A stretch of DNA of 64,000 nucleotides from the NCBI GenBank assembly GCA_036172245.1, contig JAYWIR010000001.1, positions 7,688,001 through 7,752,000 of the forward strand, given 5' to 3'. Shown piece after piece: positions 1-64,000 of this stretch. A program made the position numbers and the translations under genes. Below the pieces are notes generated by a model. The model made no database searches. It saw nothing but the letters and a program-made list of their open reading frames with translations, and was not told the origin of the DNA. This stretch comes from Raillietiella orientalis (taxonomy: Eukaryota). The number at the start of each line of letters is the position of its first letter. Within the stretch, counting starts at the first letter, position 1.

Positions 1-767
1 AGGTGTAACGTCAGAAATGCCCCTCCCGGATGTCTCCATCGTTCAAGCATTATAGAAACGCTTTCTACGATTGGGTGCTATGATTTAGACTTTGACAACG
101 TCATACAGTAAGAGGCTTTACTCCGTTGATGAAGTTTCAAACCATCCTCACATTTGTGAAATTCGAAAGATAAGATTGTAAAGAAAGCATTTACGGTGCG
201 AACGGAGAGGTAGGTGTACCAAAGAATTCTGTGTTCAGGATTGCGAAGTAAATCTCCTCCAAGGTAAGAATTATGGTTTATAGAAGAAACTGTGACCTCA
301 TCTGGATTGAGATAAATCTTTTTTCTTCATTAAATGAAGCACATTTGCTCACAGTGTTTAGGACGTTTGAGCAGTGGGTAAGGAGGCTAGGAAATTATCT
401 GAGATTACATACGGCTATCCCTAATGTACTAACATATGTTTGTATTGTGACGAATGCAATAAAAATTCCGAAGATATGAATGCTGTACCGAGCTTCCAGG
501 ATCCTGATAAGGTTCATTAAACAAAACTGATTACTCTGCTAAATGGATTCTTTCATATTTTACGAATTTGGTTAAAGTGGAATGATATCTCAGACTCTAT
601 CGATGGAGGACCTCCGTTCCTGTGGTCCCTTTTTTATACGGCAGAGATCATTTCCACAAAATTACGGGTTTAGCAGAACAAGTCGTAATCGAATGTAATG
701 GTGAAACATCTTCAGATGAAGGTTGCCAATCGAACCAGTTTCCGGCAGAACGTTGGTTTTTCGTAAA

Positions 768-791
768 ATATATATATATATATATATATAT
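768..791. repeat. (TA)n microsatellite
   Basis: Perfect alternating AT run upstream of GPR89. Confidence 0.95.
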
Positions 792-1114
792 TTAAATGAA
801 GAATGCTCGCGAATCAAACGGGAGAACTCGGCAACCGTCAGTGGTGGTTCCGTCGCACGAAGGCCGAAATGATTTTTGTGAAACACCCTCGTGTTACAGA
901 GTTCTCCTCGCTCCGTGATCTGAACGTCCCAAGGAAACGCATGCTTGCGATTTTTTTCCGAAAGACATTGACGTTTAATGGTAAATGATGATGAAACTGC
1001 AGTGAGTTTCGTTCAAGGTTTCCCACGTACCGTGCTGCCAACCAAACTGGTACACTTGAACATTTGCTCAGCTCCGGTGTGCTTGTTCACGTATCTTCGA
1101 GCGTGCCTTGAAAA

Positions 1115-2935
1115 ATGGGGTTCATCGAAGATTCCTTTGTGATGTTTTTGTCGCAGGTCAGAAATGAGAATCCAATGTTCCAATCGTGCATTTTGTGTCT
1201 GTCTTAAAGATTCTTTTCTTTGTCGGCGGTTGGGTTTTTTTTTTGAAACAGCTGTTTCGAGATCATGAAGTTCATCATCCCATTGTCGTACTGCTATTTT
1301 CTGTTACTTTTTCATTATCGTGCACCATGTTTGAGCTAATTATTTTTGAAATCCTTGATGTTCTGGATTCCAGGTAACAAGCGTGACAAGCGTTACTTGC
1401 AAATGGTTTCACACATTTTAGTTCCCGCTTTTTTCATTGGAAGCTTGGCCTATACCTGATGCTGTTTATGCTGATTGTGTTGATACCGTTTTATGTCAGT
1501 TACTTTATCATCAGCAATGTAAAATTAGGTAGGCACAAATTAGTGTGTGGATATTATATCATGAGACAATACAGGAAGCCAGAGTCTCAGATTTCATTTG
1601 ACCTTTATTAGCTGGATGATATTTATATATTTTTTTTGGAAAATTGGAGATCCATTTCCTATAAAATCCCCAAAACATGGCATATTTTCCATAGAACAGA
1701 TCATCAGTAGGATTGGGGTGATAGGAGTGACAGTTATGGCATGCTTATCTGGTTTTGGTGCTGTTAACTATCCTTATACCTCAATGACCATGTTTATGAG
1801 GTAATGCTATTAAAAATTAATTGACATAATGCAAGTTGTTAGGCCTGTTACCAATCAGGATATTCAGACACTGGAAAAAAAAATACTTCAGACATTAAAT
1901 ATGTTGAGCTTGAAAAAAAAGCGAATTGCTTTGGCTGAACGTGATGCTCTCATAAAAAAGGAAATGCAGTCATCCAGGCAGTCTTCTGGATTATGGGGAT
2001 CCCTTAGGAGTGTGATTGATCCTATCATTGGAGGAGGTAAATGAGTAGAATTTTCCATTACATTCGTAACATAATGCTCATAATTCATTATTCTCATTTG
2101 TTTTTTTTTGTTTTTTTTACAGATAGTGCCAACATTAATCAGCTGAAGGCAGATGTTTCCATACTTGAGGAACTAAGCAGGCAACTTTTCCTAGATTTGA
2201 CATATATGCAAAGCATGCAAGAACGTCTGTGCTGGGCCAGAACTCTTCGAGGAAAATATTTCAACGTGATGGGCTACTTTTTCAGTTTTTACTGTATGTG
2301 GAAAATATTCATGGTATACCATATTCTGTTCGCTTTGTGTGATGAATCTCGTTACAGTCTGCAATTAACATTATCTTTGATCGAGTGGGGAAAGTGGATC
2401 CAGTGACCAGAAGCATAGGCATTGCAGTCAATTACATGGGGTTTGAAATGGATATCAGTTTTTGGTCTCAACACATCTCCTTCTTCATGGTAGGCTGTCT
2501 AATAGTGACTTCAATACGTGGCTTGCTGATCACCTTGACCAAGGTAATATCTCATCTTGCTAGTTGTAACATCTGACTAACTCATTGACAGTTTTTTTAT
2601 GCCATTGCCAGCAACAAGTCCTCTGACATAATAGTGTTGGCTCTGGCTCAAATTATGGTTAGTACAGTAACAACAGTAATTATTTATCAATCAACCAGGG
2701 CATGTATTTTGTTTCATCGGTTCTGTTAATGCGCATGAATGTGCCAGCAGAGTACAGATGTATTATTACTGAAGTGCTTGGAGACCTGCAGTTCAGTTTC
2801 TATCATCGGTGGTTTGATGTGATTTTCTTAGTCAGTGCATTATCCTCCATTGGATTTTTGTACTTGGCTCATAAACAGTATCGTGAACTAAAGCCTTGGT
2901 ATGTATACCTCTTTGCCTTCAAGCTATTATGCTAG
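1115..2935 (+). CDS. GPR89: Golgi pH regulator (GPR89/GPHR), multi-exon
   Basis: Exon 1 at 1115-1156 (MGFIEDSFVMFLSQ), GT-AG intron 1157-1209, then ILFFVGGWVFFLKQLF...FSLSCTMFELIIFEIL, FWKIGDPFPIKSPKHGIFSIEQIISRIGVIGVT, FWSQHISF, MYFVSSVLLMRMNVP and FYHRWFDVIFLVSALSS, all colinear with GPR89. The 3' end is 2935 if unspliced, or 2951 if 2899-2935 is a last short intron. Confidence 0.96.
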
Positions 2936-3888
2936 GAATTGGATTTCGTAGAAAATCCAGTTGAACCTGAAGTAGCATAATGTGTTTACGCAAATGTGTA
3001 TTCTGGTGTTGAAGATGCAGAATAACGTCCATTTGATTGTTCATCATGTCATGTTGTGAAACTGGTCTAAAGGATTGTATAGTATCTATCTTATTTTTTT
3101 CTACCTGACTCCAATCTCTTGCTCAAACTCATTTCTTCCCTCACCATCAAACAAATCTGGCAGAAGATGAGCTTTGCGTACCTGGTGTATGAGCCCTAAC
3201 CCACATGATTGTGAGATGAAATTTCATTACTTAGATAATGAATGGAAACTGGGACTGTTGCTATGGCTTCCATACAGATGATTACACACATGAATACAGC
3301 AATGTTGCAATACTTGTCTTCACAATGATTCTGCATTGCAGTCTTAAAAATCAACAGCAGCACAGATCCTGGTAAAAATTGAAACACAGAAATGCATGCA
3401 TTATTATACCTGCCGAGAATATATCAAAAAATATTCTGTTATATTTTTGGGTTCTCCTATAAAAGCTTAAATAACCTTGCAACTTCAACATTTCATGAGC
3501 ATTCCTGAGGCCACAACCTAACATCTAACAAAACTGACAGTGAAGTAAGATTTAATGTTCCTTACCAGTAAAATTAACCATAGTGCAGAGTGCACATAGA
3601 CAATAATTGTTTCCAAAGGAATGCCAGATATAGATCTGTAATCCAAACTTGTCCATATTATTACAATCAATCCCATGCAAATCTGTAACAACATATTTTA
3701 ATTTCCAAAAGCATCACAGGACATCACAACTTCAAAGTTCAACATGCTATGCTTACGATAATTAGCTCTTGCACCCATAAAATTGCACAAATTATGGAGG
3801 TCGGTAGAATACTACTTGGAGTCCTGTTGGATATGACTGTTCCATGCACTAAGAATTCATTACTTATAGATCTACCTGCTGACTCCAT
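2919..3888 (-). CDS. TMEM192: TMEM192-family membrane protein, multi-exon
   Basis: Manual splicing on the minus strand gives MESAGRSISNEF...ILPTSIICAILWVQELII / ...ETIIVYVHSALWLILL / LRNAHEMLKLQGYLSFYRRTQKYNR...SAGSVLLL / ...IHQVRKAHLLPDLF...EIGVR / MMNNQMDVILHLQHQNTHLRKHIMLL...SIIA*. This parallels TMEM192 motifs as I recall them (LPTVII..LW, GYNLIYRST, SGNTVLLL, PDI, C-terminal coiled coil). Introns are short GT-AG. Confidence 0.85.
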
Positions 3889-6800
3889 TTATGCCAGCAC
3901 TGTTTTCCTAAAGAAAATAATACAAGCTAAATAAAACAGAACTCGACACCAACAAACGAGAAATTTTCATAGCCATACAAGTAAACACCAAATGCAGGAA
4001 ATGGGGAGATGTAACTGGGCATTTGCAACTCATCTTGGGATTTTGACAGAGGGAAGCACAGCATACACAAAACGAACAAAGACATTTCTAACAAATGTAG
4101 AATGCGGCGATCAATGCCATGCGATTTGGAAACCAGCCAACTTCCTGTCTCAATATCATTTAATTGGAGCAAGTTTTCAAGGTATGAACTGAACGCATGG
4201 GGCCATTATTACGTATGTTGATAATCACAGTAGTTATATGGCACTTAGATACTTAACAATAATTATTCTATAGTTAGGTAGTTTAGGTATTTCGAACAGT
4301 TCCTGTTCAAAATGAAACTGCACTCGAGCTAACACGTACAATTTTGCTTGGGAAGTTTTCCAGCCGGCGAAAGAATCTGCAAGGGATTCAGCCGCCCTCT
4401 GCAATCATGCAGAGGCAAAAAGGTATGCAGAAACGTTGGCAGCTTGCTCAGAAGAATGCACGATCTGACCAAAATGCTACCGCCGAATGATTCTGCACGC
4501 GAGCAAATTTCTAAAATCCCAGATGAAACTCAAAACTGTCCTTACGTACAGGAGCTGTGGGATTCCATTGGCTGACTGATGACTGGAGGCTTTCGATTTC
4601 TAGTTGGGTGCTTTGCTGGGGGGCAAATGTGAAGCTCATCCAAAAACCCATGGTTTCGGGTTTCCGCACAAGTTCGGTCAGCTTTACAGGGAAAGGGGAG
4701 AAATTCAGCGACGACTCGCGTTGTCAAAAGTACGTGCGAACATATTCAAAAAAAAAAAAATTTCACTTCAGAATGCACACTTTCGCTTAAAAATTGCAGC
4801 GACGATTTGCGACATTCACACACAATTCAACGTGCATGTTTACAAAAACAACCATGTGTGTGTGAAGTGCATGTATTCTTCACAAATGCATCAGCATAAC
4901 GCAAGAGCAATGTTAGTAAAATAACATTTCCCGAAGAAAACCTCTAACCAGTGGAGCAGATTCGATGAACCCCAATTGCATCATTATCCAACTTTTCCCT
5001 TTCCAAATAGAATCGAACACTTGGAAGAATTGAGTACCCCTACCGCAACATCTAAGTTTGTTTTTTTTTTTACTTTAAAGAATAATCAAATTATTATTTT
5101 TCAAAGCATGTTACGAAAAATAAGCCATTAGCCGTGAACCGTCGAGCAAGTACACCTGGAACAATCCTTCGAGCAAACCTGGCATACCAGATTTAAGCAA
5201 ACATTTGTATGAGGAGTGCAATACAAATGGGGGATCAAATTCGATACAAAATAGGGAAAATACGGCCGTCCCATGTTTTTTTTCCTTACGGAAATCCTTA
5301 TATTTCATAACGGCAATACCAAATCCATAAAGACATGCGCGTCAGCGAACATTTTACTTCAGAAACTTTGAATCTTTTCAGAGCTCCTCCTTTTAGAACA
5401 GTGCTAAATGATGTTGCCTCCGAGAATAGAAAATTGTATCCGGTCTTGAATCCTCGGTATTAATCACTCGTTCCCCAGCACAGACCCCCTTTACTACATG
5501 GTGAGAAGGACGCGATAACAAGCTAGTGAGAATTATTCCATAATGTCATCGTGCCACCTCGATTCTTATTTGCAGTCTTTTGAAAGTTCTTTTTAATCCT
5601 TCCACGATTTTTCGCACTTTCCGCCTCCTGATGAACCCTCATGCCTTCCTCATCTGTGTCAATGACGATAACGTCGTCATCATGTTCTTCAGCATCTGCT
5701 TGGGCCTGGCTGGAAATCGGGCAAATTGAGTGGACAGTTCTCAATTTTTGTTGAAACTATTGAAACAGTGACTAGCCACAGGAGAAATTATAAACTTGGG
5801 TTCGTCATTCATTAAGTATCAGTAATAATGTATGTAGATCCTTTTTGCTATGATACAGCATGCAGATTTTATTTATTCAAAACAATTATGCGTTTTAAAA
5901 ATGGAATGAATGGGTATCAATCACATCATATCCCTGTCTTTTACCACTGGCTATCTTGGGAATGAAGATGAACAGATTGAAACTGTTGAGGACCTTCGTA
6001 CTGGGCTCCATGGAGATCGCCTTCTCTTCCAAGAGGATCCTGCAGTTGTTAAGTCCGGAGCATCTCGTTCCAACTTTGGCAATAGAATGCAGACGTTGTT
6101 GGGAGGAGGTTCTGGAAGATGAATACCAGTAGATCTCGTGATAATAGCGGTTGTTTGAGGCGACCATTAGGTAATCCTAATGATGAGATTCCCCACATAC
6201 AGCTATGGCACAGCATTCAATACGAAGTGAGTTCACAACAGTGGTAGGGAATAATTTGAGGACACCTCAGCATTTGATTTCAACTCTCTATCAGCAACTT
6301 TGAAAAACATTAAGGAAGAAACAACTTTAAACGAACCAGTTGTGTTACCGATGAATTCATTTTATGACGTGTACTTTCTCATATTGATACCCTGGAATCC
6401 ATGGAAGTTGAATTATCCGAAGATTCTGACTTTGCTGACTAGTCTTGTGATCGTCTCATGCAACTGATTCTTAGTTTCAAACATTTTTGCGATATATATT
6501 GCGATTCACAATGATTAGCAGTCGACTCTCTGAGCTCCGTAGATGTCGTGTACACCTCTATAAGGAATTGTTATCGTTCTTCTAGGAAATCAGAAATGGT
6601 TTTCTCTAGGCAAATGTGAACTTACGTCGAAAAGTCATGCCTCCGAGGTGGTTGCTTAAATTCGTAATCATTTAGTCGATAAAATATTCTGCTTTTCCAT
6701 ATAATCTTAATAGCAGATTATATATTGAACTCAAAGCCCTGGAAAAACATTCTTTTTGGTCAATGGAGAAGCTTGAAGCAAAGGTCACATTCGCTATAAA

Positions 6801-7354
6801 TAAAATCGACAAACTTTTTCGACTTTTTCAACTTTTTTCAACAATTTTGAAAGCAATTTTGGAAAGAACAGACATAATATGCGATATATCAGTCTTTCCT
6901 TAGAAGCCACACTTCTCAATTAAGGGGATTTATTTGCTTCTATCATGTACTTGAAAAGTATCTTCCGGTTAATTCCTAATAGCACTGCAAACTTCAATAA
7001 TTGTATTAATGGAAGCTTCTAAAACAGAAATAGATGCCGATACTTTGTGTTTGAGTTTCACTCATGCTCCTGATGTGCCTTATTTCATTGTAAGAACTAT
7101 ATTCATTCAGCCATGATTTAGAGTGAAATTATTAGTTAGTGTGTATTGCCATCAAATATATTAGAGTAGGAATCCAAAAGTTCCTTTATTACCTCATAAG
7201 CATTTCTATAAAGTAGTCACATAGTATTGATGTCAAAACCCCGAATCTCTTATGAAACTCAAACTCTTAACGAAAAAAACAGCATCACTCACACTTAAAA
7301 TTGCAGGATGAAATGCTAATTATTTCCACCCTTCTCTTGTCTTAACTAGTCTTA

Positions 7355-7415
7355 AATAATTTTCTCTTCTCTTGTCTTGAATAATTTTCTCTTCTCTTGT
7401 CTTGAATAATTTTCT
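7355..7415. repeat. 25-bp tandem repeat (AATAATTTTCTCTTCTCTTGTCTTG) x~2.4
   Basis: Direct copies at 7355-7379 and 7380-7404, partial copy at 7405-7415. Confidence 0.9.
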
Positions 7416-7544
7416 AGTTTGCTATTTTGTAATAATTTTTATATGACATCCAGTATTGGATACTGCATACTGTTTTTTATCACACTCTTGTCTATATGTA
7501 AAGCAATCTATGCAAATGTAGCACAATGAATGTACCTATACTGT

Positions 7545-8161
7545 GGTCCGCTCAGTACTCAATGTAGGGGTGGAAGTACCGCCTCATCTCCTGGAACCCG
7601 TCCAGCAGCATCCATAGATCCAGGCAGCGACTGCGCTACCTGGAGGGCTGCAGGACGGGGAGGACGTATTCGATCCAGAATTTCGCGTTGGCCTCGAACA
7701 CACCGAACTATGTTGCTGAAGAGCGACCTTTGGTCAATGGACAGGAACAGCTCATCCTTCTGCAGGTCGACCAGGCAGGACAGGAACAGATCTATTGTCA
7801 GGAGGACGTCGCGCAAGTACGTGTTCTCGGTCTTCATGAGCTCCCAGACAGAGATCTGGCACTGCGACGCCTGCTTGCCGGAGTCCCGGGACTCTGCTCC
7901 TCCCACGCAGTGACTCCACGCTTCCTCCAGGCAGACCACTTCTGCACATTCCCGGAGTTTCGCGGAGGTCATCACACTCTCGGGCAGCCCATATTCAGGT
8001 GGTCGATGAGGAACCCTGGCGGTCGGCAAAAACATCCGGTTCCACTTGGAGCCCTGCTTCTGTGAGCTCTTCGGCAAGGGCCTGCTGCACGGGACGGCAG
8101 GTTGTCATGGAGAGCTCGAAGGACACCATTCGGGAAGCCGGGTCGCCTTGTCGAGAGGACC
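7545..8161 (-). pseudogene. Frameshifted fragment of a PLEKHG5/6/7-like RhoGEF (start of DH domain)
   Basis: QCQISVWELMKTENTYLRDVLLTIDLFLSCLVDLQKDELFLSIDQRSLFSNI resembles the PLEKHG5 DH start (EAIWELLHTEASYIRKL...LFLCCLLNLQ...LFSNI), preceded by YGLPE and LEEAWS. The frame breaks on both sides. It is a GC-rich island in AT-rich flanks, and no other exons were found. Confidence 0.75.
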
Positions 8162-11100
8162 CTGGCAGAAACGAACTGATTTAGCTTAATTTCAATTACA
8201 TTGCTTTGGTTTTTGCAACCTTTTTAGTTTTGCAAGATAATGGTCCAGCAGTGCTTGTCTTTTACTGAGAAATTAGTTACCATATTTTCATGATATCACA
8301 TTTGAAGGCAGGATGCTCCGGCATAGTGGAAGAGTGAACTCAGCTGGTTTGTTCATCGTTATTTATGTGAAACAGGAATCGGTCGTCTTCAGATTTTATT
8401 TGAAGCAAATGTGGCCTTTAATCAGACCGGAAGTGGTCAGAAAGATAGTGTTTTATAAGCAGGCATTTTTTTTATTCCTAAATAAATTGCAGTGATGGCA
8501 CTACAAAGAACAAATATTCTGCAGAAATTATTCATTCTAAAACGAAATTGATATTTATCAATTACTCTAGATAAGAAGTGGCATACCAAAGAGAAGCCTA
8601 AACGACTTCCCATTTGATGGCTGTTGTAACATCTTTCTGTGAAAACAGTATATCATTATGCAAAGCGTGTGGCTAATGCACAAATTCAGTTTGACCTATT
8701 GATGTCTGCTACTCGCCATTGCCATTACATTCTAGCCCTTAAAAGGAAAACGATAGTTTTCATATACAGACGTCAAGACGAACTGAGATTCTTCAGAAAT
8801 GTAATTGGTGAAGAAATCAAAGTTTCATGGAATGTTTGTGTCTTAATTTAGTCTGTAGTTGGATGACACAGAGCATGAAAATCAGTGGCCTGTGTGGGCG
8901 AAGGAGCAAACACAACTCACTTTTCCAGATTGCACAAGTGATGGAAAAGAATTTGGACTCTTTCGGAGATTTCAATATCAACAAATGCTGCAATGAAATT
9001 TTCGCGTTCCTCTTTGGCTAGTTTGCTCACATTAACATTTGAAATAGGCTGTTGTTGAGAAGTTTCGAGAAAAAGACCGCCCAAGCATCGAAAGTAGTTT
9101 GAAGCACCGAAAATTGCTGATAATAAGGGAAGCAATTATTCATAACCACTAATTCAGAAAATATTCTTAAAGCTGATGTGCTTACTGAAAATAAATCTCA
9201 AGTCCAGCATTCAACATCAGATTTCCCATGGATTAATGTGATTGTGCGTAAGCTCCATTTCTTAAACTTGCAAATCACGGCAAAAAATCCAAAAAGTCAC
9301 AGAGGCATCTTTCCATGCTGACTGTTCCTTATCAGAATATCTGTTACGTGCATATGCAATTTCAGAAGAACATGACTCAGTGATCAATCTGTTCTGATGA
9401 TGGAAATTCGCTCCATCGGTTTGTACGAGGGTTCCATTTTTTCTTGTTTCGGATCTGAAAAACCCATGTACCGCCAACAGCTTAGGTGGGATTGTCTGTC
9501 CTAACAAGGAATTCATTGGGAGTTACCCCGACTTTAGACTTTCGGCGATTATTAATACGTAGCATGGATATATTCAACAATAATTAAAAGAACGATCACT
9601 TATCTTCATAATAATTATAATTCACAGGAGAGGTTCGCAACCGTTTTTTCTGGATGCCAAGCTGTTTTTTGCAGTCTGAATGACTTAACTTTCGGCAACA
9701 CCTAATTTCTCAATATGGAAACTTGTAAGACGGAGAACGAATGTAAGTTTTCAAACGCGGAGAAGCAACGCATTTTTAGTAGCAAAGTTTAAAATGTTCA
9801 TTGGTTTTATTTTTTGTTTTAGTGTATTATTTGCAAAAATGTGTTTGAATGCATCAATCATAAGCTCCAAAATTCCCTGTAATTTGTTTAGACCGCTAAA
9901 TTGTAAATTCCATAGTTATTCAATCCTCATAAACTATTGCTTATTCCAAATTGCAATTAGAGTCTAAGGATTCAACGTGAATGGAAAACGCACTAGATGA
10001 AAAGTGCAACGGAACGAAGAGAAGCCAAAGATCAAGCAAGAAATTCTTGACAGAAGTGGAAAAACTTGAAGCATCTGAGAGAGTGCTCGGTGTAGTTCAG
10101 TGTTCCTAATTCTGAAGAAGCAAATTTTTGAATCCACAATCAAGTCCATGGGTTTTTTGTTTCTACGATGTTTTGAAAAAACACCTGAATGTTTTTAGCT
10201 TTCCTGTCCTTACAGCAGACTCTACCATAAGCAAAAATGAGATGATAAATCTGCATAGTTTGCAAGTATTGCATGAATATGTCCACAGAGATATCTATTG
10301 ATGTGAGAAATACCTAACAACCGGATTCATGGGAAGAGTAAAAAATTGATGCTCATGGAAATCATTAAAAACTTTCAGACTATTGAGAATTCAATGTTAC
10401 TATGAAAGAAATTATTACGATTCTATCATTTGGAATGAATTGACAACTAAACTCTGCTTGTATATTGATCATTCTTTTTTATACTGATGGTTTCCCAATG
10501 ATCTACTAATGAGCAGTCTGTATTCATTAGCATAGTAAAAACCTGTTTCATTAATTTATTTGGAAAAATGCTACGTTTTTCTAAGTTCTTTGAAATGGGA
10601 ATTTAAAAAGTTGATTTTTTCCAGATTGATTCATCTCTTATGATGGAAGCTTGGAGATCCGACTTTAATTTCCACTATTGCATCTTCACTAAGCGAATTT
10701 ATCACTATTACGTCTGAACCTAATCCTTCTCAAAAAACACTTTTATTACGTAGGAAGTCGACACGAAAGATAGTTCGATTCGATTTGTAATTCCAAAATG
10801 ATGTTATTATTTGCTCTTAGATAGCTTCTGAGAGACTGTCAAAGCAACCATTACTATGAGTCTAATTCTGTTTTTTTTTCAACCATCAAACAATAACAAA
10901 AGAAATGAGTGAAATTTCTCTTCTGAAATTCTTCTCGTTCATGTGGTGATCTTACGAATAGGTAATTTTCCTCCAAATGAAATGACTGCCTTCTTTTTGT
11001 GTGTTCTTCCTATAGATCTCTAATTCATTTCCAAATCATAAATCATAATGAAACATGTTGCAACTGAAGATTTCGAGCTGTGTGCCCTTTCTCTTGAGAT

Positions 11101-14100
11101 TCACGAATGGAAGAGGTAGTATCTCGCCAAGTTTTTGTTATGATTTATGAGTTTTTCATTTTATTCTTGAATAAAAATGAGACGGGTGCATTCGATGAAG
11201 AGAATACGGAATCTTTCATACATCATCAGATGTTCCTCTCGAAGTTCCTCTCAAACAATATTTAATTTAATAATTATAAGTTATAGTTAAATTCTGAATT
11301 CTGTATCGCATATTTTCTTGTATTAAATGCTAACTTGAACCACTGTTGACAGATTTCACATACACTGACTCAAATGTTAAGAGAATCGTTTAACAGTATC
11401 ATTAGTAGAAACGGTTATTGGACATTTCGAATTGATGAATTTCATATGATTATTACTGATTCATGCTGCAACCCATTCCATTAGTATGAATTTTTATTCC
11501 ACCAGAATTGTGCGAATGTTTGATATAGCTTAATTAGCAGACAACTGTCTCCAGAAATCGTATAGAAATTAGAACCAGCATTCATAATTTCAACAAAATT
11601 CACTTGAGCAAAAAGTGCGCAAAAAAAGCAACAGTAATCATTTACATATTCTTTTTCATAGTATCACATTAGAGGGGGAAATACTATGGTTAGAGGACAC
11701 TTTTAAAATTGGAAGCAATTAATGTCAGAATGGTTGCTTCGACCAAAGATCGGAAGCAATGATGCAATGTTAAAAATATCTTTTACGTGATGATTGCCAA
11801 TTATTCAATTGCAACTCAAAATAGTAAAGAGAAAAAAATATAGATATAAATATTTAAAAAAGACACGAGAACTTTCTATAGAGAGTAACCCTTGTTCAAG
11901 AAAATTGCAATTGATGTAAATGTGAGCACGAAAACAATCTCCTATTAAAGAAAGAAATGAAACTGTCAGCACATCAGCTAAAAGAACTGACATTTTTCAT
12001 TGATGTCAGAGTATAGATTTAAAGGAAAATCTACTTCTTAAAATGCCAATGGAATCAACACAAAGAATTTGGAGAGTAAGTTCATCGATTTCAACTTATT
12101 CACTGATACCTCCTTTAAACATCATACATTAATGATTAACAACTTTAATATTTTCAATGGGAGAATATTCGATATTTTCAAATATCCTCCAAATGATTTG
12201 GAAAAACAAGAAGAGAGTTTCCTTTACGAGGAATAACAATTTGCTGAATCATTTTAATTATTTTTAAACGTATCGATTTACAGTAAAACAAATTTCAATG
12301 GATTTCAATGACTAGATTCAGATTTGGAACATAGGAAAATTCATGAATCAGCATTTAACGATAGTAGTACAGAAATATGAGACAAAATAGGAGAGTTAGT
12401 GACACGAGAATTTGGAAAGCGAAGGCTATTTCTAATTAGGAAGGGAAGCCCTTCATGTGTTTTGCTCTCTTGTGGACCAAGTATGATCTACGTTATTCCT
12501 CTAGCGTGGATTTTCAGTAATAGCTTTCTGTTAAGAATGGACCTAACTTGTACTAAGTACAAACTAAGTGCAAAATAGTTTTTTTCTTACAAAACTTCTG
12601 GCATTCCATTCTGGTAACTCAATTCCTAACTGAAATTATAAGCTAGCACCTTTTAATGTAATGCAGTAAGGTAATAAAAGTGATCTGCTGCTTTGCTGTT
12701 TGAAGCAATATGAGCCAAGTGGAGTGTGTATTCACATGTAAATTAGGAATAAATGCTTTTTGACAGGGGGATGCTTGAGAAGATCAAGTGTTCCATACAT
12801 CCAGAGAATATATAAAGCTGCCCCACATGGCCTCATATTGTGAAAATGTCGCTGCACTTTTCCCTAAAATGCTACTATTGAAAGTTTCCCCAGGTCTACA
12901 GTAATCGATGTATTCAAAAATATTCCTTAGTGTTTAATTTATCAAGCAATGTGCTGGAGTAGAAGTAACAAAGGAACAAATGCAAGGAAGAAAAAAAGAA
13001 AAGGCTTGGGAAAAAAACTAATGTGGAATCCAGAGAGTTCAGTATTATGTATGAACAATATTTGATCCTGCATTATTCATTAAAAGAATTTGCCATACGC
13101 AGAGAACCTCAGCTTACTTCAGATATTACATTCGAATGAAAGAAGAAAAGCATCATTTTCATTGTTTCTGATTGTTCAATAGAAAAACAAAGACGTTCGG
13201 CTTTAAAATGAATACTTTTTTTTTTTTTTTTGAGTTCTTATTGATTACAGTGTTTCACATGCAGTGTAACAACATTCCTTCATTGAAATTTTACTTCAGT
13301 TCGCTTTCAACTCTCTTCATTGATTAGTGTTACATTTTTCATTTCAAAATCTTCAGGGGAAAGCTCAGTATGTTCATGACTCCTGAAAAATTAAAGATGA
13401 GACAACTTTTCATTATAAAATTTGACTACAATGGCGTTTTTATTAAAAAATTAGGTTCGAACTTTATGCTTGCAATGGAAGCGATTACGTGTTCAAACTT
13501 GTTGCTGTCTTAAATGTTACTCTTTCATACTTCAGGTTCATGAATTTCGACATAAATATCTCTTCGAGCTTTCCTAAATATCAAGCTTCGGAAGTTCCAT
13601 AATGGAAATGAAAACATATGACAATACAAACAAAAATTCATTAGTTATAAAGAATACGAATTACTTATAACTTTTTCAGAGGGACCTCATAAATTTCGAG
13701 ATTAAAATTTTAATATTGAAACAATAGCACAGATATTCAGAATCAAGTTCGTTGGAAGCATCTCATATTTCTTCTCCAGATTAACGCTGGGAGTGGACAA
13801 AAAGCTCATTAAGGAATGCATATGAAACATAGTTTAGAGTAAAATTTCTTCAATCTTTTGCCTTATTAGAAGTTTCATACAAGAAATTTTCGCAATACTA
13901 CAGATTTCTTAGAATAAACCTCAGGGAAAATTATTTTTGATTTTCAGGTTTTCTTTTTTATTTTAAAGCATTATTCTACTGAGTATAGACAAACCTTCTC
14001 CTTCTCCTTTGAAAAGAACTTTTTTCTACACAAGAGCATACTTGCCGTATTGTCCAAGAAACAGTCAACTGTATATATCGTGGAATTGCAAGTTATATGC

Positions 14101-15200
14101 TTAGGAATGATGATTTTCATGTTCTTTAATTTAATAGGCCCATTTTTCAATGGGAAATCGAATACACACAAAAACGAGAGCATCAGAGAAAGGCATCATA
14201 TTTCAAGGGTTTCCAGATTTGCCAAGGTTCGAAAAGACTTTCCCATTTACAAAAACAAAAAGGAGATCATAGGGTTTTGAAATGTGAGGAAATGCATATG
14301 CATATTCCAAGAAAAAAACTGAATTTGAGAGTGAATGCAGCTTATTGAGATTTAAGTAAGTAATGCTGCTTCCATACCCATGACTGCGTAGAAGAAAGAG
14401 AGAAGAGGAAGAGAAAGGAAAGAGAAGATTGGAATCATATCGGAACGTAATTTATTTCTAGTTTCCTGTGTTTGTTTTCTGACATACTAATACCAATTCA
14501 ATAAATCACATCCTAACTAAGCTATCATTATGGTTCTTAGACTTGAAAAAAGGGAACCTGTGAGACTTAATTTCATAGTGAACGGATGTTATCATTCAGT
14601 TTACACTCCAGTCTAATGAAAATAAGAAATGTACATTTCATTTCTAGCATCTCCAAAATTAATCAGAAAGTAACCTAAAGATTCTTTTAATACTAAAAGA
14701 AATTCGTGCTTTTTTTTTTCTGGGATATTTTTCACTTGCAATAGTGGAAAGCTGCGAGTACATTGTTTTTCCACAATGGTCAGATTATTGCATAGTCCTC
14801 AAATTCGCTATAAAATTATCTTATATTTCATGTTCCTGCAATAATATGTTTGTGAATGAATGAATAATAAAAGAAACTGTGTAAAGAATTCCTGTTGGAG
14901 GTTTATTTCATGAGAAGTGGGATATACGTTGGGATGCGGTATTTGAATAATGAAAAATTCGTACTTTCTAATTTGTATCTTTGAACGGGCGATCTTGTGA
15001 ATCGTTAATTTTTTTCTTTTCCTGGAAATTCCTTCTTGTATAATTTTTTCGGATAATGCCATAGGAATTTATGTTAGGCGAACACTTCCTTTGTAACTCT
15101 TACACAAACCTATAGAAATTATTGCTAAGACGATAGAGTTGGTATTCGCCAACGAAAGATCCCGCCGTTTTATGGATGCTGCAGGTGCTGACGGTTAATC

Positions 15201-18200
15201 ATGGGGTTAAGTGAAGATTTGTTTGAGGAATTTGATCAACTTGTGCTCTCTGTTGCTGACAACATATTAAAAAAGTGTGAGTAAAACTGATAATTTCGTG
15301 TAGCAAGGGGGTCCAAGTATGCTTTTCATATTTTCATCAGCGTCGTAAATTCTGTAATGAAATGCCAAGGTTCAAAAAAATGATAGCAAATTTATAAAAT
15401 CAAATGCTTAAAAAATAAAACGTGCAACAGTCATGCAGCATTTTTCCTCAGGTTATCGGCCTCATGGAATTTTGTTATTCTTTGCTTTATAAGGATAATT
15501 TTGACGTTGAATTTCATTTCTAACATGAAAATCCTAAAGAAAGTGTTTTTCCCGCTTAGAACTGTGCCTCCTCATTTCAAGCACGTTATTTCAAGTATTT
15601 TTCCCAGAAAACAATGCAAATTTTAAATTCTCGTTCTATATTTGTTTCCCGATTAATTTTGAAAATCATCGTCATCCATGCCTATTATAATTATAGTGTA
15701 GAAATGTTAATCAATGGAAAATTCCTTGCAACAGATTACATCATGTGTCCATTTTGGGAAAAACTTTATATGTATTAGTTTAATTTGTATGATGAATGTA
15801 TTAGTTGCACAATTTTATTTTTTATACAGGTATGAAAATTGCTTAAAAAGCAATGAAAAATCTACTGTTAGTGTGATTTAACTGGTTAAAGGCTAGTAGA
15901 ATTGTTTTGTTTGTTAACACTGGTGGAGAAACATAATATTGTTTGGAATGTGCCGACATTCCATGTGCACAAGTGTAGTGTCTAGTAGGTTGGGGAAATA
16001 AATGATTTAATTTTCTATTTTAAAAACAGTATGGTGTGATGTGTGTATGTTTTTTTGGGGGGGTTTTAAATTGTCATGTCGAGCCCAATGGAAGCTGTTT
16101 TGGACATTGCTTTTGACGGTTAACCACTGTATGCCGTAATAAAATAGTTAAAAATTGCCATTTTAAAAGCAAAGGTTGAATAATTGAAAATGAAAAGCAG
16201 ATTACCTATTGTGAATGCATGTGTTTAAACATTAATGGATTATTATCGAAAGACAGTATGGTCTTGTTGGAGCAACAATTAGGCATTGGGAATTGAATGG
16301 AATGTGTCCTTTTTTTAGTTTAGTGTTTTGCATTTGAATCCATGATTGCGTTTTTTTTTATATATATACTAATAACTCATATATGCGTACTATTTGAGTG
16401 TAAATTTGTACATTCCAGTAAAGAAATCTGTGAATTGTTTTGCGATAGTTTTTGAATGCATTTATCTGTGTATTTTTTTTGGGTTGTTCCAAATTTTTTC
16501 CCCCATCTGCAAAATTTTAAATTATATTTTTCAAAGTTTTTCTAATTGTTTTTAAGTCTGTTGTAATTATACTCGAGATTTAAATAATTTTTTACTGTTT
16601 TTGTTTGGGGTTTTCATTTCTGTTTCAAGTGCCTGTTGTTTTGCCAGTAAGTTGAGTCAGTGATTTTAGTTCAGAATTCTTGAAAAATTAAAAATATTTT
16701 TTTTTTTGGTATAAACAGCACATTAACTGATGTTTGATGTGAAGAGCATAACTTTTAAAAAACAGTACCTTGATTGATAAAATGAACTTGAAATTTCAAG
16801 CTATAAGAGTTACATTGTGGTATCATCAAATGTTGTATTGATTTGTGTATTGCTTTTTATATTACTACTGGTAATGACTTGTACCAATAATAATGATCAT
16901 GTGTGTTATGTTTAATTCGTGAACTTGGCTGTGTGATCTGAGCTGATTTCTTGTGCATTAGGTTGAAATGCTATTCAAATAGATGATGAAAGATAATTCA
17001 GGCATGTTATTCAAGATTGGATGAAGGCAGATCTTGACTTTTAAAATGGAATGTTGATAAAGTACAAAAATTTTTGTATAATTTAATCTTATTCACGCAC
17101 TTGAGAATTTACAACTTAGTGACAGTTATTGATAGTTATTGTGCTTATGAATTCAGGTATCAAATTAAATTAAAGAAAGTAGCAAGCTTAAAATACGTAA
17201 ATGTTGTGAATTTAATAAAAACTTGTTTTTTTTTTATTCAAAAATCATTTGTATATTTCAAGCAGAAGTGATTTATCATGGAATTCCACAGAAAATGCTT
17301 TGGCATTTAACAAAAGAAAACGATTTAGAAATCTTTCAAACAATAATGCATTTATTGAGAAATAGAGGCATAAGAGTTCTAGAAAATTTTTTGCATTGTT
17401 TTTGTTACTAAATTCACACTTTCTCTTGCAGGTTTTCACATCAGTTTTATTTGAGCTGTGTGTTATAAAAGCAAAAATGAGTATGCACTGAACTGGCATT
17501 AAAATATGTGGTTTAGCTGTGGTTACATGGATTGAAAAATTAAATGATAAAAGATTAATGTGCTGAAACAGCTTTTTCATTTTAAACTAAGTGTTCTAAA
17601 ATTTTTGAGGAAAATTAATCTGTCCAAAATTTGTGCTGCATTGGGTGTCATGTAGCAATGTCAAAAGGGAAATAGGGATTTTGGTAAAGAATTTAACACT
17701 TATTATAGTGAATTATTGTGATAGTTGTAATAGTAATTCTTGATTGTAATAGTATTCTTGATTTAGTGGGAAACGATTTTTTTTGTTTACAACAGAAAAT
17801 ATTTTTTTCCGATGTGATTTTATTCCTAGGTTGTTTGGTTAGTTTTTTTTATCTAAGGGAAGGATTACTTGTTGGAGAGGTTGCTTGGTTGTTTGAGCAA
17901 TTCTTAAGTGAGTCTGGAGTTCAGTTGGTAGGTGAGATTGATCAAAGTGATTATTGGCATTAAAATCAGTATTTGTGTAGCCATGTCAGTATATTCGTGT
18001 TATCATTCAATTTGAATTCTTGAGGAACAACTGTACCATGTTTACACCAAGGAAGCAAATGTTATAAAGAAGTGTAACATCTTTTAAAACACTGTGACTA
18101 ATATGAATACATTGCTATCTGAAGAAAACTTGTAAAATGAGAAATTAGGATTAAGTCAATGAAAGCTTGGTAAATGAGTTTGGTTTTTTATTATTTATTA

Positions 18201-21200
18201 CTGTGATTTCTAATTTCATGTTAGTACGAGAATATAATGCATAGTCAAAGAACTTGTGTGAGGAATCCCCAAAGTGAAACTTGGCATGACTATGCCTCTG
18301 AAATGTTTATGTATATCACCATGCATATCATGTTCGCCTTTACAATATCTGTAATTTCCATTTGGATGCCATCATATGCATTTTTTTGAGTGTGAAGCCT
18401 TGGGGTTTTTATGATTTGCACTTAATGCAGCAATAATTGCAAGAGACATTAAATATAGCTTACCTATAAATTACTTCGCTTTTTGAATTTTTTATTCTAT
18501 TTTTCAGTGATTGTGATTTCTTTGATTTGTCTTAAGTCATGACAAATTGCAACTCTTAAATGTACAGTTTCCTTATCCTGTTTGGAAACATTTTCTTAAA
18601 CTATAATCTTATTGCATGCATGTTATTTTGGGACTGCTTTATATTTTATCCTGTTTGCTTTTGTAAATTTGCATTGCTTCAAGTAATTCTATGCTCTTTA
18701 GAACTATGTACAACAACTGTGTATGTTCAAATCATATTCAGGTGAATTGTATCAAGGAAAACTAATAACGTGCAGCTTGCAGAATCGAATAAAGCTGCAG
18801 TGATGGTTGGTTCACGTCTGGTTTTGTGCTTAATCATATCAACTATTGAACCAGATGATGAATACTCGATTACAGTTGACATAAATTACATGCAGCAGTA
18901 CAAAATCAAAGATTGACAAGTGTAGAAAAGAACATTGTTACTTTCCAATTGAAGCAGTTGTTTGGGTAGCTATGATTTAACCCAATTCCACCCAAATTAT
19001 ATATATGTATATAATTTGGTGAATTTCCCAATTATAATTTCAACAAATGTGTGATGTAAAACACATTAAGTGTGCAAAAAACTGAGTGAACATGAACTAT
19101 TTTTAGTGAGTTGCAATTGGTTGGTTAATTGTGCACTGCTTGCTTTAAAAGTTGAAACACATGTCAATGGAAGATGAAATTTCTTGATTTGCAGTTCAGA
19201 GTCTAAGATCTAAGAGTCAATCGGTGGTTGGTTATGGAGAATAAGTTATATAATAGATGTTTCGGGGTAATTAAAAATGCTCTCTAATTTGTTTTTGACT
19301 GAAGATCCTTTGTTGAATCAATTTTTGACTTTGATGATTAATTTTATGAGTTTTATCCTGTGTTTGTACTAACCTACAAAAATGAGATACATTCTTACAG
19401 TAGAATATACAGAAATGTCTTTTGCAAAAACTTGTGCTCACATTTGATATACGGAACAACATAAGTAATAAAACAAGGAAATAAGTGTAGCAAGTTGACT
19501 TTCAAGTTTTGAGAGCCCTTTTTCATTGAATTCGAGACTTTTGAAGTCTTTGTTTGAATGTTCAATATTGTTTGGCTTTTTTTGTTTTTTGTCTTTTTAA
19601 TAATTCTATTTATGATTACATTTCTTGCTAGTATGAGATTTGTGAGTTGTTTATGTTTGTAATTATATCAATTTTAGGACTTTACATATACCATTTTTAC
19701 TTGTTCAGGAACCTAATGTAATTATAGTAAATAAAGCATTGCCTTTTAATTGATCATAAGTATGTATCAGTTTATCAGTGAATCCACCATAATTATGTTT
19801 TCTTGAAAATTATGAGTGTGCATATTCCATTTTTTGCACTATGGGTTTGTTTGAAGTTAGGGGTGAATGAAGAGGAGAATGACAAATCTGGGTTAGTGAT
19901 TCAAGAGAAAGGCAAGAGTTTGTATTTATAATATTTGGGATTAGCATAATTAGTATACAACACCTTACGTAATTATGTAAGGTGCCATAATTACTCATAC
20001 TTTATTACTCATTTATTAAATTCTAATCATGGCTTAAGTTCAAAGATTGAGAGTTTTGATAAGTTGATAATCCATCTCACTTTGAATGTCAAATAGGTTC
20101 AGCTTAGTTATACAAGCCTTTTGTTGGATGAATACTGCTAAATGCAATGAGACTTGATTGTGTATTATATATTATTTGTACTCTTGCTTATTCCAAACTC
20201 AAATTAAGTTTTGAAAACTATTTTGTTTTCATGTATAGTTTGCTTTTCCGTTTATGTTACCCTCACATTCTTGTTTGAGATCATGTTTAGAAACTGGATT
20301 ATTTTTATGCCAAAAATTCTTTGCAGCTTAATTATTCGATATGTAGAATGCAAGCATTTTGGGGCAGTTTTATCATGTGTTAGAGCTGAACATCGATAAC
20401 TTATTAATTGTCATACCAAATCTAAAAGAGCATGTGTAGAAACTCAGACTGATTTGAATTCAAATTTACTTACATCAGAAATTCAATACTTGGCTGTTTT
20501 TGGATTTCTATAAACAAATTCCAGGTTTGTTGCAAATTTTGAAGAACTATCGACTTAAGTCTGATCATCATCATGGAAATCTTTTGTAGTTGAAGAATAA
20601 AAAAAAAAATCATTCTGCAATTAGGTAATGCTACAGGACTCTTCTTTTCATTTGAAGTAATGATTTGCAAGCAAAGATTCAAATGAGCAAGTAAATTTAT
20701 AAAATTCTTTACACATACGCCTTAAATGGTTTTGTGACTTAGTATGCAGTACACTTTGCTTTAATAAACTGTTTAATTTTTATCTTTAAGAGATGAATGT
20801 ATCTCCCCACACCTCACAGATCCATATGTTATTCAGTAATGAAAACATCATTATGGGTTCAGTATTTATGAAAGTATTAGTTACTGCACATCAAAACTGT
20901 AGATGCACAATAGGAAATCGAAAATCTTGAAATTTCACTGGTGTATGTTATGCACCTTTCAAGTAATTTTTTTTTTTTTAAAAAAAAAAAAAAACTTTAT
21001 TGTGAATTGTTTAAATATGCTATTTTCACATAGTGCTCCAATAAAAATATATAGTTGTTGCTGTATGAGGATAAATATGGTGGGTGGGTTTCAAAAGGTG
21101 CATGCAATTCACGTTTTGCAAATGCATTTTTATGACCAGAATGCATTTCAATGTTCTTATCTTGCATTTTTTTTATAAGCTATGCAATGTCAGTTAAGTG

Positions 21201-24200
21201 GCAATTGTGGTTGCTACCATTTTGAGGGGCTAACTACTATTTCAGTTCTTTCAACCATAAGAGAGTTGATTTAGAGTCTCCATTTGGGAGTGTTGGAAAG
21301 TTGTGGTTTATAACTGCAGCGCTATTAAAATATTACTTTTAGCACTAGGCATGTGGAAATTCTTCATTCCTCTTTGTGTGTTACATGAAAACTAAAAGAT
21401 TAATATACAGTTCAGCATATTATGGCATCTTGTGGCATTCAAAGTTAACGTTTAATAAGGATCCAATGAGTTTCACTTATTTAAGCTTATGATTTTTTAG
21501 ATTTTTGCTGTTAATGTTAAAGACCATTTCATTTGATTGATGGTTTTTAAAGCTCTGTCAATTTCGGATTCCCACGTTAATTTTAGTATTCTTGAAATGC
21601 GAATTGCTATCAAGGTTGTCCTTTTGTATCTTAAAATCCTGTGTACTTACATGGCTGGTTTCCATACTTCCTGACATATAAAGATAAGGAAATAGCATGT
21701 ATATTTCATTTCAGTGGTAGCATTTTGTGAAGATTATCACCTATCAGCTGAAGAATTGGTTCATACTTGGGTTAGTTATTCCTTGAAGAAATTCAATAGC
21801 ATTTGTGTACCAACTGGGGATGTCATTCATGATTTTGAAAAGGATGAATTAAGAAAGCACATCCGAACTTGCAACTCTGCGTCTCTTAAGGGTGATAATA
21901 AAGTGAAAGTCTATAATACATCATCATTACATGAATTGTATCCTTTTGAAATTGTTGGATCAAAAATTTGTGCATTTATCCTGACAAACTTGTGATTGCA
22001 CGAAATTCATTAATGTCATTTACCACAGTGTTTGAAAACCAAGATTTTCATTTTCTTAATTTGAGGTTGTTTTGTAAAGTTGTCGGGCATTTCGAGTGGC
22101 ACCATTTTTTCTCTGTACTTGTGATTTATTTGGTACCTAAGTGGAAAAATTATTCCAATCAGAAAATCAAGTAGACAAACATCGGATCCATATGTACTTG
22201 GGATGCATGCATACTGAACTTCTTCAGATTCGTTCTTTCCGGTTTACATATTCAATTTTTGTAATGTCTCAGTCAAATTTCATTTGCTTTTCCTTTCCAA
22301 TAAAGTGAAGTTTTGCGATTTGTTGCTTTGAGGATTTTGTAAACCCCGCTGTTCGGAGAGTGTGACAGACACCTACATGCATATTTGATGGTTCGTGTGT
22401 GTGTAGACGTGAGAAGCCCGTTTGGTAAGCGTTTTTGATCCTGTTGCTTCTGTACGTGCCGCCCCCGAAGAGGTCCCCCCCCCCCTTTTTTTTTTATTTC
22501 TCAGTGAGCACCCATATCTTATTGCACTGTTGAATTTCATTTAATGAAAATTGCGTCAATGTGTGGCATTTCGTACGCTGGTAGAAAGCTCCCATTCCAC
22601 GAAATTTTTTTTTTTTTTCTTTTTTTTTTCCCCCCTCAGCATTTCTGAATCGCGTCTCACCTCCTCCCGCCATCACATGAGGTGCCTCGCATTCTTTCAC
22701 ATTCTATCTCCTTCTATTTCGTAGCTTTACACGTGCACCTCAGTATGAAAGGTACGCGCCTGCGTGTGTTCATTATTTCGGTTTTGTCGGCATGAAATGA
22801 AATTTCGTTTTTCGGGGGGGGGGGGGGGCAGCGTTTTCCTGTTCCTTGCGAGGAATTCTGGTAGTTGGCTGTTTCTCCGGGTGAACTGTCGGGAGTCCAG
22901 TGTCCCGGGGACACTTTGCACACGGACCGTCTCACAGCAGTTCAGTTCCCCTTTGCGATTCACTTCAGCGGGATAATTTGTTTGTTTGGCACGTTGGTTT
23001 TTCCGGTGTTTCAATCGGCGATTCTTCTGTAAATATCTCGTGGAACACCGAACGAGTGTGTTTCCGGTAACCATCGTTTTATCTTCTACAAGGTGGTCGT
23101 CTGTATTGCGAGCCTCGCATATTTTATAAACAAAGCACTTCTTAGCTGGTGAATTTTGTTCAGTTCCCGCAGTGTTTTTTTTTTTTGGTCCAACATATGT
23201 AGGTGTGCACTTAGGATAGGGTGCAGCATCAACAAACACTGATCGGAGCAGACGATCCGAGCCATCTTTTTGTTTTCATCACAAACACGGAGTACACATT
23301 GCAGGCAGGGCGTGATTTGCTCCTGTGGTCAGTGTTTCCCCCTTTTCCTGCGGCATTGAAATAAAATGTGCTCTTTTAAGTGAAAGTCCCTTCGAAGAAC
23401 GTTTTCGTGTCCGTTTCTCGAAGAGTGCTTTGCTCGGTGTTTGCAGGAGGAGCCGAAGCACTGAATAGCATTTCCGTCCATTATTCCTCGAATTATTATT
23501 TTTCGGTTTCGTTTTCCATATTATTTACACACAAAAGGTGTTTCACTGAACGTGCCCCCCGGTGTTTTTTTCCTTTTTCGAAAACACTTGAAAAGGTTTG
23601 AAATTTTCAACTGTGTCGCCTGCAGTTGCACCACAAGTATTTCGCGCGCGTGTGTGTGTTTCGGATGTTTCCGTCGTTCCTCTGCTTCTTTGGACTTTTG
23701 TCTCGATTTGTTTTTTTTTTTCTTTCTTTTCTGTTTTGTTCTGGTAGGAAGGGTTTTCCTCCAACCGTCAGGCGTTTTGTACGGCGAACTTTGTTTTTGA
23801 GTAAAGCAAACATTCCCAGTAGACGTCGGTGGCGAGCAGTCGGAGCTCCTTTGTGCGACCACGCACGGCAGAAACGAAGCAAATGAATTTTCTTTTCCTC
23901 CAACGTGTGCCCCCCCCCCCCCCCCCGACCACATGCCATGCTGTTGTGTGTGTGTGTTTTGCCTCCGACCTGCCGCCGGAGTGCGTCCGTGCCCCTGTGG
24001 TTCCTTCCTTCCTCCGGCTGCCGTTGCCAGGATCTCTTATCGGTCAGGTTGATTTCCTAGTCGTTGCGATGGCTTTTTTTTTTTTTTTTTCATGTTACTC
24101 CAAGCGCGCATAGGTGTTATTTTGGTATTTTTATCGATATACGCATGCGCATATCTGCGGAGTTTGTGTATATATATCACACACACACGTAAATGTGTAG

Positions 24201-26856
24201 AGAAGGGATCCTTCTAGTTTTTTGTTGGGGGGGGGGGGCGTAGATGAATTTTATTCCGGCAACATGCATTCGAATTCCTTTTTTTTTTTTTTTTTTTTTC
24301 CCTCATTTTTGCGGGAAAGTTTTCGTATCGTCGGGGGTATTTTTATTCCCCCCCCCCTCCACATAAGTGGACATTATGTAAAATCATATCACTGGTCGGA
24401 ACTCGGTTGAGTTTCGATGCATTGGAAACTGTTCTTCGGTTCCCCCCCTCCCCCCTGATGCTTGACGCATCTCATTCACACATGAAGACTCGGGGAAGAA
24501 AAAAAAGGATTGTGCTTACTGCAATCGTATATGAATAATCATCACTTTGCAATTTGGAAAAAATGCTCGGAAGAACTCGAAGATAAAGATGGAGGGGGGG
24601 GGGGGCGAATTTTCCTTTCGTCCATATTCGGCGATCACATTGAAGTTTTACGTGTGGCCATCTTGTTTTATCTTAAAAAAGAAAATGAAACCCATTTCAG
24701 CGGATCTGATTTTCCACTTTGGATCTTCGAGGTTCGGCGGGAATGCTCGAAGGTAAGTTGGCAAGGAAAAATGGGAGAAACGGGAAAGTGCGCGAAACGG
24801 AACCGGGAAAGTGTGACGTACACACTGTCCAAAAGCGCAGCAACTTTTTTTTCTTTCTTTTCTTTTCTTTTCTTTTCTTTTCTTTTCTTTTTTTCCTTTT
24901 CTTCTTCTTTTTCTTCTTCTTCCTGCGATTTTCACAGTTTCGTGCTGTTTCGGTGGGATCCGAGGAGGAAAAAAAAAATGATTGCAAATGGACTTTCGGT
25001 TTTGCATTGAGATTACTTTGGCATTTGGCAATTTTTGTACTTTTCGGCGTCATCGCTCGCCTATATAAAGGGAAATTAGTAATCATTTTGAGCAATCGCA
25101 AATAAGTGATTCCAGCAAAACAGCGGGGAAAAAAAATAAAAAAAAAAAGAAAGAAAGAAATGAAAAGAAAAGAAAAGAAGGAAGGAAAAAATGCGTTACA
25201 TTTCAAAAACCTTGAAAAGTGAGTTGAAAGCATCCTTACCGTTGAAAAAAGAAGAAAACTCACGCTGCATCAGTGTGCGGCAGACTGCCTGCTAGTAATG
25301 ATGAAAGGATAAATCAAAAGTTGTTTTTGGTAAATTGTAGGAAAATTGTATCACATTTCAGCAGTCTGATGGTGGCGGGAAGGGAAGAAGAAGGAAGCAG
25401 AAAAGAAAGAAAGAAAAGAAAAAAAAAAAATCCTGAATTCAAGTCTGTAAAGGCAACTGGAAAATTCCACTCGTCCTCCTCCTCCTCCTCTCTCTCTCTC
25501 CCCCCCCCCCTCCGATTTTTATTCTCACGCAAACCGTCGGTTGTATTTCTCTCCCTTGGCACATCTTTCAATATTATGTAAAATTTTCGACAGATTGAGA
25601 AAGCGAATTGGTGAGGGGGGGAGGGGAGGGGAGGGGTAGCTGCCTCTGATTTTACAAGCAGCAACCAAAGCAGCGTCTTTCAAGACTGCGTGTACCCCTG
25701 CATCCATTGGGGGGGGGGGGGAAGGGATGCAAAAATCAATTTGATTTTTCGGCCCAAAAAAAAAAAAAATATGCAGGGGAAAAGAAAAAAAATCCCCCCC
25801 CTCCGTCTTCGCCCCCCCCCCCTTTTAACCGGCAGCGTTTTCCCGAAGTTGCCGTAAGCGCACTGTAAACAAGCAGCGGCGTTTTCGGCCGGGAAATATT
25901 TCGACCTGCATTGCCGCGTGCACTTACGCCAAGTCCGACGTCGTCGCGCACGGAGAGAGTGGAGTGCGCGACACCTTCCCAGCACATCACGAATGGCCAG
26001 TGCGTGCATGTGTGTGCATCATAATGTGTGTGTGTGTGTGTGTGTGTGTGTGGAAAGCTCCGTCGCCGCCGTGAGTGAGTGAGTGAGTGAATCTCGGGAG
26101 CATCCGAGGAGCGGTACACGCCGTTTTCCCTCGTTTTCCTCGTACCGTGCAATGCATTTAGAAGCACGTGATGCCCCCATGCGTCTTATTGTGTGCATAC
26201 TAATATGGGCTCCAACAGGCTTTCCACCACCCGATTGTACATGTGCAGTGTCAACGAGGTCTCGCAACGAGCAGCGCTTCCTCGTCGTCTAAGTGTTTCC
26301 AGCAGTCACGCCGAAAATGAATTCCGTGTACACGTGCGTAAATAGATGTGTGTGTATGGAATGTGCGTTTTGCTTTCTTTAACTGTGTGTGTGTGTGTGC
26401 TGCCTGCCTGCCTGCCTGCCTGTGGTCGTCGGTAGCTGCGTCCGAGGGAACCGAGGCAAAAAAAGGAAAAAAAAAAAAAAAAAAAAGGAAAAAGAAAGAA
26501 AGAAAGAAAGGAAGGAAGGAAGGAAGAAGAAGAAGAAGAAGAAAAAAAAAAAAAACCCGAAGCCGGTGGAACGCGTCAAACATTCGTTTCTCGTTATGGA
26601 ATTTTAAAATGTCAGTTATGGAAAATGATTGCTTTGTATGGGATAGGGAATACAGTAAAATTTGAGCCACGTAAATGAATCGGATTCCCGAATTCCTTAA
26701 CTTTGCTTAGATACGGAGGAGACAGCCTGCTAGAAGCATATGGACACACGCATACCTCCATACATGTGAGTATTCGATGCTGGATGTGTCACACTTTTAA
26801 ACTTTATTATTTTTTTTATCTTATCGTTAGCCTTTTTTTTTTTTTTTTTTCTTTCC

Positions 26857-26893
<37 letters not shown>

Positions 26894-29693
26894 TTCTTTC
26901 CCTTTTGTCGCATCGTAATCATTGTAAAGAAGAAGTGTGCTGTGAGTGTGTACGGACTTTTTCGTAATTTCTTTTTCCCGCTGAAGCAAGATTTAACATT
27001 GTATGAAACATCAAGGAATTTAATTTTGCCCAGTTTGTGGCTTGATGTGGAAGAAGCCGATCGAACGCCTTTCGCAGCCTCGGGCTGTGACTAAGGATAA
27101 TTGCACATTCGCTTGTCAAGGCCAGCGAGAACGGTTTGGAGTGTTATTTCACCTCTGGTTGCTAGAAGCTTGCAAGACGCTACTCGGTTCTTTCGGTGCT
27201 CGAAGTGGTTTTCGCGGATAGCACGGGTTTTTTTATTCGCCCCTCCCCTCCGCCCCCCCATATCTCTCTCTCTCCTTCCCCTCCCCCCTCCCCTCCCTCC
27301 CTCCCCCCCCCCCACGAGTTGTGCAAACGTTTTGAAATGGAATGCTTTTCTCTTTCGCTTTTCGTATTTGTATAATTCCGTATGCATTATGTTTATTCCT
27401 CCATGTGCCACTCCCCATTGCCTGTACCATGAAATCGAGCACCGATTTCATGCTGGATCAGTAGGTGGAAAGCATGTCTTTCATTTGGTGGGTATCGATC
27501 TTGTGTACGTTCTTTTAGTGAATCGTGACTAGATCCATACTCATCAAAGGAGATACAACCAAGGTTCCAGATAGTATCGGCTTTCCCGCGTGCTATTCGT
27601 TTGGCTTGACGGAATTTCGCTAGGAAAAGTTAACCTTGAAATTGGCCAATAACGCGTCTCGATTAGTGCTTTGAATTCCTTTCAATGGAGTTGAGGAGGA
27701 CGTTGGCACCGTGTTCGCGGTGAATGCTGCTGCTGCTGCTTCAGACAGAGGAAAGTGTGCATTCTGCATTTAGTAACTGTCCGAGGGAGTAGTTTTTTTC
27801 TTCTTTTCTTTTCTTTTCTTTTTTTTTTCTCTTTATTTCTTTATTTCCTTCTCCCCCGTCCGTCCGTCCCCCTCCCCTCCCCCGATCTAAATAAGTGTTT
27901 TATTGGAGCACGCACGAGATTTGTGAACAGCATCAACGAACCCGGGTTAGTACGATGAGTGTGATCTATGTCGTGTGTTTTTAATTGTATCATGACTAGA
28001 CCTTCACTCATCGAATTGCCCAGGGTGCATCCTTCCGAATGTGCTTGGGAACGGAAACACCGCGTTTCTTGGGGGTCATTTCAGAATTAAGCATTGTATT
28101 CTTTTAGAAGATTTCCGACATACAGAATGATAGGAATGCATCTCCTGTTGTGGTGCCGTCTGTTTTTGTGCAGGAAATGTAAGTTATCTGCCTTCCCCCC
28201 CCCCTTTATTTTAAAAAATAAATAAATAAATGAACGAAATGCTCCAACTCAGGGTCATGCCTTCAAAAAATTTCGCCGAAAGGTGTGATTCCCACGTTGC
28301 TGTTTACTGTTCCAACAATTGCAGCTCAGAGTGGAATCCTTGCAGCTCTGAGTGCCCGAAGATCTCTTTCCCCGAACTTTACAAACCGCTCAAAAGCAGG
28401 TAAAAAAGGGCACCAAGTAAGCAGTGCATTATCTTATTTATTTTCATTAGGTATCAATATATGTTTGAACAGTATGAAGAGAAAGTGGAAACTCTTAAAA
28501 GTCTTGTATTTCAAATGCCATTGCAGAGTGCTTTTTCAAAAAATGGAGAATCAGTCGAGGTAAGTTTGTTTCCGTTGGCATTGTTTTATGTGAAGGGAAA
28601 AAGGAAGGATGGGTAGGTCGAATCTCAAATGGTGGCAAACAAGAGAAATTGTCGGTGGACAACGTGCACCTGGAATCTCCTTTGGATGGCTCCACTTTTC
28701 CATTGGATTTACGGAATCTTCCTTGTTTTTCCCTGTTTCCTGGTCAGCTGGTAGCCGTGTCTGGAATTCAGTTACCTGGAGGGAAAATCCTCGTCGATGA
28801 CTTGCTAACTGGAGTCTTACCTCCTACAGCACCATCGTTTTCCCTGCCACATCACAGCAGTGGTTAGTAATCAAGTTGCAAATTTACAATGTGAGAATAT
28901 TCATAGATCCACTTCAGATTGTGGTAGCAGCCGGACCTTTTACTTTGGCGGACAATTTACTTTATGAGCCACTTCACGAGTTGCTCAAGTGGATCGTAGA
29001 GTATCATCCTCAAGTTTGCTTTTTAGTTGGTCCAATAGTTGATGTGAGGCATAAGGCTATCCAACTAGGCCAGCTTGCGCAAACTTTTGATGATCTTTGG
29101 GAGCAACAACTGAGTGCCATTTGTAGAGCAGCTGATGCAAGCAACACTCATTTCATCCTTGTGCCCTCCTTTCATGATGCTCATCATGATTGTGTGTATC
29201 CCTGTGCCCCATATTCATTGCCATTGGTACATCCTATGCTGCATCTCGTGTCAAATCCATCACTTATGTGCCTTGGTTCACTTGTTGTCGCCGTAACTTC
29301 CACGGAGATTTTGCTAGATCTCAAAAAAGAAGAGTTGCACATGTAAGTTCTTGGCCAACTTAACTGTTAACGCCTGTTGTTGCCAGTGGTGCAGTAGGTG
29401 ATGTCTTCTCACGACTGGCACACCACCTTCTCATGCAGCAGTCTTTCTACCCCATGCATCCTGTAGCAGCTGATGTGCCTATACATTATAAGCAGTTTGC
29501 AAGTAGTTGCAGTATACCTGTACGCCCACATCTGCTAATACTGCCATCAAGTTTCCACTATTTTGTTCGTCAAGTAGATGATGTATTTGTGCTTAATCCT
29601 GGACATCTGACTCTTGGGAGCAAGTCGGGGTTTTATTGTCGGCTGCATATTGATGATGCTCTCAATATTAATGCACACATAGTCAAGATTTGA
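15201..29693 (+). CDS. POLA2: DNA polymerase alpha subunit B (POLA2), multi-exon with three large 5' introns
   Basis: Exon 1 15201-15276 (MGLSEDLFEEFDQLVLSVADNILKK), exon 2 21715-21937 (LVAFCEDYHLSAEELV...), exon 3 26711-26765 (YGGDSLLEAYG), then YQYMFEQ (~28451), SLFPGQLVAVSG, IVVAAGPFTLADNLLYEPL, VGPIVD, HFILVPSFHDAHH, QQSFYPMHP, LNPGHLT and stop at 29693. Phases of exons 1-3 join in frame. Exon structure between 26766 and 28450 is unresolved. Confidence 0.93.
21938..26710 (+). other. U12-type (minor spliceosome) GT-AG intron, POLA2 intron 2
   Basis: 5' splice site GTATCCTTTT at 21938. Branch site TTCCTTAAC at 26693-26701, followed by TTTGCTTAG ending at 26710. The phase-2 junction TT|A restores the frame (HEL-YGGD). 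Confidence 0.9.
22400..28250. repeat. Region dense in homopolymer runs (poly-T/A/G/C) and microsatellites ((GT)n, (TTTTC)n, (GCCT)n, (GAA)n, (GAGT)n)
   Basis: Visible directly, e.g. (GT)n ~26025-26051, (GCCT)n ~26400-26421, T/C tracts at 24845-24920 and 26833-26900. Lies within POLA2 introns 2-3. Confidence 0.9.
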
Positions 29694-32600
29694 CAAATAG
29701 TATAATAAAATGGATTTTTCTAATGTATTGGATTGCAGTCTTTTGCTGTAAGGTCCTATTGATGTTTCTTGGTTTTTAAACTTACTGATTTGTGTGAATG
29801 AATTACTTGATTCACATGCCCCATCTTGAATGGCAGTACAGTAAATGTTATTGGCGAAACCTGAAGTCTGAATCGAATGAGCTGATCTTGGATAACTTCG
29901 TTTTCAGTGTCTAATCAGCCTAGTATTTTTGGTATTAAGTTTTAACCCAATTGCAAAATCTCCAATCAAAGTGCAGCCGACTTTAGTTCTTCCATGCATT
30001 TGGCAGTAACTATCATCTGTGTGAGATGATGTGGTTGCAATAATGCTTTTTGCCCATCCTCCCCTTGGATTTTCCATTAGGCATGCGTTTTTTTTTTTTG
30101 TGTGTGTGTTGCACTGAAGTGAGTTTCTAGCCACTACATATTTGGGACTCGGGGAAATTCCGAACCCGTAATTACCGCCTCCCATGGACTTGTATTTTTT
30201 ATTTTAAAGTTTTCACACATGTAACGGGAAGGGAGGAAATTTATCGCTTTGTACCCTACTCATTTCTTTCAATTTTTTTTTTTTTTTGCAGAACTGCACA
30301 TAAAGGTGAAGTCGACGGTGCTACAGTCATCAGAATATTTGCTTCGTCGTGCAGATGCACTAGGTCGTTTTCGAGATCGCAAAAAAAACTCCCAACCGGG
30401 GAGGCAATCGCATTCACTGCAAGGGTTTTGTAATACTGCAGATGTGATCTGAGCAAGGATCCCGATTGTTCTTCTTGTTGGCCTTTCGGTTACGATCAAA
30501 ATGGATGCAATGCCGGCAAATTTGCTTTCAATACGTGCGAAACTGAATTTTTGCGGTTGCTCTTTTAAAAAGGGAAAGTAATCCCATTTTAATTTTCACT
30601 TTTTCAAACAGTCGCCGCATGGAAGAAAAAATCCGAAGAGTGGAATCACACTTGAGCATCCCATTCGTTCTGTCAGTTTTTTTGCCTCGTGATTTGCTCA
30701 CGATAGCTTCACATAATAATTTCTACTATTCCTAACATTCGAATGATTCGATAAAATACTTTGGATGTGTCAATCAAATCTTCCTTATATCTTGGATGTT
30801 CGTTACCAGAAAATGTGCACTTGGCGATTATGACCAGTCGCTCTTGACGAGGAGGTCTGTACATCCAGATTTCTTTGGTCTCACTTTCCTTAGCACTCCT
30901 GAACATGAACTCCTAACATAAGTAAGGAGAGTGAATGATGATTCGTATTCCACTTAATAAATGGTTTTGTTATGTGTAAAACATGAATGTTTTGCATTTA
31001 TCCCTTTACTTTACGGCATTCAGTGTATTCAATCCTTGAGCAAAACTCTCCTTGGCAACTCGGAACGTCAGCTAGCTGTTGACCTTTCGTTGTTTTCAAT
31101 GAAAAACACGATCGCCTTTGTGGGCGATCGAAAAGGCCCCACAAAAAGAGTGGGGATTTTGCTCATTGGCCTAATCTAAAGTTTTTTTTCTAGTTTAGAA
31201 GCAGTCCACTAGTCAAACTCTAATACCATATCAGGTTGAAATCTGTGCGTAGCAACTGTTTTGCGGTGTACAGAATGCAAAAAGAACTTGCACTTGTTTC
31301 CAGATTGTACGTTGCGATCACCTCAAGTACCTTATTCCATTTTATCCGAGTTGATTTTATCAATTTAGCATTGCAGTTCGCGCCGGCGTGGGTGCGTCTC
31401 TGACTTTTCAGCGTTTACTCGTCGCTTCCACTGCAACAGCACTGTTCCCAAATTCGAAGGAAAAGTCCAGGATCAAGAAAATGTCTCAGCCAGCACTGAA
31501 ACTTTTCAGGGCACGACGTGCGTAACTGAAAACTCTATGCCGTATTCCCAACTCCAGAAACTTGCTCCTCGACAGCAGCTCAATCTCATCCCATTTCGAG
31601 GCACGTGGTATCCTGGCTGCAATATTTTTGTCTGCTGAAGATCCGCTTTGGCGGATTCAGATATTACCCTACAGTCTTTTTCTTGGTTTCTTGAATCCAT
31701 GCATCCATTTGCATTCCGGAAAAAGGAAAGAAAATCTCTTAGCTACAGGCGATTTCTGGAAAGTTCGTTCAAATTCTGTCTTGCATGGATCTACTTTCGA
31801 TTGGCACCTGGCATTCCTTTCCTTGTCGGTAAAGTTAATTTGACGTTTTTGTACTCGTGTGCTTTGCGATGCATTCCTCCAATCTTGTTGCATTTTTTCT
31901 TCTCAATGGGAATGTGGTTGACGTTCACGTCACATGCTACACGTTGCTTTTATAATTTCCATTTTCTCGGATTTTTTTTTTTTTCATAAAGAGATTTCAG
32001 TGACTGTGAGACGAGGCTGGAGAGAAAGCTGCCGTTGAAAGTACGCTTGAACCTGAGAATTTGTTAAATCTGCGGCTGGAGGGTACATACACAGTTACGT
32101 GTAACTGTACACTAGCGGGGGAGACGTGCACACGTTCGTTTGGGATGACCTGCTGTCATGACGCGCATAAGAATTTGCGGGAACCGTCGGTGGGCATCCG
32201 CGTGTGTTCGTCACACGTAGCCTCACTCGGCTGTCGTCGACCAGATATCCAGAACGTTCGTATAAAGCGAAAGACGGGTTTTGAAAGAGCGATTCCCCTA
32301 CTGCTGCTGAACATCCCTGCGTCGAAATGGAACGTTTACACCATCTCGAGTAGGATCGTTTGGCGGATAGGAAAATCGCTCCACATGGCTACCTGCCTGA
32401 CACGGATCCGTGACTGGAAAGTGGGAAGGCAGACGGGCACCCAGGACGAGAGACGGCAGTCGAGATCCTGAGTAGACTCCCAAGGGGTGAGGAATTGACC
32501 ACAGGTCAGGACAAGTCCTTCCTCGTCGTCAGCAGATCACAATAAAGAAGCCATCCTGCGAAAAGGAGCAGGGAGGTTGCAGCCATTGCGACGAGACGCA

Positions 32601-33389
32601 AACAAACCACCGCTAGTCGTAGTAGGACAAACCCGTAGATTTTGATGCAGAGAGGACTGCAACGTTTACCAGCGGTTCTCCGATGCAATTGTACTGACAG
32701 ATCACACGCATAGGGCTTCTTTCCTGAACAGGGTGCCCCAGCTCTTTTAACTAGTAATAACATCGCTGAGATTGCAGCCGAAAGATCGCAAAAGAATGAT
32801 CAAAAGAATCGAACAAAGTGGAAATGGAAAGATTCGTTCTCTTCTTCATTCTTCTGTTATTTGTTCTCTTTTTATTTTATTTTATTTCCTCTCGATTCCG
32901 TCTAGTTTTAACTCGCACCTTCTCGCATAGACTTTTTGCTAGGAAGAACGCACATCTGATTTCTCTTATGCACCGTCAACACGCGTTTTCAACTTTGTTA
33001 CGGCACAAATCCCCGTGATCTCGTAGTCCGAAAATGCATAACTGACTTTAACTCAAAAGAAATCATAATTTTATACGGTGAAGGCTGAAATCATGTAGCA
33101 AAAAAAATCAATCAATCAACAAACCAGCTTTTGGGGAAATTGGTTTGTCTACTAGAAATGGGTGGATCTCAAAAACAACTAGAGGACCCATTCCATCATC
33201 GAACCTTAAAATAGTAAGGTTGTACCAAGTGGTATATGCTATGTACTGCTGCATATTCTGATCACCAAGCTTTTAAGTGAATAAATATGTTAAGAACGAA
33301 TATTAGTCCAAATGGTGTAGTAGAAACAGCTATCCGTTTGTATTTTGATCCATTTATATAAAAAAGATTTTCAAGATTACAAACAGATT

Positions 33390-33543
33390 ACACCTTTATC
33401 AAAATATTTGCGATCTTCTTCCCAAAGTTGAATCAACATGTCATCAAGCTCTGGATCAACCAATTGTTTTTTCCACACATTTATCGAAATATTTGCGATC
33501 TTCTTCCCAAAGTTGAATCAACATGTCATCAAGCTCTGGATCA
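33390..33543. repeat. ~69-bp tandem duplication (85-bp period) of the DPP3 3' coding end
   Basis: 33390-33458 matches 33475-33543 with 2 mismatches by hand alignment. Confidence 0.92.
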
Positions 33544-36175
33544 TCAAATCGTTCTTTCCAGGACTGTATCAGTCCTTGAATGGTACTCGGGTACTCAATA
33601 AGGCGCACGGTACCATTTTCTAAAAAAGATATTCTCATAATTCTTAACAAACTAGTCTTACCAAGTTTAGTATTGCTTTGAACGAACATTTTTCTGGGTA
33701 TTTTCCGATCTAGCACAATATTTCTCCACTGTAAGGCTGCCTCATCAACATGGCTGTATTTATCAAACATTTGTTTGGCACGGGCAATATTGCCCGTAGA
33801 CTTATATACCTAGCCAAACTGTAATGATTTCTGTGTTTGGTACTCACTTGAAGTTTTTGAAGAAATGTTCTTAGGGCAGGCTTTCCAACAGAAAGAATCT
33901 TTTTGTAATCAACATGCAGCAGTAAATCCGGTTTTCCATCATCTCCAGTACACTCTTCAATTTTCACAAAATCTTGTTCTGCCTCCATAAGAACTCTTAG
34001 GATAACATAGCGGGCCTGGCAATGAGCTTGCAACCAATTATTGTAATCTGCACTATAGACTTCTAAAGCACACAGTCCATTCCATGCCATTTGAAGCCAT
34101 GCAACATTAACTACCCTCTCTGCTTGTGGACCTGTGTGACCAAAAATCCTAAACAACACATGAGCTCCTAAGTTTGAAAAACAACTAACTCTAAAACTTT
34201 AGGAAGATGACACAAGTGCAAGGCTACACATTCTGCCCTGCACTCCTCATAGGCTGAAGCAATTGATCCAAAGCGAGCATTGTAGTTTTCTCCAGGCTCA
34301 TACCAATCACCAACCTAACAGACCCTGCAACTACCAGCATGAGTTTTTGAATGCCCTTACCAGTTCTCCTGTTTCCAAATCCTTTACTGTCTTCCGGTCA
34401 AAGTTAAATGTATTGTTAGGATATTGGCAAAATAACTTGCCAGTGCCATGGCCTAATAATTCATGTAGTCCCACACACACCTATAGTGGAAGTGGAAAAT
34501 GAAATGAAGATGGCAACGCATTATTTACCTCAAAGGATGGAACCCGTAGCTCATCTAACATTTCTCTATCTTCTGGGAGCAGAAATGGGCGGACAATTTT
34601 TTCACTGTGACTGCTGATAACATTTCCTAGGTTCACATTCTTGAAGCCTTCATTTTGACGTATCTCATCATCTAGCACAGCATTTAGAAATCTAGAAGTA
34701 GCCAGATTTTTACTAACAATTAGGTATGTTAATGCCAGCAGGAATACTACTTCCTGCAAAAGTCAACACATCTAAACTTGTAAAATCTGGTCTCAAAAAA
34801 CTGTCTTTTTCATAATCAGATGGCCATGGTAATTCCTTTAGTAGTTCTGGGGCATGTTCAACCAAGGCTTCAAATTTGGCTGACATGGTTCGATTCACCA
34901 CTGCAACAAAACCTTCAAATTCCCCTCGCATTTTCATAGGGTCTCGATACACCTCAATGAAGCCAATGTAACTGGTACTAGTTGCAGAATGAACACAAAA
35001 TTCACAACTAACCATTCTACTGCAGGGCCTCTATCTTGAATCCAATAGCGAGAGCCTTGTTTGTGAGAATCTATAGAGCCATTTTCAAAACAGTCTATGT
35101 AACACTCTAGCATCTGCTTTTGGATGTTCTTAGCTACAAAATCCTGAAAATCAAGCCCACTTTTTTAGTGCTGAATCACAAATTTACGTTACCTCAGCTT
35201 CCTTCAGGGATTCCACCACCTTATTCAACAATGGACTGAAATCACCTCGTACAATAGCAAACTTCTTTTCACTCTGAAATACAAATTCATTTTTGGCCAT
35301 GGATGCCAATCGAAGTTCGAGTATCCCATTAGGTCTTTTGCATGCCCGAGTATTGTATGCTTCAATGCGATTCCTTAGTAGAAAGTCTTTCATTAATTTG
35401 GCATCTTCATGTGTGTAATTTGCAGAAAAATAAGTGGTGATTCCCTGTAGTTTGTACTTATCATATTATTCTGAATAAATTTAGGTCTGACTGTTTCTAT
35501 GAATCCAAGCTGTTGTTCCCTTTCTTCTAAAGAGTACATTTTTTGGTGGCAGTGTTCCCATAAATACTCTATAATCTTAGCCTCTTTCTTATTTGCTGCA
35601 CTGTGATGGATTAATGCTTCAAATTTGGATTCTTCTAGATTAGGAATGAATTTGGAATCCCCAAAAGACTTGTAATTCCCCATGTTTGTAAATATGCCAC
35701 AAGCATATACCAAGAATGCCTACAAATGAATTTTAAAATGCACTAGTAAATGTTTCTGATTTGCCTGGAACTCATCCTCAGAAAGCCCTGCTTCAAAAGC
35801 ATTATTGGCAAGTTCACTGAAGTCACAGGCATTTACTATTTTACGGAGTAATGTAAAAATAATAGGTGATTCTGGAGATGTCTATAAAGAAAGTCTTATG
35901 TGTTAAATTGATATTCATACCAACTTAACACCAACCTGAAATAAAACTATCAGACCTCCGTACCATGATGCACGACTCAAGAAATGTGCGTACTTTTTGT
36001 CTTGCTCTGCTAAATCATTAAAAGCTTTGCATTCTAAGGCAGTAATTGGCTGTGAATTCGGATAAACAAATCGTGATGTGTCCTCCATTTTAGAAGACTT
36101 GCTAGCTAATGTAACCTTGCCTAATGCGGATATTAACTTGTTCCTGCATAAACGTTCTAAAAACCTATTAATCAT
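33456..36175 (-). CDS. DPP3: Dipeptidyl peptidase 3 (M49 metallopeptidase), multi-exon
   Basis: Zinc motif [15 protein letters not shown] (~34430-34475) and AYEECRAE (~34230-34255). Also [62 protein letters not shown] and [15 protein letters not shown]. Start is either 36175 or the in-frame ATG at 36088. Confidence 0.97.
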
Positions 36176-38473
36176 TTATGTAAGCAAATTCGATTCATAG
36201 AATTTCATTGCAATCACTAGAAAAACATAATTCAATGCCGAATTCACTGAATACATATAATTCAATGCCTGATTGCTTTCATTAATCGAAATATCTAATC
36301 AAAAATAAATCCATACAATTCTATTTTATAATCCAATGTTTACTTGGATTTTATGGAATAAACGTGCATACGTTTGCCATATTATAAAACATAATCACAT
36401 TATGTTTAACTCGACCTAATGGTCCGGTCATACGATGTCACACCGCAAAGCACCGACAAAAGTTGGGTTTCAGGCATAATATACACTTGTGAATTTTTCC
36501 ATTTTGCCGTGCCAGGTTCCGACGCGGCTTAATGATCAAAAAGCTACCTATAAACATCCCCGTTACACAACATGGAGGAAAGTTACCAAAATGACAACAC
36601 TGATTGTGGATTGGGGATATTAGATAGTGGTTTAGCTTTGTGCCACGATTGCATACTTCATGTATATATGCCAAAAACGAAGGGAATATGGATATCAGTA
36701 AATAAGGAATCTGTATAACAAATACATTTATGTTGTAGATACGCGTATCTGGGCTGGCAGGTTTGATCATAGTCATAATCAAAGAAGATGATTGTAACTA
36801 TTTGATCTTTGATTATGATTGTAGATTACAATTTTGCCTGACTAAAAATATTGTGAATTTCAGGAGACAAATTAGTCAGCAGGGTAGAATAATGGTTCAA
36901 AATTAATCGAGTGTTATCAGATTCCATTGTACCAATTAGTTGCATTGTTTGTAAGGGCACCGAGAACTCTCTTTGAAACAATTTCTGATTCCAATCCGTT
37001 CAAACAAATACAGCATAGCTTCACTGAATGTTCAGATCTAGTGATTCGAAGACTGTGACGTAAAGCATACAGATAAAAAATAATTTTTGAACCTCCAGGA
37101 ATTCCATATCACTTTGCGACTTTACTGGAAATAATTAAAACAAAAAGCTAAAAATCAAGTACTTTTCAATGAACTAATTGTCTATACTTTATAGATTGCC
37201 CTAATTTTATATTTCCAAATCATATGAAAATAAGATTGAAGAACTTTCATTCCCATTGTGTTTTTTCGACCTCAAACATTCTTCAACACATCATTAAGTT
37301 GGTTTGGCGTGCAGTGTCAAAAGCCGCTGTCAGAGTTCAATTAGCTTTTAATTTTTTTCGGTTCATGAACTTGTTCCAAAATCTTTTCTGAATTCTGAAT
37401 CCAAATGAGAAATTATATTCTATCTGAAATACAAAGCAGTTCTTTTTGCAAATAGGAGATTATAAAATACTTTTGCTTTCCATTTTTTGCATCAATTATT
37501 TTCTTGTGTTTTTCTCCGACATTACCAGTGCTCTTTCCACCAGTGAAGGATATTTCGTACACTTCTAAAGTTGTACTTTGGACAACTGTCCTCTACAAGA
37601 GGAAACCCAAACCTCACAAATGAAGAAATAGAAGCACTGAAAGACACTCGTAGAATTGTTTAAAATCTACCTACACAGATTTTGCTTCGTTTATTTTCTT
37701 TGGAACGTTCATATCATTATCCACTAAACTGTAACTTTGTTTTAATGATTTTTCCATGGTAAAATCTTAACCAACATTGATATCAAATGTCGTTCTACAA
37801 ATGAACGCAGTAGGAGAATATTAACTGGTATCCCTACATACCGACCAAGTTGTGATTACACAAAAGATGTCGCGTAAGTATCAGCAGCTACTAACACGAT
37901 TCTTGATTTGAAATTGAGTTTTCTCATAGTGTGTAAGGACAATGAATAAACAAAATAATATTTGTAGCAATCATGTGATAGGCCAGTCATAAGTTCATGT
38001 TTAGTGCTAGTAACCCTGTAAAATGAAATTATATTTGTCGGTCTTGATGAAAGGTCTTCGCGAAGAATGTACACATTCAACTGTACGGAGATAACCGTAT
38101 AATGTAAAAGTATATGTATTGCTTTGGTTTCAAGTGAATAAATAATCCGTATACACACTGCCAGTTCTGCCCCAACTTTCAGATATATTTGCTAGTGCTT
38201 TGCAAAGTTTCAAGCTTGATGTCTAGTTGATGAATTTGATAAAGTGGTCTGTACTGTTGTAAATTAATCAGTATTCTTGTGCATTCGTTTTAATGCCGAA
38301 TTCAATTTGCTGCCAGATAACTAGAACTGATTCCTTTTGTGACGCATTATTTGCAAAAATCGTTGCATTTGCTTATAAGTTCTTTTTTGTATGTTGCTCT
38401 TTTTAAGATACATGAGAGTCATTGTGATTTTTGCAACGTAACATATCTTTAAAGATTGGTTTTCTATCCGTAG

Positions 38474-40445
38474 ACATAGATCCCTTATTTCCTCTCCGAT
38501 GTACCCATTGTCAAGAAGATATAGATGGATTAAGAATCAGATGTGCTGATTGCAAAAATTTCGATTTGTGTTTAAATGTAGGTCCAAAGTTAATTTTTTA
38601 TTACTGATGATAATATTGGAAAAGCACATGCTAGCTGCATACGATTTTGTTTTATTCTAGAGTCATTGTGAATACTTGAATAGCTATTTGGATTTTAAAT
38701 GATTCCATGTGTTTATTAGTTCTCATATAATTATTTTTCAGTGTTTCTCATGTGGAGCTGAAATAGGATCTCATAAAAATGATCACAATTATCAATTTAT
38801 GGTAATAACACAAAAACATTTAGAAAATTCATTCATATTTTCATTTCTCACTTTCTCACTAAGGACTCTGGTAATTTTACTTTATTTGAGGGTCCAGGAG
38901 CCTGGACAGCTAAAGAGGAATTGCGTCTCATTGATGCTATTGAGCAGTATGGTTATGGGAACTGGGAGGATATCAGCAAACATATAGAGAGCAGAACTCC
39001 TGCAGGTTAGTGTTCTTTACAATTTTTCTCACCATAATTTATTAATGTGTTTGCAGAAACCAAAGAACAATTTTGTGCCATGTATATTAATGGGAATATT
39101 GGTAAATGTACTTGGGGTAGTCTTAAAGAAGTTCCCTATTCCATTAAGGATCACACATCTGTGGAATCAGCATCACAATTGCCTGCTATAAGTATTAGTG
39201 CTGAAAATGCAGCATCTTTAGGTTTCATGCCCCTTCGTGATGATTTTGAAAGGGTTAGTTACTTGCTTCATCCACTGTTTCTGAATCTCTGTAGGAATTT
39301 GATAATGATGCGGAGTCCTTGGTTTCCCAGTTAGGTCTAGGTTGTACTGAAGATGAGGAACTTGACATTAGTGAGTTCTTTGTGTTCTGAGTTTATACAC
39401 ATTTGTTTCAGCATTGAGATTAACATATGTGGATATGTACATGCAACGTCTGCGAGAGCGGGCACGTCAGAAAAGTTTAGTGCGCAAGCATAATCTCGTT
39501 GAAAGGTTTTTTTCCCATCAGAAGCAGACTGTTGTGGGATGTAGCAAGAAGAAAGCATGCCGAGCTGATCTGTGAGGGCATGAATGAGAGTAGAGTGTCA
39601 CATTGGATATATTATCTGTCTGTATTCAGGGACCTTGCTGAGCATTTGCAAGTGTTTGAGCAGTTTCATTCACAGGAGGAACATGATCTCTTTCTAAAGG
39701 CATTAAAACGTATGCATAGTAAAGTGCTAGGAATTAAATGTGATGTACTGTTGATAGGGGAACGTGAGCTAAAATTTCGCATCAGGGAATTGCAATGGTA
39801 CCGTAACAATGGGATTACCCATCATACAGAATGTGTTGAGTTTGAAGCAGAGGGATTGTGCCGGGAATCTACCAAATTCCGGAAGCAAACTGTAGGCCCG
39901 GTGAGTATGAAATCTGAACATGGGAGAGCCTGTACTTCAGTTGCAAATGCTTGCTTTTCACATAGGACACCGGAAGTGGGATGGATTTGAGCATACTGTT
40001 CCTCAAAGAAGAGTGAGTTGGGAAAAAATAGTATGCCGTCACAGAATACTTTTTCAGAAAAAGAAACGTAGAAAGTCTTTCTCCAACAGAAGTTCCAGAG
40101 GAAAGCAGAGTCGTATGCACAGAATATAAGAAAGCCTTACCAGGCTCTACTTTGCTATCTGCTAGTGAGAAGAAGGTAGGTTTTGCAAAGAAGTTTACAC
40201 CTTGCCTGTCTCTGTGTAGATATGCAATCTTTTGCACTTGAAGCCAGCCCAGTACATAACTTACAAGACTGTAATTTTGAAGGTAATTAAAGTTGTGGAT
40301 GATTTAAATCACTTTAAATTTCCAATTTTAGAATTACATTTGGCAAGGACCATCTTGGCTCCAATGCAATACTCACATTAACAGAAACCTACATGAGCAG
40401 CTCTTAGAATTCTGGACCAGTTGTGGCTGGTTGCCATCCATTTGA
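38474..40445 (+). CDS. TADA2B: Transcriptional adapter 2-beta-like (ADA2b; ZZ finger, SANT, SWIRM), multi-exon; start codon exon not located
   Basis: CTHCQEDIDGLRIRCADCKNFDLCL / CFSCGAEIGSHKNDHNYQF (ZZ finger), WTAKEELRLIDAIEQYGYGNWEDIS (SANT), LGFMPLRDDFE-EFDNDAE, ERELKFRIRELQWYRNNGIT, LPGSTLLSASEKKIC...LKPAQYITYKT, FWTSCGWL, stop at 40443-40445. Confidence 0.9.
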
Positions 40446-41599
40446 TTTTTGATCTTATGAAGAAGACTATGTTCCATCATGTCATTACTCAGGGTTTAGT
40501 AGCTTAAACTAAGTATTAAAAGAACGTATTCTATTCTGACACCGAAAATTTGCATATTGAAGTCGAATATCCAGAAGCCTTATTTATTGATCAATTTTTT
40601 TTTTATTTCAATAAAGAAGTATTTATTCAACAGAGTGCTGTTTTAAGAAAGGAAGAAAAGGTGACCTTGAATTTCTCGTTCTGTATTTTTGATACATAGC
40701 TGTCGAAAGTTTAACATATGCGCTATGGTGGAAACAGAGTAATCCTAATGACATTCATAATGACTAATTTGTTTGCACCCACTAGCGTCGGGCATTTACT
40801 GTGACCGATTTGCAGGCTAAGTGTATCCAAAATGTAGCAGTTGTTGTTGTAACAGTTTCGTAAATGCTGTTTGCCTTTTGCTAATACATTTGGATTTCTC
40901 ATTTCATTGTCTAAAGTTGGTGAAAACCTATGGCTTAGCATCAGCACAGCGTTTTTAGTTGCAAGGCAGATAAATGGTGAATACTGTGCAGCAGTCCTTG
41001 GTTTACATTCGTCATGATATGATCGATGTGATCATTATTTCACACAAGTTATGTTTCAGAAGCTGTTTTAACAGGTGTCTGCTCCTCTCCCCCACCTGTG
41101 TAAGTCACCAATGCTGTTTATTTATTCATTTGTATTGTGTTGAATGACCAAGCTGCTGTTAAATTTGACAAATCAAGGCCCCATTGATAGTGAGGATATG
41201 TGCTCCAGTCAACTTTCATTCTCCCAAATCCTTTAGAAGTACAATGGTAGACTGCTTCCAACCTAGCAAATTTTCAAATTTGGCATTTAAGACATCTTGA
41301 CTGCCCTGCTTCTGACTTGCTACTTGCTTCTTTTAGTTAAGTTAGAGCTTTCCCCATTGAGTGATGTTTTGGCAGCATTTTCACATCGATGTGGCAGATG
41401 GAATCTGCTTTAAGTTCAGTTAGCAAAAGTGATCACGCCATAATTACAGTGTTTAATTTCGGTTCTCACATTTACACTTTCTCAAGTCGGTTTGATTAGT
41501 CAGACTCCCTTTGTTCTACCTGGTAGTTGGCCTTGCTCTGCTTTTACAGAAGAAATGGGTTTTGGAGTATTAGCTTTTTCGAGTATTACCACGTGAGGC

Positions 41600-44500
41600 G
41601 ATCCTCTTCCTCGCTCTCTCTTTTGCCTCTCCAACCTCTGAAAGACCGAAGTCGGAGAAGATGGAGAGTTTTCCTCCTAAAGCAAAGGACTGGCTGGGTG
41701 GGAGCCCTCTTCCCTCCCTTGCGCTGTGAACTACGTTCTGGTCCGGCCATCACCTCGGTACACGCCAAATTGCCCCATGGAACCGTCGCCGATGTATTCG
41801 TCCGCAAGAATTCTTGTACAATCGAAAGAGGAGCTGCAGTGCTTCGGCGTCGGTACGGCGCGGGCGAAATGGCAGCAACGCCTAGGAGGAGGAGGAAGAG
41901 ACGGAACTCAGAGACTTCGGAAGGCACGTTCCCAAGTATTCATCAACCCATTCTTCCGTACTGCTTTAGAACGTCCTCCCAGTTCTTGCTGGGGATCAGC
42001 CCGCCCTTTGGATGAAGGGCGAAAAAAGAAATAAGGGTTTGGCGTCCATCCGGAAGCTCACGTGAGCGAAGCGTCGCTTCGGCTCTGTTCTCTCCATTCG
42101 CGAAAAGCGCACGTCCTCTCGTAATCGGTAAGATCCCAGTGACGGTACGACTCAGTCCGCTGACTTCCTATAAGTGAGTCTGCATCCCACACCGCAAGAG
42201 GTGTGTGCATCAAGTGCGCAGCAGCTCTTCTAGCGAAGGTGGCACTGGAAGCTGCAAGCGGCCCTCACGGATGGGTGACGCTGTTCTCCACGCATCTTTC
42301 GGGAAAACCAGGCTTCCGGACCCACGGAACTCGAGGAGTGAGGAGAGAGGGGCTGGTGATTGGACGGCTTCGTGCACCTCGAGAAGTCTCAAGGAAGCGC
42401 TCAAGGACGCTGTGACTGTCGTGAAAGTGTGCTGCTGGAAGAAGAGACTCATTCGGGAGAGACCTGGAGACCGGCCGTTGGAGGTAGATGGCTTCAGCAG
42501 GACGAAGTCCTTCAACAGAATAAAGAGGGGAGAGGAGAACGGTCTCTTCGATTGGGCGGAAGGAGGAGCAAAAGGAAGGAGTTCTCTTTCTTAAAGACCG
42601 TCCGATCTTCGGACGAAGAGGAACACCCATTTGAAAAATTCCTCCACAAAAACGTGAGAAATCCAGAGCGTGCGGCAGTCTAGCATACTCCCCTCTGGCT
42701 TCCCAGGTGGCACGAAGACTTCTGAGCGGCTTTGCAGCCTTACATTGAGGGAGCATCCCAGCGTGCAGTCATCATGGCAAGCGATGAACCACCCCGGAAT
42801 CCGATAGCCTTGGAGCTTGGAGAGGGCGCGTCTCTTCAACATACTCCGAAGTTCCGAGGGGTGTCTGGGGATAGAGGTTGTCAACCCTACGAAATGCGAG
42901 TAAAACGGATGACGCTGCAGACTTCTGAGAAGGCTGCCTGATGGCAGCAACCCCCCACGTATCGAGCGAAGAAATTCGTGCAGAGTCATCGGCGCAAATG
43001 AAATTTCGTTTCCTGTTTTTCGTTCACCTGATCCCCGGACGGTTTGTTTGTTCATCCCTCCAAGAAACAGACGCCCGTCAACAAAACGTGACGGATGGTG
43101 GGGAACCCGTGGCTTCACGCTTTCACGGCGACAGGAGCGCAAGGGGGAGCTCCTTATCCCACTAACCTTTCCTCTCCTGCAGAACTGCTTTTGGCGTCAC
43201 TACCACCATCACATGTTCTTCCCTCCCCCTCCCCCTCTCCCCTTTCTTTCTTCCCCTGAAAAGAACCTTCGCCATAGCAGTAGGTTCGTTGAGATCCGCT
43301 GGCGGCGACGGAACGCACGCGCCTCTTCTTTCACGAACGGAAGCAGGCGCCCCGGGCAGTCGCCTCAAGGCTTCGTGTTCGACGAGCAGGAGCGCGTGCG
43401 ACCGCTCCTGCCCTCCCAGATCCCAGCGTCGCAACGGTGCTCTCTTCGGCGCGGTTTTTATCGCCGTCTTCTGCTCGCTGCATCCGCGTCAGAAGGGGCG
43501 AAGAGGGAGCATCGTTGTTAAGCTGACAAAGACCGCACAGCGACTCTCGGCAACGCCGGAAATCCTAGCTTGTTCGACCAAGCACGCTGCCTTGCTTTCT
43601 TGTGTGCTCGGCCCGTCTTGGTCTTCCGCAGCATTCATTCCAAGAATCCACGCGACGGACTCTCTCGCAGCTCCGCGCCCTCCTTTGCAGAGGGAGCAGA
43701 GAGGAGATGCTGGCTCCCTCTCCTTCAGCGCTTTGCTTGCCCTTCTTCCAATCCCAAAGCACGGTCTTAAAGGCGGCTGCCGGCGTCCGATGTTTTGAGT
43801 CCACCATCCTCTCCTTCCGGACGCTGCCCGCCGATTCTCTCACTGGGCGCCTCGCTCTCTTGGATTGTCACCCGGGTGCGCCGGGGGATTTACTGCATAA
43901 AGAAAGAAACATCCACAAATTTCTGTGGTCGGACTGGTTGTCCAACCACGTCCATTTCGTCCGGTGGGGCACAGGGAAGTCTCGAATCCTGAAGGATTTT
44001 TGCGCTCCGCGGCGCGACGGAGGCCTCTGCCTCCTGACGCTGGAGCGCCTGGAGAGACAGCTTCAGTTGCGAACGCTTGCCCTAGTCGCGAAGTTTTGGA
44101 GCACGACTGGTGCGGGCCCGCACGATACCTGGTCAAGAGAGCCATCGGCTATGTGGGACTGTCTTCGTTCCTGGCACGGTGACGCAGGCGCAACGTGTCC
44201 AGCTGCGGACTGGAGCTCCGACGAGTGGCCAAGATGACCAGACCAACAACTGGATCTTCTGCCGACCCGCGAAGGGTGGTGCCTGGATGCAGGAAACCGT
44301 TTGCACATGGATGAAGAACAACGAAGCGGTCCCGGAGATGCGGCAGCGACTGCTGCACTTCTTCTACAACAACCGCTCGCTGTAGGATGTAATCGTGCAG
44401 TCCACCACGTGTGTGTTCACACAAAGAACCTCCCTAGCCGCGGCACTGCTCTCCCTCAGGGAGCACCTAGGCAGTAACCAGTTGGCCAAATGGGAGGTCA

Positions 44501-45330
44501 GTTGCGAAATCAGTCAGAAAACGAGGGAACTAGGTGGTTGGACCACGGGCCAGCTCACGGGCTCTGCGACCCAAAGTGGCCCCACCGAAAGGACTATTGC
44601 GCTGGGGCGAGCTGCTGAAAATCCCGCTGGTAGAACTCGAGTGGCCCCAGCGCTGAAGAACAGTCAGGCCCTCCCCCGAAAGTGGCAGGAGTCGGCACTT
44701 CTGCTGCTGCACTGGGACCTCCCGTGCAACACCCGCCTCTCCCACTGGACCCGGGGGGCTGTGGATCCTAACTGTTGCAGCTGCGGGGAACGGGAATCCC
44801 AGCTCCCGCACCTGCCTGTAGACTGTGTTACCCTCCGGCTCCTGTGGTTGCGTTACTCAGTCCTTGTTGCACCGACGGACAATCCCAGGGACGTGATGAA
44901 GTGCCTCTTCGTGCGCGATGGTCTTGCGCCTGCCACATCCCCAGCAGCTCTTTGCTGCCTACGTCGTATTGTGGCTGCCTGGAGCGACGCCAGTGGAGGA
45001 GCACGGCACGACAGGGACGCCATCTGCTTCCTTCCTGATGATGGTGGCAAGATGGCCCACCTGGGGCATAATCGGAGGGAACTTGTTGGCATCCTGGAAA
45101 GGATTCAAGAGACCGCCTTGGGCGGAATGTGATCTTTTCCTGTGCCCCCCAGAGTTTTTTTTATTATTGATTTTTATTTATTTTTATTTTTGTCTGCCCC
45201 CTCCCTCCCGCTGCCGAGTCGAACCTCGCCGACCCGCGTGCCGGTTACTCGGTAGGTTCCGAGCATTTTCGGACAATGTAGGACCGATGGCCCTACACAT
45301 GCATGTTTGCTATTGTTATAATAAACGTCC
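41600..45330 (+). mobile_element. Decayed L1/Tx1-like non-LTR retrotransposon (ORF2 relic: RT and zf-RVT)
   Basis: Degenerate motifs in the expected order across frameshifts: ALLAKVAL (cf. KILAKVLA), GKPGFR (cf. Q.GF), RTKSFNRI (cf. EKAFDRV), FVRWGTGKSRILKDFCAPRRDGGLCL (cf. FLW...PK..GGLG) and LHWDLPCNTRL...CCSCGERESQLPHLPVDC...W (zf-RVT). Followed by a T-rich tract and AATAAA at ~45319. Confidence 0.8.
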
Positions 45331-46235
45331 CGGAGTGACGGGGTGATAAACCACGTCCATTTCAATAGGAGCCTGCCGGGTTACCGGTTCGCAGACCAAT
45401 GAGGTTCGCCACGGCAGCAGCACCGGGGAAGGGGCCTCGCTCGCTCGTGTCATCTTCCCGATACACTCCACACCCGTTGCCTATAAACCTGACATCCCGA
45501 AGATCCGCATCGTGGTGCTCCCGCCGACGGCCATTCTCTCTCGGAGGCGGACGTGAGAGATTCGCGCTCCGCTGCCTCGACTCTCCCGCAGCCAGTCGCG
45601 GTTGCGGAACCAGACGTCCGGCGGGTTGACCTCGCGCACCAGAGCCGCCTTGCTGTGCATGCTGGATCTGACTGCTCTGTCCCCGGGCTGGAAGGGAACA
45701 GGCCAGTCCGCGCATCCCCGGGAGACCCTACTGATCCGGGTTGCCAGGTCACCGTACTCATCCAGGTCGCCTTCCCGTCGCGATCGAGGTCCTCTCGCTC
45801 TCTGCTCACGTCCCTACGCACCCGCGCCGAGGCTCCACTTCTGGCGGGCGACGCCCCTCGCAGAGAGGCATGCCGAGCGCCGCGCGGAGGGAAATCCCGG
45901 GTCCGTGCCGCTGCAGGCGGGAAGTGTCCTGGGAGCACGACGACGCTGTCCTGAGTGCGTGCGCGCAATTCCCGCGAATCCGGACGTCTCGTGGCACGAG
46001 TGATGCCTGCGTAGCTGCTCCGTATGGAGGCTCCAGCGGGCGGGAGCCGATTTTCCTCTTCTCGAGCGCGTGTTGAAGGCGTGAAGGCGGCCCCACCCGC
46101 CATCTTGCCGAGCTGCTGCCGCCATCTTTGCCGGCGAGCGGAAGGAGCGCGTGGCGCACGTTTCGGCACTTCGTGTGTGATGTGTGCGCTTCTATGTGGG
46201 TCACGTTTGTGGATGCTGAGTGGGTCAGGGAGAAG

Positions 46236-46268
<33 letters not shown>

Positions 46269-47149
46269 GAGGGGGGAGGGAAAGCGCGATGCTGCAAGCG
46301 CTGTTTTCTTCTTCTCCCCGCGCACAGGATGTAGATATCCGTTTCAGTTGTCGCGCTTTCACGCTGCGCCCAGGACGACGCTCATTCCTGCCGTTTCCCT
46401 TTCCCTCCTTCTCGGTTCCTGTTTCCGAAGGCGTGGGCTACGCCGATCGAGCCTTGCATGCATGGGGGAAAGGGAAGGGGGGGGGGGAGTAGGGATGATT
46501 TCATCTTGCGCGAAACGTATAAGACGGAAGCCATCTGCTCTTCGTCGCGAAGACGCTTCGCGTCCACGTCTTCGCGGGCGCGCGCCGCGTGCACCTCGTG
46601 GATTTCGCTGCCGCGTGCCGAGGCTAAAAATAGTTCGACAGGTCCCATTCCCCACTTCTCCGTGTCTCCAGACAACTCTGTGGGGAGTGAGGGGGGGGAG
46701 GATCCCAACTTTCGTCCTTCGGGGGGAAAGGGGTGCATTCCGCCGGCGTCGCGCGATAAATGGGCCCTAGGGTATTCCGGAGGAGGAGGAGAAAGCGGTG
46801 CTTCCGGCGAGAGCCGCGACCCTCTGGAGGAGACTCAGCAATGGCGGGACCGCCATCGCTCCCAAAACGGTCCGGCGGAAGATCTCTCCACGCCCGGAAA
46901 AGCCGAAAGGGGAATTCTCTCCGCGCGCTGTCCGAAGCTCCGTTGTACGGAGTGGGATTCGAACGCGGCACCGCCAGGAGGGCGTTCGCGGTTCTTCATT
47001 GGCTCCTCCTCGGCCAACGGGTCGCTCATACGTCAGAAGCATTGGCTGCCGGAGCCTGCGCGCGGCTTCCGGCTTGCGGGGCGGTTCGGCGGTGAAGGAT
47101 GCAGCGAGGGGGAACTTTTTGGAGTCCCCAAAACACGAGTGCTGTGGGG

Positions 47150-48560
47150 AGGGAGGGGTGAGAGGCGCTGCCTCCGGTCCCTTCCGCGGGAGACAAGCGA
47201 GCGCGTTGTGCGCCCTCCGGCTCGTTGCACCAGTGTCTGCACGTGACCCACTGGCAACGTAATGGCTGCCAGGGGGTGAGGCGCCACCATCCCTTGCCTG
47301 AGCAGCTAGGAGAGTTCTTCATGGAACGGGGTATCTTTTATCGGGTGCCCAGCTCCGACAGAAGCCGTTGCCCTCCACTATTCCGGGAAGAGGCGGGGTG
47401 CTTACCGGCAAGGGTCCCCCTTTGTCACCCGGATCCCTCCTTCCCCGCCTCGTCCTTCCATTTCTCGCGGAGAGGTGCCCGTCGCGCGGCGAGCTCCTCC
47501 GGTGGCCTCCAGGCCGCGCTGGCTGTGCGCTCGGCGCAGGAGAGGCCACCTGGGGGAACCGAGCGACGAGGAGGCCTCCCAGACCATCTCGACCCCACCC
47601 GAATCCTCAGCCTGGGGGAAGCGGAGCGTCTCACGCCTGACCCCTCGCCTGTAGGGGACCGCGGATGGAAGCGGCCGCAAGCGGTCGAACCGGCCGTGCG
47701 CCGCCGGCACGGTCTTCAAGTCGCCTCTCAATTCCCAGAGGGAGTGGGTCGTGTGTCCGACTGGACTGTGTTCGCGAGTTGGCGGCGGCAGGAACAGTCC
47801 TCTCCGCGGAGTGGAGTGCGGGAATGAGCGCCTCGATCTCTCGCGCATCGAGCGAAGGCGCTGGCGCCGTGGTGTTTCGTGTGCAGGGATCTGGCTCCGT
47901 GCCTATGCATGGAAGGAAAGAGGTGCCCCGAAGACCAGGTCCTGCTTGACCAGGGGGGTGCCGTGCTTGCTTCCCTTTCATGCATCCCTCGTGCCCTGAC
48001 AACCTTCGCGTCCTTGAACTCCCGCACCTCTTCGAAACCCTCTCCTCCCGCTCGCACCGTTCCCTCATTGCCGCTACCTCCCTTCCTCGCTCGGCCTTCC
48101 CAGACCGCTTGCCAGGAGCGAGAAGGGAGCCTCGAGCTCTCCCATCTCTCCGGACTGAAGGGAAATTGGTGTTCCCGAAACCTGGGGGACGCTGACGTAT
48201 CTGCTTTCCAGGGAGAAGGATGATGTGTCGGTTTCCGGGTTTCCAAGAGACAGCAGATGAAGATCTGGGGGGGGGGGGGGAAGTAGGAGGGGGGATACCA
48301 CACTCATTGTTGCGCGGACGTCATCAGCGACGCGCTGCAGCCCCGGTTCGACAGCCTCGGGGGCGGGCGAAGGTTCGAAGAGCATCTCTCGCTTCCAGGT
48401 GGAGAACCCGCCTGGAGGCGAGATGGCGGAGCTTCCGGGTTCCAGGTGCAACAGCTCGCGGAATGCCTCAAGGAGTGCTCTGGAGGGGCTCCAGACGACC
48501 CGGGTGTCGAGCAGAAGACGGAGAATAGGGGAGCTGCCCAGAAGGGGAACCTTCCGATTC
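47150..48560 (-). mobile_element. Second, more decayed LINE-like RT relic
   Basis: Minus-strand fragments ISPPGGFS...LQRVADDV (cf. LSP.LF...FADD), LGNPET, VSGTPI (cf. YLG.PI) and downstream WWRL...C..C remnants. Confidence 0.4.
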
Positions 48561-51500
48561 CCTGCGTTCGTGCACGCAACGAGCGCACCTGAGCCATTGT
48601 ATACACACACATCCTGTATGGCTTCTCGGCCTTTTGGCTAAGATCAAAGTGCAGAAAGTGTAGCATCCTGTATCTGTATATGCAGAGAGAGCGTGCGCAA
48701 ATGATGCTTGCACGCGTCCTGGTGAGTCCGCATCGTGTATTTGTTCTGTGCACATCCGAAAAATGCGCATCTGTACGTGGCACATGATGTGTACGCACGT
48801 AAGTGTATACAGCCAACGTATACGCGACACGAGTGCGTGCAGACAGGCAGGGAGAGAGGGTGATGCTGCTTTTGTAGTATATTGCACACACATAAATGCC
48901 CGTGTCCACATGCACGGGCACGCAACCACATACCGCTCACGGTTGTGTACACAGCATATCCACGCGTTAGTGCGAGTTGCGCACGAGCGTTTCAATAGCA
49001 CAGCGTGCGAACCGAAGCAACGAGTGCACGCGGGAGTCCACGCGCGTCCATACAACCGCGCGCGCACGCACGGGAGCGTGTTGGCAAGTGTGTACGCGTG
49101 TGTACGCAGCTCGGCCCCACCGTTCCGACTGGGCAAGCCCTGGCTGTTACCGCTACGAAAAGAAGGAAACAGGAAAGAAAGAAAGGAAAGAAGCAGATTT
49201 TTTTTTCTTCTTCTTCCTTTTCGTCCTCTTCGTTTCCTTGGAGACGTCCCTGCTGTACGAAAAAGAGCAGCGGGGATTCCCACAGTCGAGCATGTCTTGA
49301 TCTGTACCGTGTGCCAAGGAAATCCGAACCTTCCTGTCACGCCGCTGTGACGTCTACCCAGAGGGGAGCCCCCAGCGCGCTCGCCATGGCAACGAGCGCC
49401 GAAGCGTTTCCGCCCGGCGAACAGTATCGCGCGGTGACGCGTGTCCCGAGCAAGTACTCCCTGGCCGAAGGACGGTTAGTGAACCTACCGAAAATACACC
49501 CGCGGGTGTGCCCCTGCGCGTTTCCTCACCCACTTTTTCCAGCGCGCGCGCGTGGGAGGAGGGAGCACCTCGCATCCCTCCTCTGCCAAGTTTCGCCCTC
49601 TCACTGACAATCCCTCCAGAGGCTCCGATCTCGGAAAAGGGGGGTGGGGTGGGGATGGGTGTGTGTGGTGTCCGCAGAGCTCGCAATGCCGCAGTAGCCA
49701 CTCTCTGTTCCTGCACAAGGCGAACGGAGAGGAAAGGGGTGGGGGCGAGCAAGGGACAGATGCATTGTGAGCAAATTCCGGTGCACCACAAACATCCCTC
49801 ATCCCTCCCCTTCTCTGGTGGTCTCCGGATGTGGCAGCGCCAGATACCGGACGAGCGGAAGGAAGGAGGGGAGGGTGGTAGTGAACCTCCTTGAAAAGGA
49901 GGGTCGCCGCCGCGGTTCGAACTTGGCGCATTCTTCTCGGCAGGGGGCACCCCCTTCCTTTACGGGACGCCCTTGCAGGCAGCTTCGGTGCCCGCTTATC
50001 CGTCTTCCTGCGCGTCACTCGCGCCTTCCGGTTTCTGTGACGCCACGACCACCCGCCCTTGCATGTCCGTTGTAGCCAGCGCGAACCACACGTGTGACAT
50101 GCGTGATCCGCACAACGAGCGCGTCCGTGTGCAACACGCAGGTCACGTGTGGGGAGTGTCATGGCTGTGGCTGCTCGCAAACGCGGTACAGCAGCAGTGG
50201 CGGCGGCTGTTTCTGATCAAGATGAAGTACCGAAATGGGCCGGAGTGCGGAGGCTGCCGCGAGCCAGCGAGTGAGCCCTGTGCCCGCTCGCCAGCCCTCT
50301 TTCGATGCTGGCGGAGTCATCGGCGCCGAGGGACAGAGGTAAAAGGGCGCGCGTAGCGTGGACAATGGCTGCTGCCGTCCCCTGACCTACACGCCTGACG
50401 GCATACCTTACACCCCCGCAGCCCTCTTTCCGGACGCGTTTCCAGCCCAGGGTTCCGATCACCTCTCCCCACGGAAGCAGGATCACTGACCTCTTGGCTG
50501 CTCCCTGGGTCTTCTCGGCTGTAAAAGAGGGGGAAGAAGCGATGCGTGACGACCCGCACCCCATGCTCTCGGCAAACCACTCAAAGCCCAGGGGCACTGC
50601 CCAATGGAAAGCCAAGGGTTCGTGGTCTTCCTTCGCGACCTGGCGTTCCCGGGATCTGGAGGACGGAAACACCGGACGGAAACCCTGAACGAGAGAGCGG
50701 AAGCCCATCCTGAGAGGGACGACAATGGTGGCGGCGATGAGGAGGAAAGGGGGAAATGGCATTCCCATGGCGACCAGCACCTCCTTCCCGACTCACTCCG
50801 TCCGTGGCTCCGAGTGGCTGCTCGGAACCTCTTGCTCTCTGGCGCTTCCCCCCTGGGAAAGCGCACGTGGTCGTGGTGGCAGGGAAGCGGGAAACGGTGG
50901 CTCCCTTCATTCCGCCGCTAACCGGCTGGTGCCACCGTTGTCACCGCCGGAGCTGTCGACACGCGCTTGGAGCCATCGACGCGGTTCCCTGGCTTCTCTG
51001 TTGGAGCATTCCCTCCCTCGAAGATCTTTCATCCGGGGCTCCTCCCGTCTTCGCGCTGCCGGGAAGGCGCATTCCCTGCTCCGTGAGATGGAGCCGGCCG
51101 GCCGCTTCTGCCGCTTGGTGTCTCCGCAGATTTCGCAGCGGCGACTCCTCGCACGCGCGCCGTCGTCGAGTTCCGCCCTCCGTAAAAAAGCTGGCGGTGC
51201 AGGAAGAGGGAGGTGGCGGGCAGGAGCGAGCGGTTCTTCCCGTCTGCTGCACCGGGAAGGAGGCTGCAGCGACTTTCGTTCCCGGAGTCGATCACGGTGG
51301 GCGAAGAAACCCAATATTCCTGAGTTCCTTGGATGACTCATGCCGGAATCTCATCTAGAAATTTCCTACTCACCGAAAGGACAGGGGAAAGGGGGGGGGG
51401 AATCGCCTCCTCCGCCGCCTCCGCCTCCTTCCTCTTCCCTTTCGCAGGAAAATTTTTCCTCCGCCCCCTTTGATTTTCTGTTTGCGAATGCCTCTGGCGT

Positions 51501-52779
51501 CGGATTTCTTGCGGCAGCTGCGCGCTCGGAGACGCACTTCCCGCCGAGGGTTGGCCCAAGGAGGTGCAGCCCACCCGGGCATACGTCCTGCTAGCGGGGC
51601 GGGTGGAGGGCCCGCGCCGCTCCACTTTGCCGGCGAGCAAGCTTCCTCGTAGACTCCACCTCGGCCGTTGCCGCCCGGGAAACCATCCCCAGGTGTCTCC
51701 TGCCCTCTTGGGCCTCCTAGACGCCCTGGAGTGCTGGCCAGTGGGCAGCCCCGCATCCCGGCCCATTTTGGTATTTCATTTTGATCAGAGATAACAGCCG
51801 CCACTGCTGCTGCACCGCGTTTGCGGGGAGAGAGAGCCATGACACTTCCCACACGTGACCTGCATGTTGTACACGGACGTGTGCGTTGTGCGAAAATTCG
51901 GAACGGACCCCTGCGCGCGGTCATAGGCGGCCACGGAAAAGGCAGTCGCAGCCGACCCACCCCCGTCTCTGTAGACGTGATACTGCAAAGCTCTTTTCGA
52001 CGAGCAAACCCACGGACGCCGGTGATGCCAAAGAGGGCAGGACGATCCTAGTGAGGGTGCTCCAGTGGAGCTGGAGGGTCGTTCTGCGAGGCATCTTCAG
52101 GATGCCGGAGGCAGGGAAAGGCGGGCGTGAAGATGGAGGAGGGAGGGGTGCAGCATCCCAGTTCACTCGCACGTCTTTTTGGCCCCCGTAGGTACTCTCG
52201 GTCCGCCGCAGCAGCCGTCAGAGCCAGACGTCGGGGGGGGGAGCTGCTTCCCTGCTCCCTCCTGCTGGGTCGTCGCACACCCTAGTTCTCCATTTTCCTG
52301 AAAAAGCGGGAATGAGCTATCCTTCCTCTAGATTTCCCGTCATCACCGTCACCAAAACCATCATTGCCATTAATGGTAACCGTTAAAACTACTATCACCA
52401 CCATCAGCAACAGCAGCAGCAGCGTCGTCAGCACCCTGGAAGTGGATGGATGGTTGCGTGCTCTTCCTTTTCCAACATGGTGGTTTCCACTTTCGGATAG
52501 AATGGGACGTGGGTCGACTCGGGTCGGGTCTGCTTCGCCCGTTCCTTCCCTCCCGCCTGGCAGCTCTCTCACCACTTGCAATCTCAGATGCGCGGGCTTG
52601 AGGCGAGGAAGCTTCGCTCAGCCGCGAATCGGACGCCGGGGCAGTCGACCCTTTTTCTGTCTGGGCCATCCTGCTGTCGACTGCCCCGGAAAGCGGGCCG
52701 CCCTTCCCACGAAGGGAAGAAGCTCCCTTCCGCCCCTGAGCCCTTCCGCTTGGGTCGTCTTCTGCCCTCCCCCCCCCTT

Positions 52780-54050
52780 CCCATCAGCTCATCTTGCTCT
52801 CTCACTGCTCTCTTTGCATAGCCGGAGATGGCTCGCGTCTCATCTAGGAGGCGACTGGCTTCCCCTTGTCCAGCTAGGGGTGCCGTCGGCTTGCTGTAGG
52901 GGAGGAACGTGCTCTGTCAAGTCAGCCTTCCGAGCGCTACCTCCTCCGGGCGATCCCAGAACTCTGTTCCGCCCACTATGAGAGGAAGTAAAGCCCGCTT
53001 AGTCCTGCATTTCGGAGCGATCTCCGGACTCTCCCACTTCCTCCTGCCTCCTCCCGCTTCGCACGCCAGCGCCTGCTTGTTGAACCCCACAGCGCGCTCG
53101 CGGAACCACCGGGAACTCAGCCTTCCCAATATCATCCCAATCCGGGGAAGTAGAAATGGTGCTCCTTGTCCCTACTTGCTCTTCACCCATGAGCTTTGGA
53201 CTGCGTTCCTTTCCTCGGAGCGATCCCGCGAGGTTCCCGCGACCGCGGCTCCCTCCTCCCACTCCTCTTCCGATCCGCAACGCTCCCGGCGTTCCTCCTT
53301 TCCTGCCAGACGGTCGTCGTCCCAGGTCGCTTTCCGGGCCCTTCGTGGGAAGGAGTGTCCTCCGGAGAATGCGCTTCCAGCGAGCGCAGCCCTCCGCCCA
53401 TCGCACGAGCGCCCTGCTTCCTTGAGCCAACCGCTTCCGGGAAGAGCAGCGGACCGGACCTCGCCTCCGTCGGCGCTCCGTTCGGCCCTGCTCCTGGATG
53501 CAGGAGGAGGGAAGCGGAGATGGGGCAACCGGGGCGTTCGAGACGTTTCCCACACAGACGCAACCGCCACCTTCTGAAAGCTGCTGCTGCTGCCGCCGCC
53601 TCTGCCACCCATCGATAGCATCGCCCCCTGCGCCGCCTTCCGTTCGAGTCCATCACTCTCTGGACTCCCCCCACTTGAGCAGCAGAGTTGGCCGGATGGG
53701 GCCTGCGAGTGCGCGTAGCGTTCCCGACTGCTGACGTCGCTCCAGGGTTGCCACCCGCGTGCACACCCAGGACTGCCGCTGTCGTCGTCATCGACCGGAG
53801 TGATGATCTATGACGGCTCCCTACGAGACGCAGGTGAATCGGAAGGAGATGCGAGCTGGACCTCGATCAGAGAGCTCTTCGCCTCTCTCGCTTCTTCCAA
53901 GCTTGTGGGGTCCTCTCCTCCTACCGGGGAAAGAAACGATTCTTTCCGGAGCTCTTTGCCACGTTCCCTCTTTCGTCAGCAGCGCAACTGGGCACTCCCT
54001 CTGTCTCCCATCACGAATCTGACGATTCGGATGCCCAGACACTGAGGTTT
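52780..54050 (+). mobile_element. Decayed Transib/RAG1-core-like transposase relic (copy E)
   Basis: Ordered remnants AGDGS (~52820), PRTLFRPL (~52955-52978), SPMSFGLRSF (~53183-53212), EGSGDGATG (~53510), GERNDSFR (~53925). Many frameshifts. Confidence 0.45.
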
Positions 54051-54700
54051 GACACCCGGTTGCGCCGGGGCGTTTACTTACATAAAATAAACATAGATGT
54101 CGGTGGCAGGACGCATGGTTCCACCACGTCACAAGTGCAACAATGGGAGCCTGCCGAGAACCGGAGCGCAGGCCGGCGAGGTTGGCCTCGGCAGAAGAGG
54201 GGTGGAGGGGGGCAAGCAAGAAGAAAAAGAAAACAAAACAAAAACTGCAAAAAACTGGAAACGTTCGGGAAGGGATCACCGGTAGCTGAAGCGAGTCCTC
54301 TGTATCCTTTGCAGGATGCCGGCAAGTTCCTGTTTGAAGGCTCCCAGGTGGGGCTATCTTGACGCTGTCCTGGTGAAGAGGACAGCAAAGTAGATGGATA
54401 ATATAACAAAGATAATGTCGTCCCTATCGTTGCTCCATACGGCCGCGATCCCACGTAGGCTGCACAGTGCTGCTAGGGATGCGGCATACAGGCGTGAGGG
54501 CGTCGCGCAGGAGGAAACGGGGGGGGGGGGGAGCGCTTTAAAACGTCTCGGGGGTTGCCTTCGAGGATCCGCAGGGATGCGGAAAAGCGTTCCCACAAAA
54601 GATGGAGGACAGCACAACCCATGAGCGGGTGCGGGAGGGACTCTTCCTCAGAATATGCTGCAGTTAGGACTCCCTATCACCCCAGGCACTGAGGTTGCAG

Positions 54701-54741
54701 CAGAAATCAAACTACCACCTCCCGGTGGTAGTTTGATTCTG
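54701..54741. other. Near-perfect hairpin (stem AATCAAACTACCACC/GGTGGTAGTTTGATT, 4-nt loop)
   Basis: CAGAAATCAAACTACCACC-TCCC-GGTGGTAGTTTGATTCTG: 15 perfect pairs, extendable to 18 with a 1-nt bulge. Confidence 0.9.
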
Positions 54742-55619
54742 GCAAGGAAGGCTCCCGGATGGGTTCGCTACAGCAAAGACCACCCTTAACGCTCCACCAA
54801 GCACTGCCGCCTGTCGTCGGAGAGCTGCCGATGCTTCGCACGACCGTGGTGCCGAAGGGCGTGAACGTAGCAATCTAGCACCCCACTATGGATCTCAACC
54901 TCTTTTGCTCCTATTTAATGGGCTCCCTAATTCCCTTTGGAGGATCGTTGTTTGGTTCCTTACCACCCAGGTTCCTTCCCTCAAGGAAACAAGTCTGTCT
55001 CCTCCGTTCCCACGTCGCGGAGCACCCTTGGCGGACTCCGTAGACCTCAGAATCGGTGGACCCCCAGGAGGACTCCCTGGCTCTTCTCCTTCATTTCTTC
55101 TCCCCCTTTTTCCTCCTCATTCCACTTCTCTCTTTTTGACCGCTCGACTTTGGTGTCACCCATCAGACCCGGCGCGCGTCCCTGAGATGCGCCTCGAGAC
55201 TTTTGGAAAACATGGAGGGAGCGCCTCCGTTTCCAGGGAGAATTTCTCGGCTTTGGGATTCAGGGGAGTGCTCCATGGTCTCCTGATGTCCTCGAGGGGG
55301 TCTCTCGGGTTCCACTGCGCGGAGCGGGAGGCATCAGCATCACTCCAGGAGCGGGCGGAGGGCAGTAGAAGTGGAGACCGTGGAGTCTGGCGCTGAGTCC
55401 GGAAGGGAAGTAGGAGCTGCTTCCTCCTCTTGCTCCTCTTTTCCGCCATTCTTCCTGTTCGTCTCCGGGAGACGTTCCTTGAGTGATGGAAACCTCCGCC
55501 TTTTCGGTCCAGCTGAAAGGAGAACACTGCACGCTGCACTGCCTGCTGCTAGGAAGAAGAGGGGAAGTTCTCAGGAGAGGACGTTAGCTCCTCCCGCTCC
55601 ACTCGTTCAATCCTAGCAA

Positions 55620-57350
55620 CAAGGGAGGATCTCTGCAGCTTCCGCCTTCCCCTTCCTTCTTACGTAGGACAGCATGCAAAGAGAGGATAGGATAAAGGAG
55701 GAAGATGAGGAAGAAGCTGAAAGGTCTGTCTTTCCTTGCCCTGCTTCAAGCTGATACTTCGGTCGCAGTTTTCCGTCTCGAGGGGAAGTTGCGACCGGGT
55801 CCTTCTGGAAGAGGCACCCCAAAACCGCGAGGCCCAGGGGAAATGCCCAGGGGGATTAGCGGATCGCAGAATGCTCGCAGACCTCAGGAGACCGAGGGCA
55901 CTCTGAGGTTCCAAAGAAACCCCAGACCACACGGGGCGGTATCTAGGGCTGCCTACCTCTGCCACCTTTGAGAAGGCAGTCCGCAAAGATCTGAAGCGCC
56001 GGCACCAGGAGCAAGCAAGAGGCCTCGAGCATCCGGAGACCTTCTTCCCATTTCTACTCCCCCTCCTCACCCCGAAGGTAAGGCTGATCTTTCGCCGAGG
56101 ACCTCTATGTCCGTTCAGGTGGCACCTGGATGTTCACTCGTACACTCCGCAACATACTGTGAAGGTGGGACATTGCTTCTCCTTTCGTTTGGACAGACAC
56201 CTGGATCCACCTGGGTAAAGTCCGTGGCCTCCTGCTGCTGTCTTTGCATCATTTCTGAACGGGGAACAAGTGTGGAGGAGAAAGAGTTGCAGAGGCGTCG
56301 TCGCGGAAGAGTGCGCCGACGCCTTAAGAGCTTCAGGGAGGCTCCCCGAGTTTCCCACGGAGGAAAGCGGAGGAAAAAGCAAATGCCTTCTTGTCTGTAT
56401 CCCTGGCCCTAGTAGATCGATTTTCCTTCCCTTCGCCCTGGGGACTCGTCTGCTGACGTGGAATGCTGGCCAATGCGTGCTTCTCAGAGCTCCGGAGGCA
56501 GCAGGAAGCAGAGTTCATCGGCTGGTCGGAGTGCCGGGGCGCTTCCAGGAGGAAGAACGAACTCCTTGCCTCTTCGGCGTCACAGGTGTTCCGGCGCTGC
56601 GCGTCGTTGGAATCGCTGATCCTGGAAGGGAAAGGGCAGCATCGGGATGCGAGCACGAGGGAAGGAAGGGAAGGGCAGGAGGCACAAATGAGCAGCATTT
56701 GGTGTAAGATCGCTCGTCTGTCAGTTCACCAAAAATGTGAGCCCTTTGTTAGGGGATACAGTGGACTTTTCAGGGGACTTGCGTTCCATCAATATGGGGG
56801 AGGGGAACGCATGCTGCTTGCGTTTCTTCCTTCGCCGTTTTCCGATGCTCCATTTCAGCTGTCTCCTTCGAGCCGAAGGATTTTCTGAGTCCTCGTGAGT
56901 GTAGTTGTCATGGATCAAAGGCGGGAGAATGATCTGGGGTACTGAGGCTGAGACTGTCCTTCCCCTTCTCCTTTAGGTTAGCAACCTATCTTCGGTTGGG
57001 AGGTTTCTGCATCCCAACCATCTGTGCTCCATACCGCGAACGGAATGGATGGTGACGGCAGGCATTGGTGAGCATAGCTCGCTTTCGACGAGATGATGAA
57101 ACCAGGTGAAAACTCTGGCTGCAGAAGGCCGTCGAAGTCGCTGGTCCAGTGGCATGGAACGATGATCCCGATGAGAATCTTTTATTAGCTGTGAGTCTTC
57201 GAATAGATCAATCATTCTGATGCCCTTGCTGGAGGAATTCACTTGGCAAACCCCGGGTCAGTTTCGCAAGCTGATCGTGCCCTGCGGTCAGAGGAGAACC
57301 GCAGCGTGTTCCTGTCTCCGACAAAATCGACTTCGACATGGGAGGGAATG
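55620..57350 (-). mobile_element. Decayed Transib/RAG1-core-like transposase relic (copy A)
   Basis: GCRNLPTEDRLL, QIILPPLI...RQLKWSIG, QPMNSASCCLRSSEK, GYRQEG, SLRTAFSK, RARKD and CRDP occur in Transib order. Shares a ~95-bp high-identity block with copy B. Confidence 0.6.
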
Positions 57351-58149
57351 CACGTGTGTGTGTGTGTATGAGAGAGAGAGAGAAAGACCAAAGACCAAAC
57401 TGCATCGAGATGCGTTGGAGAACAAGAGAGGTGCAGCGAGGTAGACAAAAAACCCGCAGGGGTTCTTGCATACGCCGCTGACAGGAAGTAAAGACACATG
57501 ACTAACGATGGCCAGTGTGAAGGGACTTGAAAAGTTGGTTGGTGTCTGACTCTCTGGCATCTCTGGCGAGGAAGGAAGGGAAAGGGGTGCCTTCAGCAAG
57601 CGGGAAAGTCCTGAGTGCTTCTGATTCCCGAAACCATGATGCTTTTTGATCTGGGAGTGAAGTCCTCTGCCGCACATCCGCAACCTTGTTTTTGTTTTTT
57701 GTACACCTAAGAGTGTGTCCAACTCTCCGAGACCTACAAATCTGCTGCTTCCAGAAAAGGAGGAACCCATTAAAGGTGGATTGCTCATGGAACTACGTTC
57801 GTTCTAAGCGTTCCTCCATTCACGAGGGTTGCGCCGAGCCCACGTGCTGGCCAACGCAATGGAACCGCTGCCTTCTGGAAAGCTGGGCCCAAACGTCTTC
57901 CATGGCAGGACACCGGGGAACCAAAGATCAGGCAGGACTGGAGCAAAACATTCGACAATTTCGGAAACTCCGAACATGGCTGATTTCTTGCAAGAGGGAG
58001 GAGGAGAAGTAGGATGAGGAGTGGGAGGAGACTTTACAGGAATCCGAAGGTCCTGCTGACGAAATCTAACGGTGCCGTGGGAGTGCGAACCTTCCTCTGT
58101 GAAAGGAAACGACTTGGATTTGTCTTGGAAAAGAGATCCCTTGCAACTC

Positions 58150-60340
58150 TTCCAGTCCGACATAAGATCATCCAACCTTCAGTGGCTTTCCATTTCGTGC
58201 CTTCCCGCCTTTTACACCGGACTTCTGTTTTGCAGGATGTGCGCGATGGCTGCGGCTCCACCTTGTGTTGCCTTCAACAGGAATCTTCCGGAAGCAGCCC
58301 TTTCTCGTATGTCTTTCAGGAGCGATAGTTTGCGTGGAAACACGGAGGCTGGTTCACATCTTTCGAGAGAGCTCCTTTCACTGGAGGAAACAGTTTCCAG
58401 ACGTGAGGAGGTATCGCAGTCACGGCACCACGGAAGTCACGACGATGGGGGAAGCCATAAAGAGGAGGAAACACGGGGGTGCGCGCTTGAGCGTGGATAC
58501 CCCAGAAGCGAGAGTGTGCAGCCTGCGAAGACATGAAAGGACTGGAACGCATCAGAGGCACGATGATATCCGAGAAGCGGTGACGAGGTGAAGACAAATG
58601 GTGCGGCTGCCCCAAAGCTCCCATCGCTGATTCTTTCGTACTATCCGGGGTGCCACCTGTGCACGACTCGGAGAGAATACTCAATTGTCAACAACAACGG
58701 CAAAAAAAAAGAAAAAAAAAAATACTGAAAGACCTACAAAATCGAGAGTGATTCCGAATCGGAAGGGCATCCTTTATGCAGTACCCTCTCCCCTTTGCTA
58801 TGTCTTTCTGGTAGGCAGATCGCAAGAGGCACTCTTTCGGAGCGTTCATTGAGCTTTTCAGTCAGTAAGTGCAACGTTTCTCTGCATTGCAGAGCAAGTG
58901 CTGATCAGCTCGAGGGCGAGGAGTCCTCTTTGGGCAAGATTCGTGGGGATCGAGTAAACACGCAGAGGGCGTTATGGGGAAAGTGTGTCAGAAGTGTGGA
59001 TATTGGGCAACGACTTCTACGGCATCTGGATAGCGTATTCCTAGAAGTGTCGTGTGGGATCCAAGTTCTCTCCGAGACTGCACCCATCCTCTCCGTTCAG
59101 CCACCTCTAATGAAAGAGGAGATCCAGCGCGTCGCAAGGAGCGTGCATGCTTTTCCTTTTCTGGAGTCGGGACGCTGTCTCCCGCAAGTGCACCGCTTGG
59201 TTCCTGTGCCGGGCTCAAGTTTCTGGCCTGGTTCTTCCAGATAATCGACCGATCTGTCCTTGAGCCTCCTCCTCTCCATCACGGGATGATCTTCGGCAAA
59301 GGCGAAGCGCAGGGGACGTGTGTTCCGCCAATACGGGGGGTGGGTGGGGGGGGAACGCAAGCTGTTTGCTTTTCCCCCCCGTATGATCCAATGTTCGTTG
59401 GAAGTTCGTTCCCCGATGCTCCATTTCAGCTGCCTCCTTCGAGCCGAAGGATCTGCTAAGTCCTCATAAGTATACTTGTCTTGGATCAAGGGCGGGAGAA
59501 TGATCTGAGACATTGCGGCTGAGGGTTGTCCTACTCCTCACCGTCAGCCACCTCGTCTTGTCACTGGTTCCCGCCATCCGGTAATCCCTCGATGGAAATC
59601 ACGACCGTACCCTGCTTGAGAGGGGTACGTGCATTCAAGAGATTTAGGATCACAAGGAGAATTGCGAAGGAAAGGGATGGGGGATTTTTCACAGTTTCTT
59701 ACCCTTTCCTCGATTCGCTCAGCTCCCTCGTTGTCAGCTCAGGGCTGATACACGGCTCTGCTTCTTCGTCGAGGAGAGACTGGGTCCACAGTCGGATTCG
59801 AATCTACAGCCGTTGGCATGGCGCCGGGAGTTTCTCTCCACGGCTTTATCCGGACTTGCTGTGGCATTGTCGTCGTAAGAGTATTGACATCCTTTATGGA
59901 CCCGACTATTCGGAAGGAGTCCAAGCCGTTGTGCTCCTAGTGGATGTCCTGGCTGTACTGGGTGCAGGGCGATGCCATTGACTTGTCAGGATGATTCAAG
60001 TGCGTTTCCAAGATATCAAGCACTTGGAGAGCGTCGTCGTTTTTGGGGTGCCGGGATCCCAATCCCCCCACGAGGATTACGCGAGCTGATGCTCGGGTTC
60101 CTGAGAGCGGAAGGGAGAGCGCGCGCAGTTCCAGCGTTTGTCCCTTTTCATTAGCGCCCCAACGAGGACAATGCACTTTCGAGTGGGCAGACGTGTCCAG
60201 TGTAAGGACGACCTAATCTCGTCCTTTTTAGGGTGAAGTTAGCAGGGGTACCGCTCTGGCAGGAGTCTGGCCAGGGTCTTCTATAGTTCAGTTCCTTCTT
60301 CCTGTCAAATCTGAGCAGTCGGTACAAGTACCAGTACAAG
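58150..60340 (-). mobile_element. Decayed Transib/RAG1-core-like transposase relic (copy B, best preserved)
   Basis: LGRPY...LSSLGR (~60160-60216), RQLKWSIG, NTRPLRFAFAEDHPVMERRRLKDRSVDYL (~59240-59325), GKACTLL, SRCPI, ECLLRSAYQKDI (58799-58834), GGTPDSTKESAMGAL, AIPPHVWKL, GLLPED (58283-58300) and HRAHPAK match the Transib consensus order as I recall it. Confidence 0.72.
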
Positions 60341-60699
60341 TACTAGTTCCCTCACTGGACAAAATCTCTGTTTCCAGAACCTTCGGAGTCTGGAGGCGAA
60401 GGAGATCTTTACCTGCTCCTCCACGAGAGTTCTCGTCAAGCTGCGGACTGCGGCCGCAGGAACACCAGGAAGCGCTTCGCCGTCAACACGAAACAGCAGA
60501 GGTCATGCACCAGGTTCAGAGTGCAGCTGATGAAGGCCTCCATTTCTGCGGGATCCTCCAAGGTTAGGAAAGGAGAAAGTTCTCCATCCTCAGCGGTAGC
60601 ACTTCCTGAATCTGCGTGTCCACCGCCTCCTTGATGCCCTTCTCGATGTGGGAACACCAGACTTCCCGCCTCGATGAAACGAAAGGAGCTCGTCAGAAG

Positions 60700-62240
60700 C
60701 GGCCCGGTTGCCATGCGCGTCCGTTGTTGAGTCATCCCTCTTGCTGGAACATGGGACACCGGGTGACTCTCGAGCAGGGAAGCAAAGGGGGACTGCAGAG
60801 GCGGCGGCAGGTGCAATCCCTTTGCTCAGGAGGTACCCGGAGAGAGACTCCTGCCTGTCCCGAATGAACAGGAAAAGCAAGGGGCGAAGCACGGGTTGGG
60901 CTACCAGCCGGCATGCAGTGATCCTCGTGAGACCGCTGCTTCTAGTAGAGGACGGAACGGAGAAGATAGACAGATGGCGAAGAGGGCAGAGAATCCCATG
61001 GTCACTGGTGGAACCCCTCCGGCCTATCGCTCGCAAAGCGCAAGCGTGAATTAACTTTTTTTAGCGCGCCATCTTGGATCCAGTGAGTGAGCTGGAGGGA
61101 TGAGTAGCCCGAGCCGAGTCTGACGCGGTTCTCTTCTCCCAGGACCGAATGGCACTTCCCACTCCACAGCGGAGAAGTTATTTGCTGAAGGGATCTCCTC
61201 GTTGTGGGCGGATTGTACTCCCTGAAATCCCTGCGGGGGTTCGCTTGCGGCCCCCTTGGGAATTTGACCGGCCATGAGCTTCGTGCGGAAAGAGATCAAA
61301 TGGCATTTCTGAGCCCTGAGATCCGTCCAGGTCCACCAGATGGTTGCCTCTTCGGTAGCGCTTCCTCCAAAGCGAAGACTGCTGTGTGCTTTCTCTGCTT
61401 CGATTAAATGCGACGGCGGTCAGGGACGGCCCGTCGCCTCGCTTTGTCCGCGGCTGGGAACTGCCTGCTTTCCTTCGATGCTGGTGGAGGACCGGTTACC
61501 ACGATGGGGCGCACAAGAGTATGCATGTGTGTGTCCGTGTGGGAGAATGTTTCTCGCGATGGAGATGGCGGTGTTTGCACCCTCAGCCTTCCGCGGACGG
61601 TCTAGCAAGGAAGAGGGGGAAGTAGAGAAGTAGCCGACAGCAGCATTGACCGTCCGTCGGTCGGTCTCGCCGTGAGGCACACGCTAAGGGAGGGTTCAAA
61701 GTTTCGAAAATCCCTTGCACGACCTGCTGCGCCATCCGGCGCGTGAAACGATAGCTGATCGCCACCGAACAGAGAGTTAAGGAGGGAGGGAGCGGGTGAC
61801 CATGGGAACCTGTCGCAACACTTCTAGAAGAAGAGGCGTGCTTCGTGTGCGTGAGAACGACGAAGATAGAAGAGAGATGAGGCGAGAAGCGAAAGTGTAT
61901 CCGAAGAACCCGGGTGTCCGGCGCTGCTTGACGTACGGGCGTAATTTCGGCCGATCTTTCGAAATCTCTCCGGGAAAGAGGAGAGTCGTCTTGCCGTGGG
62001 TGCATCTTGCTGCCGAGGAAATTGCGTAACGGAAAAGAACAAGGAAGAAAAACGAGGGAAGCTGGATACCCAGGAGCGATGTCGGATGTCGGAGGAGGAC
62101 CGAAGGAAGTTCCTTCCCGCCGGCGTTGCGGCGAAGAGCGGCTGAAGCGGGAGAGCACTGATCTTTCTGGCACACTATGCTCCCCATTCCCTGCTAATTT
62201 GGGAGTCCCCGATCCATTCATTTCTCCGACAATCCCCGCG
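60700..62240 (+). mobile_element. Decayed Transib/RAG1-core-like transposase relic (copy C)
   Basis: VILVRPLLL...W...PWSLVEPLRPI (~60918-61028), SFENPLH, GGSG/DHGNLSQHF (~61785-61824), LPWVHL, RMSEED (62083-62100), PDPFIS (62208-62225). Confidence 0.68.
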
Positions 62241-63199
62241 GAGAAAGGCAGAAGAGGGTGGGGATGGGGAAAGACAAGGGAAGCTGCTTGGTACTGCAGA
62301 TTGGCGCTGCTGCCGCTCTTTCGCTGATTCGTAGCGGATCTTCGGAGAAACGGAAGACCTGAACCCGGAGATGCCGGGTGCAAATGGGGAAGGAAGGAGA
62401 CTGTCGGGGATTGGAGCACCTCCGGGGGGAAGAAGGGAGGGTAGTCGGAAGACCCGTCATCGTTTGGTCCTCCTCGGAGATCTCAGACACCAGAAGGACG
62501 CTATGGGGGAAGTCTGTCGCCTCCAATGCTCCCCCCCCAGCGCGTCCTTAGTTTTCAGAAGTCTTGGATGATGCGTCCGCACCGACACGGAAGCAAACTG
62601 ATGGGAAGAGAATATCACCATGCCTGGGGGACGGGGCAACGCCTTTCTGTGCGGTGAGTTTCGCTGTTAGCGCTGCGCTCGCCGGAAATCCCCTAAGAGG
62701 GAGAGGGGGGTGACTATTTCAGCCGGGACGTGAGAGTCCATCGTGGCCTTGACTTCCCACCGCGAACAATGGGCCACGTTCCCATTCTCCGCTCCAGCAC
62801 GCGGATGCGAGCGTTTCTCTTGCAAGTCGGCCAAGGGGTCCATTATCAGATAGGAACCGGATGCCTATTGGTCTTCCTTTCTCGAGGAGGGATCCCTACT
62901 TCGTCTTAATACTCCACCCCTCTCCCCTCCTCTTGGAGTGAATGGGGAGCCAACCAGGAGCTGTCATTAGTGAGCGCGCTCACGGTTTCCCTGGAAACCA
63001 TCCATTCTGCCCCTAAAGGTGCTGGAAACTTGAATAGACCCTGGAAGAAATTCTATCGGCCATTCCCTCTCCTCCCTCCCCTCCTCCAGTCCGAACAATA
63101 ACCCTGTTTGCTCCGGAAGGCGCAGACAGGGTGCGGGGATTCCCGATCTGCGCGGAATGGGAAGGTTTCCATCCACTAAATCACATCCCTCTCCTTTTC

Positions 63200-64000
63200 T
63201 TGAGCGTCCTGCTCGGTAGGAGTCTTCGACAAGCGAGCGGTGAAGTTGGTGCGTCTTCGCGGAGCTCCCCCTTTTCGATTGAGGCACAAAGGGAGCCGCC
63301 CAGAGGGTCCCTCGTTCCTTCCATGCTGGGTGTGCCCTCCAAGAGCGCTTCACAGCTCCAGACTCGGCAGCACCGGGGCGCGGAAAACTGGGCGACTCCA
63401 TCTTTTGGAGGTTGAGAAAACAAAGGCACTGGCTTTGAGACGTTGCTTGCCGGGAGTGGTCTATTTGCGACGGCAGATTTGGTTTCCCGGTTCTCCCCCA
63501 TTTGGCACCGGAAGTAGCACGCACAGGTTTTTTCGCGCTCGCGACGCCAGTGTGGATATCTGCGTCATGGAAGAGAACCTCGTTCTGGAACGAGGAAGAG
63601 GAAAGCGCTTGCATCTCTGCTTAGATAGCGCTGGCACGATCTTGCGTTCGGTTCATCCCGCGCGGATCTCAGGTGAAAGCGTTCTGCTTTCTGCACGCCT
63701 ACTATCAGAGGAACAGCGGAGCTTTTTTTTTCTCTTCGGAGATGGCTGCTGCCGAGCGGCGATCTACCCAAAGAGAAGCGAGAAACAAACAAAACAACAA
63801 CAACATCGACGCTGAAATCGCGAGGAGATCCACTCCGAGATCCATGGATGCTGAGTTCACCAAAGAAAGCATTGCTAACACCTTCCTTTCTGAGAGAGGA
63901 TTTCCTGGTCTTCAGCAACGGAAGCATCTCTTCTTGTGCTGCTGCACGCTGCTGCGAACGCAGAACGTCCTCCCAGATGAACCTCCCGGAAAGGAGTTTG
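63200..64000 (+). mobile_element. Decayed, internally deleted Transib-like transposase relic (copy D), probably continuing beyond the window
   Basis: FDKRAVKLV, LPCWVCPP, KTKALALRRCLPGVV...GTGSSTHRFFRARDASVDICVMEENLV (cf. GNTARRFF...ITG.D.ELI) and EIHG. Confidence 0.6.

Follow-up and report, generated by a model that had tools for sequence, protein, structure and literature searches.

The window analyzed here, a 64-kb stretch of DNA from a probable pentastomid, carries POLA2 on its forward strand, an identity proposed in the initial annotation and on which domain match and homologue comparison agree. The gene model comprises 10 exons that encode 546 amino acids with no internal stops; the acceptor of exon 8 is uncertain. 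Exon 1 (15201 to 15276; 76 nt, phase 1) starts with ATG and is the top homologue HMM match in the window (E = 1.9e-6; runner-up, 0.42), and the DNA around it (14600 to 15500) has a CpG o/e of about 1.07, which fits a promoter at this exon. Intron 1 (15277 to 21714) is a single-copy, U2-type GT-AG intron of 6,438 nt, with 30% GC and a CpG o/e of 0.36. Exon 2 (21715 to 21937) encodes the Pol_alpha_B_N domain (PF08418, E = 1.8e-9). Exon 3 (26711 to 26765) is only 55 nt long, runs from phase 2 to phase 0, and encodes a conserved D-x-L-x-x-Y motif; its inclusion gains about 8 bits on the N-terminal HMM of the homologues compared with read-through or skipping. It is followed by the U2-type intron 3 (26766 to 28107; 1,342 nt, CpG o/e 1.0) and by exons 4 to 10 (28108 to 29693; CpG o/e 0.47), which are separated by six introns of ∼42 to 74 nt. 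A homologue search from a POLA2 exon returned zero matches, a PDB search with exon 2 alone gave no match, and no loci related to Hyalella POLA2 were found in the metagenomes searched.

Intron 2, located between exons 2 and 3 (21938 to 26710, forward strand; 4,773 nt, phase 2), is, judged by its sequence signals, a genuine GT-AG intron of the U12 type, as had been claimed. The donor (21938 to 21947) starts with GTATCCTTT and matches the RTATCCTT consensus; its positions +4 to +10 are complementary to the U6atac 5' box, and positions +5 to +10 to the U11 5' end, of the same genome. The branch site, TTCCTTAAC (26693 to 26701), is of the TTCCTTRAC type, lies 9 nt from exon 3, and pairs with the U12 RNA of the same genome with one A bulged; the 9 nt that follow close with TAG at 26710 and include no long polypyrimidine tract. 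This sequence occurs once in the window and is the only U12-like branch site between 21938 and 28300. By chance, 0.07 such donors and 0.015 combinations of a branch site with YAG are expected per 15 kb of the forward strand (200 Markov shuffles). Joining 21937 to 26711 yields the in-frame sequence ...SLHEL/YGGDSLLEAY, collinear with the homologues, whereas unspliced read-through would meet a stop codon after 58 nt.

The genome also appears to encode the machinery to remove such an intron. All four minor snRNAs listed in the initial annotation were identified above the Rfam cutoffs (U6atac, 91.3 bits; U12, 98.7; U11, 80.9; U4atac, 69.5), together with a fragment of PDCD7/59K marginally above its cutoff. 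As far as the searches reach, the full complement of minor snRNAs is thereby documented at the genomic level for a probable pentastomid. Elsewhere in the genome, RFC5-like, USP, and formin genes contain short U12 introns (44, 56, and 46 nt, respectively); one of the four short candidates with a U12 pattern donor (L033) starts with TT and was rejected as an intron.

The presence of the intron is nevertheless not the surprise that it was initially taken to be. The POLA2 minor introns of human and mouse are catalogued in MIDB and likewise belong to the GT-AG U12 class with the donor GTATCCTTT (Olthof et al. 2019, PMC6717393, available part), and the host is probably a pancrustacean. Pancrustaceans are not among the lineages known for loss of the minor spliceosome. 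A clade I nematode such as Trichinella was rejected as the source on the basis of COX1. For mitochondrial tRNAs, which ARAGORN over-calls at a low threshold, the analysis was restricted to calls located in the gaps between genes. The human exon end GCT before GTATCCTTT fits E98-L99, phase 2 in the Leu of SIQEL, which aligns with SLHEL here, so that the comparison with orthologues suggested in the initial annotation places the intron apparently at the same codon as the mammalian one, which we take to be intron 3 of human POLA2. Thus, the U12 intron itself was most likely already known, and the 4,773-nt intron is very probably ancestral, vertically inherited, and excised by an intact minor spliceosome. 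The catalogued minor introns are 1,103 nt in human and 157 nt in mouse according to the available part of PMC6717393. POLA2 was not found in the available supplements of PMC7507305, PMC7367187, and PMC3291851 or in the available text of PMC11347168.

What stands out is the length, originally described as about 100 times that of neighboring introns. This ratio holds against 24 short introns drawn from the GPR89-like and TADA2B-like genes and the 3' part of POLA2, whose median is 47 nt, but not against the adjoining introns of 6,438 and 1,342 nt. Since U2-type intron 1 is longer still and U12 introns of 44 to 56 nt exist in the genome, great length does not follow from membership in the U12 class.

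Intron 3, downstream of the exon encoding the D-x-L-x-x-Y motif, hosts a tandem pair of predicted mir-279-family hairpins on the same strand, which the initial annotation overlooked. Hairpin 1 (27473 to 27559; predicted mature 3p from 27526) scores 55.9 bits against RF00754 (E = 1.5e-9), 0.1 bit short of the gathering cutoff of 56, and hairpin 2 (27940 to 28026; predicted mature 3p from 27993) scores 36.2 bits (E = 3e-4), also below that cutoff. Both carry the seed GACUAGA on the 3' arm, and both fold with z scores of about −5.1, with none of 200 shuffles equally stable. Outside the seed, hairpin 2 has diverged; by-eye comparison with the rows of Suppl. Fig. 4 shows that it lacks a miR-996-type 3' end and ends like the miR-279 copies, so that orthology to mir-996 cannot be claimed. 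Two other candidate hairpins, both within the U12 intron (22875 to 22955, z = −1.4; 25828 to 25915, z = −2.5), had low Rfam scores and were rejected as microRNAs.

Together, the homopolymer-rich U12 intron (CpG o/e 1.03) and intron 3 form a CpG-rich island inside an otherwise CpG-poor gene body. The CpG/GpC counts step sharply at both ends of this segment, from 35/158 (16400 to 21937) to 305/293 (21938 to 28107) and back to 34/83 (28108 to 29693) (Fisher P = 1.4e-16 and 1.2e-5). Neighboring housekeeping genes have CpG o/e values of 0.35 to 0.40, and the genome encodes a DNMT1-type gene; CpG-rich DNA is also found elsewhere in the window, away from POLA2 (42000 to 64000, o/e 0.89). A third mir-279 copy, accompanied by mir-2944 on contig C29 between same-strand exons of a kinesin gene, is embedded in CpG-poor DNA (o/e 0.29) and serves as an internal control for the POLA2 locus. 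A candidate TATA box for an independent pri-mir-279, TATATAAA (25062 to 25069, forward strand), lies 2.4 kb upstream of the first hairpin; 0.028 occurrences are expected in 21938 to 28107, and the box was picked after inspection. In Drosophila, the pri-mir-279/996 transcript CR31044 likewise comprises a seed-sharing hairpin pair behind a TATATAAA box and has its own TATA promoter, with a CAGE-mapped start ∼1 kb upstream (Sun et al. 2015, PMC4456407, available part). The fly locus is intergenic, whereas the arrangement here is intronic, with a predicted start at 2.4 kb.

These features suggest, with somewhat better than even probability, that the U12 intron of POLA2 holds the promoter and enhancers of mir-279; the methylation state, internal promoter, and expression are predicted, as is the splicing itself. 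In the explanation we prefer, intron 2 owes its length to a mir-279 gene nested in POLA2, not to its being of the minor type. The 5.5 kb before the hairpins, mostly within the U12 intron, would then be the unmethylated promoter/enhancer region of the microRNA gene. The pri-miRNA would probably begin inside the U12 intron and run across the U12 branch site, exon 3, and the intron 3 donor before cleavage by Drosha. The POLA2 mRNA would begin 10 kb further upstream and would require the U12 intron to be spliced out, with U11 and U6atac recognizing the donor and U12 the branch site.

The spacing of these elements was compared across three lineages. Here, the first mature microRNA lies 5,589 nt from the upstream donor, which is that of the U12 intron. 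In a springtail-like locus (L051), this distance is 5,621 nt and falls wholly within intron 3; exon 3 of this locus, identified by a weak HMM match (E = 0.15) together with the motif, splice sites, and phases, is preceded by a U2-like acceptor, and its exon phases match those found here. No exon 2 was found within the 4.3 kb before exon 3 of L051, which leaves room for a long intron 2 in this locus as well. In a hymenopteran-like locus (L060), the distance is 6,477 nt, and the intron at the U12 position has been lost. Because the microRNAs stay in L051 without a U12 signal there and in L060 without the intron, the pairing of mir-279 with POLA2 does not need the U12 intron.

A rival account, which we regard as rather unlikely but as the strongest of the alternatives, accepts the U12 intron as real and takes its length as neutral or as a general property of 5' introns, with the microRNAs processed from the POLA2 pre-mRNA and the richness in CpG and homopolymers due to mutational drift. 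In its support, intron 1 reaches 6.4 kb without a CpG island, so that length can arise in this gene without a promoter. In insects with compact genomes, minor introns often exceed major ones in length (PMC10639083, available part), and comparison with nine related loci revealed no conserved noncoding block beyond the hairpins. A termite-like locus (L096), for which the comparison covers the hairpins but not the DNA upstream of them, has few CpGs in the hairpin region (o/e 0.18 to 0.37) and further counts against the island model. Conversely, drift and neutral length fit poorly with the sharp CpG step at each end of 21938 to 28107, with the similar 5.6- to 6.5-kb spacers of two relatives that have no U12 signal there, with the contrast to the CpG-poor C29 cluster, and with the independent promoter of the Drosophila cluster.

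Functional coupling, in which slow U12 splicing and intron length would be selected as a rate-limiting link between POLA2 output and mir-279 production, for example through retention, intronic polyadenylation, or competition with Drosha, appears improbable. The early stop on read-through, the AATAAA signals at 22299, 23360, and 25135, and the retention of the U12 intron with perfect signals would suit this scenario, as would the reported fall of human POLA2 protein and retention of its minor intron upon U6atac knockdown (bioRxiv 2021.12.09.471104, available part). However, three AATAAA motifs in 6 kb are unremarkable, and the microRNAs persist in both L051 and L060. Still less credible, and in our view very improbable, is a wrong gene model, with an assembly artifact, an inserted element, hidden exons, or another gene in the 4.8 kb. 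The composition is indeed sharply unlike that of the flanks, with many homopolymers, but intron 2 is single copy and matches only simple repeats elsewhere in the genome; its listed stop-to-stop frames look low-complexity; its best Rfam match (E = 0.014) falls on low-complexity DNA; and the junction is collinear with homologues, with exon phases that agree with L051. Likewise, introns 1 and 2 matched only simple repeats, so that derivation from a transposon or other repeat was rejected for both, and purine/pyrimidine inverted repeats around exon 3, considered as an exon-looping device, were dismissed as low-complexity.

The nested mir-279 gene that we favor also bears on the history of the cluster. 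The mir-279/996 locus is essential in flies. Because mir-279 is found within POLA2 in this probable pentastomid, and thus a probable oligostracan, and in Daphnia-like (cladoceran) and springtail-like contigs, the association dates to at least early Pancrustacea, in contrast to the published insect origin of mir-279/996. Tentatively, and with chances below even for the whole, mir-279 may have entered POLA2 and duplicated in a pancrustacean ancestor, long before insects, with its promoter and enhancers lying, in this pentastomid-like lineage, in the U12 intron, and with a developmental microRNA transcript that would start within that intron and carry an orphan U12 branch site and 3' splice site and a coding exon, perhaps coupled to the U12-dependent splicing of a gene essential for replication. 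The U12 intron alone is ordinary; the value of the locus lies in this history and in a testable reason for very long minor introns in compact genomes, namely, that they may house the regulatory DNA of nested genes. Chordates, unlike the locus described here, lack mir-279. According to the available parts of Mohammed et al. 2014 (PMC4238352) and Weaver et al. 2007 (PMC2394756), the mir-279/996 cluster of insects lies in an intron of DNA-polA2, the same host gene and strand, as a tandem GACUAGA-seed pair with a diverged second copy; its published origin is in aphids/insects, with duplication in Hymenoptera and absence from Ixodes and Tetranychus. Unlike in the insect cluster, the spacer upstream of mir-279 here crosses exon 3 into the U12 intron. 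Honeybee mir-279 has likewise been reported in intron 3 of DNA-polA2.

The initial annotation had named the gene POLA2, and the Pfam domains PF08418, PF22062 and PF04042, with which PDB matches concur, confirm that name. A 10-exon model (15201-29693), in which the acceptor of exon 8 is a weak choice, encodes 546 amino acids with no internal stops. Intron 7 (28560-28616) lacks a good in-frame acceptor, the in-frame AG being purine-rich, and the assembly may carry a homopolymer error at this point. The U12 donor (GTATCCTTT, 21938, + strand), the branch site (TTCCTTAAC, 26693-26701, + strand), the TAG 3' splice site ending at 26710 and the in-frame junction with a 55-nt exon were all recovered as annotated; Markov shuffles give a chance expectation per 15 kb of 0.07 for the donor and 0.015 for the branch-plus-acceptor. 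The U12 intron is real and largely known already: human and mouse POLA2 contain a catalogued minor intron of 1,103 and 157 nt, respectively, where the exon ends in GCT, followed by GTATCCTTT (PMC6717393). SLHEL here aligns with SIQEL of human POLA2, and a phase-2 intron in the Leu of SIQEL would fit the GCT end; the alignment is strongly consistent with the two introns occupying the same position.

The proposed retention of a minor spliceosome was borne out. U6atac (91.3 bits), U12 (98.7), U11 (80.9) and U4atac (69.5) all exceed the Rfam cut-offs in the 210-Mb genome, and the pairing regions of these copies are complementary to the POLA2 donor and branch site; PDCD7 gave a short match barely above cut-off. 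U6atac and U4atac have 12 and 3 matches above cut-off, respectively, many of which look like retrocopies, and on contig C19 one U6atac copy is separated by ~600 nt from a weak U4atac copy. A U2 snRNA match (48618-48776, + strand, 46.5 bits), with U2 likeness confined to its 5' part, is probably a truncated pseudogene.

The claim that the intron is ~100 times longer than its neighbors holds against the short introns nearby (median, 47 nt; n = 24) but not against the U2-type intron 1 (6,438 nt) or intron 3 (1,342 nt). A genome pattern search, restricted by design to short, perfect U12 introns, yielded 5 matches versus 1 for the control. Three of the 4 distinct donors belong to in-frame introns of 44 nt (RFC5-like), 56 nt (USP) and 46 nt (formin), families that have minor introns in human; therefore, U12 introns here can match their short neighbors in length. 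Introns 1 and 2 are single-copy in the genome, simple repeats excepted. Intron 1 (15277-21714) is single-copy, CpG-poor DNA of 30% GC with strong G- and T-skew; inspection inside it found nothing. GPR89-like (1327-2900, + strand) and TADA2B-like (38467-40420, + strand) genes, named by eye from translations, have introns of 41 to 164 nt.

Overlooked in the initial annotation, intron 3 contains two mir-279-family hairpins on the + strand, at 27473-27559 (55.9 bits; cut-off, 56) and 27940-28026 (36.2 bits; same cut-off), both more stable than 200/200 shuffles. A third mir-279, with mir-2944 (L037 4-231, read from the - strand of contig C29), is flanked by exons of a kinesin gene in the same orientation, and the downstream frame of that gene, of 939 amino acids, is CENP-E-like by eye. 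This microRNA pair may be related to the insect mir-286/309 cluster; its CpG-poor setting is as expected for a host-driven cluster. In honeybee, mir-279 is reported in intron 3 of POLA2 (PMC2394756). Mohammed et al. 2014 (PMC4238352) place the relocation of mir-279 into POLA2 within insects (aphid), with duplication in Hymenoptera, and report tick and mite POLA2 introns without mir-279; the text labels of their Suppl. Fig. 3 include no Daphnia row. That paper was the only one found in a literature search to name both mir-279 and POLA2, and no crustacean case was among the papers listed; miRBase and MirGeneDB, outside the search, may already place Daphnia mir-279 there.

The CpG observed/expected ratio is 0.35 to 0.47 in neighboring housekeeping genes and, within POLA2, in intron 1 and the 3' exons, versus 1.03 in the U12 intron and 1.0 in intron 3; the ratio changes sharply near 22100 and near 28100 (Fisher p 1.4e-16 and 1.2e-5). 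A DNMT1-type gene is present in the genome; given established arthropod biology, the natural reading of the interval is therefore an unmethylated island in a methylated gene body. A candidate TATA box (TATATAAA, 25062, + strand) has an expected count of 0.028, although it was picked after inspection. The Drosophila pri-mir-279/996 transcript starts below a similar box, ~1 kb upstream (PMC4456407). Elsewhere, GC content rises suddenly to 55-66% at 42000-64000, and this part may include decayed LINE sequence, to judge from a weak zf-RVT match (44386-45129, E 8e-4).

A metagenome scan with the mature miR-279 motif returned 115 stretches, and 113 loci were read. Same-strand POLA2 exons lie shortly downstream in 9 of these; among the 22 with at least 4 kb downstream, POLA2 is present in 6 and absent from 16, and copies of mir-279 outside POLA2 exist too. 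The nine comprise four from one termite-like lineage, one hymenopteran-like (L060), two Daphnia-like (L080, 81% over 42 amino acids, and L056), one springtail-like (L051, with a neighboring DPP3 73-74% to Orchesella) and one unplaced (L087). In both Daphnia-like loci the upstream POLA2 exons lie beyond the contig, and the microRNA is placed in an intron because the next exon starts near residue 113. In the springtail-like locus, exon 3 (82 nt, phases as here, weak HMM support) has a U2-like acceptor, and 5,621 nt separate its end from the first microRNA; exon 2 was not found in the 4.3 kb upstream of exon 3. In the hymenopteran-like locus, which has lost the corresponding intron, the distance amounts to 6,477 nt. 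In the present locus, the first microRNA lies 5,589 nt downstream of the U12 donor but only 761 nt downstream of exon 3; thus, the spacer goes with the microRNA rather than with the class of intron. Apart from the hairpins, no conserved block was found between this locus and its relatives. A U12-like branch sequence precedes POLA2 exon 2 in the hymenopteran-like locus (3052-3072), though the intron 1 donor is ordinary. DPP3 adjoins POLA2 convergently here (33600-36200, - strand), follows it immediately on the same strand in L051 (13300-16900) and is fused to it in a Strigamia database model (P0349); this adjacency is an old mandibulate neighborhood.

On balance, we favor a reading in which POLA2 transcription would start at ~15.1 kb and the minor spliceosome would excise intron 2, the intron that would also supply a nested mir-279 gene with its promoter and enhancers. 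Beyond the known intron, the new elements are the nested locus, its likely promoter in the U12 intron and an earlier date for mir-279 in POLA2. Neutral intron length with host-driven microRNAs is a possible but rather unlikely alternative: the length of intron 1 would suit it, and the sharp-edged island speaks against it. Selection coupling minor splicing to microRNA output appears improbable, the microRNAs being kept in the hymenopteran-like locus, where the intron is lost. Least credible is a wrong gene model; the exon 2/exon 3 junction is collinear with homologues, and inclusion of exon 3 gains ~8 bits on the N-terminal HMM versus read-through or skipping.

The source is very probably a non-insect pancrustacean and, with slightly less assurance, a pentastomid, a group belonging to Oligostraca. 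The best COX1 matches are three pentastomids (73-74%), followed by insects (68-71%); a 20-row tree, whose remaining rows are insects only, joins query and pentastomids at 100/100 on a long branch, and diagnostic columns favor pentastomids at 7 and insects at 5. In the mitochondrial contig, trnD directly follows cox2, and loss of trnK at this site is an ichthyostracan trait. The position of its trnL, after cox1 and before cox2, is the one typical of Pancrustacea (PMC10355681). None of the papers listed by a literature search concerned a pentastomid genome. The mitochondrial contig (C282; L038 1692-2313) also has a 108-nt duplication around trnL and ~430 nt of additional sequence between cox1 and cox2. 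The contig of the window holds a COX1 copy 88.8% identical to the mitochondrial one, and nuclear COX1 copies are numerous in the assembly (54 matches). Finally, a 181-amino-acid frame (7559-8104, - strand) looks, by eye, like the N-terminal part of a RhoGEF (DH) domain.
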